Assembly (NCBI GenBank): GCA_963713465.1
Contig: CAVQLZ010000019.1
Span: forward strand, 720,945-784,944
Length of the DNA: 64,000 nucleotides
Direction: 5' to 3'
Source: an uncultured Acidobacteriaceae bacterium
Lineage (GTDB): Bacteria; Acidobacteriota; Terriglobia; Terriglobales; Acidobacteriaceae
Under the pieces are notes generated by a model. The model had not been told where the DNA came from. It saw nothing but the letters and a program-made list of their open reading frames with translations, and searched no databases. Positions 1 through 64,000 of the stretch are shown in pieces; positions within the stretch are counted from its first letter, which is position 1, and each line of letters begins with the position of its first letter. Made by a program: the position numbers and the translations under genes.

Positions 1-119
1 GATGAGCAAATCGCGCAGAAACTAGCATAGGCGCTAGCTTTCCACAGTCTTGCACAATAAAACGCAAGATTTGCACAGAAGATTTGCGCTAGCTTCGCTT
101 TTTATTCTCTGCCCTAAGA

Positions 120-263
120 ATGATGCACTATACTCGCGCTATGACTACTTCCAAGAGGACAGCTTCACAGGCGGGAAAAGACTTGCGCAATCCCAACACC
201 CCTAAGCGGGACCGTGGGCCAATTGCGTCAGACCTTGCCCAAGCGAAAAAGAAAAACAAGTAA
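120..263 (+). CDS. possible micro-ORF (47 aa, Lys/Arg-rich) inside the AT-richer element
   Basis: ATG at 120 (in-frame ATG also at 141) and TAA at 261-263. An 8-bp stem hairpin follows (acgggcag 269-276 / ctgcccgt 290-297). It is below the ORF-track size cut-off and I recognise no family. Confidence 0.2.
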   Translation: MMHYTRAMTTSKRTASQAGKDLRNPNTPKRDRGPIASDLAQAKKKNK

Positions 264-347
264 ACAGCACGGGCAGTAATGGTTTGTTGCTGCCCGTTCT
301 CTTGTGTGCGTGTAGAATGCGCTTTCTCTTATAACGAACGGAGAACT

Positions 348-1478
348 ATGACAGCAGAGAAGCTGTACGGAATACTTAGGCTGCTTGAAAGTCTTGACGT
401 GAGGCTTGGACTGCAAAGCAGCTTGGAGGCGGTTGGCACGGCCCTGGCGAATTTGGCCGCCAATCCAGCACAGGCGCAACATCAGACCTCACTTGCACAG
501 GCCATCAGTGAGTTGGAAACGGCTGCTGAGGAACTCAGGGGCGAGATTTCGCCTTCCGAGGCGGTCACAATTAATGCAATGGGAGGTGGGGAGTTCTTTA
601 ACCCCGGCATCGCGGATAAGGTAAAGGATGCCATCCAGAAAAACCCTATGACCCCCTCCGTTGCTCGTGATTTTGTTCAGGACCTTGTACGCAGGCGTTC
701 AGGGTTTCTTAAAACCGTGCGAAATGCGAAAGAGAGTTTAGAACAACTCGGGATAGAAGAATCGAAACTACAGCCGGGGTCTGCGGACTTGGCTTTTCTG
801 ATACCCCGTGACATGTTTGATAATCAGCTCGGGCCGTTCGCAAAAGAACTTACGTTCATCAACCGCTTGATGCAGGACTATAGCGAAGCCATCACGGGCA
901 GCGCGGAACAACCCGAGCTAGAACAACTGTCATCCTCCATACCCACTATTGCACTGCTTGCGAAAGCCCAAGTTATACAGGCAATTGCTGAGGTGGTGAA
1001 CAAATTCCTGACGGCCTGGGAGAAAATTGAGAAAATCCGAAAGGCACGGGCTGACCTGAAAGAAATGGGGCTGTCACGTAAAGCTCTCGACGAATTAAAC
1101 GAAAGCATAGAGACGACTGTGGAAGAGGTCATAGAAGAGTCAACACAACTTGTCATCGTTCACTATGGCGGGGACCGCAAGAACGAGCTTGCTAACGCGG
1201 TTCGTCAGGACACTCGGCGACTGTTCGGACAAATAGAAAGGGGCCTGAGCATTGAATTTCGTGCGAACAAAGACGACGAGGGCGAAGGCGAAGCACAGCA
1301 AGCCCTAGCAGGGATAGACAGTCTCGCCAAAGTTCTGAGATTTCCGCAAGTCACGAAGGACCCGATGCTCTTGGAGGCGGGGGAAGTTATTGAGGGCGAG
1401 TTGCGAACATCGAAGCATACAAAAAAGACAACGACGGCTCAGAAGACGACTGCGAGCAAAGCATCCCCAAGTGAATAA
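348..1478 (+). CDS. hypothetical protein (376 aa from MTAEKL; helical, acidic, Thr/Lys-rich tail)
   Basis: Long ORF 279-1478. The internal ATG at 348 is the more plausible start. I recognise no motif. Local composition is AT-richer. Confidence 0.6.
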   Translation: MTAEKLYGILRLLESLDVRLGLQSSLEAVGTALANLAANPAQAQHQTSLAQAISELETAAEELRGEISPSEAVTINAMGGGEFFNPGIADKVKDAIQKNPMTPSVARDFVQDLVRRRSGFLKTVRNAKESLEQLGIEESKLQPGSADLAFLIPRDMFDNQLGPFAKELTFINRLMQDYSEAITGSAEQPELEQLSSSIPTIALLAKAQVIQAIAEVVNKFLTAWEKIEKIRKARADLKEMGLSRKALDELNESIETTVEEVIEESTQLVIVHYGGDRKNELANAVRQDTRRLFGQIERGLSIEFRANKDDEGEGEAQQALAGIDSLAKVLRFPQVTKDPMLLEAGEVIEGELRTSKHTKKTTTAQKTTASKASPSE

Positions 1479-1495
1479 GGGGCACCTATGCGCGG

Positions 1496-2614
1496 CTAGT
1501 TCTTCCACGTTGCCGAAACAAGGGAATCCAGGCGGTCCTGCCGCCCCTTGACCCATTTCGCATAGTGGCGCTCGGTAGTGGTCACGCTGCGATGCCCTAG
1601 CAATTTGGAAACGTGCTCCAGCGGGACACCTTTTGTTAGCAGGTCCACCGCAAACGTGGCGCGGAGCCGGTGACTAATCATGTGGCCTCTGCTCTTCACA
1701 CCCGCCGCGTCAAAAGCCGCCGCTATGCACTCGCCCATGTAGCTGGCTTGCCGGTATTCGGCCTTGTCTTCCGTGCTCTCTTGCCGATTCCAGAAGACAT
1801 ACACCGGGTTGCCGTTGAGCGTGGCTGTCACGTCCTCTGCTACGTCCTTCGGGATGGGGATGTACAGCGGCTCGCCCGTCTTCGTGCGTTCGCGGATGAT
1901 TCGGTAGATGCTCTTGCCCTTGTCAAAGCTGAGGTCATCACGCTTGAGCGTGGACGCGTCCCGGATGGCAAGGCCGCTCCAGCGCATCAGCTTTATCAGC
2001 GTGCGCGTCTTGCCCGTCGCCTTTGCGAGAACCTTGTTGTACTCCGCGTCTGTGAGCGGCTCCGTTTCCGGCTCATCAATCTTGATGGGGGACAGCTTGG
2101 GGATGCGATCTATCCATGCGGCGTTATAGCAGAAGCGGAGGAAGTGATTGAGGTGCTTCTGCACTGTGGCGCGGCTGTAAGATGATTTGTACACCGGCGT
2201 CCAGGTAGCGCGCAGCGCAACGAGGTTGTCAATCGTCAGTGCTTGCTTCACTGTGAGCAGCCCGCGACGTTCGGAAAAATCCAGCAGGCGCTTTAGCTCA
2301 CGCTTGTACATATTGAGCACGCGGACCTTGATGCCTTGCGCTTCCTTGTTGGCCTCAAAAGTTTCAATGGCGACACAGAGCAGCAAGCCCTCTGCGGATT
2401 TTTCGGGGACACGGCCCGCAAGCTGTTCCTCCAGCTCCCGCTTTTTCTCTTCGGCTCCGGCCCATGAACGGCACCCGGTCTTCCTGCGATACTGTTTGCC
2501 GTGCTGACTCCAGCGGAGGTGCTTCTTGCACTGGCAGCGTTTGCCGAATTCATCCCCGACATACTTGCAGTCCGGGTTGTGCCGGACGAATATCGTAATG
2601 AGTGGCGCTTCCAT
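1496..2614 (-). CDS. tyrosine recombinase / phage-type integrase
   Basis: 372-aa ORF. The C-terminal catalytic region reads HRLRATFAVDLL...LLGHRSVTTTERHYAKW (R..HxxR..Y pattern), and an N-terminal SAM-like core-binding region is present. Confidence 0.9.
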   Translation of the reverse strand: MEAPLITIFVRHNPDCKYVGDEFGKRCQCKKHLRWSQHGKQYRRKTGCRSWAGAEEKKRELEEQLAGRVPEKSAEGLLLCVAIETFEANKEAQGIKVRVLNMYKRELKRLLDFSERRGLLTVKQALTIDNLVALRATWTPVYKSSYSRATVQKHLNHFLRFCYNAAWIDRIPKLSPIKIDEPETEPLTDAEYNKVLAKATGKTRTLIKLMRWSGLAIRDASTLKRDDLSFDKGKSIYRIIRERTKTGEPLYIPIPKDVAEDVTATLNGNPVYVFWNRQESTEDKAEYRQASYMGECIAAAFDAAGVKSRGHMISHRLRATFAVDLLTKGVPLEHVSKLLGHRSVTTTERHYAKWVKGRQDRLDSLVSATWKN

Positions 2615-2682
2615 GAAAGCTCCTTTTCGACAAAAACGCTATCACATTTCTAGCACAAAAAGCTGTGATATTTTTTAAGTGA

Positions 2683-3252
2683 TTGAAAATAATGACGAGA
2701 AATGATGCTTGGAGTTTGCTAACTGAGTTCACGCAGTCAGAAAGTTTGCGCAAGCACGCGCTGGCGGTCGAGGCCTGCATGCGTGCCTACGCCCGCAAGC
2801 TCGGCGGCGACGAGGACGAGTGGGCGCTCGTCGGCCTGCTGCACGACTTCGACTACGAGCGCTATCCCACGGCCGAAGAGCATCCCTTCAAGGGCAGCGA
2901 GATCCTGAAGGAGCGCGGCTGGCCCGACGAGCTGCGCCGCGCCATCCTCTCGCACGCCGACTACTCCGGCGTGAAGCGCGAGTCGCCGATGGAGAAGGCG
3001 CTGTTCGCCTGCGACGAGCTCGCCGGATTTATCACCGCAACCGCGCTGGTGAAGCCCAACAAGTCGCTGGCCGAAGTCGACGCCAAGTCGGTGCGCAAGC
3101 GGATGAAGGACAAAGCCTTCGCGCGCTCGGTCAGCCGCGACGACATCGTCAACGGCGCCGCCGATCTCGGCATCGACCTCGACGAGCACATCACCTTCTG
3201 CATCGAGGCGATGAAGACCATCGCCGACCAGCTCGGACTCGAAGGAAGATGA
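2683..3252 (+). CDS. HD/HDIG domain metal-dependent phosphohydrolase
   Basis: 189-aa ORF with H...LLHDFDY...H...D motifs typical of HD-domain proteins. An alternative ATG lies at 2692. Confidence 0.85.
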   Translation: MKIMTRNDAWSLLTEFTQSESLRKHALAVEACMRAYARKLGGDEDEWALVGLLHDFDYERYPTAEEHPFKGSEILKERGWPDELRRAILSHADYSGVKRESPMEKALFACDELAGFITATALVKPNKSLAEVDAKSVRKRMKDKAFARSVSRDDIVNGAADLGIDLDEHITFCIEAMKTIADQLGLEGR

Positions 3253-3254
3253 AA

Positions 3255-3289
<35 letters not shown>

Positions 3290-3310
3290 GCCAGTCCGTG
3301 CAGATAACGC

Positions 3311-3347
3311 GGGTGCCCCATCCTAGCCTTCTTTTGGCTATGGTGGG
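3311..3347. repeat. hairpin + GGGTGCCC unit (family B)
   Basis: gggtgcccc-atcctagcc-ttctttt-ggctatggtggg. The same stem type occurs at 11714-11750. Confidence 0.7.
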
Positions 3348-3389
3348 AGACGGCGCTTGGCCCTTGGCGCTGGCTGCTCCCTCCTAAAA

Positions 3390-3478
3390 TTGTCATCCCG
3401 ACCGGAGCGCCGGCGTGTTTTTCCGACTCGGCCGCCGCAAGCGGACCGAGTCGGCGGGCGCGGACTGGAGGGACCTGC
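3390..3478. repeat. dispersed element of the ttgtcatcccga...ggagggacctgc family (family C)
   Basis: ttgtcatcccgaccggagcg...ccgactcgg-ccgccgcaagcgg-accgagtcgg...ggactggagggacctgc. Reverse-oriented copies lie at 9370-9800, 29441-29496 and 44749-44805. Confidence 0.7.
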
Positions 3479-3901
3479 TTTGGCTCGCCCCAAGCCGATG
3501 CTGCGTGCCGTTCTTCGGAAAAAATTTCTAAAATTTTGTCGCTGATTCTAAGGCAGTTAAACCATAGTATTCAAAACAAAGGACTTACGTTGCAAGCTAA
3601 GTGCCTGCATTGCAGCAGCTTACGAACTTTGCGGCAAGATACTGCGAACAAATAACTTAGCTGCAAACCTTTGCGCGACAGATACTTAGCGGGCTCGTGA
3701 GACGAATCAGCAGGCAGCCCTGATGACAGCGAAAACCGGCTACCGACAGCGCCAACAATTTTTCAAAGAACGTCAACCACCGGACTACTCCGGAGCCATT
3801 GGACACACCAAGCCCAACCTATCAGCGTACCGTGTACCCGGTTTTCGTCAAGATTACGAGAGTAGGGGGTGGGGTAATTGGTCTTTGGTAACCAGGAAAG
3901 G

Positions 3902-4018
3902 CAGTTGTCAGTTGTCGGTTGTCAGTCGTCAGTTGTCAGTTGCTCAGTTGTAGCCGTTTACTAAACCTGATTCTCATCGCAGACCATCGCCGAGAACCGA
4001 CAACTGACAACTGTTTTT
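3902..4018 (+). terminator. long-loop hairpin with T-run (heptamer-arm inverted repeat)
   Basis: cagttgtcagttgtcggtt (3902-3920) pairs perfectly with aaccgacaactgacaactg (3995-4013), followed by ttttt (4014-4018). Terminator function is not demonstrated. Confidence 0.4.
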
Positions 4019-4122
4019 CAGCGCCGTAGGCGCGAAAGAGGAGAACCCAGCGTTTCAGCGCTGGGTAGGCGGGATAAAAAGAACCCGAGTCCCTTCAGGG
4101 ACGGCAGCAGGGCGTCCCTTAT

Positions 4123-4139
4123 GGTATAACAGTTATACC
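4123..4139. promoter_or_regulatory. perfect 8-1-8 palindrome ggtataac-a-gttatacc, candidate BrnA (RHH) operator
   Basis: It ends 1 nt before the brnT ATG, and an identical copy lies at 5338-5354. Type II TA operons are usually autoregulated at palindromes. Confidence 0.45.
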
Positions 4140-4140
4140 A

Positions 4141-4419
4141 ATGCGTGTTAGCTTCGACGCTCGCAAGAGCCGCGCTTTGCGGCAAAACCGGAAACGCGGT
4201 ATCGGCTTCGAGGAGGCGCAGGAGATCTTCGAGCATCCGTACTATCTCGATCAGCGCTCGGACCTGCCGTCGCAGTACCGCGCGATTGGATGGGTTGGAG
4301 ACGAGTTATACACGCTCATCTTCGAAATCAGGAGCGATGAAGCCGGCGAGTACTACCGCCTGGTGACTCTCTGGAAAGCGACGCGCGAGGAGCAGCAGCT
4401 TTATGAAGAAAACTCGTGA
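4141..4419 (+). CDS. brnT: BrnT-family (DUF497) toxin, copy 1
   Basis: 92 aa. The pattern F-D..K...N..KRG..FEEA..IF.......D......R...IG.....L..L.F........YRLVT.WKAT..E...Y matches BrnT. It overlaps the downstream antitoxin gene by 17 nt. Confidence 0.85.
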   Translation: MRVSFDARKSRALRQNRKRGIGFEEAQEIFEHPYYLDQRSDLPSQYRAIGWVGDELYTLIFEIRSDEAGEYYRLVTLWKATREEQQLYEENS

Positions 4420-4687
4420 TACTCGGAAGCCCGTTTCTGCCGAGGCCATCGCCCGGCTTGCTGACAAAGGGGAGAACGTCTCCCGCTTTTTCACCAATGC
4501 GGGACGCATGATGCCGCCCATCCAGCGAGTGAATGTGGATTTCACGGCGCCGATGCTCTCTGAACTCGACACCGCAGCCACGGAGCTGAACATCAGCCGC
4601 CAGGCGGTCATCAAGACGCTGTTGCGACAGGCGCTCGATCAGCATTATCTCGCGCGTAGCGCCGCGCCACGGGCGAAGCGGGCCTAG
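4403..4687 (+). CDS. brnA: BrnA-family antitoxin (RHH/CopG-like), copy 1
   Basis: 94 aa. It carries RVNVDFTAPMLSELD..A.ELNISRQAVIKTLL, as in BrnA antitoxins. Confidence 0.85.
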   Translation: MKKTRDTRKPVSAEAIARLADKGENVSRFFTNAGRMMPPIQRVNVDFTAPMLSELDTAATELNISRQAVIKTLLRQALDQHYLARSAAPRAKRA

Positions 4688-5337
4688 CGGTTCGCCCGCT
4701 ATAGTTGACCGCTGCGAAGTCCGCCGCGGCGGATCGGTTGTCCGTTGTCGGATGCGGATAGTCGCAATGCTCGTCAGGCCTCGCGTGGACACAGTGCCGA
4801 AGGCACGACAGATGATAGCCCAGCGTTTCAACAAGGGCGCAGCAGCTTACGAACTTTGCGGCAAGATACTGCGAACAAATAACTTAGCTGCAAACCTTTG
4901 CGCGACAGATACTTAGCGGGCTCGTGAGACGAATCAGCAGGCAGCCCTGATGACAGCGAAAACCGGCTACCGACCGCGCCAACAATTTTTCAAAGAACGT
5001 CAACCACCGGACTACTCCGGAGCCATTGGACACACCAAGCCCAACCTATCAGCGTACCGTGTACCCGGTTTTCGTCAAGATTACGAGAGTAGGGGGTGGG
5101 GTAATTGGTCTTTGGTAACCAGGAAAGGCAGTTGTCAGTTGTCGGTTGTCAGTGCTCAGTTGTCAGTGCTCAGTAGCCGTTTACCAAACCTGATTCTCAT
5201 CGCAGACCATCACCGAGAACTGACAACTGTTTTTCAGCGCCGTAGGCGCGAAAGAGGAGAACCCAGCGTTTCAGCGCTGGGTAGGCGGGATAAAAAGAAC
5301 CCGAGTCCCTTCAGGGACGGCACATGTCGTCCCTTAT

Positions 5338-5354
5338 GGTATAACAGTTATACC
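5338..5354. promoter_or_regulatory. second copy of the ggtataac-a-gttatacc palindrome
   Basis: Identical to 4123-4139. It ends 1 nt before the brnT copy 2 ATG. Confidence 0.45.
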
Positions 5355-5355
5355 A

Positions 5356-5634
5356 ATGCGTGTTAGCTTCGACGCTCGCAAGAGCCGCGCTTTGCGGCAA
5401 AACCGGAAGCGAGGCGTCGGCTTTGAAGAGGCGCAGGAGATCTTCGAACATCCGTACTATCTCGATCAGCGCTCGGACCTGCCGTCGCAGTACCGCGCGA
5501 TTGGATGGGTTGGAGATCGGCTGTACACGCTCATCTTCGAAAGCAGGAGTGATGAAGCCGGTGAGTACTACCGCCTGGTGACTCTCTGGAAAGCGACGCG
5601 CGAGGAGCAGCAACTTTATGAAGAAAATTCGTGA
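5356..5634 (+). CDS. brnT: BrnT-family toxin, copy 2
   Basis: 92 aa, with 3 aa differences from copy 1 (I->V, E->R, I->S). Confidence 0.85.
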   Translation: MRVSFDARKSRALRQNRKRGVGFEEAQEIFEHPYYLDQRSDLPSQYRAIGWVGDRLYTLIFESRSDEAGEYYRLVTLWKATREEQQLYEENS

Positions 5635-5902
5635 TACTCGGAAGCCCGTTTCTGCCGAGGCCATCGCCCGGCTTGCTGACAAAGGGGAGAACGTCTCCCG
5701 CTTTTTCACCAATGCCGGACGCATGATGCCGCCCATCCAGCGAGTGAATGTGGACTTCACGGCGCCGATGCTCTCTGAGCTCGACAACGCAGCCACGGAG
5801 CTGAACATCAGCCGCCAGGCGGTAATCAAGACGCTGTTGCGACAGGCGCTCGATCAGCATTATCTCGCGCGCAGCGCCGCGCCGCGAGCGAAGCGAGCCT
5901 AA
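5618..5902 (+). CDS. brnA: BrnA-family antitoxin, copy 2
   Basis: 94 aa, with 2 aa differences from copy 1 (T->I, T->N). Confidence 0.85.
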   Translation: MKKIRDTRKPVSAEAIARLADKGENVSRFFTNAGRMMPPIQRVNVDFTAPMLSELDNAATELNISRQAVIKTLLRQALDQHYLARSAAPRAKRA

Positions 5903-6100
5903 CGGTTCGCCCGCTATAGTTGACCGCTGCGAAGTCCGCCGCGGCGGATCGGTTGTCCGTTGTCGGATGCGGATAGTCGCAATGCTCGTCAGGCCTCGCG
6001 TGGACACAGTGCCGAAGGCACGACAGATGATAGCCCAGCGTTTCAACGCTGGGTACGCGTGATAAAAGAAGCCGAGTCCCTTCAGGGACGGCACAGCCCT

Positions 6101-7036
6101 TTATCGTTCGCCTCGATCGAGATTCAATTGCGTTGGATCCTCCATTACCTCTTTGACCTTGGTGATGGTGTTCTTCGCGACGAGTTTCTTGCTCTTGTTC
6201 GGCGTAACATGCCAGCTTAGGATAACTCTCAGTTGGTCACCCTCTCCGAATGTAACTTTGTGCTGGTGAACCTTAGACCAGAATTCTTCGTCCTCTATTT
6301 TTGCGACGACTGTGGCTCCTCTTTCAAAGAAAGTCCAAGTCGTACCCTCGACGAACGAGAGCTTGGATACAATCAGTACAGTCTCCCGTGTCCCCTCCGT
6401 CGGCGACTCGCCCGATTCCAGTTGCAGCGGTTCTGGTTCGAAATACTCTGCTTCAGCTTTGTCGAACGCTGCCTGCTCGGCGCCATCCTGCCGAATGGAG
6501 ATGCGATTGATTCCAGCTTCCCGCAGGGAACCTGTGACCCGCCCCAGGGCGCTCCTTATTGCGGAATCTCCATACAGGTTAAGAACGACTTTCGAAACAG
6601 TTTTCTTACTCTGGCCTAGAGTCAATTCAACATTGTTGCCGACCTGGACGACTTTATCGGGTTTGCCGCCCTTTAACCACTTGTAAAGTCCGATGAGCGA
6701 CTCCTGAACCAATTCCCGGTTCTTCAGCACGAAGCCTATGACGCCAGCTAAGGCCGTGGCATCGAGGAAAGGGTGTGCCGTTATCAGATGTTTCGCTTCC
6801 TCGATAATGTTTTGAATCAACTCCAGATCCGTGATGAAAGAGCCGCGCCTGAAATTCGATTTGACAAGAACCGCTGTAGCGCTGGCTTCTCCGTTTACGA
6901 GGAAGTTGGCGCGATTGAATAGTTCGCTATAACCCAACAACGATTCCCCCAGTAGATGGGCATCCATGCTACCGGCTTGTAGGGCGGGTCCCTCAAAAAC
7001 AACTTCAAGATCGCTCGAACTCATATGCGACTCCAT
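6101..7036 (-). CDS. hypothetical protein (311 aa), AT-richer island
   Basis: Clean ORF in an AT-richer region. There is no signal peptide and no catalytic motif I recognise. The C-terminal third looks beta-rich. Confidence 0.6.
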   Translation of the reverse strand: MESHMSSSDLEVVFEGPALQAGSMDAHLLGESLLGYSELFNRANFLVNGEASATAVLVKSNFRRGSFITDLELIQNIIEEAKHLITAHPFLDATALAGVIGFVLKNRELVQESLIGLYKWLKGGKPDKVVQVGNNVELTLGQSKKTVSKVVLNLYGDSAIRSALGRVTGSLREAGINRISIRQDGAEQAAFDKAEAEYFEPEPLQLESGESPTEGTRETVLIVSKLSFVEGTTWTFFERGATVVAKIEDEEFWSKVHQHKVTFGEGDQLRVILSWHVTPNKSKKLVAKNTITKVKEVMEDPTQLNLDRGER

Positions 7037-7218
7037 TCACGACCGGATTGTAATACCCATTGGGGTACCGGAGTACCGCAATTTCTTGTCGGAGAACCTA
7101 CTTTTGCACAAATATCTCAATCGTTTTCAACAGCGCATTTGTTGACATTCGCCTTTCATTTGCCGACCATATAGCTTGGTCGGTAGCTGTTCGGGTAGAC
7201 CGGCTGAGGAGGAAGCGC

Positions 7219-7936
7219 ATGGCTCAGCAGAGGATCAAGGACGATGCACCGATTAGGATACCGGTCAGTTGTTTAGCTGATTTTGTGAGTTCCGGCGGGC
7301 GCTCTGCGGAGGCTCTGATCCTACCGTATAAGTACAACAGGCGTGGTGAAGGCTTCGCCAGGAGCAGCTATTACAAATACGCGGTCGCGGTCATACGGAG
7401 ATTTCACGGATGTGGCAACGATCCCGCCGTAGTTTCGGACGCGCTAGCTGAATTGCGCACGAAGGCCGAACGTCAGCGATAAGAAGTGGGAGCAGACAAA
7501 GCTCGACAAGAACATCGCAGCTCTCAGCGCGTATCAACAGATTTATGGAAAAAGAAGATTCCGGATTCTGCCGAATCATCGTATCGCGTACCAAGTGGGC
7601 AGAGTCATTTTCACGGCACAACCGGATCTCTGGGTCGAGGAAAACGGCACGGAGATTCTTCTGAAGATCGGAATTGCTAGAAAGAAGTCTTCGTATGTGG
7701 ACGTGCTCCTCACTGTCATTCGCAAAGCGGCGGTCAGCAGCGGCTATCGGCGTGTTCGAGCCAAGAATGTCGTTTATCTGAATGTTACGACCGGACGTGA
7801 AGTCATTTGTTCCAGCGCTCTCACTAGATTCAACAGAACCTTCAGGGCGATCGCACAAGAAATTGCAAAGGCTTGGGTCAGGGCGGCGCCAATTAGACAA
7901 GGCCAGTACGGCAGCGGCGCGCAACCGTCTGCTTAA
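7219..7936 (+). pseudogene. unknown gene split by one frameshift (about 88 aa in frame 1 + about 160 aa in frame 2)
   Basis: ATG 7219 is preceded by gaggagga. Frame 1 stops at 7480-7482. Frame 2 is open from 7448 to 7936 but has no ATG/GTG/TTG before 7595, so the two frames overlap only at 7448-7482. Confidence 0.5.
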
Positions 7937-7940
7937 AAGC

Positions 7941-8050
7941 GCCGTGCCGCCGGCTGAAGCCGGCTCGGCATTTCTATTTCTGCCTACCCAGGACTGAAGT
8001 CCTGGGCTAAGCTGATTCCGTCCCGCAGTGCGGGACTGGTGTGTCGACCG
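7941..8050. repeat. cluster of short GC-stem hairpins (family D)
   Basis: gccggc-tgaa-gccggc, cccagga-ctgaag-tcctggg and gtcccgc-agt-gcgggac. The first unit recurs at 9334-9366. Confidence 0.6.
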
Positions 8051-8096
8051 GCACGCCGCATCCGCTGCAAGCGAGGTCACGCGGCAATGGCGAACC

Positions 8097-9368
8097 CTGA
8101 ACATCTCGCAATCCTCAAGCAAGGGGTCGAGCAATGGAATGAGTGGAGGAGACCAACCCGACGCGCACCTTTGGTGACGATGTCATTCTCGAGTTCGCGG
8201 AAGTGATCCGCACTACGGGGCTGGGCAGCCGATTCAGAGATAGCCAAGCGCAGACTTCAGTGGGGCGGATCTGCGCAGACGATCTCGCCGAGCGAAGCTG
8301 AGGGGGCCAACTTCGACGGGCGAACCTCAGTGAGGCGAACTTCGCTCAGGCTGACCTAGTGGGGCCGCTTCACTGACGGCAACCTCAGCTTGACGGATTT
8401 CAGCGAGGCCAACCTGGAGAGGGCGAGGCTCGGCGGGGCGAAGCTGCATGCGGCGAACCTCACCGGGCGAACCTATTTTGCGCGAACCTCTACGGGGCGG
8501 AGCTCATGCGGCGAACCTCAGCGGGGCCGAACCTCGCCGAGGCGAACCTCTCATCGCGACCTTAGCGAAACTCCCTTCGCGGGACGGCTCTCCGGGGCAG
8601 ACCTGTGCGGGGCTGATTTCACCAAGGCAACCATCGTTCGAAACCAATTTCGCCGACGTCGATCTGAGCACCGCCAAAGGCTGGAAACCGTCTGTGCACC
8701 GCGGGCCCTCCACGATCGGCATCGACACGATCTACAAATCCCACGGCAAGATTCCCGAAGTCTTCCTGCGCGGCTGCGGCGTTCCGGAGGAGTTCATTCG
8801 CTACATCGGGTCAATGGTGGGGCGGCCCATCGAGTTCTACTCCTGCTTCATCAGCTATTCGACCAAAGACCAGGAGTTTGCCGACAGGCTATACGCCGAT
8901 CTGCAAAACAAGGGCGTGCGCTGCTGGTTTGCGCCGCACGACATCCAGGGCGGGCGCAAGCTGCACGAGCAGATTGACGAGGCCATCCGCCTGCATGACA
9001 AGCTGCTGCTCATCCTCTCCGAGCACAGCATGAACAGCGAGTGGGTGAAGAACCGAAAGGCGCGCAAACGCGAGGCGAGGAAACGCGGAAAAGTCCCACT
9101 GAACCGAACCGACGGTGAGTGGGGCATCAAGAAACCGATGTTGTTTCCTGTATACTCTGGTGCCGTACGATCCGGTGGTCAAGGACTGGGAGTGCTTCGA
9201 TCGGATACGGGTAAGGATTCCGCGCGGGAAATTCGGGAGTACTACATCCCCGATTTCAGCAGTTGGAAGGAGCACGATTCGTATCAGAAGGCGTTCGAGC
9301 GGCTGGTGGGGGACTTGAAAGCGGAAACCAAGAGTCGCCGCCGGCTGGAAGCCGGCTCGCATTTCTGA
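8097..9368 (+). pseudogene. pentapeptide-repeat / TIR-domain protein, multiply frameshifted
   Basis: The N-terminus MANPEHLAILKQGVEQWNEWRR is typical of pentapeptide-repeat proteins. ANLSEANF/ANLTG-type repeats are spread over three frames (8240-8650). A TIR core FYSCFISYSTKDQEFADRLYADLQNKGVRCWFAPHDIQGGRKLHEQIDEAIRLHDKLLLILSEHSMNSEWV is followed by two more frame changes (LVPYDPVVKDWECFD is in another frame at about 9150-9195). Confidence 0.8.
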
Positions 9369-9369
9369 T

Positions 9370-9800
9370 TAAATCGCGGACGAACCGCAGGGCTCTCGGC
9401 TGCGCTCGGGATGACAAGCAAGAAAAACGCTCGCGATGACAAGCAAGAAAGCACGAGCTGACAACCGGAGCTCGGTGCGCAATCGAAAAGGGCGAAAACC
9501 CCGCTCAAGCGTTCGCTGTCGAGCGCCGGGCGAACAGCAGGTCCCTCCACTCCGTCCGCCGCGGCGGACTCCGGTCGGGATGACAATCTTCGAGTTCGCG
9601 CGGCGTTTGGGAGCAGGCCAGCATCGGCTTGCTGCGGGCGAACCGCAGATCCCTCCACTCCGCGCCCGCCGACTCGTCCGCCGCGGCGGACGAGTCGGAA
9701 AAGCACGCGCGGGCGCTCCGGTCGGGATGACAATCAAGAAAAAACGGGATGACAACCAAGACAGGCGCGAAAATCCCCGCTCAAGCTTCGCTTGAACGGG
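9370..9800. repeat. dense cluster of family C repeat units (at least 3 units ending in gggatgacaa, plus fragments)
   Basis: Units gcgaac(c/a)gcag(g/a)(g/t)c(c/t)ctc...cgggatgacaa end at about 9417, 9587 and 9733. The last unit contains the hairpin ccgactcgtccgcc-gcggcggacgagtcgg. Confidence 0.8.
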
Positions 9801-9858
9801 GCACCCGGCACCCGGACATCTCACATGCCCGGACTATCTCACGTCACCCCGGACAACT

Positions 9859-10908
9859 TCACATGGTCAGGACGACGCGAAATTCGGCTTTGCCGCTCAT
9901 CATTCGGGCGTAGGCCTCGGCTGCTTTTTCCAAGGGATAGGTTTCGATCATGGGACGCACGCCGCTCAGTTCGGCGAAGCGCAGCGTGTCCTCGGAATCG
10001 GCCGGCGTGCCCGAGGCCCAGCCTTGAATGGTGCGCATGTTGCTAATGAGCTGTAGCGGCGTGACCTCGATGGGATCAAAGGTTGCGCCGACCACCATGA
10101 GCTTGCCATTGGCGGCCAGGCCGTCGATCAGCTCGGACATGGCTTTCGAACTGGGAGCGGTCGCCAGGACTACCTTTGCGCCGCCCAGCTTTTGCAATTC
10201 CTCGGCCGGCTTGGTGGCCTGGCTATCGATGTACACGCTGGCGCCGAGTTTCCTGGCCAGCGCCGCGTTTTCGGGGCCGCGCCCGATCGCCGCAACCTTG
10301 TAACCGAACTTGTTGGCGAATTGAATTCCGAGATGGCCGAGGCCGCCGACGCCCAGCACCGCAACCAGGTCGCCGGGCATCGCGCCACTGTGGCGCAGCG
10401 CGTTGTAGGTGGTGATTCCGGCGCAGAGCAGCGGCGCCGCTTCGGCGTCTTTCAGGCTGTCGGGGATCGCCGCCAGCGCCTCGACGGGCGCGATCATGTA
10501 TTGCTGGTATCCGCCGTCATAGCTGATGCCGGAAATCTTCAGGTTCTCGCAATTGATGAAATCTCCGCGGCGGCACTGGCGACACGTGTTGTCCTGGCCG
10601 CCATGCCAGCCGACGCCGACACGCTGGCCTTTCTTCCACACGGAAACACCGGCGCCCACTTCGTCGATGATGCCTGCGACTTCATGGCCGGGAATGCGGG
10701 GATACTGAATTCCGGGCCACGCGCCTTCGACCGTCAGCACGTCACTGTGGCAGACGCCGCAGGCCTGCACCTTGATGCGGACTTGTCCGGCGCCGGGCTC
10801 GGGAATCTGGCGCTCGACGATCTCGAAGCCTGCTCCCGGCTTGGAAATCTGCGCCACTGTCATTTGTCGTTTTGTCTTCGGTACTGCTGCGAGTGGTCTG
10901 GTTGCCAT
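9859..10908 (-). CDS. zinc-dependent alcohol dehydrogenase (MDR family)
   Basis: GVCHSD...GHE zinc motif, a structural-zinc Cys cluster (CRQCRRGDFINC) and GVGGLGH Rossmann motif. AGGAGG lies 4 nt upstream of the ATG at 10908. Confidence 0.9.
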   Translation of the reverse strand: MATRPLAAVPKTKRQMTVAQISKPGAGFEIVERQIPEPGAGQVRIKVQACGVCHSDVLTVEGAWPGIQYPRIPGHEVAGIIDEVGAGVSVWKKGQRVGVGWHGGQDNTCRQCRRGDFINCENLKISGISYDGGYQQYMIAPVEALAAIPDSLKDAEAAPLLCAGITTYNALRHSGAMPGDLVAVLGVGGLGHLGIQFANKFGYKVAAIGRGPENAALARKLGASVYIDSQATKPAEELQKLGGAKVVLATAPSSKAMSELIDGLAANGKLMVVGATFDPIEVTPLQLISNMRTIQGWASGTPADSEDTLRFAELSGVRPMIETYPLEKAAEAYARMMSGKAEFRVVLTM

Positions 10909-11102
10909 AAATCCTCCTATGAATTTTCAGCCGTGGTTGAAATGGAATCGTGTAAGTAGCTGGTCCGAGAGGCAGCGCCAAGAAGACGCTTGGCCGGGAA
11001 GATGCCGCAGGGTGAGGACAGGATTCGTCAAAAGCAGTGGGCCGGAAATCGACAACATGAGGCAGGACGGCCCGCTCTACTTGAGAAGGCCGACCCGAAA
11101 CA

Positions 11103-11633
11103 TCACTTCGCTGGGGCGTAGAAGTAGTAGTCGGCGGTGTAAGGGCTCTTGACTTCGACGTTCAGTTTGGCGGCGGTGCAATCGGCGGCGGGCGGCGCGA
11201 CTCCGCCCGCGGTGTGAATGCGCTGGATGGTGGTGACGCGGCTGAGCGCGCCGTTGCCGCTATGAGCGGTGACCGCCACGAGAACCCAGGGAACAGCGTC
11301 TGGGGTGGGTGCATCGACGCGGGCCCCAGGTTTGCCCGTGACTTCACTGCCGTCGTTGAGCTTCCATGCAGGACCGGCAAAGTGCCTGCCGATGACCGCT
11401 CCCTGCGCGTCGTGCAGTTCGGCGTCCGGGGCCTTCAGTGTCCAGGCCGGCTGACCGTCCGTTCCGGCCTGGCAGACGTAAATTTGCGAACCTGAGGCGT
11501 GCGTCACCAGGACAACTTCCTCGCCGGCGGGCGCCTTGATTTTGTCGGGGACGTCGGGACGCGGGATGGCTTGTCCGGCGGCGGAGGTGACGGTTGCGAG
11601 CAGAAGGGCGATGGGCAGCAGTTTGGTAATCAC
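11103..11633 (-). CDS. DUF3455-like secreted protein
   Basis: Signal peptide, GSQIYVC...W.LK.P.A.L......G.HF.GP.W and a C-terminal Y.ADYYFY pattern. GTG start. Confidence 0.75.
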   Translation of the reverse strand: MITKLLPIALLLATVTSAAGQAIPRPDVPDKIKAPAGEEVVLVTHASGSQIYVCQAGTDGQPAWTLKAPDAELHDAQGAVIGRHFAGPAWKLNDGSEVTGKPGARVDAPTPDAVPWVLVAVTAHSGNGALSRVTTIQRIHTAGGVAPPAADCTAAKLNVEVKSPYTADYYFYAPAK

Positions 11634-11678
11634 GGGCAGAAGTTTAGCACCTGGTGAGAGCAGTCATTCGAAAGCCAC

Positions 11679-11849
11679 GATGAGTGGGACACCCGTCGAG
11701 ACCGGATTCGTCTCCCATCCTAGCCAAAAGAAAGCTAGGATGGGGCACCCACGTCGTAGCCGCAGACCCACTCATCCCAAACGATGGGATGGGTGGGGCA
11801 CCCGCACCATCCCAGGTTAGCCCAAAAGATGGGCGAACCTGGGGCACCC
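11679..11849. repeat. tandem array of hairpin + GGGGCACCC units (family B)
   Basis: Units at 11679-11694 (partial), 11714-11750, 11767-11803 and 11811-11849. They use three different stems, and each unit ends in gg(g/a)caccc. Confidence 0.8.
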
Positions 11850-11850
11850 A

Positions 11851-13638
11851 TTACTTAATGTTCAGGGTGATGATCTGCGAACCGGTGACTACGTAATCCA
11901 CCGGGGTCGCGGCTTCGTCCACGGCCGATTCGCCGACGACGACCATGTCCTGGGTGCCGCGCATGCCGTCCATCACGTTCATGACCGAGAGCGGCAGCGT
12001 CGGCATCACCTTGTCTTCGACCATGGCCTGGGGATTGTTCTCCAGGAGCGAGACGTAGACTTCGGAGTTGCTATGCTCCTTGTTGAGAAGGGCGATGGTT
12101 GAGCCGAGGTCGAGGTGATGGCTCATGGGGCCGGTGACGCGATGGGTCTTGTCGAGGGTCTCGCCGTCGCTGACCAAGATGCGCAGCGTGCCACGCGGCG
12201 TTGAGGTTGGAATCTTGACCGGAATGTTGCGCACGATGCTCTCGCCACGATAGGGCTTGAGCAGCGTCTCAATGGTGATCTGGTCGCCGGGACGGGCTTC
12301 GGTGACGTCGGTGCGCGCGGTCTCCAGGCGCGCCGAGCGGCGGTCAGGCACGAGATTGAAGTTCAACTCCACGCCTTCGATCTTCGGCGTCTCGTAGGGA
12401 TTTTCGAAGATGCGGCTGAAGTGTTCACCGATAGCGAGCGCGATCTCATACGCTGTGGGAGTTGAGCCGTCGGCGGGCGCATACATGTTCTTCACGCTGA
12501 GCTTGGGATAGCCGAGCACGGAGATGTCGCCCTGCAGGCGGTACGTCGTGTCCTCACCGTATTCGTTGATTCCCTGGATGGCGTTGAAGACGGTGGCCAT
12601 CATGGCCGGGGGCGTGAGCTTGGCGTTATTCAGCACCTCGTAATGGAACTGCTTGGGATGGGAGATGCCGCTGAAGGTGAGGGTCACGGGGATCATGTGC
12701 GGCTGACGATCGAAGCGGCCCATGATGCCGGCGCGGCGGTCCTGCACGAACGCGCCCACGGTCTCGGTGCTGTTGACGATCTTGAACGAGCTTTGCTCGG
12801 AAGGCAGCGTGGCCAGCACGGTGGCCTTCGTCATCGGCATATCGACATTGCCGGATTGCATCAGCGGATGGCCGCAAGCCAGCAGGTGCGAGTCGTCAAG
12901 ATAGGTGACGGTGCAGGTGCCAGCGATGTTCATGTCGCCGCGGACAAGGATGGCGCTGACGGCGGAGCCGGGCACGAGCGGCTCCGGCTGCTTGTCGTCG
13001 CTGACCGAGCCCGCGCCCATCACCGGCATGATGCCGGCGGAGGCGAAATCCTTGCCGAAGAGGCGAAGCGTGTCGGGCCTAAAACCGGTGAAGACCAGTG
13101 GCGTGTCGATGGGGTGCAGCAGGTTCGCGTACGGCGATTCTGACGCCGCGTCGGGCGGCGCGATGCCGGGGCCGGAGGTCTGCGATACCGGCTGCTTGTC
13201 AGGCACGCCACGCTGCGAAACATCCGACGAGACGGACTTCTCAATGCTGTTGATCTCGAGCATCTGCGCGGCGGGCGTGATGCCGCAGATGGGCTCCTTG
13301 GAGAACTCGCCGATGCGATAGGCGATGGCGCCCACCAGTTTGCCGTCAATGTAAACCGGGCTGCCGCTCATGCCGGCGACGACGCCGGTGTACTCCACGT
13401 GCTTGCCGTGCAGGCGCGCCAGGATAACGTCCGCCTTGGGGCCGGCCATGTCGCGCAGCACACCCAGAATCTCGACATCCATGGCCTCGGGCTGAGTGCC
13501 TTCGAAGACGGTGTAGGCCACGCCGTGCATGCCGGTTTTGACGTCATCTTCGGGCATGAGGGCGGCTTTGGGCTGAACGGCGAATGACGCAAGACTAACC
13601 AGGCAGACGGCGAGCGCGGCGATGGCGCGATAGAGCAT
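11851..13638 (-). CDS. SpoIVB-like peptidase S55 domain protein
   Basis: GMSGSPVYIDGKLVGAIAY serine-protease motif and a signal peptide from the ATG at 13638. The ORF also allows TTG at 13665. Confidence 0.75.
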   Translation of the reverse strand: MLYRAIAALAVCLVSLASFAVQPKAALMPEDDVKTGMHGVAYTVFEGTQPEAMDVEILGVLRDMAGPKADVILARLHGKHVEYTGVVAGMSGSPVYIDGKLVGAIAYRIGEFSKEPICGITPAAQMLEINSIEKSVSSDVSQRGVPDKQPVSQTSGPGIAPPDAASESPYANLLHPIDTPLVFTGFRPDTLRLFGKDFASAGIMPVMGAGSVSDDKQPEPLVPGSAVSAILVRGDMNIAGTCTVTYLDDSHLLACGHPLMQSGNVDMPMTKATVLATLPSEQSSFKIVNSTETVGAFVQDRRAGIMGRFDRQPHMIPVTLTFSGISHPKQFHYEVLNNAKLTPPAMMATVFNAIQGINEYGEDTTYRLQGDISVLGYPKLSVKNMYAPADGSTPTAYEIALAIGEHFSRIFENPYETPKIEGVELNFNLVPDRRSARLETARTDVTEARPGDQITIETLLKPYRGESIVRNIPVKIPTSTPRGTLRILVSDGETLDKTHRVTGPMSHHLDLGSTIALLNKEHSNSEVYVSLLENNPQAMVEDKVMPTLPLSVMNVMDGMRGTQDMVVVGESAVDEAATPVDYVVTGSQIITLNIK

Positions 13639-13791
13639 TTCCCTGTCCTTGGCCCGGCTCGGCAACCGGGAACTTCAGCCTTGCTATCCCAACCGGGGTA
13701 GACGCACGTCTAACGTGTAGCCGGCCCACATCGATCAGAGAAGCTGAAATTGCATTTATACTAGCAGACAGTCCGGCCTAAGAGGCACCCG

Positions 13792-14997
13792 ATGTATCGT
13801 GACAATCACTTAAAGTCTCCCAGTAAATCACCTGTGATCTCTAGTCCCTTTGGTGTTGCGCTCGCGACGTTAGTGGCGTTGCTGGTTCTGAGCTCGATTC
13901 CGGCGTTGGCCCAGTCGGATAGCGGGACCGGGGCGCAGAACCAGTCGCAGCAGGACCAGGTCCCGGCCGCCGCGGGCGGTCCCACCGGCGAATCGGGTCC
14001 GATCGCCGTACCCAAGAAAAATGGCGATGAGGCTCCGCCGCCGCCGCCGAAGCCCAAGGCGCCCCCTGACCAGCCGGAGTATTCGCTGCATGTGAACGTC
14101 CCGGTGGTCACCCTTGACGCACACGTCATGGGCAAAGACGGACGCCCGCTCGCGCTGCCGCTCGATGTGGTGCAGGAGCACTTCAAAGTGTGGGAGGACG
14201 GCGTCCCGCAGAAGATCCAGAGCGTGACCATCAGCAAAGCGCCGATCACTGCGTTGCTGCTGGTGGAGTTCGCCGCCACGAATTACAACTTCATGTACGA
14301 CGCGCTGAACTCCTCCTACGTCTTCGCCAGCCAATTGCAACCGCAGGATTGGGTAGCGGTGGCGTCGTTCGACATCAAGCCGCACATCATTGTCGATTTC
14401 ACCCAGGACAAGCAGGCGATCTTCGGCGCGCTGAATACCTTGCGCATTCCGGGATTCAAAGAGACGGACATCTTCGACGCGATGTATGACATGCTCGACC
14501 GCCTGGATCGCGTTCCCGGGCACAAGGAACTGGTGGTGGTCGCCAGCGGACGCGATACCTTCAGCAAGCTGAACCTGGACGAGATCCTCAAGAAAATCAA
14601 GTCCACGCCGAATGTGACGATTTACACGATCTGTACCGGCGAAGCTTTCCTGGAGATGGCGTCGACTGGCAATAACACGTCATGGCAGCTGGATTATCTG
14701 CAGGCCAAGAACCAGATGAACGCCTTCGCCAAGATGACGGGCGGCCGCTCGTATTCGCCGCGTCTGCTGGGCGAGCTGCCGGACATCTTTCGCGAAGTGG
14801 CGGGCGCCATTCGCGACCAGTACACGATTAGCTACAAGCCGACCAATACCAAGCAGGACGGTACCTATCGCAAGCTGAAAGTGGAACTGGTGGGGCCGGA
14901 CGACAAGCCGCTGATCATCAAGGACCAGAAGAACAAAGACATCAAGTACACCATCGTCGCGCGCGATGGCTATACGGCGAAGCACGAGGTGGAGTAG
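13792..14997 (+). CDS. VWA domain protein (acidobacterial VWFA type), paralog 1
   Basis: 401 aa. N-terminal anchor, Pro-rich linker and a VWA-like core. Highly similar to 15885-17072. Confidence 0.85.
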   Translation: MYRDNHLKSPSKSPVISSPFGVALATLVALLVLSSIPALAQSDSGTGAQNQSQQDQVPAAAGGPTGESGPIAVPKKNGDEAPPPPPKPKAPPDQPEYSLHVNVPVVTLDAHVMGKDGRPLALPLDVVQEHFKVWEDGVPQKIQSVTISKAPITALLLVEFAATNYNFMYDALNSSYVFASQLQPQDWVAVASFDIKPHIIVDFTQDKQAIFGALNTLRIPGFKETDIFDAMYDMLDRLDRVPGHKELVVVASGRDTFSKLNLDEILKKIKSTPNVTIYTICTGEAFLEMASTGNNTSWQLDYLQAKNQMNAFAKMTGGRSYSPRLLGELPDIFREVAGAIRDQYTISYKPTNTKQDGTYRKLKVELVGPDDKPLIIKDQKNKDIKYTIVARDGYTAKHEVE

Positions 14998-15018
14998 CCG
15001 CCCCGATGGCCGTGAGAA

Positions 15019-15624
15019 TCAGGGTTGCTCCTGGGCGGCGCTATCCGGCTTCGTCTCGCCTTTCTTCTCGGTAGGCGCCAACCCGACGGCGGGTGCGATT
15101 TTCTCCGCTTCCTTAAATTCCTTTTGTAGAGCGGGCAGATTCTTATTCGCCCAGTCGATCATGGCCTGGTTGTTCCCGGTCTTGGCTTCTTTCTTGATCT
15201 GCTCGAGGCTGGTCCGCTGGCTACTCAGCATCAGCTGCATGTAGGCCTTATCGAAGGCTTCACCGTGCAACTGCAAGAGCGATTCCAGGGTGGCCTGATA
15301 TTTCGGATCGATCTCTGTGGGCAGGCCGACGAACTGCTGGTTGGCAATGTCGGTCAAGGAAGAAGTCGCGTTGTAGTAGTCGAACAGGATCTGCCGGGCG
15401 AATGCCTTCACCTGTTCGCTGTGCGCGTTTTGCAGCGCCACGGTGGCGAGATGCATGGCCTCGAGACCTTCCTGCGAGGCCTTACCCATGAATTCCCGGT
15501 CCGCGGTCTGCACGCCTCCGTTGCCATTGGCGTAAAACTCGGCCGACTGGCTTTGGGCAAACGCGATTCCGGATAACAGCAGGGCCGCAGTCAATAGCAA
15601 AAAGCCACGTCTCAAAGCTCCCAT
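15019..15624 (-). CDS. DUF4142-like periplasmic protein
   Basis: Signal peptide from ATG 15624. Two helical repeats with the D..F......G...E......A pattern. Confidence 0.7.
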   Translation of the reverse strand: MGALRRGFLLLTAALLLSGIAFAQSQSAEFYANGNGGVQTADREFMGKASQEGLEAMHLATVALQNAHSEQVKAFARQILFDYYNATSSLTDIANQQFVGLPTEIDPKYQATLESLLQLHGEAFDKAYMQLMLSSQRTSLEQIKKEAKTGNNQAMIDWANKNLPALQKEFKEAEKIAPAVGLAPTEKKGETKPDSAAQEQP

Positions 15625-15884
15625 GTTCAGTAGTCCTTTCGTGCTAGGTGCAGAGTATGACTTTAGTCCTGTCCGGGTCAACAGGTTTGTCGCCGAACGA
15701 GAGACAATGGTTACATAGATCCCATTACCTCAAGTAATCGTATTCAGCCCGGATCTAACGCTGTTCACAACATTTACTCGGGCCAAAAGCGCTCATCAGC
15801 GTAAAGTGTAGACACTGCATCTGACGCATATGGCAGCGAGGGCGAAGCCTATTCGACAGGCAGCCTGCCCCAAGAGGCGCCCGG

Positions 15885-17072
15885 ATGTATGGTGACAATC
15901 GCTTGATCTTCCCCAGAAAACTACTTGTGTGCTGTCGCTCGGTTGCTATCGCGCTCGCCAGCTTAGCGGTAGTACTGCTTTCCTTGTCGCTCCCGGTATT
16001 CGCGCAATCGGAGAGCGGGAACGGCGCTCAGAACCAGTCGCAGCAGGACCAGGTCCCGGCCGCGGCCGGAGGTCCCACCGGCGAATCGGGACCGATCGCG
16101 GTGCCCAGGAAGAATGGAGATGAGGCTCCGCCTGCGCCGCCGAAGCCCAAGGCGCCCCCTGACCAGCCGGAGTATTCATTGCACGTCAACGTTCCAGTGG
16201 TCACTATCGACACGCATGTAATGGGCCAGGACGGCCGCCCGCTCGCGCTGCCGCTGGATGTGGTGCAGGAGCACTTCAAAGTATGGGAGGATGGGGTTCC
16301 GCAGAAGATCCAGAGCGTCAGCATCAGCAAAGCGCCGATCACCGCCGTGCTGCTAGTGGAGTTCGCTGCCACCAACTACAACTTCATGTACGACGCGCTG
16401 AACGCATCGTATGTGTTCGCCAGCAACCTGCAGCCGCAGGACTGGGTGGCGGTGGCGTCGTTCGACCTGAAGCCGCACATCATCGTCGACTTCACCCAGG
16501 ACAAGCAGGCGATCGTCGGGGCGCTGAATACGCTGCGCATTCCGGCATTCCAGGAAGTCGACCTCTTCGACGCGATGTATGACATGCTCGACCGCCTGGA
16601 CCGCGTTCCCGGGCGTAAAGAGCTGGTGGTAGTCGCCAGCGGACTCGACACCTTCAGCAAGGTGAATCTCGATCAAACCTACAAGAAAATCAAGGCGACA
16701 CCCAACGTGACCATCTACACCATCTGTACGGGGGAAGCATTGCTGGAGATGGGCGTTCCCAGCATCACGATGACGCAGGCGCAAAGCCAGATGAAATTTT
16801 TCGCGAAGATGACGGGCGGGCGTTCCTACGTGCCGCGCCTGTTGGGCGAACTGCCGGACATTTTTCGCGAAGTGACTGGCGCCATTCGCGACCAGTACAC
16901 CATTACCTACAAGCCGACCAACACCAGGCAGGACGGCACCTATCGCAAGCTGAAAGTGGAATTGGTGGGGCCGGATGACAAGCCGCTGGTCATCAAGGAC
17001 CAGAAGAACAAGGACATCAAGTACACCATCATCGCGCGCGATGGCTACACCGCAAAACACGAAGTGGAGTAG
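15885..17072 (+). CDS. VWA domain protein (acidobacterial VWFA type), paralog 2
   Basis: 395 aa. Collinear with paralog 1 except for the N-terminal anchor and a short indel near residue 290. Confidence 0.85.
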   Translation: MYGDNRLIFPRKLLVCCRSVAIALASLAVVLLSLSLPVFAQSESGNGAQNQSQQDQVPAAAGGPTGESGPIAVPRKNGDEAPPAPPKPKAPPDQPEYSLHVNVPVVTIDTHVMGQDGRPLALPLDVVQEHFKVWEDGVPQKIQSVSISKAPITAVLLVEFAATNYNFMYDALNASYVFASNLQPQDWVAVASFDLKPHIIVDFTQDKQAIVGALNTLRIPAFQEVDLFDAMYDMLDRLDRVPGRKELVVVASGLDTFSKVNLDQTYKKIKATPNVTIYTICTGEALLEMGVPSITMTQAQSQMKFFAKMTGGRSYVPRLLGELPDIFREVTGAIRDQYTITYKPTNTRQDGTYRKLKVELVGPDDKPLVIKDQKNKDIKYTIIARDGYTAKHEVE

Positions 17073-17144
17073 CGGCCGCAGTCGTCGGCGGCGCGCTTAA
17101 TCCCGCAACGGTCGAGTGCTAAAGCAGTTTCAGAATTGGTGTAT

Positions 17145-17282
17145 CCAGGTAGAGCGAGCCTTTAGGCTCGCGTTCGGTGGACCGCCGGAGATAGGTTTTG
17201 CATTCCGCTGCCTTCGCAGCGGAATGCAAAACCGAGAATCAGAGGCGGCCTTAACGCGGCGCTGAAGCGCCGCTCTACCAGG
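17145..17282. repeat. MITE-like composite palindromic element (family D)
   Basis: Terminal inverted repeat ccaggtagagcg / cgctctaccagg enclosing three internal hairpins (gagcc-ttta-ggctc, gcattccgctg-ccttcg-cagcggaatgc, gcggcgc-tgaa-gcgccgc). Confidence 0.6.
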
Positions 17283-17409
17283 ACACACGAAATCCGGAAC
17301 GGCTAACCCTTACGACTTTAGTATCCTGCGACCCTGCCCCTTGTGACTTTTATCACAGCTAGCAGATTGAGGTTATGGCTAAGGTTATTAAATGTGTCTA
17401 AGGAGCGGC

Positions 17410-20157
17410 ATGGCCCGGACCGTAGAAGAAGTCAACCTCTCGCCCAGCGATCACGATCCATCTCTGGATAGGCTGGCGGAAAACGAAGAACGATTTCGGC
17501 AACTGTTGGAGGCGCTGCCGGAAGCCGTTCTGGTGAACAGCAACAACAAAATAGTCTTTGTCAATCCCTTCTGCGTTCGACTATTCGGTGCGCGGGAACC
17601 GGAGCAGCTTCTTGGCAGAGGCGTTTCCGATTTCGTAGGCGCCTCTTACCTGCCGCTGGTAAGGAGTCGCATGCAGGCGTGCTACTCGAGCGGACTGGCC
17701 GCTCCTCCCATGGAATTGACGGCGATCGCCTGCGATGGCTCGCGCGTGGCTATCGAAGCTGCTGCCACTGCAATCTCCTGGAACGGAGCGCCAGCCATCG
17801 CGGTGGTTCTGCGTAACGTCAGGGAACGCAAGCGGGCGCAGGCGGCGGCCCGAGAATGGCAGAAACGCCTGGAACTGGCGCAGAAGGCCGGCCTGCGGAT
17901 CGGATTGTGGGACTGGGACGTCGGCGCCCACACGGTGACTTGGTCCAACGAAAGCTACCGCCAGTTCGGATTCGAACCCGATACCTTTTCCGGCCGGGTA
18001 GAGGATGTTGCTCCAAGACTTCATCCCGAGGACCGGGCCCGAGTCGAAGAGGCAATCGGGAAAGTCGTGGCGGGCGGCGGAGAGTACGCAGCCCAGTATC
18101 GAGTGGTGCGCCCGGATGGAACGACGTGCTGGATCGATGCCCACGGCGTATTGGTGGGCGATGGTTCGCCGCACATGATCGGCGTTGGGGTCGATATCAC
18201 CGATTCCAAGCGGGCGGAGCAGTCACTGCACGACAGCGAGGCAAAGTATCTGCTGTTGTTGAATTCGACCGCGGAAGCCATTTACGGAATCGATCTAAAG
18301 GGGAACTGCACATTTTGCAATGCAGCGTGCGTAAACCTGTTGGGCTACTCCGCTCCGGAAGACCTGCTTGGGAAAAATGTGCATGCCCTGATACACCACA
18401 CGCGACCCCACGGCGGTTATTACCCCGAGTCAGAATGCGAAATCTATGCAGCCGTACGTAAAGGCAGGCCTGGTCACGTGGCCTGTGAAGTACTGTGGCG
18501 AGCGGATGGTACCAGCTTTCCGGCGGAGTACTGGTCTTATCCGATGTACAAGGCCGGTGAACTCGTCGGCGGGGTGGTCACTTTTCTCGATATCTCGGAG
18601 CGCAAGCAGGCGGAAGAATCGCTGCGCACATCGGAAGAGAAATACCGCAAGCTGTTCGAGAACGCCACCTACGGCATCTTTCGATCGGAGCGGGACGGAA
18701 CTTTGCTGGACGTGAACCCGGCCCTGGTGAGCATGCTGGGTTACCGTTCAAGAGAGGAGTTGCTGGCGCGCAATTTAAGCCGCGACATCTATGAAGACCC
18801 AGCCGCGCGTCAGTCGATTCTGGAGCGGTACGGTCCCAGCGGGCGCGTGGACGGTGCCGAAGTCAATTGGAAATGCAAAGATGGCAAGCTCATCGTTGTT
18901 CGGATAAGCGGAGGGGCGGTCCGCCTGGCGAACGGCACAATCAGCCATTTCGAAGTCATCGTCGAGGACGTGACGGAACGGCGGAGGCTGGAGGAGCAAT
19001 TCCGCCAAACGCAGAGGATGGAGGCGATCGGGCTTTTGGCGGGAGGAATCTCGCACGAATTCAATAACCTTCTGGCCGTCATTCTTGGCAATTCCGAACT
19101 TCTGCTCGACACCCCACAATCCGGAGCCCAGCAACGCTATGCGGAGGAGATCAGGAAAGCCAGCGACCGCGCGGCCCTATTGACCCGACAGTTGTTGGCC
19201 TTTAGCCGGAAACAAGTGCTCCACCCGATTGTCCTCGACCTGAATACAGTGGTGCGCGAGATGGCAAAAGTCCTGCAACGCATGCTGGGCGAGGACGTGC
19301 GGGTTGTGACTACTTTGCAGAAGCGACCAGGGTCGGTCAGGGCAGATCGCGGACAAATCGAGCAGATACTAATGAACCTGGCTACGAACGCGCGCGATGC
19401 CATGCCCGATGGCGGCAAATTTTCCATCTGCACCGAAAATGCCGCAGTGAGCGAGGCCGACGCGGCTCGACATCCTGACCTCAAGCCCGGACGTTACGTT
19501 CGACTCTCGGTGAGCGACACGGGCGTGGGAATGAGCGAGGAGGTGCGCTGCCGCGTTCTGGAACCTTTCTTCAGCACGAAACCCATCGGGCAGGGCACCG
19601 GGCTGGGCCTGTCAACGGTATACGGAATGGTTAAACAGAGCGGTGGTTGTATTTCGATTACGAGCGCACTCGGAGCTGGGGCCACTTTCGACATCTATCT
19701 TCCCCGCACGGAGGAGAAGCCCGTCATACTATCTACCGACGTATTCGAGGTGCGAAGCGAATACCCGGGAGGAACGGAGACCATTCTGTTGCTAGAAGAC
19801 GAGGACGCCGTACGGCAAGTTACCTACGAATTTCTTGTCGCCAGTGGCTATAACGTCCTGCAAGCCCGGCGCGGGGACCATGCCTTTGAGCTGGCCGGAC
19901 TGTACCCCGGTTGCATTTCTCTGATCATCAGCGACGTGGTGCTGCCTGACATGAATGGACCCGCAGCGGTGAAGAGAGTGCAGGCATTACACCCCGGAGC
20001 CAAAGCCTTATATGTCTCCGGACATGTCGAAGCCGCGGTGGCGCAACAACTGATTGCGGAGAAAGCAATGCTCATGCAGAAGCCGGTGTCGCGAAGAGAC
20101 CTGCTGGGGAAAGTTGACGAAATCCTTCATCCGGCCGCGTCGCTCGGCTATCAGTAA
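17410..20157 (+). CDS. hybrid sensor histidine kinase / response regulator with multiple PAS domains
   Basis: H-box HEFNNLL, N box NLATNARDAM, G2 box GTGLGLSTVYG and a C-terminal receiver (LLLEDED...SDVVLPDMNG...K). aaggag lies before ATG 17410, and the ORF is open from 17392. Confidence 0.9.
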   Translation: MARTVEEVNLSPSDHDPSLDRLAENEERFRQLLEALPEAVLVNSNNKIVFVNPFCVRLFGAREPEQLLGRGVSDFVGASYLPLVRSRMQACYSSGLAAPPMELTAIACDGSRVAIEAAATAISWNGAPAIAVVLRNVRERKRAQAAAREWQKRLELAQKAGLRIGLWDWDVGAHTVTWSNESYRQFGFEPDTFSGRVEDVAPRLHPEDRARVEEAIGKVVAGGGEYAAQYRVVRPDGTTCWIDAHGVLVGDGSPHMIGVGVDITDSKRAEQSLHDSEAKYLLLLNSTAEAIYGIDLKGNCTFCNAACVNLLGYSAPEDLLGKNVHALIHHTRPHGGYYPESECEIYAAVRKGRPGHVACEVLWRADGTSFPAEYWSYPMYKAGELVGGVVTFLDISERKQAEESLRTSEEKYRKLFENATYGIFRSERDGTLLDVNPALVSMLGYRSREELLARNLSRDIYEDPAARQSILERYGPSGRVDGAEVNWKCKDGKLIVVRISGGAVRLANGTISHFEVIVEDVTERRRLEEQFRQTQRMEAIGLLAGGISHEFNNLLAVILGNSELLLDTPQSGAQQRYAEEIRKASDRAALLTRQLLAFSRKQVLHPIVLDLNTVVREMAKVLQRMLGEDVRVVTTLQKRPGSVRADRGQIEQILMNLATNARDAMPDGGKFSICTENAAVSEADAARHPDLKPGRYVRLSVSDTGVGMSEEVRCRVLEPFFSTKPIGQGTGLGLSTVYGMVKQSGGCISITSALGAGATFDIYLPRTEEKPVILSTDVFEVRSEYPGGTETILLLEDEDAVRQVTYEFLVASGYNVLQARRGDHAFELAGLYPGCISLIISDVVLPDMNGPAAVKRVQALHPGAKALYVSGHVEAAVAQQLIAEKAMLMQKPVSRRDLLGKVDEILHPAASLGYQ

Positions 20158-20457
20158 GCTTCCATTTGCCGCGGCCGATTGCTCAGCGTGCGTCCCGTTG
20201 TCGGGTACGCGTCGAAGAAACCGGCGATGTGTCGGCAATGACACACGGTCTCTAGAATTCCTGCGCGTGCCTCGTTGAGTTGGTGCCGTACGCGCCAAGT
20301 CGCGCCGCTCGACGCATTTCTTAGTGAAACTCACGAATTATCACCAGCGCCTGTGTCGTTCGTCACCGACCGCCTTTTGGCAAGTGTTCTATTGGTGTCT
20401 CCATCAGCAGTTTCCGCAATCAATCTCACTCCCGGGAAGGGCAAAGAGGAAACCGCC

Positions 20458-20838
20458 ATGAACCCACCTTTCGAGAATCCGTTTGCCAGCATCGAAGACG
20501 CGCATGAATACCTCACGCTATTAGCCGAGACCATTTTCGAGACCAAACTCGAAATCGAAGCCGACGTCGCAAGAGAATCCGACGGGAACTTCCCCCGCCG
20601 CACGGAAGCCTTGAAGCTTGCGTTGTACACGCTGACCAGGCTGGAATTCCACATGCTCAGGAGCCGAAGAATTCTGAACGACCTGCGCACGCTGCGGCGG
20701 CTGCTGTTTGAAGAGCGGACGCTTACGGCCATGACGCAGAGGCCGCAGGCCGACGGCCAGGCGCGAGCCGAGACCCTCTATTCCGCCGCGACCTATCGGT
20801 CGCTGCACCCGGTGAACGGTCCCGTCGCCAGCGCGTGA
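20458..20838 (+). CDS. hypothetical protein (126 aa)
   Basis: ATG 20458 is preceded by aagagga. No family recognised. Confidence 0.5.
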   Translation: MNPPFENPFASIEDAHEYLTLLAETIFETKLEIEADVARESDGNFPRRTEALKLALYTLTRLEFHMLRSRRILNDLRTLRRLLFEERTLTAMTQRPQADGQARAETLYSAATYRSLHPVNGPVASA

Positions 20839-20851
20839 ACAAGGTTCGCGT

Positions 20852-22093
20852 TCACCCCAGGTATCGCAGGAAATGCCCCGGCGAGTTGTCGAAGCCGGGG
20901 AACACGGCGTTGAGCTGCGTATTGCCGAGGTGATGCGCGACGGCCTCGCCCAGCACGCGACGGAAATCGGTGGTGAGCGCGAGATCGCGGCCCTCGTTGA
21001 GCTGGGAGGGATCGAGGCCGGGCCAGCGTCCGTAGACGCGGCCGCCGCGCACCCGGCCGCCGAGGACGAACATCACGTTGGCGTGACCGTGGTCGGTGCC
21101 GCGATTGCCATTCTCGCGCGCCGTGCGCCCGAACTCCGACATGGTGACGATTACCGTGTCCTCGCCCAGAGGACCGAGGTCGGTCCAGAAGGCGGCGATG
21201 GATTGCGAGAAGTCGCGCAGGACGTTCGACAGTTGCCCCTCGACAGCGCCTTCGTTCACGTGGTGGTCCCAGCCGCCGATGTCGGTAAAGGCGATCTGTA
21301 CGCCGAGGTTCGCTTTGATGAGTTGCGCCGTCTGCCGCAGCGCATCCCCAAATCGGCCCTTGGGATAATTGGCGCCGGGCGCGGGCGTGTAGTGTTGCGG
21401 GTCGGCTGACTTCAGCATCTTGACGGCGTCGAAGGTTTCCTGGCCGGTGCCGTGCAGCACCGTGTCGACCGATTGCGCGTACATGGCTTCGAACGTATTG
21501 CCGAGCGGTGCGGCTGCGGCATTGCCGCCGGCGATTCCAAACGAGTTGACGTTGCTTACCGCGACGGCCGAAGCCTTACCGGAGAGAATGCGCGGCAGCG
21601 ACGGCCCGAGAGCCACGGCCTGAAACGGAGAATCAACGGGCTCGTGTTCCGTTTGCAATGTGCGATTCAGCCATCCGTCCTGCGTGCTCTTCACGCCCGG
21701 CGTGCCCGATTCCATGTAGTCTTGCGCGTCAAAGTGAGAGCGCGTAGTGTCCGGCGAGCCGGCGGCGTGCACGATCGCGAGATGCCCCTCGTCCCACAGC
21801 GGCTTGAATGACGCGAGCGAGGGATGCAGCCCGAAGAAGCCGTTAAGGTCGATGACCTGCGCGCGCGGGATGTTGATGCTAGGCCGCATGGCGTAGTACG
21901 ACGGCTCGGCGTGCGGGACGACGATGTTCAATCCGTCGGCTGCGCCGCGTTGGAAGATGACCACCAGCCGCTTGTTGGCCGGTGAGCTGACGGCGCCCCA
22001 AGCAGCGCGAGTAAGAAAGGATGGAACGGCCGCCGTGCCGACAACCGCCATGGCGCCGTGTTTGAGAAATGCGCGTCGAGTAAGCATAAGCAA
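20852..22093 (-). CDS. DUF1501 (sulfatase-like) protein with Tat signal
   Basis: TRRAFLKHG twin-arginine motif, plus the GSPDTTRSHFDAQ, GGWDHH and GTDHGH motifs. Confidence 0.85.
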   Translation of the reverse strand: MLMLTRRAFLKHGAMAVVGTAAVPSFLTRAAWGAVSSPANKRLVVIFQRGAADGLNIVVPHAEPSYYAMRPSINIPRAQVIDLNGFFGLHPSLASFKPLWDEGHLAIVHAAGSPDTTRSHFDAQDYMESGTPGVKSTQDGWLNRTLQTEHEPVDSPFQAVALGPSLPRILSGKASAVAVSNVNSFGIAGGNAAAAPLGNTFEAMYAQSVDTVLHGTGQETFDAVKMLKSADPQHYTPAPGANYPKGRFGDALRQTAQLIKANLGVQIAFTDIGGWDHHVNEGAVEGQLSNVLRDFSQSIAAFWTDLGPLGEDTVIVTMSEFGRTARENGNRGTDHGHANVMFVLGGRVRGGRVYGRWPGLDPSQLNEGRDLALTTDFRRVLGEAVAHHLGNTQLNAVFPGFDNSPGHFLRYLG

Positions 22094-22230
22094 TCAGCAA
22101 CCAGCAAAGATCAGCAAATTCAGCAACTAGCGACTAGCGGCGAAAGCGAAAACCATGGCTTGCTTTCAAAGACAGCAACGACTGCGTGATACAAGAAACC
22201 AGTTGCTAGTTGCTAGTTGCTAATTGCTGG
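22088..22230. repeat. heptamer-arm inverted repeat (AGCAACT / AGTTGCT words)
   Basis: Left arm ...cagcaaattcagcaactagcgactagcgg. Right arm ccagttgctagttgctagttgctaattgctgg. It lies between two co-directional minus-strand genes. Confidence 0.8.
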
Positions 22231-22232
22231 TT

Positions 22233-24119
22233 TCACTTCCTTTGAAACTCTGGCGAGCCCAGCAGCAGGCCCGCAATCACGTTGATGTTCGGCGGGTGAT
22301 TCCCTGGCTGCGCTTCGGCCGCCGTTTCCGGTGCGACAATCTGCCGCTCAATGGTGTCGTGTGTCTGCTGCGAGATGTTGCCCGCCAGCAACGCCTGCTC
22401 CAACTGAAGCTGCGCCTCATAAGGGTCAGAGTCCGCCACGGGTAGCGTCGCCGGAGCGCTCATCAGTTGCGCAACATCGAAACTGGTCCCCTGCAGCTTG
22501 TTGGCGGTCAGCGCCAGGCCGAAGTTCATGCGATCAAGCAGCGCCGCCGAGTTCACCCACACCCCCGATTTCGTGGAATAGCCGGTGGGAGGCTGACATC
22601 CATAAAGCGGCTCGCCCATCCTGTTCAGGGTGCCAAGCAGCGGCTGCGGGTCGGTGACCTCGGCCTCGGTGGCGCGCAATGACGACGCAACAAATTCGAA
22701 CGGCGTCTTCACACGCGCGCGATACACATCCGGCGTCCAGAATTCCGGCGATCGAAACATGGTGCGCAGTACCTCGCGGATGTCGCCGTCGCTCTTCAGG
22801 AATGTCTTTGCCATAGCGTTGACCAGCGACTGCGGCGGATTGTCGGAGACGAAGCGCTGCGCCAGTTCGGTCGAGATGAACCGTGCCGTGGCCGGCTGAT
22901 GCGCGAGCATGTTCAGCACCTGCAAGCCCTCGTCCTCGCCATCTTCTTTTATGCGGTGGCCGAGGACGGTCTTGGGGCCGGGCTCATGCAATCGCGGACG
23001 GAAGATGAAGCCGCCGCCGCGCTGCGGCTCATCGATGGTCCAGCCGGTAAAGACGCGCGCGACTTCGGTAACGTCTTTCTGGGTGTAGCCGCCGTTGACG
23101 CCTAGCGTGTGCAGCTCCATCAGCTCGCGCGCGTAGTTCTCGTTCAATCCGCTGCGGCGGCGCGGACCCGGGTTAGCGCCCGATGGACGCGAACCTGCGG
23201 CACCAGGCTGCGGGTAGAGCCAGGGACGTCGTGCGCGGTTCGGTATGGCCGGATGCGCGGGACGACCCAGCGCCGCATCGGAGTTGGGACCCTCGCTTTG
23301 CCAGTTGTCCAAGTAGAACAGCATGGCCGGGCTCTGCGCGGTCGCAATCAGCAGGTCCTTGAACTTGCCCAGCACTCGCGGACGAATCACGTCGCGCTCG
23401 TAGGCCGTCACCAGGTAACGGTCCGCGCCCTTGCCGATGAAGATATTGAAGTGATTGAACCAGAAATCGGTGAGCACTTCCTCCAACTGCCGCTGGCTGT
23501 ACACCGCGCGCAATAGCTTCGCCGACTGCACTTCCTGATCGACCACCGCCTCGGGATGGTTCAGCGCGATCACCGTTTCGCGCTGCTCGGGCGAAAGCCC
23601 AGCCAGCAGCGCCTGCCGCTTGGGATACGGAATGGCTTGCAGCAGGTCGTGCTGCTCAGCCACCGGCAGGTTGAGGATGCGTTGCATCCGCGCTTCGGGC
23701 GGCAGCGCGATCAGCTCGTCAACTACGCTGCGCGCCTCGCGGCGGGCGAGTTGCCTATGGGCAAGATCAGCCGCCGGGACATGGCTCGCAGAGGCATTCA
23801 TTGCCATTGCGGAATCGTTGGTACTCGCAGCGGCAGGCGACACGGCGCCCGTGACCGCATTCTGTTTTTTATCTTGCTTCTCCTCAACCCGGTCGATGGC
23901 AGCCGCGTAGATCGCGTGCTCGTAAACACCTTGCGGCATCGCGAGCTTGCCATCCATCACGGCTTTAGCTACAGGATTGGGAGGAAAGGCGAAGACCATC
24001 TGCCGCGTGCTCATCTGCAGCGTGCGATAACCCGCGATCCGCGCCTGCATCGCACTGTCGTCGATTCTCTCGGGATGAAGCTGCTGATCGATCCATTTAT
24101 CCACGCCCATCGCCATCAC
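22233..24119 (-). CDS. DUF1800 protein (as called; the true 5' end is probably at 24290, with a frameshift)
   Basis: 628-aa ORF adjacent to the DUF1501 gene, which is the usual pairing. See the finding for the displaced signal peptide. Confidence 0.85.
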   Translation of the reverse strand: MMAMGVDKWIDQQLHPERIDDSAMQARIAGYRTLQMSTRQMVFAFPPNPVAKAVMDGKLAMPQGVYEHAIYAAAIDRVEEKQDKKQNAVTGAVSPAAASTNDSAMAMNASASHVPAADLAHRQLARREARSVVDELIALPPEARMQRILNLPVAEQHDLLQAIPYPKRQALLAGLSPEQRETVIALNHPEAVVDQEVQSAKLLRAVYSQRQLEEVLTDFWFNHFNIFIGKGADRYLVTAYERDVIRPRVLGKFKDLLIATAQSPAMLFYLDNWQSEGPNSDAALGRPAHPAIPNRARRPWLYPQPGAAGSRPSGANPGPRRRSGLNENYARELMELHTLGVNGGYTQKDVTEVARVFTGWTIDEPQRGGGFIFRPRLHEPGPKTVLGHRIKEDGEDEGLQVLNMLAHQPATARFISTELAQRFVSDNPPQSLVNAMAKTFLKSDGDIREVLRTMFRSPEFWTPDVYRARVKTPFEFVASSLRATEAEVTDPQPLLGTLNRMGEPLYGCQPPTGYSTKSGVWVNSAALLDRMNFGLALTANKLQGTSFDVAQLMSAPATLPVADSDPYEAQLQLEQALLAGNISQQTHDTIERQIVAPETAAEAQPGNHPPNINVIAGLLLGSPEFQRK

Positions 24120-24493
24120 GGCATCGACGTCGCCGGGACGTGGTCCGAAGGTGAGACGGTCGAGAGCATGTAACGCGCGCTGCCGCTGCTCGGCCGCGGA
24201 GGTAGGCTTCTGCTTCTTGGCATAAACGAGAACGCACAGGCGCGCACAACACCATCAGCAGAGCGAGGCAGAAGCTTTTCCGGCGCGCCATAGCAGTTCC
24301 CTTCCGCGTTCCCTCTTTATAAACCTGAATATCAGCAAAAGTTTCAGCAGAACGCACAGGCTTGTCGGCAAGCGTCCCCACAAAGCAGCCTCAAAGGGTA
24401 GATGTCGCGGACCGGGCGACCATATCGAGCGCTTGCACCACGTCGCACTAGCCAGTCTTGCGGCTCCACAGTGCATCAAACAGCAATGGCGCG

Positions 24494-24910
24494 ATGCAAA
24501 GCTATCATCTGATCCTGAAGACTGCGGCCGTTGCTTTCGTGGTGATGGTCACCAATGTATTCGGCAATTATGCGTTGAAGCTTGGCCTGAGCAACGGCGC
24601 CGGCGTCGGCGCAAGCTGGGCGCCCATGCCCTACATCCGCGCGCTCGCCCATCCCTGGGTCATCGCCGGCGTACTCCTGATGCTGGCGTGGTTCATTTCG
24701 CGGCTCATGCTGCTCAGTTGGGCGGACCTGAGTTACGTCCTTCCCGTTACCGCCTTCTCTTATGTGCTGAGTGCCCTCGCAGGCGCTATTTTGCTGCATG
24801 AAACCGTGTCGCCGGTTCATTGGGTGGGCATTGGCCTGATCACGCTGGGGACCGGCTTCACCATCTTCACCCGTCCCGGAACTACGCCCCCCGGTGGCGT
24901 CGACTTATGA
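24494..24910 (+). CDS. small EamA/DMT-like membrane protein (half-size)
   Basis: Four predicted hydrophobic helices. ATG 24494 lies within ORF 24458-24910. Confidence 0.6.
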   Translation: MQSYHLILKTAAVAFVVMVTNVFGNYALKLGLSNGAGVGASWAPMPYIRALAHPWVIAGVLLMLAWFISRLMLLSWADLSYVLPVTAFSYVLSALAGAILLHETVSPVHWVGIGLITLGTGFTIFTRPGTTPPGGVDL

Positions 24911-25269
24911 AATGGATGCTGGTTGCGCTGGTCGTCGTTCCCGGCACCATCGGCGATGTGTTGAACAGCGCCGGCATGAAGCGGCAGGGCGAGCTCACGG
25001 ACTGGAGCCTGCACGGCCTGCTGTGCTTCGCGCGCGACGTTGCGCAGAACTGGTACATCCTCCTGGGCATGCCGGCGATGGCGCTTTCCTTCTTCGCGCT
25101 GATGGCACTGCTCTCCACCACAACGCTGGCCTTCGCCGTGCCCGCCACCGCCAGCAGCTACATCATCGAGACTGGCCTGGCCGAGTACCTGCTGAAAGAA
25201 AAAGTCGATTGGCATCGCTGGGCAGGCACAATCCTGGTCGCCATCGGCATCAGTCTACTGGCGCTTTGA
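24907..25269 (+). CDS. small EamA/DMT-like membrane protein (half-size)
   Basis: ATGA overlap with the upstream stop. 120 aa with four hydrophobic helices. Confidence 0.6.
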   Translation: MKWMLVALVVVPGTIGDVLNSAGMKRQGELTDWSLHGLLCFARDVAQNWYILLGMPAMALSFFALMALLSTTTLAFAVPATASSYIIETGLAEYLLKEKVDWHRWAGTILVAIGISLLAL

Positions 25270-26451
25270 ATGCACGACCTACTCTCCATCGCCAAGAACG
25301 GCATCCTCATCGCCATTGTCGCCGACGGGCTGATTGGCATTTCGCTCGTCTGGGACAAGGTGCTGTTGAAGCGCAAAGGTACCAGGAACCTGTTCAGCTA
25401 TGTCTTCTGGCTGGGAGCGATCAGCATCTTCGGGTTGGCGCTCATCCCGTTCGGCTACAACTCCCCCTCACTGTCTGCGATTGTGCTTGCCTTCGTCGCC
25501 GGTGTGGTCGACTTGATCGCTTCGTTCTTCTACTACGCGGCCTTGAAGTCGGGCGAGGCCTCGGAAACGCTGGCCGTCATGGGCGGCTTCTCGCCGGTGG
25601 CCACGGCGGTCTTCAGCTACGCACTGCTGAGCAAGCAGATGTCCGGAATGCAGCTAATCGGCTTCCTGATTATGTGTACGGGCGGGTTCGTGATGTTCTT
25701 CTCCGAGAAGCTGCCGCTGAAGCAGTTGCTGCCTCCGGTGATTTTGGCGGCGGGCTTTTTCGGGCTGGCCAATGTGCTGGAGAAGATGGCTTACGATCGT
25801 ACGAATTTCGTCAGCGGTTATGTGTGGTTCACCATCGGAACCTTCCTGGCGTCGGTCGCGCTACTGGTACCGCCGTCGTGGCGAAAACAGATTTTCGCCG
25901 AGTCAGGGGGCGACGAGCCGCGCAACCGCTTCTGGTATTTCGTGAATCGCTTTGTGGCGGGAGTTGGGTCCTTCCTGGTGGTCTACGCCATCAGCCGCAC
26001 TCATCCGGCGATCGTGTCGGCCATTTCGGGCGTGCGCTACGCCATCATCTTTGTCGGGGCGTTGATGCTGACGAAGCTAAGGCCAAGCTGGCTGAAAGAG
26101 GATTTCCGCACGCCGCAGCTCATAACCAAAGCTGTGGCGACAGGGTTGGTGGTCGCAGGGGTAGCCATCGCCGGACTGGGCGGCGGCAAGACCGGCGGCG
26201 GAGGACCGGCGGCGATGGTGATACCGCGCTCCATCCTCGTGAGAACGGGATCAGGTCCGGTCGGTGCGGTCGGCTTTCAGAACTCCACCGCGGGCGTAAT
26301 TCTCGCGCGGCACCTCGATGAGTGTGATGGACACCGCCTCGGGCTTAACTTCAAGCTCCTCGCACAAAGTCTCGGTGATGCGGCTGACCACTCGCCGCTT
26401 CTGCTCCACCGTGCGGCCCGTCAGCATCGTGATCTGCACATGCGGCATTGA
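25270..26451 (+). CDS. DMT-superfamily (EamA-like) 10-TM transporter with a long non-hydrophobic tail
   Basis: Ten hydrophobic segments up to about residue 300. The last 65 or so codons are antisense to the tautomerase gene. Confidence 0.65.
   Translation: MHDLLSIAKNGILIAIVADGLIGISLVWDKVLLKRKGTRNLFSYVFWLGAISIFGLALIPFGYNSPSLSAIVLAFVAGVVDLIASFFYYAALKSGEASETLAVMGGFSPVATAVFSYALLSKQMSGMQLIGFLIMCTGGFVMFFSEKLPLKQLLPPVILAAGFFGLANVLEKMAYDRTNFVSGYVWFTIGTFLASVALLVPPSWRKQIFAESGGDEPRNRFWYFVNRFVAGVGSFLVVYAISRTHPAIVSAISGVRYAIIFVGALMLTKLRPSWLKEDFRTPQLITKAVATGLVVAGVAIAGLGGGKTGGGGPAAMVIPRSILVRTGSGPVGAVGFQNSTAGVILARHLDECDGHRLGLNFKLLAQSLGDAADHSPLLLHRAARQHRDLHMRH
26251..26448 (-). CDS. 4-oxalocrotonate tautomerase family enzyme
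   Basis: 65 aa starting MPHVQITMLTGRTVEQKRR. It has the Pro-1 and the length typical of the family. Confidence 0.8.
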   Translation of the reverse strand: MPHVQITMLTGRTVEQKRRVVSRITETLCEELEVKPEAVSITLIEVPRENYARGGVLKADRTDRT

Positions 26452-26463
26452 GAGTTCTAAAGC

Positions 26464-26577
26464 AACCACAGAGACACAGAGGCACAGGGTAAGGCAATCA
26501 CAATTTCTGGTCACTTCTGAAACGTGCGTTGAAGCCGACGACTAAGACCAGAGTTTTACCTCTGTGTCTCTGTGGTT
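26464..26577. repeat. perfect 19-bp inverted repeat with low-complexity arms (aaccacagagacacagagg / cctctgtgtctctgtggtt)
   Basis: Read directly. It lies immediately 3' of ndk. Confidence 0.85.
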
Positions 26578-26586
26578 AAGCCTTCC

Positions 26587-27012
26587 TTACTTCGCGAGTT
26601 CGTATCCGGCGAAGAAGTAGCTGATTTCGAAGCGCGCGGTGTCTTCGGCATCGGAGCCATGCACCGCGTTCTTCTCGATGCTCGACGCCCACTTCTTACG
26701 GATAGTGCCCTCGTCGGCCTTCGCCGGATCGGTCGCGCCCATCAACTTGCGGTAGTCGGCGATGGCATCTTCCTTCTCCAACGCCATGACGATGATCGGA
26801 CCGCTCGACATGAAGTCGGTCAGCGACTCGAAGAATGGCCGGTGTATGTGCACCGCGTAGAAGCCTTCGGCCTGGTGCTTGTTGATGTGCAGCATCTTCA
26901 TGCCGACGATGCGAAACTTGTTTTCGAGTAAGGTGTTGATAATGTCGCCCGCCGCGCCGCGTTCGAAGGCGTCGGGCTTGATGATGGAAAGAGTGCGTTG
27001 CAGGGTCTTCAT
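26587..27012 (-). CDS. ndk: nucleoside-diphosphate kinase
   Basis: 141 aa. [10 protein letters not shown]...NAVHGSD active-site region. Confidence 0.95.
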
Positions 27013-27035
27013 TCGTAGTTAGGTCCTCGTGTTGT

Positions 27036-27116
27036 CGCTATTCGCTCTTCGCTCTTCGCCAGAAAGCGGACCAGGGAATTCTCTGGCGAAAAGCGAAGAG
27101 CGAACCGCGAATAGCG
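27036..27116. repeat. heptamer-arm inverted repeat (CGCTCTT words)
   Basis: cgctattcgctcttcgctcttcgccag / ctggcgaaaagcgaagagcgaaccgcgaatagcg. The arms differ by one heptamer unit. It lies 3' of sucD. Confidence 0.8.
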
Positions 27117-27119
27117 TCC

Positions 27120-28001
27120 TTACTTCATCACCGCGGCTTGCGCCTTCACCAGCGTCTCGCCGATCTCGGCGGGCGACTTCGCAACGTGTATCCCTGCCGC
27201 CTGCATCGCCTTGATCTTCTCCGCCGCCGTTCCCTTCCCGCCGGAGATGATCGCGCCCGCGTGGCCCATGCGGCGTCCCGGAGGCGCGGTCTGCCCGGCG
27301 ATGAAACCCACTACCGGCTTGCGCACGTTTTGCCGGATGAACTCTGCCGCGACTTCTTCGGCGTTGCCGCCGATTTCGCCGATCATCACGATGGCTTCCG
27401 TTTCGGGATCGTCGTTGAATAACCGAATCGCATCGACGAAGTTCGTGCCGATGATGGGATCCCCGCCAATGCCGATGGCCGTCGATTGCCCGATGCCGCG
27501 CGTCGTCAACTGATAAACGGCCTCGTACGTCAGTGTGCCCGAGCGCGAGACGATGCCGACGTTCCCTTCCTTATGTATATGTCCTGGCATGATGCCGATT
27601 TTGCACCTGCCGGGCGAGATGATGCCCGGACAATTCGGCCCGATCAGCCGCGAGTTCTTCGACTTCAGGAACTCCCACGCGTTCACCATGTCGAGCGCCG
27701 GAATGCCTTCCGTGATGCAGACGATCAGCGCCACGCCGGCATCGGCAGCTTCCATGATGGCGTCGGCCGCGCCCGGCGGCGGAACGAAGATCACGGTCGC
27801 GTTGGCGCCGGTCTTGGCGACTGCTTCGCTTACTGTGTTGAAGATGGGCCAGCCCTCGTGCGTCGTGCCGCCCTTGCCGGGAGTCACGCCGCCGACAACG
27901 TTCGTTCCATAGGCGACAGCGTTCTTGGCGTGAAACGTTCCTTCACGTCCGGTCAGTCCCTGCACCAGCAGGCGTGTCGATTTATCAACCAGAATGCTCA
28001 T
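27120..28001 (-). CDS. sucD: succinate--CoA ligase subunit alpha
   Basis: [24 protein letters not shown]...GHAGAI phosphohistidine loop. ATG 28001 lies within ORF 27120-28037. Confidence 0.95.
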
Positions 28002-28218
28002 AGTTTTTCCCACTCTCCTTCGCAGTCGGCCGCACACGTGAGGACAACGCGAGTCCCGTGGCAGGTGCCATGGCAGTCCTGTTGGAAGTTCGTTGTCCGG
28101 ACGCTGTTTTCACAACTGAGTTCCAGACAGGTGAGAACCCAGGCCTCGTCGCCCAGATTCGATGTCATCGGGCTGGGCTTGTGAGATGGTTTGTCGAAGG
28201 TAATCGTCGTAACGCCCA

Positions 28219-29394
<1,176 letters not shown>

Positions 29395-29440
29395 GTTGGT
29401 ATGACGACTGGGACAACTTGGTCCCGCCCGCATGTTCAAC

Positions 29441-29496
29441 CGCGAACAACAAAAGCAGGTCCCTCGACTCCGCTTCATTACGCTCGCGATGACAAA
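29441..29496. repeat. family C repeat unit
   Basis: cgcgaacaacaaaagcaggtccctcgactccgc...cgctcgcgatgacaa. Confidence 0.6.
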
Positions 29497-29595
29497 CCGG
29501 GCAGTCCGGCCGGCTCGGCCGGATTTTGTCTGCTCCTTAAGGATGGCGTACAGCCGGGAAACTAGCGATTGTATAGGACGGAGCGAAGGTGAGGC

Positions 29596-30713
29596 TAGTG
29601 AACTGTCGCAAAGTAACCATTACTAGCTGTTAAGCTTCTAAGTTGGTATGGCGATAGACAGCGGAGTCTTCCTCACCAGTGACCAACATTCCGAACTCAG
29701 CAGCATTGCGCAATCGCGTTCTTTGCCTGCCGGGTACGTCTTTCGCGCCAAGCTCATCCTGATGCTGGCCGAAGGCGCTTCCTTCAACACCATCAAACGA
29801 TGCCTGCAAACCAGTGCGCCTACTATCATTCGCTGGAAACAGCGGTTCCTCCAGTCCGGGATCGATGGACTCGACACCTATCATCCCGGCCAGAAGGCCA
29901 CGGTTCTGACGGCTAGCTTGCGCGCCCGGATCCTTTCCGCCACGCGCAAGAAACCCGGCGACGGCTCCACGCATTGGAGTTGCCGCAAACTGGCGGTCGC
30001 TCTGGGCGTCAGCAAAGATGCCGTGCATCGGGTCTGGAAGGAAGCGGGTCTCAAACCTCACCGTCTGCAGCGCTACATGGCCAGCGACGACCCCGAGTTC
30101 GAACGCAAAGCCGCCGACATCATCGGCCTGTACCTGAATCCGCCGCAGCACGCAGCCGTCTTCTGTGTCGACGAAAAAACCGCCATTCAAGCCCTCGATC
30201 GACTCGACCCGGTCCTGCCGCTCTCGCCGGGACGTGCTGAGCGTCATGGCTTCGAGTATTACCGACATGGCACGCTTTCTCTGTATGCGGCGCTCGACAC
30301 CAAGACCGGACGCGTGCACGGAAAAACTGCCGCCCGCCATACCAGCCGCGACTTCGTCGCCTTCCTGGAAGAAGTCGTGTCTTTGTGTCCGCCTCGCCAG
30401 CACATCCATATCATCCTCGACAATCTCGCCGCCCATAAGACTCGACTGGTTCGCGATTTCCTCCAATTGCATCCCCGCATACAGTTTCACTTCACCCCGA
30501 CCTACTCTTCCTGGCTCAACCAAGTCGAAATCTGGTTCGCTAAAATTGAGCGCGAGGTCATTGCCCGCGGCATCTTCTCTTCCGTCCCCGATCTGGCCCG
30601 CAAACTCCGGCGCTACATCAACGCCTACTCAGCCAACGCCCGCCCGATCCGGTGGAAATACTCCGATCCTTCTCGCCGCCTACGTACTAACGAATTCACT
30701 GCGACAGTCACTA
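29596..30713 (+). mobile_element. IS630-family insertion sequence with TA target duplication
   Basis: Imperfect terminal inverted repeats gtgaactgtcgcaaagt (29598-) and actgcgacagtcac (-30711), each flanked by TA (29596-29597 and 30712-30713). It carries a single DDE transposase ORF. Confidence 0.8.
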
Positions 30714-30751
30714 GTGCGCTGCGTCACAGAACCTCTGTGTACGTGAACTGA
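29648..30751 (+). CDS. IS630-family DDE transposase
   Basis: 367 aa. N-terminal HTH region, then VDEKT...ILDNLAAHK...SWLNQVE (D,D,E). Confidence 0.85.
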   Translation: MAIDSGVFLTSDQHSELSSIAQSRSLPAGYVFRAKLILMLAEGASFNTIKRCLQTSAPTIIRWKQRFLQSGIDGLDTYHPGQKATVLTASLRARILSATRKKPGDGSTHWSCRKLAVALGVSKDAVHRVWKEAGLKPHRLQRYMASDDPEFERKAADIIGLYLNPPQHAAVFCVDEKTAIQALDRLDPVLPLSPGRAERHGFEYYRHGTLSLYAALDTKTGRVHGKTAARHTSRDFVAFLEEVVSLCPPRQHIHIILDNLAAHKTRLVRDFLQLHPRIQFHFTPTYSSWLNQVEIWFAKIEREVIARGIFSSVPDLARKLRRYINAYSANARPIRWKYSDPSRRLRTNEFTATVTSALRHRTSVYVN

Positions 30752-30867
30752 ATCCCGGACAACCAAGCACGCACGGTAAGCTGCCGTCTCTCGCGCTTTA
30801 GTATCAACGCGAATTTTTTTCTGCGATTTGACACCTCCCATCAGTGCGGAATTGTATGGTGTAGGCT

Positions 30868-31407
30868 ATGCAACGCCGTCCCAAAGCGAGCTCTCAGATG
30901 ACACGAACATTAGCTGTCGTTTTCCTCTGCTTTTCATTCAGCACGTTGACTCTCGCCCAACATACGCGCATCGAGTGGGACCACGATACCGACTTTGCCG
31001 GCCTACGCACCTACGGTTGGCAACCGAGCCCGAGTCCGGCAAAGGGCGTCTGGGACCAGCGCATCGTCGACGACATTGACAAGCAACTGCAAGCCAAAGG
31101 CCTGGCGAAAGTCGACTCCAATCCGGACGTTTGGGTCGTGTACACCAGAACCATTAAGAAGGACCGGAGCGACGTCAGCGGCGGGTACGTTGTTGGGCCC
31201 TGGGGTGACCCCGGCGTGCCCGCTATCCCCGAGACGTTCGAAGAAGGAACGTTAGTGGTTCAGATCGCCGCTACCAAGACGAAGCAGGTGGTCTGGCGCG
31301 GGTCGGCGAGCAAGACCCTCAGCGACAAGAGCAAGAAGAATCTCAAGAGCCTCGACAAGGCCATTGCTAAGCTGTTCGAGGACTATCCGCCGAAAGACAA
31401 GAAGTAG
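30868..31407 (+). CDS. DUF4136-like lipoprotein/secreted protein
   Basis: Signal peptide. The ...GTLVVQI......VWRG.A pattern is typical of DUF4136. An alternative ATG lies at 30898. Confidence 0.7.
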   Translation: MQRRPKASSQMTRTLAVVFLCFSFSTLTLAQHTRIEWDHDTDFAGLRTYGWQPSPSPAKGVWDQRIVDDIDKQLQAKGLAKVDSNPDVWVVYTRTIKKDRSDVSGGYVVGPWGDPGVPAIPETFEEGTLVVQIAATKTKQVVWRGSASKTLSDKSKKNLKSLDKAIAKLFEDYPPKDKK

Positions 31408-31488
31408 AGCCCGGCATGCAGTGCCCGTGCAGGAAGCGCTCGCACCTTTCTCCGTGTGATCTAAATCCTATCCGTCGGAGATTCGGGC

Positions 31489-32466
31489 ATGGATCCAGGA
31501 TTGAAAGACAAAGTGGTTCTCGTCACTGCAGCGAGCCAGGGAATTGGCCGGGCGATCGCGGAAGCGTTTGCTGCCGAGAAATCGAAAGTTGCCATCACGG
31601 CGCGTGGTGGCGATCACATCAAGAAAGCAGCACAGGAAATCGGCCAGAGCAGCGGCACGGAAGTGATCGGCCTAGCTGCCGATGCGTCGAAGGCAGAGGA
31701 CAACATCCGCATGGTGGACGAAGTAGTGAGACGCTTCGGAACGGTTCATGTGCTGGTGAACAATGCCGGTGGCGTGGGTGCTTTCGCCAGCTTCGATCAA
31801 CTCGCCGACGAGAATTGGCTCGACGTTCTCAACCTGAACGTGATGTCCGCGGTCCGCGCTACGCGCGCGGCTCTGCCTTACATGCAGCGGCAGAAATGGG
31901 GACGCGTCATCAACATTTCGAGCGAATCCGGCACGCAGCCCGATGCCGCCATGCCGCACTACAATGCCTCGAAGGCGGCAATCAATAACCTGACGAAGAG
32001 CCTGTCAAAGGCTTACGCCAAGGACGGGATTCTGGTGAACACAGTTTCGCCAGCGTTCATCATGACACCACTGCTTCAGGACATGCTGCAGAAGATGGCG
32101 CAGGAGCAGGGCGTCAGCTTCCAACAGGCCGTAGATGGCTTCCTTGCGACGAACCGGCCGCACATTGAGTTGAAGCGCCCGGGCGAGCCCGAGGAAGTCG
32201 CGTCAGCGGTGGTTTTTCTCGCCTCCGAACGGGCGTCTTTCATTACGGGCGCAAATCTGCGGCTGGACGGCGGCTCCGTGGCAGTGTGTAGTGCAGAGAA
32301 ATATCTCAGTGCCGGCGAGCCAGAGCGGCGCCATTTGTCTTCACTCCATTGCGACCGCTCCCGGCGCCGTCACGACGGCTCGACGAGAGATTGCCGGCCG
32401 CGCCCCCCAGCACCAGGCGGCAGACTTCCTCGATGTAGCGCTCGCTCAGTTCGTCGTGGCGGATGA
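31489..32466 (+). CDS. SDR-family oxidoreductase with a roughly 60-aa Arg-rich tail
   Basis: TAASQGIG cofactor motif, NNAG and the YNASK catalytic motif. The SDR fold ends near GANLRLDGGS (about 32275). The tail is antisense to the TetR gene 3' end. Confidence 0.85.
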   Translation: MDPGLKDKVVLVTAASQGIGRAIAEAFAAEKSKVAITARGGDHIKKAAQEIGQSSGTEVIGLAADASKAEDNIRMVDEVVRRFGTVHVLVNNAGGVGAFASFDQLADENWLDVLNLNVMSAVRATRAALPYMQRQKWGRVINISSESGTQPDAAMPHYNASKAAINNLTKSLSKAYAKDGILVNTVSPAFIMTPLLQDMLQKMAQEQGVSFQQAVDGFLATNRPHIELKRPGEPEEVASAVVFLASERASFITGANLRLDGGSVAVCSAEKYLSAGEPERRHLSSLHCDRSRRRHDGSTRDCRPRPPAPGGRLPRCSARSVRRGG

Positions 32467-32998
32467 GGAAGCGCATGTAAATCGCGCCGTAAAGAATGTC
32501 GAGCACCAGGTCGAGGTCAAGCGAGCGCGGCAGCTCGCCGCGCTCGCTTCCGCGGCGCAAGGTCTGATACGCCTCCTGGCGGCGGGGCCGAAGCAGGCGT
32601 TTGCGGAACTCCTCCAGCAGCTCGGGATCGGATTGTCCGGCGGCGACAATGGCGCGCACGATACAACCGCGGGGCGAGCGCAACACGCCAAGAAATTTGC
32701 TCATCTGGCGGGCCATGTCGCGGTAGACCGAGCCGCTGTCCGGGAAGTGCAGTTCGTCCTCGGTGCTGGAGGCAAAGGCGTCGACCACCAGCGCGCCCTT
32801 GTTCGGCCACCAGCGATAGACCGTGGCTTTGCCCACCCGGGCATCGGCGGCGATGGCTTCGATGGACAAATCGGCAAAGCTGCGCCGGCGCAGCAGCTTG
32901 ATGGTGCTGCGCAGGATCGATTGCCGTGCGTTTTCCGAGCGCGGCCGTCCCGGCGGGCGCTTACCGTTATTTGCGACGTATTGTCGAGAAGCGGGCAT
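32306..32998 (-). CDS. TetR/AcrR-family transcriptional regulator
   Basis: HTH SIEAIAADARVGKATVYRWWPNK. ATG 32998 lies within ORF 32306-33193. It is divergent from the RND operon. Confidence 0.85.
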   Translation of the reverse strand: MPASRQYVANNGKRPPGRPRSENARQSILRSTIKLLRRRSFADLSIEAIAADARVGKATVYRWWPNKGALVVDAFASSTEDELHFPDSGSVYRDMARQMSKFLGVLRSPRGCIVRAIVAAGQSDPELLEEFRKRLLRPRRQEAYQTLRRGSERGELPRSLDLDLVLDILYGAIYMRFLIRHDELSERYIEEVCRLVLGGAAGNLSSSRRDGAGSGRNGVKTNGAALARRH

Positions 32999-33008
32999 GA
33001 AGCAAAGA

Positions 33009-33115
33009 GTTGTCAGTTGTCGGTTGTCGGTCACAAACCACAGCATGACCGAGTTGTGGTCACCAGAGCCGCCGCAGTGTCCGCAACTGACAACTGACAA
33101 CCGGCAACTGACAAC
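33009..33115. repeat. heptamer-arm inverted repeat (CAGTTGT words) in a divergent promoter region
   Basis: gttgtcagttgtcggttgtcgg / caactgacaactgacaaccggcaactgacaac, with an inner hairpin accaca...tgtggt. Confidence 0.8.
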
Positions 33116-33128
33116 TGTTTCTTGAATC

Positions 33129-33145
33129 CGATACGTTCCGTATCG
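33129..33145. promoter_or_regulatory. 7-3-7 palindrome cgatacg-ttc-cgtatcg, candidate TetR operator
   Basis: Perfect inverted repeat between the TetR gene and the RND permease gene. Confidence 0.5.
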
Positions 33146-33214
33146 TATCATATCCTGTGTCCCTGCTTCTAACGCCAGCGCTCCGCGCGGCATTGCGGGA
33201 GTTACACCGAATCC

Positions 33215-36200
33215 ATGTGGATTGTTGCCCTAGCGCTCCGGCGCCCGTATACGTTTGTGGTGATGGCGCTGGTCATCATCCTGCTCATGCCGCTGGCCGT
33301 TCTGCGCACGCCGGTTGACATCTTCCCCGACATCAACATCCCCGTGGTCAGCGTGCTGTGGAACTTCACCGGCTTCGCCCCGCAGGAGATGGCCGACCGT
33401 ATTGTCAGCAACTCGGAGCGCATCGCCACCGTCACGGTCAACAACATTGAGCACATGGAGTCGCAGTCGGTCTACGGCTTCGGTGTGGTCAAGATTTACT
33501 TCCAGCCGGGCGTCAACATCCAAACCGCCTTGGCGCAGACCACGGCGGCGATGCAGACCATCCTGCGCAGCCTGCCTCCAGGCACGACTCCCCCCCTAAT
33601 CATCCAGTACACGGCATCCACCACGCCGATCGTTCAACTCGGTCTGAGCAGCAAGACGCTGCCTGACCAGGTGCTGTTCGACCTCGGCCAGAATTTCCTG
33701 CGCACGCAACTGGCGACGGTGCAAGGCGCGGCCACGCCTTACCCCTATGGCGGCAAGATTCGCCAGGTGCAGGTGGATTTGGACATGCCGCGCTTGCAGG
33801 CGCAGGGGCTGTCGCCGAGCGACGTCGTCAACGCCGTCAACGCGCAGAACGTCATCACGCCGTCGGGCACGGCGAAAATCGGCTCCATCGAGTACCAGGT
33901 GGAGATGAACAGCGCTCCCAGGACCATCGCCGAACTGAACGATCTGCCGGTGAAGCAGGTGAATGGGGCGACAATCTACCTGCGCGACGTGGCCCATGTG
34001 CGCGACGGCTTTGCGCCGCAGACCAACATCGTTCGTCAGGACGGGGTGCACGGCGTGCTGATGTCGATGTACAAGGTCGGTGCGGGATCCACCATCACCA
34101 TCGTCAACGCGATCAAGGGCATCGTTCCCATTGCCCTGCAGGCGCTGCCCAAAGGAATCACAGTCAAGCCGCTCTTCGATCAGTCGCTTTTTGTTCGCGC
34201 GTCGATCAACGGCGTACTGCGCGAGGGCCTGATCGCCGCCGCGCTGACCGCGTGCATGATCCTGCTGTTCCTGGGCGACTGGCGCCCGACCATTGTCATC
34301 TCGATTTCCATTCCGCTGTCGATCTTCGTCTCCGTGCTGTTGCTCAGCGCGCTGGGCGAGACCATCAACATCATGACCCTCGGCGGTCTGGCGCTGGCCG
34401 TCGGAATTCTGGTCGATGACGCCACGGTCGAAATCGAAAACATTGAGCGCAACCTTGCCCAGGGCAAGGAAATGAAGCAGGCGATTCTCGACGGCGCCGC
34501 GCAGATTGCCGTTCCGGCATTCGTCTCCACGCTGTCGATCTGCATCGTGTTTGTGCCCATGTTTTTCCTGACGGGCGTCGCACGATACCTCTTTGTACCG
34601 CTGGCCGAAGCCGTGGTCTTCGCCATGCTCGCGTCCTACTTCCTGTCGCGAACCCTGATTCCGACGCTGGTGATGTACATCATGCGCGGCCACGAGCACC
34701 GCGAGGAAAGCGGCAAGACCTTCTTCGGGCGTTATCAGCGGCGGTTTGAGCGGGGTTTCGACAAGTTTCGCGCCGGCTACTATCAACTGCTGGAAACCAC
34801 GATGGAGCACCGCGCGGTCTTCGCCATCTGCTTCGTCGCTTTCTGCGTGCTGTCCATGGGCCTGGTGTTTTTTCTGGGCGAGGACTTCTTCCCCAGCGTC
34901 GATGCCGGACAGATGCGCCTGCACGTTCGCGGGCCGGTCGGGCTGCGCGTAGAAGAAACAGCGCGCCTGTGCGACGAGGTCGAGAGCTATCTCCGGACGC
35001 AGATTCCCAAAGACGAGCTGGTTACGATTCTGGACAATATCGGGCTGCCGAATTCCAGCATTAATCTTTCGTACAGCAACTCCGGAGTGATTGGCACCAG
35101 CGATGCAGAGATTCTGCTCGGCTTGAACCAGGAGCACCATCATCCTACGGCGGATTACATTCGCAAGCTGCGGCAAGGGCTGCCGCGAGAGTTTCCCGGG
35201 GTTGAGTTCTTCTTCCAGCCGGCCGACATCGTGACGCAGATCCTGAACTTCGGCCTGCCCGCGCCGATTGACATCCAACTGATCGGCCCCGACATGCAGA
35301 CCAACTACGATATCGCCGAGCAGATTTCCAATCGGGTGCGACTGGTTCCCGGCACGGCCGACGTGCACGTACAGCAGTTGCTCGATTTGCCCACACTACA
35401 CCTGGATATCCAGCGCACGCGTATCGCGCAGGTCGGAATGCAGGCGCGCGATGTCGCGCAAAGCGTACTGGTTTCGCTGAGCGGAAGCTTCCAGACGACG
35501 CCGAACTTCTGGCTCAATCCCGCGAACGGCGTCAGCTACCAGGTCGCGGTGCAGTCGCCGCAGTATCGGGTTACCTCGCTGCAAGACCTGATGTACACGC
35601 CGGTCAACACGCCGAATAATCCCAATCAACAGGTGCTGGCCAACCTGGTGCAGTTGAGCCCGGTGGAGCGCGCCGCGGTGGTGTCGCATTACAATGTGCA
35701 GCCGGTGATCGACGTGTACGTCAGCACCCAAGGGCGCGACCTGGGCGGCGTCATCAGCGATGTCAATCGCGTATTGCAACCCTTCCGGCAACACCTGCCG
35801 CGCGGCACGCAGATGATTGTCCGCGGCCAGGTGCAGACCATGCGGTCGTCATTTATCGGACTGGGCGTCGGACTGCTTGCCGCGATTGTGCTGGTGTACT
35901 TCCTCATCGTCGTCAACTTCCAGTCGTGGCTCGATCCCTTCATCATCATCACTGCATTGCCGGGCGCGTTGGCAGGCATCTGCTGGATGCTGCTGCTGAC
36001 GCATACCACGCTTAATGTCCCGTCGCTGACCGGAGCCGTGATGTGCATGGGCGTGGCGACAGCCAACTCGATTCTGATGATTTCTTTCGCGCGCGACCGC
36101 ATCAGCGCCGGTATTCCGGCTGCCCAGGCGGCGCTGGAAGCGGGTTACACGCGTATCCGTCCGGTGCTGATGACGGCGCTGGCCATGATCATCGGCATGT

Positions 36201-36367
36201 TGCCGATGTCACTGGGACTGGGCGAGGGCGGCGAGCAGAATGCGCCGCTGGGCCGCGCGGTGATCGGAGGATTACTGTTTGCCACGGTGGCGACGCTGTT
36301 TTTTGTGCCTACAGTTTTTGCCATGATTCACGGCCACCGGGAAAAGAAAGCGCAGCAGAGGTCATAG
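33215..36367 (+). CDS. efflux RND transporter permease subunit (AcrB/CzcA superfamily)
   Basis: 1050 aa, 12-TM RND architecture. N-terminus reads ALRRPYTFVVMALVIILL...P.DIFPDI..P. Confidence 0.95.
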   Translation: MWIVALALRRPYTFVVMALVIILLMPLAVLRTPVDIFPDINIPVVSVLWNFTGFAPQEMADRIVSNSERIATVTVNNIEHMESQSVYGFGVVKIYFQPGVNIQTALAQTTAAMQTILRSLPPGTTPPLIIQYTASTTPIVQLGLSSKTLPDQVLFDLGQNFLRTQLATVQGAATPYPYGGKIRQVQVDLDMPRLQAQGLSPSDVVNAVNAQNVITPSGTAKIGSIEYQVEMNSAPRTIAELNDLPVKQVNGATIYLRDVAHVRDGFAPQTNIVRQDGVHGVLMSMYKVGAGSTITIVNAIKGIVPIALQALPKGITVKPLFDQSLFVRASINGVLREGLIAAALTACMILLFLGDWRPTIVISISIPLSIFVSVLLLSALGETINIMTLGGLALAVGILVDDATVEIENIERNLAQGKEMKQAILDGAAQIAVPAFVSTLSICIVFVPMFFLTGVARYLFVPLAEAVVFAMLASYFLSRTLIPTLVMYIMRGHEHREESGKTFFGRYQRRFERGFDKFRAGYYQLLETTMEHRAVFAICFVAFCVLSMGLVFFLGEDFFPSVDAGQMRLHVRGPVGLRVEETARLCDEVESYLRTQIPKDELVTILDNIGLPNSSINLSYSNSGVIGTSDAEILLGLNQEHHHPTADYIRKLRQGLPREFPGVEFFFQPADIVTQILNFGLPAPIDIQLIGPDMQTNYDIAEQISNRVRLVPGTADVHVQQLLDLPTLHLDIQRTRIAQVGMQARDVAQSVLVSLSGSFQTTPNFWLNPANGVSYQVAVQSPQYRVTSLQDLMYTPVNTPNNPNQQVLANLVQLSPVERAAVVSHYNVQPVIDVYVSTQGRDLGGVISDVNRVLQPFRQHLPRGTQMIVRGQVQTMRSSFIGLGVGLLAAIVLVYFLIVVNFQSWLDPFIIITALPGALAGICWMLLLTHTTLNVPSLTGAVMCMGVATANSILMISFARDRISAGIPAAQAALEAGYTRIRPVLMTALAMIIGMLPMSLGLGEGGEQNAPLGRAVIGGLLFATVATLFFVPTVFAMIHGHREKKAQQRS

Positions 36368-36371
36368 AATA

Positions 36372-37712
36372 GTGGATACGTTTACGGAAATGGACAGGCC
36401 GGAAAAACCAGTTGCGGAGCATGAGGCAAAGCGCGGGGCCACCGGCGCAGACGGCGGCGATCCCTGGCGCGATCCCGATCAGCGGGTGACCGAAAAACCC
36501 GCTCCGCAACCCGACGGCCATGCTGCGCCGGAGATCACTCCGCCACCAAAACTACCGCCAGCGAAGCCGCGCAAGGCGCTGATGCTGGTTGGTGCGGCGG
36601 TGCTGGTGCTGGTTCTCGGAGGCGCGCTTTCCATGCTGCTGCGCATTCACGACAGTCACGTGCTGGCGGATGAGACGCAGCAGGAGGCGATTCCCATCGT
36701 CGCCGTCATCCATCCCACTCCCGAGAAGCCCACCGAAGAGCTGGTGCTGCCCGGCACGCTACAGGCGTTTGTGGAGTCGCCCATCTACGCGCGCACCAAC
36801 GGCTATCTGCTGCGCTGGTATAAGGACATCGGGAGCCGGGTGAAGAAGGGCGACCTGCTGGCCGACATCGACACCCCCGAAGTCGATCAGGAGTTGATGC
36901 AGGCGCGCGCCGCGCGGCAGCAGGTGGTCGCCGCGATGGACCTGGCGAAGATCAACTCCGACCGTTATCAGTCGCTGCGCAAAACCGATTCGGTCTCGCA
37001 GGAAGAAGCGGACACCCAGAGCAGCGGCTACGAACAAGCCCAGGCCAATCTTGCCGCCGCCGATGCGAATGTCAAGCGACTGGAGGAGCTGGAAGGTTTC
37101 AAGCGTGTTTATGCGCCCTTCAACGGGGTTATCACGCGCCGGCTGGTTGATCCCGGCGCGCTAATCAATGCCGGCATTTCCGGCGCCGCCGGCAAGGAGC
37201 TGTTCGACATCGCCACCACCGACCCGCTGCGCGTGTACGTTTCGGTGCCGCAGGCCTACGCCCCGGCGATTCACACCGGGGTCGACGCGACGGTTACGCT
37301 GCAGGAGTTTCCCGGGCAGAAGTTCCACGCCGCGGTTGCGCGCACCGCCGACTCAATCGACGTTGCGTCACGCTCACTGCTGACGGAAGTGGATGTACCG
37401 AATGCTGACGGCAAGCTGCTTCCCGGCTCCTTCGGAGAGGTGCACTTCCGGCCCAATATCAATGCGCATAAGGTCACGATTCCGCAGAATGCCATGCTGT
37501 TCCGGAAAGAAGGTGCGCAGGTCGCCATCGTAGGGCCCGACAATAAAGTGGAGTTGCGGCACATCAGCATCGGCCGTGACTTCGGCAACACGCTGGAGAT
37601 CGTCGGCGGCGTCGACGAAAACGATCGCGTGATCGTCAATCCGTCTGACGCGATCGAGAACGGAGAGAAGGTCAACGTCGCGCCCGAGGGCCAAGCCGGT
37701 CAGAAGTCATGA
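36372..37712 (+). CDS. efflux RND periplasmic adaptor (membrane fusion protein)
   Basis: TM anchor, lipoyl/hairpin/beta-barrel pattern (GDLLADIDTPE...YAPFNGVIT). GTG 36372 or ATG 36390. Confidence 0.9.
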   Translation: MDTFTEMDRPEKPVAEHEAKRGATGADGGDPWRDPDQRVTEKPAPQPDGHAAPEITPPPKLPPAKPRKALMLVGAAVLVLVLGGALSMLLRIHDSHVLADETQQEAIPIVAVIHPTPEKPTEELVLPGTLQAFVESPIYARTNGYLLRWYKDIGSRVKKGDLLADIDTPEVDQELMQARAARQQVVAAMDLAKINSDRYQSLRKTDSVSQEEADTQSSGYEQAQANLAAADANVKRLEELEGFKRVYAPFNGVITRRLVDPGALINAGISGAAGKELFDIATTDPLRVYVSVPQAYAPAIHTGVDATVTLQEFPGQKFHAAVARTADSIDVASRSLLTEVDVPNADGKLLPGSFGEVHFRPNINAHKVTIPQNAMLFRKEGAQVAIVGPDNKVELRHISIGRDFGNTLEIVGGVDENDRVIVNPSDAIENGEKVNVAPEGQAGQKS

Positions 37713-39244
37713 ACAGAGGAATTGTGCCCCAGGTTCGCCTCGACAGGGTGCCCCAGGTTCACGCCCATCTTTCGGGCGCTAACCTGTGCCGTACTGCAAC
37801 TATCGCGATAATTTGCGGGCTTATGACAGCCTGCACCGTCGGGCCGAACTATCAGCGTCCGCCTGCGCCCGCGCCCGAGGCGTACAAGACGCAAGCCCCG
37901 TGGCGCGTGGCTGCTCCCAAGGATTCTTTGCCCAAAGGCGCGTGGTGGGAGGTCTTCAACGACACCGAGCTGAACGCCTATGAGCAGCAGTTGCTCGCGG
38001 CGAACCAGTCGCTGCTCGCTGCCAAAGACCGGCTGGAAGAGGCGCGATCGCTCGCGCGCGTGGCCACCGCGGCATTTTTTCCGCAGGCCAACGTCGATCC
38101 CAGCGCATCCCGCAACCGATACTCTGCCAATCGCCCGGAAGTGATCACACTGAACACCGGATCGCTCACGCAGAGCACCTACGAGGTTCCGTTCATCATG
38201 AACTGGGAGCCGGACCTGTTTGGCCGCTATCGCCGCAATCTGGAGGCGTCGAATGCAAACCTGCAAGGCACTGCCGCCGACCTGTACAACGTTAATCTGG
38301 TTTTGACCGCGGAGCTTGCCGCCGACTACTTCAGTCTTCGTGAGCTCGATGCCGAGACGCAAGTCGTAAAGGAGTCGGTCGAGATTCAGCAGAGAGGATT
38401 GCAGCTCGTCGAGTATCGGCACAACGGGGGCGTGGCTTCGGGATTGGACCTCGCGCAGCAGCAAACGCTGCTCGACTCAACTACGGCGCAGCTCTATCTG
38501 GTGCAGCAGCAGCGCGACCAGTTTGAGCATGCCATCGCGGTGCTGACGGGCAATCCGGCTTCGACCTTTAGTGTGCCGGTGCGGCCGTTGACGCTGACGC
38601 CGGTTCCGGTGCCGCTTGGGGTGCCTTCGGATTTGCTGGAGCGGCGTCCCGACATCGCTACCGCCGAGCGGCAGATGGCTTACGAAAACGCACTGGTGGG
38701 AGTGGCCAAATCTGCTTTCTATCCCCAGCTAACGCTCTCCGGAGCGGGCGGCTTTCAGAGCACCGACATCAATAATCTGATCAGCGCGCCGACCGCGATA
38801 TGGTCGCTGGGCGCCGACTTGCTCGAACCTGTCGTCAACGGCGGCCGCAACCGTGCCAACCTGGCTTACACGAGACACGTGTACGACGAGAGTGTGGCCA
38901 ACTACCGCGAAGCGGTACTGACGGCGTTTCAGCAAGTGGAAGACGGCCTTTCCGGTCTGAACGAGCTATCGCAGGCGCAGACCACGCAAAACGCCGCCGT
39001 ATCCGATGCGCGCCGCGCACTGGAGATCGCCAACAATCGCTATGTCGGCGGCGTGACCAGCTTCCTCGATGTGGTCACCGCCCAAAGCGTCTTGCTGACG
39101 AATCAACGTCTGGCCACGCAACTGATGGGACAGCAAATGGTGACCGAAGTCGCGCTCATCAAGGCCCTCGGTGGAGGCTGGGACGCGTCGCAGATCCAGA
39201 ACCAGCAAGTGCATCCGCGCGCGATCCAGGCGGTGCAGCAGTAG
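37709..39244 (+). CDS. efflux outer-membrane factor lipoprotein (NodT family)
   Basis: Lipobox LMTAC followed by VGPNYQRP. Two TolC-like repeats. ATGA overlap with the adaptor stop. Confidence 0.9.
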   Translation: MNRGIVPQVRLDRVPQVHAHLSGANLCRTATIAIICGLMTACTVGPNYQRPPAPAPEAYKTQAPWRVAAPKDSLPKGAWWEVFNDTELNAYEQQLLAANQSLLAAKDRLEEARSLARVATAAFFPQANVDPSASRNRYSANRPEVITLNTGSLTQSTYEVPFIMNWEPDLFGRYRRNLEASNANLQGTAADLYNVNLVLTAELAADYFSLRELDAETQVVKESVEIQQRGLQLVEYRHNGGVASGLDLAQQQTLLDSTTAQLYLVQQQRDQFEHAIAVLTGNPASTFSVPVRPLTLTPVPVPLGVPSDLLERRPDIATAERQMAYENALVGVAKSAFYPQLTLSGAGGFQSTDINNLISAPTAIWSLGADLLEPVVNGGRNRANLAYTRHVYDESVANYREAVLTAFQQVEDGLSGLNELSQAQTTQNAAVSDARRALEIANNRYVGGVTSFLDVVTAQSVLLTNQRLATQLMGQQMVTEVALIKALGGGWDASQIQNQQVHPRAIQAVQQ

Positions 39245-39246
39245 CG

Positions 39247-39481
39247 GCAATTAGCAGTTAGCCTGTAGCACGTAGCTGCACCCCAGCGACAAGCTACGGT
39301 TCGTATCAGGACACGGCTTCAGCCCCTGCGTACCGCAAGCCGGGGCTGAAGCCCAATTATTTTGGTAGGCTGTTCGGCACGACTGAAGTCATGCCCTGAT
39401 ACAAAGCGCACTGACCAAGGATTGCTATACGAATAAATGCTTTGGCTGAGCGCTAGCCGCTGAATGCTAAATGCTAACTGC
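39247..39481. repeat. composite repeat: heptamer arms (TTAGCAG words) flanking a family D MITE-like element (39303-39402)
   Basis: Left arm gcaattagcagttagcctgtagc. Right arm gctgaatgctaaatgctaactgc. Inner element with gtatcagg / cctgatac termini. Confidence 0.7.
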
Positions 39482-40673
39482 AGACATCCTCGTCATCGGT
39501 CTGGGCGCGGTCGGCAGCGCTGCGCTGTATCAAGCCACCAAGCTGAAGGCCCGCGCCATCGGCATCGACCGCTTCGCTCCGCCGCACGATCAGGGTTCTT
39601 CTCATGGCGAAACGCGCATCACGCGGCAGGCGATTGGCGAAGGGCGCGAGTTCGTGCCACTGGTGCTGCGCTCCAATCAGATTTGGGAGGAGCTCGAGGC
39701 CGCGACCGGGCAGAGTCTGATGACGCGCTGCGGCTGTTTGGTGTTGGCCTCGCCCGGCGCGCCCGGGCACCATCACGGCTCAACCTCTTTCCTCCAGGAC
39801 ACCATCGATGCAGCGTGTGAATTCGGTATCGCGCATGAAATCCTGACTGCGGTCGAAGTGCAGCATCGTTATCCGCAGTTTCGTTTGCGTGGTGACGAGC
39901 TCGGATACTTCGAACCCGGCGCCGGCTTCCTTCGCCCCGAAGCTTGCATCGAAGCGCAACTGGACTTAGCGCGGCAAACCGGCGCGGAGATATTGCTCAA
40001 CGAAACCGTCACCGAAATCTCGCCTGATGGTGAGACGGTCCGGGTGCGAACCGATCGCGCGACCTACTCGGCCGCTCACGTCATCGTGGCTGCCGGCGCC
40101 TGGATCCCGAAGCTGCTCGGCGATGAATACGCGCGCCTGTTTCGTATCTACCGCCAGACGCTATGCTGGTTCGCTCTGGCCTCAAACCGCGATCGCTACA
40201 GCCCGAAGAACCTTCCCGTGTTCATCTGGATCACGGGCAATCGGCCGCGCGACATGATGTATGGCTTCCCCGCCATCGATGGACCGGATGGAGGAGTGAA
40301 GATCGGCACCGAGCAATACGATGCGACCGTCGATCCGGATGCGGTGCCACGAGACGTAGCGGAGTCGGATATTGCCGTATTGTACGGCGACTATATCGCG
40401 CCGCGATTTCCCGATGTCTCCTCGAAGTGCCTGCGCAGCACCACCTGCCTGTACACCGTCACGCCCGACGCGAAGTTCATCATTGATCGGGCCCACAACC
40501 GCGACACTGTGTGGTTCGCATCGGCATGCTCCGGCCACGGCTTTAAGCACTCGGCCGCCATCGGCGAGGCACTGGCCAGCCAAGCGCTGGGCGAGCGCGC
40601 TTCGATTGACTTATCGATTTTCAGTTTGCAGCGGCTTCTGACCCCGCCAGCTGAAATCGCACCACGGACATGA
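39471..40673 (+). CDS. FAD-dependent sarcosine/N-methyltryptophan oxidase-like oxidoreductase
   Basis: DILVIGLGAVGSAA dinucleotide motif, SSHGETRI, and a C-terminal SGHGFKH. Confidence 0.8.
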   Translation: MLTADILVIGLGAVGSAALYQATKLKARAIGIDRFAPPHDQGSSHGETRITRQAIGEGREFVPLVLRSNQIWEELEAATGQSLMTRCGCLVLASPGAPGHHHGSTSFLQDTIDAACEFGIAHEILTAVEVQHRYPQFRLRGDELGYFEPGAGFLRPEACIEAQLDLARQTGAEILLNETVTEISPDGETVRVRTDRATYSAAHVIVAAGAWIPKLLGDEYARLFRIYRQTLCWFALASNRDRYSPKNLPVFIWITGNRPRDMMYGFPAIDGPDGGVKIGTEQYDATVDPDAVPRDVAESDIAVLYGDYIAPRFPDVSSKCLRSTTCLYTVTPDAKFIIDRAHNRDTVWFASACSGHGFKHSAAIGEALASQALGERASIDLSIFSLQRLLTPPAEIAPRT

Positions 40674-40693
40674 AAGCCTGGGGACTCAACCCT

Positions 40694-41545
40694 TCACGGA
40701 TTGGGCGACGCCGACGCGCTCAGGTTTCCGTGCTCGGCAAGCGCCGCCGCTTGCGCCAGGCTGATGTTGGCGGGCACCGGCTGGAACTCCGTCTTCACCT
40801 CCGTCTGGTTCTCGCTGATGGTGTGGAAGAACAGCGCCCGGCCGTGAATGTGCACATCGAGCGTTGTCACCTCCCAATCATTGGGAGCGAGCCGCGTCTG
40901 CCGGACTTTGAAGGTGCCGCCTTTATAGAGCTTGCCCAGAATGCCCCAGCCGAAATCGACGTTTTGGATCAACGTCCCGTTTATGCCGGCCAGCCGCTTC
41001 TCCGGCTGCTTGATCAATAAGTAGCCTTGCATATTATGGAAGACCTTGGCCGCGTTGGTGGGCGGCTGGAACTGCGGATTGGGCGTGAACTTCAGCCGCA
41101 CATTGCCGTCCTGCTCGCCGTCATAGGTGTAGAGGAATGCGTTGGGCAGCATCTTCATCAGGTTCTCGGCCTTCTGCCCATCGTGCTCGACTGCGGCGTG
41201 AGCTTTCTGGCGGGCTGCTTCATCGTTAATCAGCTTTTCGGTCTTCGCTTGCTGCTGTTTCTCTTCCGCCGGGGTGGGCGGCTGCCCATCGATGGAGAGC
41301 AGCCAGCTAAGCCAACACTGGGGAGTCTCGACCACGCGTGACACCTTGGTCTTGCCGTGCTCGGTATCGCTGTCGCGATACATCCAGTAGTTCTGCTGGT
41401 TATTGGCGTTCAGCTCGTTGTCGATCGTGTCTTTTACGAGCTGCTGCGGATCTTCCTGCGCCGCCAAAGCGGCGGAAGCCGCAGCCAGAAATATGACGCA
41501 AATGACGGCACGAAGCAGCGGTCGGCTTCGGGTATTCGGTCCCAT
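40694..41545 (-). CDS. hypothetical secreted protein (283 aa)
   Basis: Signal peptide. No family recognised. Confidence 0.6.
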   Translation of the reverse strand: MGPNTRSRPLLRAVICVIFLAAASAALAAQEDPQQLVKDTIDNELNANNQQNYWMYRDSDTEHGKTKVSRVVETPQCWLSWLLSIDGQPPTPAEEKQQQAKTEKLINDEAARQKAHAAVEHDGQKAENLMKMLPNAFLYTYDGEQDGNVRLKFTPNPQFQPPTNAAKVFHNMQGYLLIKQPEKRLAGINGTLIQNVDFGWGILGKLYKGGTFKVRQTRLAPNDWEVTTLDVHIHGRALFFHTISENQTEVKTEFQPVPANISLAQAAALAEHGNLSASASPNP

Positions 41546-41705
41546 ATTTACTTAGACGGGAAAGCGAGCCAGGAAGTTGACAGGTGGGAGTCTCTGCTGG
41601 CCCGGTGCTCGCGTTTGGTGGGATCGAAGCTGCTGGGCTAACATGATTCGGGCGCTCCAAGCCGCAGCTTTGTTCGATTCGCTTCAAGAAAATTGAGAGA
41701 GATTG

Positions 41706-42491
41706 ATGACCGACTTCCAGAACATCCGATTCGAAAAGAAGAACCAGATTGCCTACGTGACCGTCGACCGTCCCAAGGTGCTGAATGCGCTCAACATGGC
41801 CACCATGCAGGAGCTGAAGCACGCCTTCGCGTCCATCAAGGACGACGATGACGTTCGTGTCGTGATCCTCACCGGTGCGGGCGAAAAGGCGTTCGTGGCG
41901 GGCGCCGACATCGGCGAGCTCTCGCAACATTCGCCGGTCTCCGCCAAGGAATACACCCACAAAGGACAAGCGGTCGTCGATGCGATCGAGAACCTGGGCA
42001 AGCCCGTCATCGCCTGTGTCAACGGCTTTGCCCTCGGCGGCGGCTGCGAGCTCGCGATGGCCTGCACCATGCGCCTAGCCAGTGACAACGCCAAGCTCGG
42101 ACAGCCCGAAGTGAAGCTCGGCCTCATCCCTGGCTACGGCGGAACGCAGCGGCTGCCACGGCTGGTCGGCAAAGGTATCGCGATGCAACTGGTGCTGACG
42201 GGTGAGATGATCAGCGCGCAGGAGGCGCATCGCATCGGGTTGGTGAATGAAGTGGTTCCCGCCGGCGAGCTCATTGCGCGCGCCGAGGCGATCGCGGCCA
42301 AGATCATCGCCAACGCACCGCTGGCAATTCAATACGCGATGGAAGCGGTGAATCACGGCCTCGATCTGCCGCTGGCCGATGGACTGTTTCTGGAGGCGAC
42401 GCTGTTCGGCGTCTGCTGTGCCACCGAAGACAAGAACGAAGGCACCAAGGCCTTCCTGGAGAAAAGACAGGCGCAGTTCAAGGGGAAATAA
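41706..42491 (+). CDS. enoyl-CoA hydratase/isomerase (crotonase) family
   Basis: FVAGADI...GGGCELAMACTMR...PE..LG oxyanion-hole motifs. Confidence 0.9.
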   Translation: MTDFQNIRFEKKNQIAYVTVDRPKVLNALNMATMQELKHAFASIKDDDDVRVVILTGAGEKAFVAGADIGELSQHSPVSAKEYTHKGQAVVDAIENLGKPVIACVNGFALGGGCELAMACTMRLASDNAKLGQPEVKLGLIPGYGGTQRLPRLVGKGIAMQLVLTGEMISAQEAHRIGLVNEVVPAGELIARAEAIAAKIIANAPLAIQYAMEAVNHGLDLPLADGLFLEATLFGVCCATEDKNEGTKAFLEKRQAQFKGK

Positions 42492-42548
42492 TTAGCGCGT
42501 GCCAACTCGAGCAAGTGGTGCCCCAGAGCCTGCCTGAGCTTGTCGAAG

Positions 42549-42648
42549 GGTTCGCCTCAGGACTCTGGAGGCTAACCTGGGCAGCCGATGCGGTAACGAA
42601 TGCAAGAACCCCAGGTTCGCCCAACCGAAAGGGGCGAACTTGGGGCAC
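42549..42648. repeat. two family B hairpin units (caggttcgcc stem type)
   Basis: ccccaggttcgccc-aaccgaaag-gggcgaacttggggcac, plus a weaker upstream unit. Confidence 0.6.
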
Positions 42649-42679
42649 GAAGCGGATTTGTAACCAGCCTGACAGATCG

Positions 42680-43408
42680 CTACCAGGAGGTTAGCTTCAT
42701 CTTGTCTACCCAAACGTGATAGGGATCTTGATTGCTGTCACCGTCGAGTTGAACGGCCGCATTCATCTCGGAAGAGTTCACGCCTTCGGCGGCATAGGTG
42801 CGATTGACGTAATGCAGATTGCCGTTCATTGACACCGAGACGAACTTGGTCGATCCGTCATTGTTACGCAGGAACTGCAGCACCACATGGTTCCACGAGT
42901 AAGCGTGCATCACGCAGGACAATCCAGTGTGTTGCCACTGGTCGTGAACGGCATCGGAAACCTGCCAGGTGTTCTGGTATTGACCGCGCCCATCGCATTC
43001 CGTCAGGAAATAGTTCTTCTTGCCGGCGTGGGAATAGAACACATCCATCTCCAGCCCTTGTATAACGCCGGGATCAGTCACGTACACGTAGAAGTCCAGG
43101 GTGAAATTTTTGGCCGTGGTGTTGGGCGTGAGAGCCTTGAAGAAGAGCACGTTGGAATAGTTATGATTGCCGTCGGTGGTCTTGCCCAAGTAAAACTCTC
43201 CCGTCTTCGCATCCATTGACGGATTCGATTCGTGCTGGTGCATCCAATGCTGATCAGGATGGCCGTGACCTCCCGGTCCGGCGCAGGTATCGCAACTGGT
43301 CCATCCGGACATGTTCTGAATGTCGGTAGCTACTTGCTGGTCATTGGCGGCGAAGCTGAGCGTTGAGAGAAAAAGTGCGAAGCCGATAATGGAAAAGAGT
43401 CGTTGCAA
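42680..43408 (-). CDS. hypothetical secreted protein (242 aa, beta-rich)
   Basis: Signal peptide. No family recognised. Confidence 0.6.
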   Translation of the reverse strand: MQRLFSIIGFALFLSTLSFAANDQQVATDIQNMSGWTSCDTCAGPGGHGHPDQHWMHQHESNPSMDAKTGEFYLGKTTDGNHNYSNVLFFKALTPNTTAKNFTLDFYVYVTDPGVIQGLEMDVFYSHAGKKNYFLTECDGRGQYQNTWQVSDAVHDQWQHTGLSCVMHAYSWNHVVLQFLRNNDGSTKFVSVSMNGNLHYVNRTYAAEGVNSSEMNAAVQLDGDSNQDPYHVWVDKMKLTSW

Positions 43409-43813
43409 AGTTCACTCCAGGGAAAAAATTTGGAGGGCCATGCCAGGCAGCAGTTTTGCCCTCGAAAGTGACTCTAGAGAGCCATCTACTCTGGCTCAAT
43501 GAGGGATAAGGCTTAGTTGCGAAGATTTGCGGTACTCTGCAGATTCAATGGGTTGAGAGACTACATAGTTCCATATCGCCTGCTATCAACCGGTTAGAGC
43601 ACCTGGTGAGAGACTTCTTCTTGCCTCCTGAATTTCACTTAGTACTTCTTACTGACTAGCTTCTAAGGAAACAAGGAATTTCATCGTTGGCACCGCGGAA
43701 AGATCAGCCACAGCAACCCTGTATCGCTGTCCAATTCAAGATAGCTTTGAACCTTGCCGAGTCGAGACCCTGCGGTCCGGAGACGCAACGCCGCGAACCG
43801 TTACAATAAACTC

Positions 43814-44854
43814 ATGATTCGCTCGATTGTGTTTCCTCGCGTCCTCGGACGATCGCTGGACGACTTACAGCCTGCGCTGGAGTTGTTTCGCGCCCTGGGA
43901 TTCGCGCCGGGCAACGAGTGGCATGAGGGCGGTAATCACGGGGTCGAGATGCTTGCGCCCGCCGGTGGTATTGAGTTTATCGCCGCCCCCGACGCGCCCA
44001 GCGTGGACGCGATGGTGGAAGTTTCCGATGCGGATGCGGCCTACGAGATCGTGAAGAAGCTGGATCCAAGGCCGCCGCCAAAATCAGGCGACAGGGATGG
44101 GGCAATCGACAACCCACTCATCACAAAACCGCGGATGAGTGGGGCACCCGGAGTCAAGATTACCAAGGAGATTGCTGATACTCCGTATGGTGCGCGGCTG
44201 TTTGAAGTTGAGGCCGGCGGACTGCGTATCGGCTTTCTCACCTATGCAAAAGAATCCGACGCTGGCGGCCTGGAAGGAAAACTTGATGCCAGCGGGAAGA
44301 GGTTCGCATTGGTCGTGAGCCGCTTTAATTCCTTCATCACCGAGCGCCTGCTGGATGGCGCGTTGCGGGCGCTGCGGCAGTGCGGAGCAAAAGCCGACGA
44401 CATTGAGGTTGCCCACGTGCCGGGAGCGTTCGAAATTCCTGCCGCCGCTCGGCAGCTCGCCGCAACCGGAAGCTACGACGCGATCGTCTGCATCGGATGC
44501 CTGCTGCGCGGCGACACCTTGCATTACGAAGTCATTGCCAACGAAGTCACGCGCGGCGTGGGACAGTCGGCGCAGGAGACCGGAGTACCGCACGCCTTTG
44601 GCGTTCTCACCTGCGACACGCTGGAACAGGCGATTGATCGCGCCGGGCTGAAGGCCGGCAACAAAGGATACGAGGCCGGATTGGCGGCGGTGGAGATGGC
44701 GTCGCTGCGAAAGGCACTTCTGAAAAAGAAGCGTTCGAGCAGGACGAGGCGAACCGCAGATCCCTCGGCTCCGTCCGCCAAGGCGAACTCCGCTCGGGAT
44801 GACAAATCGCCTGACGCAACGCCAACGGCGCACGCGACGGATGGCAGCCGATGA
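43814..44854 (+). CDS. ribH: VOC(glyoxalase-like)-domain / 6,7-dimethyl-8-ribityllumazine synthase fusion ORF
   Basis: The C-terminal 150 or so aa are clear RibH (RFALVVSRFNSFITERLLDGA...HVPGAFEIP...HYEVIANEV...GVLT...QAIDRAG.KAGNKG.EA). The N-terminal 150 or so aa resemble a VOC fold. No canonical start codon precedes the RibH part. Confidence 0.75.
   Translation: MIRSIVFPRVLGRSLDDLQPALELFRALGFAPGNEWHEGGNHGVEMLAPAGGIEFIAAPDAPSVDAMVEVSDADAAYEIVKKLDPRPPPKSGDRDGAIDNPLITKPRMSGAPGVKITKEIADTPYGARLFEVEAGGLRIGFLTYAKESDAGGLEGKLDASGKRFALVVSRFNSFITERLLDGALRALRQCGAKADDIEVAHVPGAFEIPAAARQLAATGSYDAIVCIGCLLRGDTLHYEVIANEVTRGVGQSAQETGVPHAFGVLTCDTLEQAIDRAGLKAGNKGYEAGLAAVEMASLRKALLKKKRSSRTRRTADPSAPSAKANSARDDKSPDATPTAHATDGSR
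44113..44149. repeat. family B hairpin + GGGGCACCC unit inside the VOC-RibH ORF
   Basis: cccactcatc-acaaaaccgcg-gatgagtggggcaccc, translated in frame as NPLITKPRMSGAP. Confidence 0.7.
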
Positions 44855-45276
44855 CGAAGATCGGCACTCGTCGCAAGTCGCGCGAACTCACTCTGCAAAT
44901 GCTATTTCAACTGGACCTGGGGCGGCAGGAGCGCGATCAGGTGCGGCAAACCTTTTGGAGTGAGCGCAAGGACCTCGACGAGAAGATTCGCGGCTTCTCC
45001 GACGACCTGTTTCGCGTTGCCTGCGAGCGGCGCGAGGAGATCGATAAGCTGATCGAGCACCACGCCGAGCATTGGCGCATGGAACGCATGGCTGCCGTCG
45101 ATCGCAACCTGCTCCGCACCAGCGTCGCCGAGTTCCTGGGATTTCCCAAGACGCCCAAAGCGGTGGTGATCAACGAGGCGCTGGAAATCGCGCGTCGCTA
45201 TTCGACGCCCGAGTCCGTCAACTTCATCAATGGCGTGCTCGACAGCGTGGCGCGAGAGCTGAAGAAAAGTGGTTAG
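44851..45276 (+). CDS. nusB: transcription antitermination factor NusB
   Basis: RRKSRELTLQMLFQ N-terminus and the conserved ribH-nusB adjacency. ATGA overlap with the ribH ORF stop. Confidence 0.9.
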   Translation: MTKIGTRRKSRELTLQMLFQLDLGRQERDQVRQTFWSERKDLDEKIRGFSDDLFRVACERREEIDKLIEHHAEHWRMERMAAVDRNLLRTSVAEFLGFPKTPKAVVINEALEIARRYSTPESVNFINGVLDSVARELKKSG

Positions 45277-45376
45277 TGGATAGTGATTAACGGATAGTGG
45301 TGGTAGATACAGAAGCGGGCTTAACCGACATCGCTGGTAATGGCCAGGGCATTATCCATTATTCGTTATTCACTGC
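45269..45376. repeat. heptamer-arm inverted repeat (GGATAGT words) between convergent genes
   Basis: gtggttagtggatagtgattaacggatagtgg / ccattatccattattcgttattcac. The arms overlap both stop codons. Confidence 0.7.
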
Positions 45377-45809
45377 TTCTATGCAGCTTCTTCAAGTGCA
45401 ACTCCGAACCGTTGTGCCGATAGCCGACCTCATCCATCAGACTCCGCATCAGCAGAATGCCGCGGCCGTGTTGAGTGAGGTTGGTGCCGTCCTCGGCTTC
45501 ATCGGCCGCGCTGGAGGTGTCAAAACCCTCGCCGGGATCGCGAACGATGAACGCGATTGCCGAAGGGCTGATCTCCACCCAGCAGTGGACGAACTTGCCG
45601 GCATCGTTTTTGCAGCCGTGCAGAATGGCATTCGCCAGCGCCTCTTGCAACGCCAGTTGGATATCGATCTCCTGTTGCTCGTCAGCGCAGTGCTCGTGGA
45701 CGAAGTCCATGATGGCGTTGCGACCGGGCATCAGCGCGTCCAGATTGCCCTTGAGCACAAAGTCGCGGGAGAGCGTCTGCTGCTCCACCGATCGCCGGGC
45801 TTCCTGCAC
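45366..45809 (-). CDS. anti-sigma regulatory factor (RsbW/SpoIIAB-like Ser kinase, HATPase)
   Basis: EALANAILHG N box and DPGEGFD G1 box. It lies adjacent to a STAS gene. Confidence 0.8.
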   Translation of the reverse strand: MQEARRSVEQQTLSRDFVLKGNLDALMPGRNAIMDFVHEHCADEQQEIDIQLALQEALANAILHGCKNDAGKFVHCWVEISPSAIAFIVRDPGEGFDTSSAADEAEDGTNLTQHGRGILLMRSLMDEVGYRHNGSELHLKKLHRSSE

Positions 45810-45821
45810 AGGCCTCCTTGC

Positions 45822-46175
45822 TCAAGCCGTCATGGACTGCCATTCGAGCGAGCTGCAATCGGCAGCGCCCTCGGCGCCGCACAGATGCAGCACCCGATCC
45901 AGGCTGGTCAGCGCGATCAGCTTGTATGCCGGCGGCGATGGGTTCGCAATCGTCAATGTAGCAGACCGCTGCTGCGCCCACCGATGCAAGGTTACCAGCA
46001 CGCCGAGGCCTGCGGCGTCGATGCAAGAGACGCGGCTCAACTCCAGCAGGAGATGCCGCTCGCTGCGTGCTGTCGCCATGCAGCGCAGCGTCTCCGCTTC
46101 CACTCCCAGGACAATGCGGCCGGAGCAGACGAGGGTCACGACGGGGGGCGCGCTCTGGATATCGACTTTCAGCAT
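45822..46175 (-). CDS. STAS-domain anti-sigma-factor antagonist
   Basis: L.L..V..IDAAGLGVLV pattern. The start is uncertain (ATG 46175 or TTG 46187). Confidence 0.75.
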   Translation of the reverse strand: MLKVDIQSAPPVVTLVCSGRIVLGVEAETLRCMATARSERHLLLELSRVSCIDAAGLGVLVTLHRWAQQRSATLTIANPSPPAYKLIALTSLDRVLHLCGAEGAADCSSLEWQSMTA

Positions 46176-46448
46176 AAGTTTCCACAAGCTCCCTTACCCA
46201 TGGATACGTCAGGGCAGAGCCAGTTGTTTCAATTAGATTAGCCTTTCAGTGCCAGTATGACGAAGTTGGATTGCAGGAAGATGAATATTGGGTACGAGCT
46301 GTAGAGAACAGGGGCGGAGGTGGTCATCTGGCATTGACCACTTCCGCCCTTGACCACTTCCACCCTGGCTCTAGCAATGGGTTCGGCCGTGACGCCCGCC
46401 TGAAGGCCGCGGCTCGCGAATCACCGCTGAGAGGGGGAGCCGAACTCT

Positions 46449-47111
46449 TCACTGTGCACCCGCGGGTTTGTGCGCAGCTCCCGCGGTGTGTCCGGGCTCG
46501 ATGATCTTAATGTGCGTGATCTTCGGGGGATCATACGGGCGATCGTTACGCGGGTCGCGCGCCAGACGGGCAATCTGCTTCACCACATCGACGTTCTGAC
46601 ATTGTCCGAAGATGGTGTACTTGCCATCGAGGTACTGTGCCGGGCCCTCGGTGATAAAGAATTGCGAACCGTTGGTGTCAGGCCCGGCATTGGCATAAGC
46701 CAGGCGTCCAGCCTGATCGAAGGTGAGATCGGAGCTGACCTCATTCTTGAATTGGAATCCCACATCCCCGCTTCCGCTGCCGGCGGGATCGCCGCCCTGA
46801 ATCATGAAATTCGGGATCACGCGATGAAAGATGGTGCCATCGTACAGCGGCACGCCTTTCATCATCTTGCCCGTCTTAGGGTCTTTCCACTGCTTTGTGC
46901 CGGTGGCAAGCCCAATGAAATTGGCGACGCCGATGGGAGCCTTGTTAGGGAACAGCGTGCAAGTAATGTTGCCGGCTGTAGTCTGAATGATGGCGGTGGG
47001 CTCCGGTTTTGGCGCGGTGGCTTTCTCGGTGGCGCTGTGCTGCTCCGAGCCCGATGTCTGCGCGGCAACGAACCCGGTCAAACAAAGAATTGCGATGACT
47101 AGTTTGTGCAT
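46449..47111 (-). CDS. cyclophilin-type peptidyl-prolyl isomerase, secreted
   Basis: FHRVIPNFMIQGGDP...GSQFFIT motifs and a signal peptide. Confidence 0.9.
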   Translation of the reverse strand: MHKLVIAILCLTGFVAAQTSGSEQHSATEKATAPKPEPTAIIQTTAGNITCTLFPNKAPIGVANFIGLATGTKQWKDPKTGKMMKGVPLYDGTIFHRVIPNFMIQGGDPAGSGSGDVGFQFKNEVSSDLTFDQAGRLAYANAGPDTNGSQFFITEGPAQYLDGKYTIFGQCQNVDVVKQIARLARDPRNDRPYDPPKITHIKIIEPGHTAGAAHKPAGAQ

Positions 47112-47128
47112 AGCTCCTCTTAAAGAAG

Positions 47129-47223
47129 TGGAAAGTGGTTAGTGGATTGTGGATAGTAAAGGCAAGCTTACGGACATCGCGGCTAGTGGCGCAAGCAACT
47201 ATCCACTATCTGCTATCTCTGCA
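47129..47223. repeat. heptamer-arm inverted repeat (GGATAGT-type words)
   Basis: gtggaaagtggttagtggattgtggatagt / actatccactatctgctatctctgc. It lies 3' of the dipeptidase gene and overlaps its stop. Confidence 0.7.
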
Positions 47224-48460
47224 TTTGCTGCGAAACCTTCTCCACTTCGGCAAAGACCCGCAGCAGATTGCCGCCAAGAATCTTATCAAGATCGGCGGCG
47301 GAATAACCGCGTTCGTACAAAGCCTGCGTGATCTTTGGCAGATCGGCGGCTGAGTCCAGCCCCTGCGGCGAGCAGTCGATGCCGTCGAAGTCCGAGCCTA
47401 GCCCAACGTGGTCCACGCCCGCCACCTTGACCATGTGGTCGATGTGGTCGATCAAGTCGCTGAGCGGCGGTCGCGGCAGCTTGGGCGCAAGCCGCGCCTC
47501 GGCCTCGGTCAGTTCCTTCACCACCTCCGGCGTTTGCGGCTTCACGAACAGTTCCTGCACCTTCATGTAATCGGGATCGTGCTGCGCCCGCAGTTGGTTT
47601 GCGGTATCCAGATACTTCTGCGAGACAAACGCGCAATAAAAATTCGCCTGCGCGACGCCGTTCTTGGCGGCGAGTGCGCGCAGCATGTCGTCGGTCATAT
47701 TGCGTGGGGCGTTCGTCAACGCGCGCGACGAGGAATGCGACGCGATCACCGGCGCGCGACTCAACTCCAGCGCCTGATAGAACGTGGAGTCGGCCACGTG
47801 CGAGATGTCGACCATCATTCCCTCGCGATTCATTTCAGCCACGACCTGCTTGCCGAAATCCGTCAGCCCGCCATGATGTTGAACGCTTTTGTCGCTGATG
47901 TCGCCGCTGGAATCGCCAATGTCGTTGGTGTTCGACCACGTCAGCGTCATGTAGCGCACGCCCAGGCGGTAGTAGTCGCGCAGAATGCGGATATCGCCTT
48001 CGATAGCGTGTCCGCCTTCGACGCCCAACAGCGCCGCCAGCTTGTGCTCGCGATGCGCGGTCAGGATGTCTTGCGTGCTGAAGGCCATCATCATTTGGCC
48101 GGGATGACGGCGCGCCTGCTCATAGACGGAATCGATCATGTCCAGCGCGCGCTTGGCCTCGTGGCCCTGGTTGCCCTTGGGCTCGACCCAGATGGAGAAG
48201 AACTCCGCGCCCAGGTTGCCCGCCTTGATCTTGCTGAAATCCAGATAGCCGGTGCCGGCGTCCTGCGCCAGGTCAAAGTTCTCGTCGACGAAGCGGCCCG
48301 GCGTGTCGGCGTGCGTGTCGATGATGATGGCGGAATCGTGAATCGCGCGCCAGCCATCAGGCGTCTGGGCGGCAGCGGCGGGCGATGGGTTGCGCGTCTG
48401 GGAGGAAGCAACGCTCACCGAAAGGAGCAGAAGGGCAATAAATTGAAATGAAATTCGCAT
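47213..48460 (-). CDS. membrane dipeptidase (peptidase M19)
   Basis: IIDTHADTP...H.D......GSDFDG motifs. Signal peptide from ATG 48460 within ORF 47213-48583. Confidence 0.85.
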   Translation of the reverse strand: MRISFQFIALLLLSVSVASSQTRNPSPAAAAQTPDGWRAIHDSAIIIDTHADTPGRFVDENFDLAQDAGTGYLDFSKIKAGNLGAEFFSIWVEPKGNQGHEAKRALDMIDSVYEQARRHPGQMMMAFSTQDILTAHREHKLAALLGVEGGHAIEGDIRILRDYYRLGVRYMTLTWSNTNDIGDSSGDISDKSVQHHGGLTDFGKQVVAEMNREGMMVDISHVADSTFYQALELSRAPVIASHSSSRALTNAPRNMTDDMLRALAAKNGVAQANFYCAFVSQKYLDTANQLRAQHDPDYMKVQELFVKPQTPEVVKELTEAEARLAPKLPRPPLSDLIDHIDHMVKVAGVDHVGLGSDFDGIDCSPQGLDSAADLPKITQALYERGYSAADLDKILGGNLLRVFAEVEKVSQQMQR

Positions 48461-48701
48461 GAGGCAATGGCAGCCGGCACGAGAACATGCTGCGCTTGGA
48501 TTGTAAACGACACGACGGCCACTCCCCTTCAGCGGGGCAGTTGCGGGGCCTTGCCGGAGGCACGGCGGCCGCACTTGATCCACGCTGTTCGATGTTATTA
48601 CAATGTAATCACTGAGGAAGTTCTGAATAGACAGTCATGGTTAAGTTCGCGGGCAAAGGGCCTGGGCTATTGAGAGCTGCAAAATTAATGTCCTGCTTGA
48701 C

Positions 48702-48925
48702 GGTGGAAGCGCCGGGCTTTAGCCCGGCGAATCGCGAGACGCGAATTACGGCTTTAGCCGCGGTGAACCAAGGCTAAAGCCTACTCATCTCGCCCAATTA
48801 CGGCACGGCTAAAGCCGTGCCCTTCCACCGTACATAGGACATTACCTAGGCAGCAATCAATAAAGTCCTGGTCGCGCACGAGCTGGGACGCTGGCCTAAA
48901 GGCCAGCTCTTCCACCGAAGAGCTT
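48702..48925. repeat. family D composite palindromic element(s)
   Basis: Outer ggtggaag / cttccacc termini enclose gggctttagccc, ggctttagcc, ggctaaagcc and cacggctaaagccgtg. A second short unit ctggcctaaaggccag...cttccacc follows. Confidence 0.7.
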
Positions 48926-48954
48926 AATCAGAGTGTCACTAAGACTTGAATTCT

Positions 48955-49206
48955 ATGAAAACCGACCTGGTACGCATAGGCAATTCGCGTGGTATTCGCA
49001 TCCCCAAGCCCATCATTGAACAATGCCGCCTTGGGCCTTCGGTCGAGCTGCGGGTGGAAGAGGATCGCTTGATCGTATCCTCGCAACCCATGTTGCGGGA
49101 GGGCTGGGAGGAAGCTTTTCGTGCTGCTGGGCCGGCAGACAAAGACCAGATGCTCCTGGCATCGGTTCCTCCCAACCAATTTGATCGCGAGGAATGGAAG
49201 TGGTGA
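48955..49206 (+). CDS. mazE: AbrB/MazE-family antitoxin
   Basis: MKTDLVRIGNSRGIRIPK SpoVT/AbrB swapped-hairpin motif. It overlaps the toxin gene. Confidence 0.8.
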   Translation: MKTDLVRIGNSRGIRIPKPIIEQCRLGPSVELRVEEDRLIVSSQPMLREGWEEAFRAAGPADKDQMLLASVPPNQFDREEWKW

Positions 49207-49535
49207 GCGCCTGCCCGCGGCTGGACGAGGTGTGGCTGGTCGCGCTCGATCCTGCCGCTGGCGCGGAAATCCAAAAGACGCGGCCTTGTCTCGTGATCTC
49301 GCCGAATGAAATGAATCTGCACCTGCGAACAGCGATTGTCGCTCCCATGACAACGACGCAACGGCCCTATCCGACACGGGTCGCGGTGACGTTCCAGGGC
49401 AAGCATGGACAGGTGGCCCTGGACCAGCTTCGTGCCGTGGACCGCCAACGCCTGGTGCGCAAACTCGGCAGGGTGTCGAAGACGACGGCCTCGCTCGTAT
49501 CTGCAACCCTGATCGAAATGTTCGCGCGTCCTTAA
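49194..49535 (+). CDS. mazF: PemK/MazF-family endoribonuclease toxin
   Basis: VWLVALDPAAGAEIQKTRPCLVISP...VAPMTT...ALDQLRAVDRQRL pattern. Confidence 0.85.
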   Translation: MEVVSACPRLDEVWLVALDPAAGAEIQKTRPCLVISPNEMNLHLRTAIVAPMTTTQRPYPTRVAVTFQGKHGQVALDQLRAVDRQRLVRKLGRVSKTTASLVSATLIEMFARP

Positions 49536-49592
49536 CCGGGAACAGCCGCACTTGTAACAATTCCGTGGAGGAAGTTGATCTGCTTTGCCACG

Positions 49593-51044
<1,452 letters not shown>

Positions 51045-51232
51045 CCTTATGATTTTCGCAACCTTCGTGCCGCGAGTCTGCTGCCTTCAACTCCAAAATG
51101 GAGGGGGGTATCCCCCGGTGACCAACATCGCGAAGTCGAGGTACTGCTATTAAGATGGATTTCCCGCATGAAAGAACCGCGGTTCCGAGTAATTTTGGAG
51201 GTTGCTATCCACTAACCACTATCCACGAACCA

Positions 51233-53641
51233 CTATCTTCTACTGTGCCAGCGGAAACCACCACGCACCAGAATTGGCTGGCCGATGTTCGGGGTAGGCG
51301 TCTTCGCGATGAAGTACTGGTCGTTGGTCAGGTTCTCGCCCTGGAAGAAAATATCGAAGCCCTTGGGCAGCGGGTGCGAGACCGTTGCGCTCAGCACAAA
51401 TGCCGCTCCCAGCGGAAACATGTTCTGATCGTCGTCGAACTCATTACTCTCGGCGCGCCCCTGAATCGCGACGGTGAAGCGCTGCGGCGCCAGCCATGTT
51501 CCCTGAAAGGTGAAGATGCTTCGCGGCACCAGCGGAATCAGGTTGCCGACCAGCGCCGGATTTCCCGGATAGCTGGCGACAATGGAATTGGTGAACTGAT
51601 ATCCCGCATTGAGGCTGATGCGGTTGGTGAAGCGAATGTCCGTGCCGAGCTGAAACCCGATCGACTGGGTCTCGCCCAGGTTCTGGCGCACGCGCGTGAT
51701 CAGCGTCGGCGTGGAGCTAAGCGTCACGTTCTCCACCGGATTGTTGACGATGCCGCCGAAGACGCTGCCGCGAATGGACACGCGATTGTTCAGCATGGTG
51801 GCGCGCGTCCCGGCCTCGCCGCCGCTGAAGCGCTCCGCCCGCAGAAACGCATTCGCGTCGGTCACGACATCACCCACGCGAAACGAGCGATAGAGTTCAT
51901 TCAATGTCGGCGCACGAAATGAGCGGTATCCCGACGCATACAGCACCACGTGATCGCTCACTCGATACGAAGTGGTCACGCGCGGATCGAAGGCGTTCTG
52001 CCCGCGTGCGGGATAGTCGGTCGTCGTCTCCGCTCCGTGCACCGGAATGCGGATGGAGCTGCCATCGTAGTTGCTCCACAGGTCTTCCCTGCCCGCCAGG
52101 GTCACTGACCAGCGCGGCGTGATCTGCACGATGCCTTCAAGAAATGCGCCCAGCGACTCCTGCGTGCCTCCGTTCGAGAGATCGGCGGTCGGCTTGCTGT
52201 TGGAAAACGTGGTTTCCAAACTCACGCCCTGAACGTAGGTGCCATCGAGCCCGGCCAGCATAGTAAAGCGCGAAACAATCTGCTTCGACCATTGCCCAAT
52301 CAATCCCATTTGCTGCACCGGCACATTCTGCACGTCCGTCAGGGACTCGCTGTCGCGGTTCAGTGGAACGGAAGAAAATGTCTGATGGTAGTTCTGGGTT
52401 CCGCCATAGAGGCGCAAGGTGAACAGGCCTGCCGAAGCACTGTTATAGTCGGTGCCGAATGCGAGTTGGCGAATGGTCGTGTCATTGATTTGCATCGGCG
52501 TGCCGTTCTGCCGGTCTTCACCGTAGAGCTCGCCGTCGAGAAACGCGCGGCCGCGATCGCCGAACAGCCGCTCCAGCCGCAAATTTCCGCTGCCGTATTG
52601 CACGTTGACCGGCGTATCCACGGTGCCGCGCACGTCCTGCGGCACGTCAACGTAACCATCCGTGCGAAAGCCCTCGCCGGCGGCTGAGAGGGACCACTGT
52701 CCGAAACGCATGGCTCCCCACCCCGAGCCGAAAGGCGAATTCTCGTTGCCGTACGAAACCTGGAGGTCGCCTGCGGTCTGGATGGCGCTGCGCGTCTCCA
52801 AATTGACCACTCCGCCCAACGCATCATTGCCATACAGCGCCGAGACGCCGCCGGGCACGATCTGCACCTCGTCGAGCGAAGCCTGCGGCACGCGCGCCCA
52901 GTAGATCCAGCCGCCAAAAGGATCGTTGATGGGAATGCCGTCGACCAGCACCAGCGCGCGACTGGCGCCGCTCGCGCCCAGTCCGCGCAACGAAACGCCC
53001 TGGGAGGTCGGGTTCGCCGTCTGGCTGCCGGAGCGTCGCAGCAATGAGAATCCCGGTACCAGCCGCAGCTTGTCGTCGGTGGTCTGCGGTCCCCATTGCT
53101 CCAGTTGCGTGTCGCTGACGATGGCGGCATCGGGCTGCGATTCGACGTCATCGACGCCGGTGGGAAGGATCGAGGTTCGCGTCGCGGTGACGTCCAGGCT
53201 CTGCTGCACCGTGGCCGGCGCGAGCGTGATAGTGAGCGGCCCCTCAGTCGCGCGCCAGTTGACGGCAGTTGTCGCGAACCCCGGCGCAGTAACTTGTATG
53301 GTGGCGGTCTCCGCCGTCACATCGCTGAAGACGAACGTCCCATCCGGCTGGGTGGCGGCGCCAAAGTTTTGCCCTGCGATCCGGAGCGTCACCTGCGCCC
53401 GCGCAACCACGGCGCCGCTGCGGTCTTTGACCACGCCGCGTACATCCTGCGATGCAGTCGCCCAAAGCAGCGAGGTAACGAACCCCGACAGAGCCACAAG
53501 CACACAGAGTCGCGAGGTGTTGGCGGCCAAAGCACGGATCAACTGCGGGACGGCGGTGGCGTGATCCTTTTTCCAGCTCGGCCGCATGGCGAACGATTGT
53601 ACTCGAACGCGATCGTTACTGGTGCTGACGCTCCGCGTCAT
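51233..53641 (-). CDS. TonB-dependent receptor with N-terminal carboxypeptidase-regulatory-like domain
   Basis: VRGVVKDRSGAVVARAQVTL...DGTFVF CarboxypepD_reg pattern and the plug motif VSLRGLG...VLVDGIPINDP. Confidence 0.85.
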   Translation of the reverse strand: MTRSVSTSNDRVRVQSFAMRPSWKKDHATAVPQLIRALAANTSRLCVLVALSGFVTSLLWATASQDVRGVVKDRSGAVVARAQVTLRIAGQNFGAATQPDGTFVFSDVTAETATIQVTAPGFATTAVNWRATEGPLTITLAPATVQQSLDVTATRTSILPTGVDDVESQPDAAIVSDTQLEQWGPQTTDDKLRLVPGFSLLRRSGSQTANPTSQGVSLRGLGASGASRALVLVDGIPINDPFGGWIYWARVPQASLDEVQIVPGGVSALYGNDALGGVVNLETRSAIQTAGDLQVSYGNENSPFGSGWGAMRFGQWSLSAAGEGFRTDGYVDVPQDVRGTVDTPVNVQYGSGNLRLERLFGDRGRAFLDGELYGEDRQNGTPMQINDTTIRQLAFGTDYNSASAGLFTLRLYGGTQNYHQTFSSVPLNRDSESLTDVQNVPVQQMGLIGQWSKQIVSRFTMLAGLDGTYVQGVSLETTFSNSKPTADLSNGGTQESLGAFLEGIVQITPRWSVTLAGREDLWSNYDGSSIRIPVHGAETTTDYPARGQNAFDPRVTTSYRVSDHVVLYASGYRSFRAPTLNELYRSFRVGDVVTDANAFLRAERFSGGEAGTRATMLNNRVSIRGSVFGGIVNNPVENVTLSSTPTLITRVRQNLGETQSIGFQLGTDIRFTNRISLNAGYQFTNSIVASYPGNPALVGNLIPLVPRSIFTFQGTWLAPQRFTVAIQGRAESNEFDDDQNMFPLGAAFVLSATVSHPLPKGFDIFFQGENLTNDQYFIAKTPTPNIGQPILVRGGFRWHSRR

Positions 53642-53762
53642 TTAAAGCCACCCGGCAGGCGAGGAACCAGTCGGGCATCCAGTTCGCCAATTGACCGTGG
53701 TGCGCCGTTGCCACATAATCTTTGTGCCTGACGATTTTCCGCTACTCACAAGGTGGCTTGCA

Positions 53763-54002
53763 GTGAACGAACAGAACAGGAACGCCCGCCGTCCTTTCCA
53801 GACGGCCGGGGAGCGGCTCGACGACATGTTGGGCGACGCCTCGGCGCGCATCGAAGACGAGGCGCAGTCGCTGATCAAGTACATCAACGACGAGTTGGTG
53901 CCGGCCATTCGCCAGCACTCGACCACGGCGCTGCGCATTGCCAGCGAGAAGCTGGCCGAGGCCGCCAACCACATGGAGTCGAATCAGCAGAAAAAGCGCT
54001 AG
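53763..54002 (+). CDS. small hypothetical helical protein (79 aa)
   Basis: GTG 53763 is preceded by aaggtgg. The ORF is open from 53691. Confidence 0.4.
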   Translation: MNEQNRNARRPFQTAGERLDDMLGDASARIEDEAQSLIKYINDELVPAIRQHSTTALRIASEKLAEAANHMESNQQKKR

Positions 54003-54013
54003 ATCCGGTTGCA

Positions 54014-54086
54014 GGTTTCGAGTTTCAAGTTTCAAGTCAGAAGTGCCGGACCGCCAACTCGAAACTGGAAATTAGAAACTTGAAAC
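54014..54086. repeat. heptamer-arm inverted repeat (GTTTCAA/GTTTCGA words)
   Basis: ggtttcgagtttcaagtttcaagt / actcgaaactggaaattagaaacttgaaac. The right arm contains the proposed rlpA TTG start. Confidence 0.75.
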
Positions 54087-54817
54087 TGTCTCTCCCGCTG
54101 GTCGGCGTTTTCGCTACGGCGTTGCTGCTGACGGGATGCGGCGGACGCAAGACCGCGCGCAGCCAGCCCATTCCTCCTCCTCCCACCGTTGCCACCGAAG
54201 AACCGACGCCAAACCCGACGCCGGAGAGTCCCAGCACTTCATCGGAACCGGCGGTCTCCCGCAGCAAGAAGCCGATCTACGTCGAGACCGGCATGGCGAG
54301 CTGGTATGGGCCGCCGTACAACCATCGCCGGAGCGCCGATGGCAAGGTCTACAACCAGAACGCGATGACGGCGGCGCACCGCACCCTGCCGCTGAACTCG
54401 GTGGTGCGGGTGACCAACCTGAGCACCGGGCGCGCCGCGGTGGTGCGCATCACCGACCGTGGGCCGTTTGTGGAAGACCGCATCGTCGATCTTTCGCTGG
54501 CGGCCGCGAAGGCCGTGGACGTTTGGCGGCCGGGCACAGCCGAGGTCAAGCTCGAAGTGCTCGCCACGCCCGCTCCGATTACGCAAGGCGGACGCTGGTG
54601 CGTGCAGATTGGCGCCTTCCACAGCGAGCGCGACGCCCGCCAACTCAAAGAGAAGCTGCAGGACCGCTATGAGAACGCCGACGTCATCGAGTTCACCGGT
54701 CCGACCGGGCAGTGGGTGCGCATCCGCCCCGAAGGCGACGACAAACGCAAGGCCGAAGAGGTCGCCAGCAAGACGCACGTGAAAGAAGGCGGAGTATTTC
54801 TGGTCAGGCTGGATTGA
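54080..54817 (+). CDS. rlpA: septal ring lytic transglycosylase RlpA-family lipoprotein (DPBB + SPOR)
   Basis: The TTG start gives MKLSLPLVGVFATALLLTGC with a lipobox. GMASWYG...TAAHRTLP....V.VTNL..GR...VRI.DRGPF is the DPBB core. The C-terminal region is SPOR-like. Confidence 0.8.
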   Translation: MKLSLPLVGVFATALLLTGCGGRKTARSQPIPPPPTVATEEPTPNPTPESPSTSSEPAVSRSKKPIYVETGMASWYGPPYNHRRSADGKVYNQNAMTAAHRTLPLNSVVRVTNLSTGRAAVVRITDRGPFVEDRIVDLSLAAAKAVDVWRPGTAEVKLEVLATPAPITQGGRWCVQIGAFHSERDARQLKEKLQDRYENADVIEFTGPTGQWVRIRPEGDDKRKAEEVASKTHVKEGGVFLVRLD

Positions 54818-54860
54818 AGCAGCGACCGGCAACTAGCAAAGCGTGGGTTACCGCACGTTA

Positions 54861-55457
54861 TCAGCTGACAATTTGACATGGCCATGCGTCGACCTGCCAT
54901 ACATTGTCGTGTTTGGTCAGCACGACTGGCCCTCCAAACCCACAAGTAATTCCGCAGGTGTACATAAAGAGGACGACAGCCCTGTCATGTGCCTGATTGA
55001 ATCCGACGGCTGACAACTGCCAGTAGCCTATGAAATCGGGATCCGAGCCAGCCGGAGATTCCGACTTGCCATTCACAAGCCCCTCAAGTCCTACCCGCGA
55101 ATAGTCGATTTCCTGCATGAGTTCATATTTGCGCGGTATCGGGAGCTGCGGCAGCAATCGCCAAGGATGCGAGTTCTGCCTCTTCATATCTGCGAATGCA
55201 TCCATGGGGAGTTTGCTGATGTCCTTATGCGCACACACATCGATGGGGATCGAATCCATCGGCATGGTGTCAGCCGCAATTGCCAGTTCTCTGCCGTGCA
55301 GATGGTTCTGCTCGCCCAAATAGCGAAAGAGTGCATCGAATACCCTGTACGCTTCCGGACTGTCGTATGACGGCGTGTTGTCAGGCGGGCCGGGTTGGGC
55401 GAGAGCTGAGCATGTCATGGCCGCGACCACAGCAACAACGCAAAGCAGCCTGCACAT
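54861..55457 (-). CDS. hypothetical secreted protein (198 aa), AT-richer
   Basis: Signal peptide. No family recognised. Confidence 0.55.
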   Translation of the reverse strand: MCRLLCVVAVVAAMTCSALAQPGPPDNTPSYDSPEAYRVFDALFRYLGEQNHLHGRELAIAADTMPMDSIPIDVCAHKDISKLPMDAFADMKRQNSHPWRLLPQLPIPRKYELMQEIDYSRVGLEGLVNGKSESPAGSDPDFIGYWQLSAVGFNQAHDRAVVLFMYTCGITCGFGGPVVLTKHDNVWQVDAWPCQIVS

Positions 55458-55709
55458 GCAATTCCCCCGAATCTGATTAACCCAAATGCGGAATTCTCGG
55501 GCTGTTTCAAACCCACCGTATCGGATCAGTGGCTCTCAGCATGGGCCACCACACCACGCTATACCTTCTTCACTCACGAATACATAACATATGCGGCTGT
55601 CAAGGACATCCTCGGTTACGAAAGTCCAATCGCTTCCCATTCTGGACTTGGTCTTTCGTGTAGCCCTCCGTCACAGACCACAACCGGCCAGCTTTTTCAA
55701 GATGAAAGC

Positions 55710-58700
55710 ATGGCCCACGGTGACAGCACGTTCCCAATCCGAACCGTTCCCGGTATGGTGCGCACCCACGCTTACTCCGCAGCCCTCCGGATTTGCGTCG
55801 TGCTCGTTCTCGCTCTCATCCTTCCGCAGCGGTTCCATGCGCAAGACGGCTCGACTTCGTTGCAAGGAACGGTCGAGGACGCAAGCGGCGCGCGAATCGC
55901 CTCCGCTGCCGTGGTCGTAACCGATGCTTCGCGAGGGTTTCGGTTGCAGGACAGGACCGACGCTCTAGGAAATTTCAGCTTCGGCATGCTTCCACCGGGC
56001 CGTTACGATGTCACCGCCTCAGCCCCCGGCATGGCGGCCAGGACCAGCCGCGGAGTCGAGCTGCTGGTGGGCGGAGTCTCCTCGGTACAACTGCGTCTCG
56101 CGCCCGCCGCAGTGGCGCAGACGGTTACGGTTACGGCAAGTCCTGTCGTCATCGAAACGCAGACGGGCGAAGTCTCGCATGTGGTGACGCAGACCGCGAT
56201 CGAAGGCCTGCCGCTGAATGGGCGGCGCTTCACGGATCTCGCGTTGCTGTCGTCGGACGTGGTGCAGGACCCGCGCGGACTCACGTCCGATTCCAACGGC
56301 GATCTGGCGGTGGGAGGAGTGCGCGGCTTTCAGAACAGCTTTTTGGTGGACGGCGCCGACGACAACAATTCCTTCTACGCCCAGGCACGCGGCCGCTACA
56401 GCGCGCCCTACCAGTTCAGCAACGAGGTCATCCAGGAGTTTCGCGTCTCGAAGAATTCCTACAGCGCCGAGCTGGGACGGTCGGGGGGCGCGGTTTTTAA
56501 CGTGGTCACCAAGTCGGGCACCAATCAGTGGCATGGCGGCGCATTTTATTATCTGCGCAACAGCGAGTTCGACGCGCAACAGCCCTTTACCGACACCAAG
56601 CCCGACGACCGCCAGCAGCAATTTGGCGGCACCATTGGGGGGCCGATACGCAAAGACCGCATTTTTCTTTACGCCGGCTTTGATCAGCATCTGCTGACGG
56701 TCCCCTCCATTGTCCAGTTCGGCAGCGGCGCGCCCACGGTGACGCCACAGCCGACCGACTACGACTACACCGATCAGCAACTGGTGTTCGCGGCGGCGCA
56801 GAAGCTGAACAACATGGGTGGGACGTATCCCACCAACATGCAGGGTAATGCGGGATTCGCGAAAGTCGACTTCCATCTTTCCTCCAAACAAATGGCCTTC
56901 GTGCGTCTCAGCACCTCGATGCTGACCGGCACCAATAACGTGTTCTTCGACCCGTCCAGCCCGCTCACGGGCTATGCCGCCACCGCCAACGGAAGCCAGG
57001 ATGTTCACACCGAAAGCCTCGCCGGTTCGCTGTTCAGCTCCTGGAGCACCAATCTCGCCACCAATCTCCGGCTGCAGTGGTCGCGCGACTTGCAGCAGTT
57101 GACCAGCAACTCCGACCAGCCGTGGACGAAGATCTACGACCTGATGGATGGGTTCGGCGGCTCGAGCACGCTGCCGCGCGACACCAACGAAAAGAAACTG
57201 AACCTGGCGGAAACGGTGAGCTACGAACATGGCCGCATGCACTGGAAGTTCGGCGGCGACGTCATCCAGGCCTGGACCTACAACTATTATCCCTACTTGT
57301 TTGGCGGCGAATACTACTTCGACGACATCAAGGTCAACCCGTTTACTTTTGCTCCCCAGGAATATGGCGAGCCGTTGTCGCCACTGGCCGCGTACGCCCA
57401 CGATGTTCCGCGGTATTACATGCAGGACTTCGGCGATCCGGTGTCGCACCCGAACTCGCGCGTCTATGCCGCGTTCGTGCAGAACACCTTTCGGATGACG
57501 GAAAACTTTACGCTGAATCTGGGGGTGCGCTACGACCTGCAGACCTTCGAGCCGGGAGCGCTGGTGAGCGATCCGCTGTATGCTCCGTCAGGCAAGGTGC
57601 CGACCAACCTCACGAATTTTTCGCCGCGGTTGGGATTCGCTTACGGCACTCACGGCGATCATCCCTTCGTGGTCCGCGGCGGCGCCGGCTTGTTCTATAT
57701 GCCGATTCCGTCGATGTACATCTCGCAGGTGGCTACCGACAATGGGCAGTCGTCGCAACTGTTTCTCAACCTGATGCAGCCGGCGCAGGCTGCCCTGTTT
57801 CCAACTTATCCCGCTGCGCTGGTGAAGTGTCCGCAGGGACCGCAGGTGTGTACACCATCGGCGGCACTGGCCCCTTATTTGACTACGACAGTTTCGGCGT
57901 TTGCGCCCAACTTCCAGACGCCGCACAGCGAGCAGGCGAATGTTGGCGTGCAGCGCGAGCTCGGTCGGCACATCGTAGCCAGCGTCAGCTACGAATATGT
58001 GCACGGCATTCACGAGATCCGATCGCTCAACGTCAACCTTCCCCCGCCTACTATGACGGAGTATCCCGTGTACAACGACACCGGCTCGGTGTACCTGGGC
58101 ACCTACGATGTCGCTTCGTTTGCGAGCTGGCAAACCACGCCAACGGCGGCCTGCCCGTATCCACCGTGCATCAACCCGGTGCAGCGTCCCATCCCGCAGC
58201 TCGGAACCATCAATTCGTTTCAGAGCGAATCCAGCAGCCTCTACAACGGCATGACCGCCTCGGTGAAACGCACCATGAGCAATGGCATGTACTTCATGGT
58301 CGGTTATACGTTGTCCAAGGCCATGGACAACGGCCCCGACGCGCTGGTAGTCGGTCGCCCCGGCAATGTTCAGAACTCTTATGACACGACGGCGGAATGG
58401 GGACCGAGTACGACTGACCAGCGCAATCGATTCGTGGCGGCCTGGGTCACCGATCCCAAATTCAATTTGCAGAATGGGACCCTGAACGCACTGGCGAACC
58501 ACTGGAAGTTTTCCAGCATCGTGACCTCAGGCTCGGGACGACCCGTCAACGCGACCATTGCCGGCGATCCCAACGAGGATGGCAACATCTACAACGATCG
58601 CCTGCCGGGCTATGTTCGCAATGCCTTTATCGGTCCCGACTACTTCAGCACCGACCTGCGTATATCGCGAACCATTAAGTGCGGCGAACGCGTCACCTGG

Positions 58701-58922
58701 CATATCCTGGCGGAATCGTTCAATCTCTTTAACCGAACGAATGCGCGTGTGCAGATCAGCGACGACGGCTTCTATAACTCGGCGGGACAATTTATCGCGT
58801 ATACCACCACCGCCTACGGGAAAATCTATCCCGGCGAGTTCTTAGTGAATTCGAATTTCCTCACTCCCACTAATTCCTATGCACCCAGGCAGGTGCAGTT
58901 CGCATTGAGAATGAGCTTCTGA
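55710..58922 (+). CDS. large TonB-dependent-receptor-like outer membrane protein with CarboxypepD_reg domain
   Basis: GTVEDASGARIASAAVVV...GNFSFGMLPPGRYDV, followed by a plug-like region and a long beta-barrel that ends in ...FALRMSF. The likely start is ATG 55755, which gives a signal peptide. Confidence 0.85.
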   Translation: MAHGDSTFPIRTVPGMVRTHAYSAALRICVVLVLALILPQRFHAQDGSTSLQGTVEDASGARIASAAVVVTDASRGFRLQDRTDALGNFSFGMLPPGRYDVTASAPGMAARTSRGVELLVGGVSSVQLRLAPAAVAQTVTVTASPVVIETQTGEVSHVVTQTAIEGLPLNGRRFTDLALLSSDVVQDPRGLTSDSNGDLAVGGVRGFQNSFLVDGADDNNSFYAQARGRYSAPYQFSNEVIQEFRVSKNSYSAELGRSGGAVFNVVTKSGTNQWHGGAFYYLRNSEFDAQQPFTDTKPDDRQQQFGGTIGGPIRKDRIFLYAGFDQHLLTVPSIVQFGSGAPTVTPQPTDYDYTDQQLVFAAAQKLNNMGGTYPTNMQGNAGFAKVDFHLSSKQMAFVRLSTSMLTGTNNVFFDPSSPLTGYAATANGSQDVHTESLAGSLFSSWSTNLATNLRLQWSRDLQQLTSNSDQPWTKIYDLMDGFGGSSTLPRDTNEKKLNLAETVSYEHGRMHWKFGGDVIQAWTYNYYPYLFGGEYYFDDIKVNPFTFAPQEYGEPLSPLAAYAHDVPRYYMQDFGDPVSHPNSRVYAAFVQNTFRMTENFTLNLGVRYDLQTFEPGALVSDPLYAPSGKVPTNLTNFSPRLGFAYGTHGDHPFVVRGGAGLFYMPIPSMYISQVATDNGQSSQLFLNLMQPAQAALFPTYPAALVKCPQGPQVCTPSAALAPYLTTTVSAFAPNFQTPHSEQANVGVQRELGRHIVASVSYEYVHGIHEIRSLNVNLPPPTMTEYPVYNDTGSVYLGTYDVASFASWQTTPTAACPYPPCINPVQRPIPQLGTINSFQSESSSLYNGMTASVKRTMSNGMYFMVGYTLSKAMDNGPDALVVGRPGNVQNSYDTTAEWGPSTTDQRNRFVAAWVTDPKFNLQNGTLNALANHWKFSSIVTSGSGRPVNATIAGDPNEDGNIYNDRLPGYVRNAFIGPDYFSTDLRISRTIKCGERVTWHILAESFNLFNRTNARVQISDDGFYNSAGQFIAYTTTAYGKIYPGEFLVNSNFLTPTNSYAPRQVQFALRMSF

Positions 58923-59041
58923 TCTTCATCTGGCACTAAAGTCTTATAGCAGTAAACCTTACGTCCCGCCGCTGACGTAAGTCTTCGCTTGACTTCCGGC
59001 AGCAACAAAGGGATAACTACTAACGTCCATTTGGGACGAGG

Positions 59042-59258
59042 GTGGGGTGTTCGCTGTTTGGCGGGGAAGTGCGCATTCAGGAGGGTGAAGCGTTAGACAA
59101 CGCCCTGCGACGTTTCAAACGCAAGATCCAGCGAGAGGACATGATCAAGGAAGTCGAGGGTCACTCCTTCTACCTCAAGCCGGATGAGAAAAAAACGAGT
59201 GAAGCAAGCGATGGCGCGCAAGCGTAGCCGAAGGAAGGCTCGTAAAGAGCAGGACTGA
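59042..59258 (+). CDS. rpsU: 30S ribosomal protein S21; reading frame interrupted at an A7 run (59189-59195)
   Basis: EVRIQEGEALDNALRRFKRKIQREDMIKEV..HSFYLKP.EKK is in frame 2. The canonical basic tail RVKQAMARKRSRRKARKEQD* is in frame 3, reached by skipping one A. As written, the ORF stops at 59227. Confidence 0.8.
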
Positions 59259-59267
59259 TCCACAACC

Positions 59268-59300
59268 GGGCCGCCGTCACTATGGCGGCCCTTGCTGTTG
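59268..59300 (+). terminator. putative intrinsic terminator after rpsU
   Basis: gggccgcc-gtcactat-ggcggccc followed by ttgctgttg. Confidence 0.5.
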
Positions 59301-59501
59301 CATAGGGGAACAACCGTTTCATCCAGCCGGAACGCAGTTTTATTAGTAGTGCCATGCCTTTAAGCATGGGGGCCGAACCCAGGGAGATGTACCTGAGCAG
59401 CGGAATTTGCGATTGTCGGCCGAGAACCATGGTTCTTCGTCGGCCGCAAATTGACCCCGTCCGTTTGCTCGGCAGTCAGGGGCTAAAGGGAGTAAGTCTC
59501 C

Positions 59502-59810
59502 ATGGAATATCAAGACAGGATTCTGAAGTGTATCGACTGCGGCACCGACTTTGTCTTTACCGCGGGAGAACAGTTGTTCTTCCATGACAAGCAGTTCAAG
59601 AACGAGCCCAAACGTTGCAAACCCTGCAAGGCGAAACGCGCCTCGACCCTGGGCGCCACTACTCCGGGAAACTACCCCCGAGTGGAGACCAGAACGAATT
59701 GCTCCGGCTGCGGGAAGGAGACGACCGTTCCCTTCAAGCCCACGCAAGGTCGGCCTGTCTTCTGCCGGGAGTGCTTCCAGCAGCGACGAACCAGCGCTGC
59801 CACTGCCTGA
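59502..59810 (+). CDS. zinc-ribbon (CxxC-x17-CxxC type) protein
   Basis: KCIDCGTDFVFTAGEQLFF....F.NEPKRCKPCK and a second module CSGCGKETTVPFKPTQGRPVFCRECF. Confidence 0.8.
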   Translation: MEYQDRILKCIDCGTDFVFTAGEQLFFHDKQFKNEPKRCKPCKAKRASTLGATTPGNYPRVETRTNCSGCGKETTVPFKPTQGRPVFCRECFQQRRTSAATA

Positions 59811-59917
59811 TTGCAGAATTCCACCGTTTCCGTAGCGCCGTCGCTGTAATTTGGACGTGCGGGGAGTGGTGTGTTCAGCTCCCCTACCGCAGAAGTTCCC
59901 GGAAACCCCGATCGCAG

Positions 59918-60805
59918 ATGCTCGCTAAGTGCAATGTGCTCCTCTCGGTCTTATTGTTCCTTGGAACCTCCTATGCTGCGAGCACAGTTGCCGGTTTTCG
60001 CGACATCTCCTGGAGTCCCGCGAAGATCACGCCGGGTTCGCCCTGCCTGTTTCGTGTCGAGATGTCGGTCGTCCCCGCATCGCTGATCGGAACCTGGCAG
60101 GGACATGACGTGACCTTCGCCCCTTCAACCAATCGCGATGTATGGTATGCGCTGGCGGGTGTCGATCTTGAAGTAGTGCCAGGCAACTATCCCCTCGAAC
60201 TCCGGGCCACGCTTCCCAATGGCGCGGTGCTGCGCGAGCAGCGGACGGTTGTGGTCGCGCGCGCGAAGTTCCCGACGGAAACCCTGCACGTACCGCCGCG
60301 TTTCGTTGAGCCGGGTCCCGAAGACCGCCAGCACATCGAGGCCGACCGGCAGCTTAAGCATGCCGCTTTTGCGCACCAGGCCCCCGCGGCCGAGTGGTCG
60401 GGAAACTTTCGCCCTCCGGTCAACACTGCCGTCTCGGAAGGATTCGGCACGCGCCGCACCTTCAACGGCAAGCTGGCCAGCGTTCATCGCGGGCTCGATT
60501 ATCATGCGGCCCCGGGCACGCCGGTCCGGGCGGCAAATTCGGGCGAAGTGGTCCTGGCGCACGAATTGTTCTATGAAGGCAACTGCGTGATCATCGACCA
60601 TGGCCTGGGTTTCGCGACCATCTACATGCATCTTTCGCAGCTTGAGGTGAGCGTGGGACAGCGGGTGGAAAAAGGTCAGGAGATCGGGCTCTCCGGGGCT
60701 ACCGGCCGCGCCACGGGACCGCATCTGCATGTCGCCGCGCGCTGGCAGGGGGCGTATCTCGATCCGGCGCAATTGTGGACGTTACGCATGCCCGATCTGC
60801 GGTAA
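59918..60805 (+). CDS. M23-family metallopeptidase
   Basis: HRGLDY...G.PV.A...G.V...........G..VIIDHG.G..T.Y.HLS...V..G..V..G..IG..G.TGR.TGPHLH. Signal peptide from ATG 59918. Confidence 0.85.
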   Translation: MLAKCNVLLSVLLFLGTSYAASTVAGFRDISWSPAKITPGSPCLFRVEMSVVPASLIGTWQGHDVTFAPSTNRDVWYALAGVDLEVVPGNYPLELRATLPNGAVLREQRTVVVARAKFPTETLHVPPRFVEPGPEDRQHIEADRQLKHAAFAHQAPAAEWSGNFRPPVNTAVSEGFGTRRTFNGKLASVHRGLDYHAAPGTPVRAANSGEVVLAHELFYEGNCVIIDHGLGFATIYMHLSQLEVSVGQRVEKGQEIGLSGATGRATGPHLHVAARWQGAYLDPAQLWTLRMPDLR

Positions 60806-60811
60806 AGGCAC

Positions 60812-61034
60812 TTTCGAGTTTCGAGTTTCCAGTTTCAAGTTGCGACCTACAAGTCACGATCTGGATTTCTCCACGCTCCTTCGCTTGACGCTGGAACGCA
60901 AACTTACAGCGACGTTCTGCTCAAATAGCATGGGCCGGAATAGTCGCAATGACCATCCGGCCTGATCCTCGCTTAAAACTCGAAACTGTTTTAATGCGCT
61001 TGCTCGAAACTTGAAACTCGAAACTTGAAACTGC
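60812..61034. repeat. heptamer-arm inverted repeat (GTTTCGA/GTTTCAA words) between convergent genes
   Basis: tttcgagtttcgagtttccagtttcaagt / aaaactcgaaactg ... ctcgaaacttgaaactcgaaacttgaaactgc. It includes an 18-nt direct repeat covering the response-regulator stop. Confidence 0.8.
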
Positions 61035-61035
61035 T

Positions 61036-61494
61036 TTAATGCGCCCGTTTCGCTGCGGCAGGACGCTCGCTCTTGCCGGCACCCGCAATGGCGGCTTTCT
61101 TTTCCCGATCGTACGCAAGCATTTTGTGGTCCTGGTGGGTGATGAGCAGCGCCTCCAACTGGCGCAGCAGTTCGTTGGTGTTCACAGGTTTGACCAGCAG
61201 AGAATGCACCCCTTTGCTCTTCCACTCGTTCCCCAGCGAGGGATAGGCGGTCAGCAGGGCGGTGGCGGGATCGTAGGGCTGCTGGCGGGCGGCGCGGATA
61301 ACGTCGTAACCGGCGGTTTCGGTTTCCATGCGCATGTCGGTGATGACCATCTCATAGACGCCGCTCTTCAACTTGTGCTGCGCTTCCTTCGACGAGGCCG
61401 CGGTGTCCACTTCAAAACCGTTCATCTCCAAAATTGCGCGGAGCGTGAGAAGAATTGCCAGCTCATCATCAACTAACAAAATGCGACGTTTCAT
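61036..61494 (-). CDS. single-domain response regulator (CheY-like receiver)
   Basis: ILLVDDE...MVITDMRM...LVKP receiver motifs. Confidence 0.85.
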   Translation of the reverse strand: MKRRILLVDDELAILLTLRAILEMNGFEVDTAASSKEAQHKLKSGVYEMVITDMRMETETAGYDVIRAARQQPYDPATALLTAYPSLGNEWKSKGVHSLLVKPVNTNELLRQLEALLITHQDHKMLAYDREKKAAIAGAGKSERPAAAKRAH

Positions 61495-61638
61495 GGGAAC
61501 TCCAGGGGACAGCCCTCGCCAGCGGTGAGGAATTTCGACTTCAACACCCCACAGCCAATTGCTGCATGCTTGCTGTCAACGACTACTGCTTTAGTGTGAT
61601 TCTAACCTGTCCCGCGCAAGCGCGCAAAATGGCCGCAA

Positions 61639-63105
61639 GTGGTCGGTATAATCGTCGTTGTGGCGACCTACCATGTTCAAAACTTCGGATGCCGCGCGAC
61701 CCAGGCCGACGGTGCGGCCATCGAGCGCCAGTTGCTCGAGCGCGGATTGCTGCGCGCCGAGGGCGCCAGCCAAGCCGAAGTCGTCGTCCTCAACACCTGC
61801 ACGGTAACGGCTTCGGCCGATCAGGACGCGCGGGCCGCAATACGCCGTATTCACCGCGAAAATCCTGGGGCGCAGATACTGGTAACGGGCTGCTACGCGC
61901 AGCGCGCGCCGGAAGAATTGTCGGCAATTCCGGGTGTGAGCCTGGTAATCGGAAACTCTCACAAGCATCGCTTGGCGGACTATGTTGGGCCTTTCGCGGA
62001 GAAATCCGCGCGCCCTACTCATCCCCAGTCCTGGGTCGGGTGCCCCACTCATCCGCGGGTTTCGGATGAGTGGGAGATCGTTATCAGTCCAGAAACTCCA
62101 GGTAATAATTTTGTTCCGCTGGCGCAACTTGGCGCACCTACGGAGTCGAAAGTCATCGTCGGTGACATCTTCGCCCACACCGAACTCACCGCTGCGCCGG
62201 TCTTCGACGGCGACTCGTTGGAGAAGACGCGACCCAATCTGAAGGTGCAGGATGGCTGCAATAATCGTTGCTCGTTCTGCATCATCCCGTACGTGCGCGG
62301 GCGTAGCCGCTCGCTCAAGCTGGACGAAGTAATTCGCGAAGTGGGCGCGCTGGTCGCAAGCGGCTACCGCGAGATCGTGCTGTCGGGAATAAATCTTGGC
62401 CGCTGGGGACGCGAGCTACAGCCGCAGATGCGGTTTGCCGATATGCTGCGCGCCATCCTAGAGCGCACGGCGATCGAGAAGCTGCGCATCAGCTCGGTCG
62501 AGCCCATGGACTGGTCGAACGAACTGATCGAGTTGGTGGCGTCGTCGCCGCGAATCTGCAAGCACGCGCACGTGCCGCTGCAATCGGGCAGCGACCGCAT
62601 TTTGCGCAAGATGCACCGCAAGTATCGCCCGTGGCACTACGCCGATCGCATCGAGCGCATCCGCCGCGCCATGCCGGACGCGGCGATTGGCGCAGATGTG
62701 ATGGTCGGTTTCCCCGGCGAGACCGACGACGACTTCGACGAGACGCGCGCCCTGATCGAACGCCTGCCATTCACGTATCTGCACGTCTTCACATATTCGT
62801 CGCGTCCGGGCACGCCGTCAGCGGCGATGCCCGACCAAGTGCCAGTGCAAGTCGCGCGCGAACGCAATCGCATCCTCCGCGAGTTGGCGTCGCAGAAGAA
62901 GCGCGCGTTCATGGAATCGTTCGTCGGGCGCGAAGTGGAAGCCATCACGTTGACGCACTTCGACGGCGAGTACACCGAAGCACTGACGGACAACTACCTG
63001 AAGTTGCGCGTGCGCGGGGAGCGCGCGGCAAATCACTCGTTCCGAAGCAGCGTTCATGCGGTTGCAGGCGACGCTCTGATCGGCGCTGCACGAGGTTTGT
63101 TGTAG
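61639..63105 (+). CDS. mtaB: tRNA methylthiotransferase, MtaB-like radical SAM enzyme
   Basis: FGCRATQADG N-terminal MTTase domain, GCNNRCSFCIIPYVRG radical-SAM motif and HVPLQSGSDRILRKM. Start is GTG 61639 or GTG 61660. Confidence 0.8.
   Translation: MVGIIVVVATYHVQNFGCRATQADGAAIERQLLERGLLRAEGASQAEVVVLNTCTVTASADQDARAAIRRIHRENPGAQILVTGCYAQRAPEELSAIPGVSLVIGNSHKHRLADYVGPFAEKSARPTHPQSWVGCPTHPRVSDEWEIVISPETPGNNFVPLAQLGAPTESKVIVGDIFAHTELTAAPVFDGDSLEKTRPNLKVQDGCNNRCSFCIIPYVRGRSRSLKLDEVIREVGALVASGYREIVLSGINLGRWGRELQPQMRFADMLRAILERTAIEKLRISSVEPMDWSNELIELVASSPRICKHAHVPLQSGSDRILRKMHRKYRPWHYADRIERIRRAMPDAAIGADVMVGFPGETDDDFDETRALIERLPFTYLHVFTYSSRPGTPSAAMPDQVPVQVARERNRILRELASQKKRAFMESFVGREVEAITLTHFDGEYTEALTDNYLKLRVRGERAANHSFRSSVHAVAGDALIGAARGLL
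62014..62073. repeat. family B hairpin units inserted in frame inside mtaB
   Basis: cctactcatcc-ccagtcctggg-tcgggtgcccc-actcatccg-cgggttt-cggatgagtggg, translated PTHPQSWVGCPTHPRVSDEWE. Confidence 0.7.
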
Positions 63106-63178
63106 CTTTGGCTACCGTAGGTTTCGGCAATCCCATGCTATACTTTTCGCAGACTAGCAGTTAGCAGCGGAGGACTGT

Positions 63179-63781
63179 ATCGATAAACGTTTTATCCGCA
63201 CGAATGAGCGTATTCGTGCCCGCGAAATTCGCGTCATCGACGACGAAGGCAACCAGCTTGGCATCATGCCGCCCTTCGAAGCGCTCAAAAAAGCCCGCGA
63301 AAAAAGCCTCGACCTGGTAGAAGTTTCTCCCACCGCGCAGCCGCCGGTTTGCCGCATCATGGATTACGGCAAATACCTGTACCAGGCGGAAAAGCGCGAG
63401 CGCGAAGCCAAGAAGCACCAGCACCAGATCACGGTCAAGGAAGTGAAGTTCCGCATCAACGTGGACGATCACGACTACGAGACCAAGAAGAACCACGTGC
63501 TGCGCTTCCTCGACGAAGGCGACAAGGTGAAGGCCACCATCTTCTTCCGCGGCCGCGAAATGACGCGCCAGGGGCTGGGCCGCGAGATCCTCGACCGGCT
63601 GATCAAAGACCTGGGCGACAAGGCGATCGTGGAGTTCCGTCCGCGGCAGGAAGGCAATACGCTGCACCTGATCCTGGCGCCTCCGAAGGCGCAGACGCCA
63701 GCCAAGCCGCCAAAGCCGCCGCAGCAGGGCACGCCGCAAGCGCAGCCACAGCGTCCGCCCGCGCCACAACAGCAACAGTAA
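63179..63781 (+). CDS. infC: translation initiation factor IF-3 with a non-canonical (ATC) start and a Pro/Gln-rich tail
   Basis: The conserved N-terminus IDKRFIRTNERIRAREIRVIDDEGNQLG lies upstream of the first ATG (63266). The frame is open only from 63158 and contains no ATG/GTG/TTG there. GGAGG at 63169-63173 lies 5 nt before ATC 63179. Confidence 0.85.
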   Translation: MDKRFIRTNERIRAREIRVIDDEGNQLGIMPPFEALKKAREKSLDLVEVSPTAQPPVCRIMDYGKYLYQAEKREREAKKHQHQITVKEVKFRINVDDHDYETKKNHVLRFLDEGDKVKATIFFRGREMTRQGLGREILDRLIKDLGDKAIVEFRPRQEGNTLHLILAPPKAQTPAKPPKPPQQGTPQAQPQRPPAPQQQQ

Positions 63782-63872
63782 CGCCGCCATTCGCTGTTCG
63801 CTTTTCGCGTGAACCGTTGTCGTACCGCGCTGGCCGAATTCCGGCGTTGTATGTTGTAATGGATAGATCACT

Positions 63873-64000
63873 ATGCCAAAGCTGAAGACTCATAGCGGAG
63901 CGGCCAAGCGCTTTCACAAGACAGGAACCGGCAAGATCAAACGCGGTCACGCGTTCAAGCGCCACATCCTGACTTCGAAGGGCACCAAGCGCAAGCGCCA
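63873..64000 (+). CDS. rpmI: 50S ribosomal protein L35 (partial; runs off the window end)
   Basis: [42 protein letters not shown] and the conserved infC-rpmI order. It is absent from the ORF track because no stop lies in the window. Confidence 0.85.

Follow-up and report, generated by a model that had tools for sequence, protein, structure and literature searches.

Heptanucleotides dominate the long simple sequence repeats (SSRs; units of 5 to 11 nt) of bacteria, which are ascribed to polymerase slippage and are enriched in the intergenic DNA of large free-living bacterial genomes, according to the accounts of the survey by Mrazek et al. (2007) cited here (PMC4679880, PMC4692102). The arrays treated in these accounts are single and direct, and inverted pairing, abutment to stop codons and conservation at orthologous loci are not described in them. 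The GGGAATC arrays of Xanthomonas (Rehm et al. 2015) comprise 2 to more than 10 units, and about 40% of them stand in close inverted pairs capable of forming stem-loops (PMC4692102). Around 90% of these arrays are intergenic and lie much closer to where the upstream ORF ends, with 7 to 8% between divergent ORFs; their position is conserved between species while their length varies, their units are heterogeneous (GGGANTN), and most are transcribed (PMC4692102). In Haemophilus influenzae, the (ATCTTTC)n repeat of hmw1A is part of the transcript, where it makes up one arm of a long RNA hairpin, the stem length of which is set by the repeat number. Cleavage of this hairpin by RNase III controls expression and repeat dynamics, and hairpin-dependent expansion and contraction of the repeat were demonstrated (PMC12721329). 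Finally, (TTGTCAG)n occurs 44 times in Nostoc PCC 7120 (PMC2408588), and the TAACTGA (TCAGTTA) arrays of Beggiatoaceae, Cyanobacteria, and Bacteroidetes are found immediately before start codons without a Shine-Dalgarno sequence. Repeats of this STRR/TAACTGA kind are almost all direct, with one indirect set among 170 in a Beggiatoaceae genome and few pairs in Nostoc (PMC4679880, PMC2408588).

We analyzed a stretch of 64,000 nucleotides (the window) from a soil Acidobacterium of the Acidobacteriaceae (Terriglobales), in which many intergenic hairpins have arms built of 7-nt tandem repeats. Our literature searches found no account of such elements in Acidobacteria. The initial annotation had held that no repeat class of this design was described at all, which has to be withdrawn: convergent pairs of heptamer arrays are known in Xanthomonas (PMC4692102), as is an RNase III-processed heptamer-SSR hairpin in Haemophilus (PMC12721329). 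The elements closely resemble known repeats, the nearest being the Xanthomonas GGGAATC pairs, the Haemophilus hmw heptamer hairpin, and the cyanobacterial STRR. What is added here to inverted heptamer pairs and heptamer-SSR RNA hairpins is the many words, the stems running from stop to start codon, and the occurrence in Acidobacteria.

As in Xanthomonas, these are 7-nt tandem arrays, intergenic, near the 3′ end of the upstream gene, placed in close inverted pairs, and rare between divergent genes. However, a single G-rich, G-quadruplex-forming word is used there, in another phylum, whereas the present arrays draw on dozens of words that share a loose RRNAGCY core and lack G-tracts (the window words, CAGTTGT, AGCAACT, GTTTCRA, TAGTGGA, CGCTCTT, etc., have no G3 tracts and are not of the GGGAATC or GGGANTN type), and their stems commonly fill the spacer completely, from stop to start. 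With hmw1A they share a heptamer SSR as the arm of a long stable RNA hairpin (predicted stems of 20 to 35 bp), a geometry that its mechanism fits. That system is a single phase-variable virulence locus in a 5′ UTR, in which the right arm is a G-rich sequence and not another heptamer array, whereas the present hairpins, predicted from sequence, occupy many housekeeping spacers, mostly 3′ of genes. The cyanobacterial STRR and TAACTGA arrays are intergenic heptamer arrays with a related vocabulary, since the Nostoc word is the CAGTTGT word of the window and TAACTGA is one mismatch away from it (PMC4679880, PMC2408588). Their placement before a start codon lacking a Shine-Dalgarno sequence also recurs at the DUF1501 start described below; they differ in having one or few fixed words per genome as direct repeats, against about six word groups in 64 kb here, mainly in inverted pairs. 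REP/BIME elements and REPINs are intergenic stem-loops found mostly downstream of genes and often transcribed, with proposed roles in mRNA stabilization or processing. REPs measure 20 to 40 nt, have a family-wide conserved sequence with a GTAG or CGTC tag, and are mobilized by RAYT transposases. The hairpins of the window are likewise intergenic stem-loops mostly 3′ of genes, and the two may work alike, but here the arms are periodic, locus specific, and evolving in place, with no conserved sequence or tag common to the loci.

Heptanucleotide arrays in the window and in related genomes

The elements are heptanucleotide microsatellites, i.e., long SSRs with a 7-nt unit that exceed chance in length and frequency, mostly occurring as two inverted arrays per intergenic spacer. 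A self-match scan of the window (at least 15 of 21 matches at lag 7) gave 23 period-7 runs; block shuffles gave 0.5, and no other period exceeded 6 runs save period 14, the double of 7 (15 runs). In the loci of 80 relatives, 160 period-7 runs were found against at most 29 for any other period. TRF placed period-7 arrays at essentially every locus of the initial annotation (2.7 to 7 copies in the window), and a search for inverted repeats recovered the pairs 3896/3992, 5123/5212, 27035/27082, 33004/33093, 39254/39456, 26464/26559, and 60805/61003. With two inverted arrays in one spacer, a stem of 20 to 35 bp with a loop of 20 to 170 nt can form in the transcript or in the DNA. Most arrays of the window are paired in this way and can form stable hairpins: the RNA of the paired loci folds 3 to 8 standard deviations more stably than dinucleotide shuffles on both strands, the locus at 47124-47223 being weak. 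The complementary, 7-nt-repeat arms first described are real. In the 1.51 Mb surveyed, partner arrays within 300 nt were inverted in 71 cases and direct in 3, and an inverted match of at least 13/14 was found for 53 of the 128 arrays outside the DUF1800-DUF1501 junction, compared with 4 in a composition control.

The arrays are strongly concentrated in certain positions. In the same 1.51 Mb, 93% of them are noncoding, and 34% have a stop codon no more than 10 nt away, where random placement would give 5.7%. Away from the DUF1800-DUF1501 junction, 90, 13, and 4 arrays were in tandem, convergent, and divergent spacers, which account for 64%, 15.5%, and 20.5% of the spacer length, respectively. 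Divergent spacers thus hold 3.7% of the arrays, a depletion of about 5-fold, although some hairpins of the window do lie in divergent promoter regions (33004-33120 and 54004-54089). The distribution among genomes is patchy: the loci of relatives also carry arrays, and a second set of Acidobacteriaceae contigs is almost free of them (15 in 648 kb). A metagenome scan with the EamA gene retrieved only relatives at 58 to 84% identity, with few arrays and no conserved synteny, and a look-up of identical ndk proteins for strain-level variants gave no match.

The gene calls around the window loci proved correct (ndk, sucD, DUF1800, DUF1501, M19 dipeptidase, NusB, HATPase kinase, M23, and response regulator), and the contacts of arms with stop and start codons were confirmed. 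A CAGTTGT hairpin flanked by GAAA...TTTTTC lies at 3896-4019 (inverted-repeat search; fold z of −6.4 and −4.1), adjoining an Acido-Lenti-1 RNA (4020-4065, minus strand). Three such RNAs, all beside hairpins, were the only Rfam matches, and no covariance model matched a hairpin itself. Inverted-repeat search and copy comparison identified 5123-5235 as a paralogous copy of 3896-4019, with a right arm shorter by one 7-nt unit. A third CAGTTGT hairpin occupies the divergent spacer between tetR and an acrB-type efflux gene (33004-33120; inverted-repeat search; fold z of −7.2). Its arms are almost identical to those of 3896-4019, with the same CGG variant unit, and its loop is unrelated. On the minus strand, a CGCTCTT/AAGAGCG hairpin (27035-27116; inverted-repeat search; fold z of −5) fills the sucD-to-ndk spacer, with a Shine-Dalgarno sequence (GAGGA) 3′ of the stem, and its word is kept in one close relative (L037). 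The TTAGCAG hairpin at 39247-39481 (plus strand; inverted-repeat search and fold) runs from the stop of an outer-membrane-factor gene (TAG, 39242-39244) to the DAO start, the ATG at 39471 falling within the arm, and its loop contains a REP-like element. A separate REP-like family is present in the window (48668-48917), with copies inside some of the heptamer-hairpin loops; a degenerate pattern for REP-like hairpins found no more matches than expected by chance.

Between the convergent nusB and HATPase-kinase genes, a TAGTGGA hairpin (45262-45380; TRF; fold z of −3.5 and −1.9) has arms overlapping both stop codons and is convincing on the plus strand only. The ATAGTGG hairpin at 47124-47223 (minus strand; TRF; fold z of −1.6 and −1.0) extends from the M19 dipeptidase stop (TAG, 47215-47213) toward the PPIase start, with GAGGAG as a Shine-Dalgarno sequence 3′ of the stem. 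Two hairpins are made of GTTTCRA words, one in the divergent spacer upstream of an rlpA-like gene (54004-54089; TRF; fold z of −2.6 and −2.0) and one between the convergent M23 peptidase and response-regulator genes (60806-61037; inverted-repeat search; fold z of −7.8 and −7.6), where the loop is about 160 nt long and both stop codons adjoin the arms. Other arrays are single. A CAGTTTC array with 4.6 perfect copies (3249-3292, plus strand; TRF) and a TAGTGGW array (51203-51238, minus strand; TRF) have no partner; the former lies 3 nt past the stop of an HD-domain gene and the latter begins at the stop of a TonB-dependent receptor gene (TAG, 51235-51233). A short TTCGCTN array located 2 nt past the infC stop (63783-63817, plus strand; TRF and lag-7 scan) had been missed in the initial annotation. 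Most loci of that annotation are indeed heptamer pairs, with corrections of detail. The perfect inverted repeat that separates the convergent genes EamA and ndk (26464-26577; 19/19 bp; TRF; fold z of −4.1 and −6.3) has an 8-nt unit (CACAGAGA, 2.6 copies in TRF), so it belongs to the same architecture without being a heptamer array, and the loci at 3896 and 5123 are not independent, being copies of one segmental duplication.

The DUF1800-DUF1501 junction and evolution in place

The hairpin at this junction lies on the minus strand, between an upstream gene encoding a DUF1800 protein (22233-24119; Pfam PF08811, E = 9e−136) and a downstream gene encoding a DUF1501 protein (20852-22087; PF07394, E = 1e−38). 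Its 5′ arm in the mRNA (22199-22232, word AGCAACT in sense; TRF 22201-22232, period 7, 4.6 copies; fold) begins 1 to 3 nt past the DUF1800 stop codon (TGA, 22235-22233). It is followed by a loop of about 58 nt (22141-22198), in which the minimum free energy structure places two small stems, and by a 3′ arm (22088-22140, word TTGCTGR/AGTTGCT; TRF 22089-22126; fold) that ends directly at the DUF1501 start codon (ATG, 22087-22085), before which inspection of the sequence showed no AGGAG Shine-Dalgarno motif. The folding energies are −55.6 and −54.3 kcal/mol on the two strands, with z of −4.8 and −5.8 relative to dinucleotide shuffles.

The comparison of orthologous spacers showed that the architecture was kept while the words changed by clade. 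About 40 related genomes carry a heptamer-arm hairpin from stop to start at this junction, and most of the more distant relatives have a spacer of 17 to 39 nt with AGGAG. The ancestral spacer was about 20 to 40 nt long, with an AGGAG ribosome-binding site. The words are clade specific (TAGCTNC/AGGAGCT, CAGCYRT, AGCTACG, GGCTCTT, and TAGCAAT), and the numbers of units vary. In the main clade, the 5′ arm begins at the stop codon itself (AGA TAG CT...) and the 3′ arm closes with AGGAGCTGTTTTATG. These arms probably grew from two local sequences, TAGCT beside the stop codon and AGGAGCT at the ribosome-binding site. The closest clade (88 to 100%) consists of the window, L001, L002, L037, and L046. 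The orthologue in L001 is (CAGTTGT)19, and the hairpin is absent from L002 and L046, both within the window's own 88 to 90% clade; L046 carries AGTGAGCAACGT at the position of the window's (AGCAACT)n.

The loci are not dispersed copies of a mobile element, and each evolves in place. The initial annotation had argued for a local generating process or a structure-level constraint over the spread of one sequence, and this is borne out by the orthologous spacers, the unshared loops, and the paralogues. The hairpins at 3896-4019 and 5123-5235 lie in a segmental duplication whose copies are 96% identical, and they differ by exactly one 7-nt unit; orthologues also differ by whole units, up to the 19 of L001, as expected from slippage. 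Words are inherited along with the locus across genomes. A MITE or REP-type element with terminal inverted repeats built of heptamers would account for the nearly identical arms of 3896-4019 and 33004-33120, CGG variant unit included, for the part of the loop common to the GGATAGT loci, and for the similar arm-plus-loop sequence at two loci of L063. Nevertheless, apart from the segmental duplication, different loci within one genome match only over arm lengths (21 to 36 nt), and their loops are never common, which makes a MITE unlikely. Neither target-site duplications nor conserved termini and interiors were seen at the loci examined, and the arms at the DUF1800-DUF1501 junction include the local stop codon and Shine-Dalgarno sequence. 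Taken with the inheritance of words by locus, this leaves mobility an exceedingly improbable origin.

Candidate roles of the stems and alternative explanations

Our preferred explanation, to which we give about even odds (a probability of roughly 0.5), is that slippage-driven pairs of heptanucleotide microsatellites are kept as long RNA stems at cistron boundaries. Units of 7 nt are gained and lost in place by replication or transcription-associated slippage, together with point changes, and the two arms remain complementary throughout. The hairpins grow up to the edge of the coding sequence, which gives the typical span from the upstream stop to a point just short of the next start. On the mRNA, the stems would form long double-stranded segments at cistron boundaries, and their predicted size suits RNase III and the blocking of 3′ exonucleases, so that they would determine where the transcript is processed and how stable the flanking cistrons are relative to each other. 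The number of units would then tune stem length, by a mechanism that may be analogous to that demonstrated for the (ATCTTTC)n hairpin of hmw1A, and no classical hairpin-plus-U-tract termination would be involved. Their length and position mark the stems as putative RNase III or stability elements. The absence of the element from L002 and L046, with no visible consequence, and the nearly array-free second contig set indicate that it is dispensable. A purely structural role would also leave the shared RRNAGCY core unexplained. In line with a role at the RNA level, 22 of 33 hairpins fold more stably in the sense than in the antisense direction (G-U pairs, 278 versus 159; P = 0.011), an asymmetry driven by a few groups of orthologous loci and absent at the DUF1800-DUF1501 junction (7 versus 7). 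A purine-rich 3′ arm was rejected as a strand signal, since it is found in 10/13 cases at that junction and is nonsignificant elsewhere (13/20; P = 0.22).

The arrays could instead be a neutral by-product, with 7-nt slippage favored in this lineage, template switching at quasipalindromes keeping the arms complementary, and hairpins without function that pile up where selection permits, downstream of genes and not in promoters. This is possible, if somewhat doubtful. In many bacteria, no class of long SSR is more common than the heptamers, and the accounts cited here ascribe them to expansion bias, not to function (PMC4679880, PMC4692102). The variable presence among close relatives, the patchy distribution, the fast turnover of word and length, and the weakness of the strand asymmetry among nonindependent loci also agree with neutrality, and template-switch correction of quasipalindromes, instead of selection, could be what keeps the arms complementary. 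However, the 71:3 bias for inverted partners, the exact abutment to stop codons, and the persistence of a stop-to-start hairpin at one junction in about 40 genomes despite full turnover of the word require at least a strong structural bias, and template switching alone is not known to build 30-bp periodic arms. Translational coupling, in which the stem pairs the post-stop region with the ribosome-binding region of the next gene so that only a ribosome terminating upstream opens the start, and also bridges a long spacer to bring the stop codon next to the start codon, would fit the arms of the main clade, with their 5′ end at the stop (AGA TAG CT...) and their 3′ end in AGGAGCTGTTTTATG. With the region around the stop forced open (15 nt upstream of the stop codon, the codon itself, and 12 nt downstream), the ribosome-binding site was predicted to become more accessible (0.40 to 0.48; P = 6e−4), and a mid-spacer block of equal size had no such effect. 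Coupling is nonetheless quite unlikely: the gain is slight and does not occur at the locus of the window itself (0.44 to 0.41), the Shine-Dalgarno sequences of sucD-ndk and M19-PPIase lie outside the stem, and many hairpins stand between convergent genes or have arrays that are single. Strong masking of the ribosome-binding site was rejected as well, the effect being modest and nil at the window's own locus.

A role as canonical Rho-independent terminators, which the initial annotation had found plausible, is suggested by the position of most arrays just 3′ of stop codons and by A/T-tract flanks at three loci (3896-4019, 5123-5235, and 33004-33120). Yet runs of at least four T follow the 3′ arm in only 3 of 33 hairpins, compared with a background of 6.3%, so that the hairpins, which lack U-tracts, are not canonical terminators. 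Loops of 20 to 170 nt and stems of 20 to 35 bp fall outside terminator geometry (a short GC-rich stem, a loop of 3 to 8 nt, and a U-tract), and several hairpins are inside what look like operons, with their end at the start codon that follows. A scan with a terminator consensus flagged no locus as a hairpin plus T-tract, its sole overlap being a small stem in the loop of 33004-33120. We therefore hold this role to be highly improbable. Arrays of binding sites, where a DNA- or RNA-binding protein would read a short core (AGC/AGY) every 7 nt and the inverted layout would be a symmetric platform, are suggested by the composition of the words. The 14 window loci fall into about six word groups that align as YNAG[C/T]WN, and the 67 unique words of 81 genomes share a degenerate core (RRNAGCY) of 5.44 bits, against 3.86 ± 0.11 in letter-shuffled words, so that the unrelated word initially claimed for each locus was an overstatement. 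Oligomeric RNA-binding proteins that read spaced triplets exist, such as HutP, which reads UAG-N4 repeats. But the core is weak, CGCTCTT and GGATAGT fit it poorly, there is no enrichment of palindromic cores, no protein emerged as a candidate, and the words differ between loci of one genome almost as much as between genomes (word distance, 2.21 versus 2.53), which leaves binding sites a very unlikely explanation.

The RNA-stem explanation could be extended to a wider, rather unlikely one, in which Terriglobales would use lineage-specific, self-renewing microsatellite hairpins as a general cistron-boundary element. Stems would be rebuilt in place by 7-nt slippage from local seeds (stop-codon context and Shine-Dalgarno sequence), would bridge stop and start, and would be read by RNase III or by a factor recognizing the RRNAGCY phase. 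They would occupy the place that canonical terminators and REPs have in other phyla, and the repeat number would be an evolvable rheostat for the relative expression of neighboring genes. Should the hairpins function as RNA elements, they would represent the main recognizable gene punctuation in a major, poorly studied soil phylum, in which canonical terminator motifs are no more frequent than expected by chance, and a natural case of a structure conserved while its sequence is rewritten by microsatellite dynamics. If they are nonfunctional, they offer a clean system for asking why some lineages favor 7-nt slippage and the maintenance of quasipalindromes. On the practical side, they are relevant to the annotation of operons and 3′ ends in Acidobacteria metagenome-assembled genomes, and assembly errors and strain-level length polymorphism are likely to occur at them.

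Other accounts of the words were rejected. One homogenized word per genome is not compatible with a within-genome distance only slightly below that between genomes. A palindromic 4-nt core (AGCT, CTAG, or TCGA) turning a direct array into a hairpin does not hold as a general rule, such cores being present in 23 of 68 unique words, compared with 24.3 in controls. Nor do the arrays serve as stops in all three frames (7 being 1 modulo 3), since a stop triplet occurs in 20 of 54 stop-adjacent words, compared with about 30% at random. The identity of the stop codons beside the arrays follows genome-wide usage.

Heptamer arrays in the window and in relatives

The heptamer hairpins are a real, lineage-wide feature. 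The window belongs to an Acidobacteriaceae bacterium (order Terriglobales), and its DUF1800 protein has its best relatives in MAGs of the same family (68-74% identity). A lag-autocorrelation scan of the 64-kb window (at least 15 of 21 self-matches; periods 4 to 15) revealed 23 period-7 runs, against 0.5 in block shuffles, confirming the enrichment over a shuffled control. Of the remaining periods, 14 (twice 7) gave 15 runs and the others at most 6 each. Nearly every coordinate of the initial annotation was matched by a period-7 array in Tandem Repeats Finder, and a repeat search independently recovered the inverted pairs, including a perfect 19-bp pair (26464/26559), whose unit is 8 nt and not 7. 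Folded as RNA, the paired loci exceeded dinucleotide shuffles in stability by 3-8 standard deviations on either strand; for the focal locus (22085-22236), the minus strand, which is the transcribed one, gave -55.6 kcal/mol. The repeats thus exist mostly as first listed, with two further qualifications: the pair at 47129-47223 does form a hairpin (47124-47223), but a weak one, and those at 3896-4019 and 5123-5235 are both real but are copies of one segmental duplication rather than separate loci, their right arms differing by exactly one 7-nt unit.

The focal inverted repeat fills the entire spacer between two minus-strand genes, from the DUF1800 stop (TGA, 22235-22233) to the DUF1501 start (ATG, 22087-22085). 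Other co-directional loci lie from sucD to ndk, from an efflux outer-membrane factor to a DAO oxidoreductase, from an M19 dipeptidase to a PPIase, and after an HD-domain gene, a TonB-dependent receptor and infC, the last array (63783-63817), directly after the stop, having been missed initially. Convergent loci separate EamA/ndk, nusB/HATPase kinase and M23/response regulator. Two loci are in divergent spacers (tetR/acrB-type efflux and upstream of an rlpA-like gene). The reported preference for positions 3' of stop codons holds: the arms very often begin directly at a stop codon or a few bases from one.

Together, the window and the loci of 80 relatives (1.51 Mb) yielded 177 period-7 arrays, 93% of them non-coding. 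Where a second similar array was present within 300 nt, the partner was inverted 71 times and direct 3 times. An array edge was at most 10 nt from a stop codon in 34% of cases, versus 5.7% under random placement. Outside the focal spacer, 90 arrays were co-directional, 13 convergent and 4 divergent, the corresponding shares of spacer length being 64%, 15.5% and 20.5%. The arrays are patchily distributed: another set of Acidobacteriaceae contigs, obtained through the EamA gene, contained only 15 in 648 kb.

Different loci of one genome match over the arm length only (21-36 nt), with the window's segmental duplication as the sole exception, and loci with identical arms have unrelated loops. One or two MITE families do not fit these data, in agreement with the earlier view that no single mobile sequence had spread. 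A few partial loop similarities leave room for occasional copying of loci.

Turnover of hairpins and words

The most informative result is the comparison of the orthologous DUF1800-DUF1501 spacer among 66 genomes. More distant relatives mostly show a spacer of 17-39 nt with a plain AGGAG ribosome-binding site. In the main clade, about 40 genomes carry a hairpin of 60-250 nt, whose 5' arm starts at the stop codon (AGA TAG CT...) and whose 3' arm terminates in AGGAGCTGTTTTATG. Both arms consist of tandem heptamers, in words that differ from clade to clade (TAGCTNC with AGGAGCT, CAGCYRT, AGCTACG, GGCTCTT, TAGCAAT, AGTGRAA), variable in unit number and complementary throughout. They incorporate the sequence around the local stop codon as well as the Shine-Dalgarno heptamer, which argues for growth from a seed already present at the site.

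Members of the window's own clade (88-90% DUF1501 identity) have strikingly different spacers at this site. Two relatives, L002 and L046, have 27 nt; the window has an AGCAACT hairpin; L001 has a nearly perfect (CAGTTGT)19 (11839-11985) immediately following the DUF1800 stop, together with TTGCTRR; and L037 has a REP-like insertion. Turnover is hence fast, and the element is dispensable. The L001 array is the largest expansion seen. As to whether word or architecture is conserved, the architecture persists with changing words across the main clade and is absent from L002 and L046, and the sucD-ndk hairpin retains its word in L037, as do other spacers among related genomes; words are thus inherited together with their locus.

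The words had been considered unrelated between loci. Alignment by expectation-maximisation over all rotations and both strands revealed instead a shared degenerate core, roughly RRNAGCY (YNAG[C/T]WN on the other strand), with 5.44 bits for 67 unique words versus 3.86 +/- 0.11 after shuffling of their letters. It is matched by most words of the window (TCAGTTG, CCAGTTT, CGAGTTT, TCAGCAA, CTAGCAA, TCAGCAT). Neither palindromic cores nor stop triplets were enriched among the words. CAGTTGT, a word found in the window and in L001, is also abundant in Nostoc PCC 7120 (44 occurrences; PMC2408588) and differs by one mismatch from TAACTGA, a repeat of Beggiatoaceae (PMC4679880). The DUF1501 start in the window's clade lacks an AGGAG Shine-Dalgarno and directly follows TTGCTGR units (window 22085-22110; L001 and L037 focal spacers), recalling the TAACTGA arrays upstream of starts without Shine-Dalgarno; sister clades retain AGGAGCT.

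Heptamer SSR excess has long been known (Mrazek 2007, as cited in PMC4679880), and our literature searches found no published description of such elements in Acidobacteria. The initial annotation knew of no repeat class with this design, but the GGGAATC arrays of Xanthomonas (PMC4692102) match it closely in architecture and genomic placement. In both, arrays are intergenic and close to the end of the upstream ORF, about 40% are convergent pairs, few lie between divergent ORFs, and position is conserved while length varies. Those described here differ in their phylum, their many words without G-quadruplex potential, their stop-to-start span and their documented word turnover at orthologous sites.

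Candidate roles at cistron boundaries

The terminator role proposed initially is not supported in its canonical form: T-runs occur at the background rate behind the 3' arm, the loops greatly exceed those of a terminator, and a consensus terminator scan flagged none of the heptamer loci as a terminator. In the window at 20001-40000 and 44001-64000, consensus terminators were no commoner than in shuffled sequence (17 versus 17.5, and 24 versus 19.9), and neither were sigma-70 promoter motifs; the organism may make little use of canonical hairpin-plus-U-tract terminators. Translational coupling in which the hairpin masks the ribosome-binding site has only modest support at the focal junction, where predicted accessibility of that site rises from 0.40 to 0.48 with a ribosome placed at the stop codon, but the window's own locus shows no such effect.

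Depletion from divergent spacers, abutment to stop codons and a sense-strand excess of stability and G-U pairs point weakly to a role at the RNA level. The sense strand was the more stable in 22 of 33 hairpins (G-U pairs, 278 versus 159; P = 0.011, the loci not being independent), the focal group being split 7 to 7. Predicted stems of 20-35 bp have the size of RNase III substrates, and in Haemophilus influenzae hmw1A an RNase III-cleaved heptamer-SSR hairpin was demonstrated to govern expression and repeat dynamics (PMC12721329). Together, these considerations favor the view that the hairpins are long RNA stems that would serve as processing or stability elements at cistron boundaries, with slippage tuning their length. 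The main rival is that the hairpins are a neutral mutational by-product.

Neighboring elements

The window contains three minus-strand Acido-Lenti-1 RNA motifs (Rfam RF01687), all of which pass the gathering threshold with 41-61 bits. Those at 4020-4065 and 5236-5281 directly adjoin heptamer hairpins, and that at 6008-6053 is followed by a degenerate GTTGTC array (about 5940-5975). In the tandem segmental duplication (about 3610-4330 and 4840-5560; about 96% identical over 211 aligned columns), both copies contain a BrnT-like toxin gene and, downstream of it, a small ORF (4141-4419 with 4403-4687; 5356-5634 with 5618-5902), besides a heptamer hairpin and an Acido-Lenti-1 motif.

A separate REP-like family consists of clustered GC-rich hairpins with CTTTAG/CTAAAG loops (e.g., CGCCGGGCTTTAGCCCGGCG), flanked by GGTGGAAG/CTTCCACC tags (window 48668-48917, 17123-17304 and 39297-39408). 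Copies lie within heptamer-hairpin loops (39297-39408) and occupy the focal spacer in five relatives (L037, L012, L026, L067 and L069). At another relative's locus (L029, 1275-1712), the place of the non-coding loop between inverted heptamer arrays is taken by an ORF of about 124 codons; the arrays could in principle form a long-range stem around an entire small gene. Apparent orthologues are found in L038 (2144-2572), L041 (1972-2436), L048 (408-856), L071 (904-1356) and L072 (1121-1592), and in this group the sense fold is much better than the antisense one. Finally, a 29-nt-period repeat (4.3 copies; window 8422-8550) lies at the 5' end of a TIR-domain gene (Pfam TIR_2; ORF 8448-9368), within or adjoining the ORF.

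Follow-up and report, generated by a model that had tools for sequence, protein, structure and literature searches.

A 37-nt REP-type palindrome carried in frame in the inter-domain connector of an acidobacterial mtaB gene

REPs with GTAG and CGTC tags were surveyed by Di Nocera et al. (2013; PMC3733652). Intragenic copies adding about 20–30 aa in frame were described in genes for DNA repair, DNA ligase, tRNA synthetase and tRNA modification, and their neutrality in flexible linkers and loops was proposed (PMC3733652). In subclass 2.4 of tnpA_REP (RAYT), REPs lie in frame inside the transposase gene itself, and Acidobacteria fall mainly under RAYT class 3, CnGA being the foot (Quentin et al., 2018; PMC6006769). 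The classic palindromic repeats within protein-coding genes, e.g., PheT, are the Rickettsia palindromic elements (RPE), some inserts of which are common to all species of a clade (PMC1779305).

The window analyzed here is the whole stretch of 64,000 nt (64 kb), in which a palindromic segment was found inside the mtaB gene. MtaB is a conserved tRNA-modification enzyme. As it is, to our knowledge, not generally essential, the label "essential-type" given to it in the original prediction is too strong. The protein was identified by TIGR01579 with 425.4 bits (equivalog cut-off 357.05). Its true start is possibly a GTG at ~61660, based on the orthologue consensus VATYHV. The Radical_SAM domain comprises aa 202–372. 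All six cluster cysteines, three in the N-domain and three in the radical-SAM CxxxCxxC motif (C18, C54, C85, C207, C211, and C214), are invariant across a 65-sequence alignment. The C-terminus gave no Pfam TRAM match and is beta-rich at aa 432–484 in the AlphaFold2 model. Across the connector, the ORF is translated as ARPTHPQSWVGCPTHPRVSDEWE (longer excerpt: ARPTHPQSWVGCPTHPRVSDEWEIVIS). The features of the gene and of the element are as follows.

61639..63105, plus strand: mtaB ORF, 488 aa, intact and without interruption
61669..61953, plus strand: MTTase N-terminal domain (UPF0004), aa 11–105, Pfam
61993..62109, plus strand: whole extra connector segment, aa 119–157, missing in orthologues with the basal connector of 39–42 aa and predicted to be disordered
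62007..62036, plus strand: older decayed REP unit with degenerate foot CGCGCGCC, 5′ arm CTACTCATCC and loop CCAGTCCTGG
62035..62064, plus strand: 30-nt difference, 10 codons VGCPTHPRVS, present in the window and in P0078, missing from the relative P0002/L087
62038..62074, plus strand: perfect 37-nt REP unit, foot first: GGGTGCCCC ACTCATCCG CGGGTTT CGGATGAGTGGG
62038..62046, plus strand: foot or tag GGGTGCCCC, reverse complement of GGGGCACCC
62044..62055, plus strand: 5′ stem arm CCCACTCATCCG, translated P-T-H-P
62063..62074, plus strand: 3′ stem arm CGGATGAGTGGG, translated S-D-E-W
62075..62109, plus strand: variable tail of 11–12 aa, EIVISPETPGNN, which accompanies the unit in most carrier orthologues
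62257..62280, plus strand: radical-SAM CxxxCxxC motif CNNRCSFC

The sequence originally quoted for 62014–62073, the uninterrupted ORF and the position of CNNRCSFC were all correct. The perfect unit contains an inverted repeat of 12 bp (62044–62055 and 62063–62074), which is 100% complementary and encloses a loop of 7 nt. By RNA folding its hairpin reaches −22.7 kcal/mol, and the 111-nt surround reaches −47.3 kcal/mol (z = −3.6). A partial direct copy is located upstream at 62007–62024 with 83% identity to 62037–62054. The 3′ arm of the older decayed unit to which these positions belong, at 62064–62074, is now common to both units. No terminator-like site (a GC-rich hairpin followed by a T-run) was found in 61500–63300, the best Rfam matches on 61900–62200 had 10–12 bits (E 6–9), and no family overlapped the mtaB element in the Rfam scan of the whole window. 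An intrinsic terminator or the identity of a known RNA was ruled out for the hairpin, as there is neither a T-run nor an Rfam match. A derivation of the 11–12 aa tail from the longer composite repeats beside RAYT genes could not be demonstrated. Target-site duplication was considered for L004 and P0046, in which F(V/L)(Q/P)L flanks the unit on both sides, and was rejected; the DNA copies match at 7/12 nt.

The comparison with orthologues, which the original prediction had suggested, delimits the insert. With one genome taken per species, the connector GNSHKH...DIFA has 39–42 aa in most Terriglobia versus 75 aa in the window, and GCPTHPR[VF]SDEW occurs in this set solely in L001, L002, and L004. 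The linker that joins the MTTase N-domain to the radical-SAM domain was rightly described as non-conserved and its segment as foreign-looking, since the latter is missing from most MtaB orthologues. The observation named beforehand as speaking against this, a peptide conserved in distant MtaB orthologues, was not made; all distant ones lack the segment. The close MtaB relatives were taken as the best 120 homologues, which are of the Candidatus Koribacter/Korobacteraceae type, 75–88% identical and 433–544 aa long, and they differ in length mainly in the connector that follows GNSHKH. The closest of these 120 (P0002/L087, 88% identity) has exactly 30 nt fewer than the window and carries a single degenerate unit (...ACC ACT CAT CCC CAG TCT TGG GAT GAG TTG...). 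Since the window equals this sequence plus 30 nt (62035–62064) between TGG and GAT, the perfect unit is nested in the older one, with the 3′ arm in common. P0078 shows the same doubled arrangement as the window, P0004 and P0003 of the same clade have one unit, and it is the older unit that is present singly in the closest relatives of the window gene.

Furthermore, MtaB was compared with the structure of MiaB (7MJZ). MtaB residues 13–108 and 202–413 align, the N-domain with MiaB residues 22–120, and the connector between them has 93 aa versus 45 aa in MiaB. Structure modelling had also been suggested, and AlphaFold2 gave a pLDDT below 50 and no secondary structure at aa 121–126 and 128–156, which correspond to the insert. 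As confidence is also low at aa 175–225 around the cluster-binding loop, the model supports disorder of the insert and nothing more. Judged from these sequence comparisons, the mtaB segment is an insertion foreign to MtaB.

The unit belongs to a dispersed family. The tag GGGGCACCC occurs 8 times in the 64-kb window versus 0.56 expected, and 0 of 100 shuffles reached 8. Every copy of GGGGCACCC in the window is preceded by a hairpin, the last bases of which are the GGGG of the tag, and the family units of the window comprise at least three stem types. In addition to mtaB, the following units were located.

3311..3348, plus strand: family unit with stem CCCACCATAGCC / GGCTAGGATGGGG, at a gene boundary
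9773..9806, minus strand: family unit with stem CCCCGCTCAAGC / GCTTGAACGGGG
11717..11849, minus strand: intergenic cluster of three units (tags 11742, 11795, and 11841), each beginning with its foot when read on this strand
37746..37790, plus strand: family unit with stem AGGTTAGCGCCC / GGGCGTGAACCT, at a gene boundary
~44064..44108, minus strand: decayed generic unit inside the VOC-RibH ORF, translated DPRPPPKSGDRDGAI, in orthologues PTLSPKSGDKDGAP
44113..44149, minus strand: unit of the CCCACTCATC type, inserted in frame into the VOC domain that ORF 43754–44854 encodes, translated NPLITKPRMSGAPG

The middle unit of the cluster (11767–11803) is intergenic, as had been stated, and has the CCCACTCATCC stem type, as in mtaB. 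The grouping of the mtaB unit with those at 11767–11803 and 44113–44149 was right in terms of membership but not of orientation: the mtaB tag is the reverse complement GGGTGCCCC and precedes its hairpin, so that this unit is inverted relative to both.

The insert peptide (30 aa) gave 0 matches at E ≤ 0.001 against 1.84 billion representatives, and a query joining the four open-frame translations returned no candidates; both queries are short, which makes these results uninformative, and the family was therefore surveyed at the DNA level. Many Terriglobia genomes show this combination of hairpin and tag, and 1.45 Mb of Terriglobia loci contained 30 exact tags. Scanning metagenome contigs with the 17-mer GGGTGCCCCACTCATCC gave at least 143 matches at no fewer than 120 loci, and complete units in distinct flanks were found in at least 86 metagenomic contexts, mtaB accounting for 2 among the matches listed. 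The length of the unit is exactly 37 nt in 94 of 96 complete units (listed loci plus window). The innermost stem pair, which was left free by the search pattern, covaries (G:C in 61, C:G in 24, and a mismatch in 1 of the 86 units listed), and position −1 is a C in 62/86 units among the matches listed. The conserved foot is GGGTGC, its GTGC adjoining the stem, and neither GT[AG]G nor CGTC was found in this place. Its departure from the canonical GT[AG]G is a counterpoint to the origin proposed below. The family shares with REPs the size (~20–40 nt), the stem-loop, the dispersion and clustering and, in related contigs, a REPtron. By these sequence features, the mtaB segment is assigned to a REP-type family with copies spread over Korobacteraceae and Terriglobia genomes.

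A RAYT, recognized by a Y1_Tnp match, is encoded by about 20 of 120 element-bearing loci among those listed. The protein matches NF047646 (NCBIfam equivalog) with 108 bits versus a cut-off of 80. L147 is a REPtron, in which inverted units at 1329–1375 and 2055–2101 flank the RAYT gene and one more unit lies inside it. From this arrangement, the family can be regarded as paired with RAYT in related genomes. Neither the 64-kb window nor any of the mtaB loci L001–L088 contained a RAYT gene, so that the link of the family to RAYT is presumed for the source genome.

Among the matches listed, roughly one in seven units lies in a gene verified by Pfam. In-frame units were found in MutS2 (L185; L099/L112) at one common site N-terminal to MutS_V, in MetRS (L208) in the stretch joining the anticodon-binding domain to the C-terminal tRNA_bind domain, in LigA (L176), whose adenylation domain is interrupted by the unit, and in a SpeE-like membrane protein (L183). 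The RAYT proteins of L097 (three tandem units), L147, and L199 carry them between the HuH (HFHLL) and Tyr (YMHRNP) motifs. All four stop-free frames of the unit are used, namely GCPTHP..SDEW in MtaB, GAPLIP..GMSG in MutS2 and MetRS, PTHPK.ADEWGT in RAYT, and PLIRKPRMSGAP in the SpeE-like protein and VOC-RibH. The two remaining frames contain a TGA, which stems from GGATGAGT, and none of them was found in verified genes among the matches listed.

The second in-frame case of the original prediction, VOC-RibH, is real. Deleting the 29-aa stretch in silico raised the score of the Glyoxalase domain (PF00903) from 13.7 to 28.8 bits, and orthologues free of any insert exist: P0146, P0196, P0229, P0231, and P0237 (5/120 homologues), apparently also P0218 and P0230. 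For P0229 and P0237, PF00903 and PF00885 were precomputed. Most other homologues contain PTLSPK.GDKDGAP, often as 2–3 tandem units. This peptide stems from the generic unit of this tag family, in which DGAP is the translation of GGGGCACCC. In mtaB as in VOC-RibH, a decayed unit has a fresh one beside it. Insertion into inter-domain linkers holds for mtaB, whereas in VOC and LigA the unit occupies an intradomain loop. The unit is 37 nt long; as this is not a multiple of three, the in-frame copies are survivors and do not reflect a property of the element. The suggested test for a bias of unit length to multiples of three was discarded as uninformative, because intact genes can show multiples of three alone. 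The family had been said to tolerate, or to be selected for, insertion of this kind. Tolerance in loops and linkers is supported by the data, but selection for insertion is unsupported, because the majority of copies lie outside genes and the unit is missing or decaying in many close MtaB relatives.

The unit in mtaB is far more similar between species than the gene around it. Over 36 aligned nt the window differs at 0–1 positions from L001, L002, and L004, the mtaB genes of which are 76–81% identical to it overall with 38–53% of four-fold sites changed. The unit of L001 is identical to that of the window including the loop. P0002/L087 differs at 9 of these 36 positions, because it is its old unit that aligns. 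The G-C-P-T-H codons of the unit show a pairwise difference of 0–0.2 versus 0.39 for 272 other invariant-residue columns (ten genes). As a counterpoint to the proposed origin, nucleotide identity as high as this could reflect selection on the hairpin and not recent arrival.

The insertion is polymorphic, as 30 of the 120 close orthologues carry the unit and 90 do not. The carriers are scattered on a neighbour-joining tree, where Fitch parsimony gave at least 19 gains or losses; the connector was masked in this tree, which has no support values and does not account for recombination between alleles. The near-identity of the units is discordant with the gene tree. Two stem subtypes occur in mtaB, CATCCG..CGGATG (PTHPR[VF]SDEW) and CATCCCA..TGGGATG (PTHP[IF][FL]WDEW), both of which are also common outside mtaB. 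Several units are decaying: the 3′ arm is affected in L081, L084, and L085, and the foot and 5′ arm are gone in L088. Flanking sequence is not the same in all carrier clades, e.g., in L004 versus L002. Based on sequence, this pattern fits repeated gain, conversion and decay and not a conserved functional module. The mtaB copies of all carriers have the same orientation and frame and nearly the same site. As a further counterpoint to the proposed origin, this is equally consistent with a unit that was inserted once, long ago, and then underwent loss, decay and homogenisation.

Our preferred reading, which we consider probable, is that a REP-type unit of a RAYT-associated family was added twice in the mtaB connector and persists as a tolerated passenger, not as a functional module. 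An early unit would have entered the surface connector that joins the MTTase domain to the radical-SAM domain, and in the lineage of the window a second, still perfect unit would have been added inside the remnant of the first. The most likely route would be RAYT-type single-strand transposition targeting REP-like hairpins and feet, or gene conversion from another copy. The copy may have survived since the net addition is a multiple of three, since the unit is read in one of its four stop-free frames, and since ~35 extra residues in a disordered linker would leave the enzyme undisturbed. Such neutrality for enzyme function is suggested by the predicted disorder and the polymorphism.

The spread of the unit could instead have occurred by homologous recombination between strains, with no transposition into mtaB and with doubling by slippage or unequal exchange of hairpin-bearing alleles. 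The identity of the window unit with that of L001, loop included, the patchy distribution on the tree and the 3′ arm common to the new and the old unit, as expected from unequal exchange, agree with this explanation. However, it accounts for spread and not for origin, and it is at odds with two stem subtypes in mtaB that are both common elsewhere, with flanks that differ among carrier clades and with a similar build-up beside an old unit in the unrelated VOC-RibH gene, which makes it unlikely. Slightly less likely still is exaptation, i.e., a single ancient mtaB insertion kept by selection for its hairpin, in mRNA or in ssDNA, or for a peptide that contains Cys and His. A translational pause between the domains, mRNA stability or a protein-binding site would be the roles of such a hairpin. 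The almost invariant synonymous sites of foot and 5′ arm across species-level genomes, the identical site, orientation and frame in all mtaB carriers, the strength of the hairpin and the same site-conserved pattern in MutS2 would be explained by exaptation, but three quarters of the close orthologues (90/120) do without the unit, others have lost or are losing an arm, and the closest relative of the best 120 has the degenerate unit alone. Moreover, the peptide is predicted to be disordered, no terminator-like T-run is present, and no fewer than 86 unrelated contexts preserve the nucleotide consensus of the unit as well, so that the conservation is a property of the family and not of mtaB.

That the peptide GCPTHPRVSDEW is ancestral to MtaB and resembles the intergenic repeats by coincidence, or because these derive from the gene, would be in accordance with its recurrence at one site in many orthologues. 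This reading is effectively refuted, as more distant MtaB proteins all lack the peptide, conservation is at the nucleotide and not the codon level, and copies of the DNA unit, in either orientation and in all four open frames, occur in no fewer than 86 unrelated contexts. Hardly any weight can be given to a mis-assembled repeat or a dead mtaB pseudogene either. Repeats can produce mis-joins in metagenome assemblies, but the same arrangement is present in the independent assemblies P0078, L001, L002, L004, L167, and L203, and the ORF is intact, scores above the MtaB equivalog cut-off and retains all six cluster cysteines. Going beyond the preferred reading of two additions to mtaB, it is conceivable, though doubtful, that REPs of Korobacteraceae preferentially land on REP remnants inside coding sequences. 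Certain surface loops on housekeeping proteins, such as the MtaB connector, the VOC-RibH loop and the MutS2 site, would then be growing landing pads, and near-identity between species would be due to continued RAYT activity or conversion. If true, landing pads would offer a transposase-driven route to the expansion of linkers and loops, possibly with a role for the in-gene hairpin.

The locus thereby documents a REP/RAYT-type family with an unusual GGGTGC foot in a poorly studied soil phylum and provides clean natural examples of a selfish 37-nt hairpin absorbed into proteins of essential pathways. For annotation, it accounts for the recurrent Acidobacteriota peptides GCPTHP..SDEW, GAPLIP..GMSG, and PTLSPK.GDKDGAP, for spurious small ORFs, and for the wide length spread of MtaB (433–544 aa) and VOC-RibH (279–424 aa). 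Presence and absence among close relatives offer a handle on the targeting of older REPs by REPs and on the neutrality of in-gene hairpins.

Like the proteobacterial REP/REPIN and RAYT systems, the family consists of a short palindrome with a conserved foot at the stem, dispersed in mostly extragenic, clustered copies, with stem subfamilies that show compensatory pairs and a RAYT gene flanked by inverted units. It differs from them in its long 12-bp stem, its fixed length of 37 nt and its host phylum Acidobacteriota (Korobacteraceae), and from REPtrons in that no RAYT is present in this 64-kb window. In contrast to the REPs surveyed in PMC3733652, the foot is GGGTGC(CCC) and not GT[AG]G or CGTC, and the hosts MtaB and VOC-RibH were not reported there. 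The units of L097, L147, and L199 lie in frame between the HuH and Tyr motifs as in RAYT subclass 2.4 (PMC6006769), a likeness that does not imply assignment to this subclass.

Like RPEs, the units are selfish palindromes that occur between and inside genes and add a surface peptide to housekeeping enzymes while keeping the frame. RPEs, however, have 100–150 bp, are AT-rich, are restricted to Rickettsiales and have no known dedicated transposase, whereas the present family is 37 nt long, GC-rich and RAYT-associated; the mtaB unit shares no sequence similarity with RPEs and is not one of them. Bacterial MITEs (Correia/NEMIS, Nezha) are likewise small non-autonomous repeats which occasionally extend or fuse ORFs, but they comprise 70–300 bp with terminal inverted repeats and target-site duplications, and no convincing target duplication was seen at the mtaB unit. 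Intragenic in-frame REPs and RPEs have already been published (PMC3733652, PMC6006769, and PMC1779305), and the principle is unchanged. Modestly new are the GGGTGC foot and the constant unit length of 37 nt in Acidobacteriota, the recurrent use of the MtaB connector and of the VOC-RibH loop as host sites, the enlargement of inserts by further units that join older remnants, and the near-perfect nucleotide identity of in-gene copies across species.

A second repeat family, which is distinct from the 37-nt palindromic REP unit, follows the pattern TGTCATC[AC]CGAG ... GAGGGATCTGC and was located at these sites in the window and in two other loci:

window near 44793, minus strand, second-family repeat
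window near 9405, minus strand, second-family repeat
L209:1292-1564, second-family repeat
L210:1292-1522, second-family repeat

Other Koribacter-like mtaB genes carry this repeat as an in-frame part of the connector that also hosts the REP unit; there it follows downstream of LAQIG and is translated as ..CHHE..EGSAF.. (homologous proteins P0015, P0026, P0027, P0032, P0072, P0077, P0113, and P0117). Two of these proteins, P0077 and P0027, carry both repeat families.

The mtaB ORF of the window opens with a GTG codon at 61639 (start region 61639-61662), but the consensus of its orthologues starts with VATYHV; judged from this consensus, the true start may be a GTG about 21 nt downstream of 61639. 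The AT-richer tail of the insert holds a weak sigma-70-like match (TTATCA-17-AATAAT, 9/12; 62081-62109, plus strand), which is probably due to chance, because one match was found versus 0.4 expected.

The ORF at 43754-44854 encodes an N-terminal VOC/glyoxalase domain fused to RibH, and its C-terminal tail overlaps a copy of the second-family repeat. This fusion is general in Korobacteraceae (279-424 amino acids), with tandem REP units in one VOC loop varying by lineage from none to three or more.

Furthermore, three minus-strand matches to the Rfam family Acido-Lenti-1 RNA (RF01687; gathering score 37) were found in the window, spaced by about 0.8-1.2 kb:

4020-4065, minus strand, Acido-Lenti-1 RNA, 41.3 bits
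5236-5281, minus strand, Acido-Lenti-1 RNA, 41.3 bits
6008-6053, minus strand, Acido-Lenti-1 RNA, 61.1 bits

Among the metagenomic contigs, L126 carries at 1201-1243 a "double-foot" REP unit (GGGTGCCCC-hairpin-GGGGCACCC), which has the tag at either side and is therefore fully palindromic. In three genes for the REP-associated tyrosine transposase (RAYT), the stretch from the HuH motif to the Tyr motif holds one to three in-frame copies of the gene's own REP; the copies in L097 are arranged in tandem and recur about every 75 nt:

L097:300-1121, minus strand, RAYT gene with internal REP
L147:1220-2083, plus strand, RAYT gene with internal REP
L199:1-822, plus strand, RAYT gene with internal REP

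Finally, REP units were found in MutS2 genes:

L185:3324-5921, MutS2 gene with REP unit
L099:8307-9926 / L112:3-1070, MutS2 gene with REP unit

In these different contigs the unit occupies an identical site and frame (GAPLIPSVGMSGT) between diverged flanks, which parallels the mtaB case.
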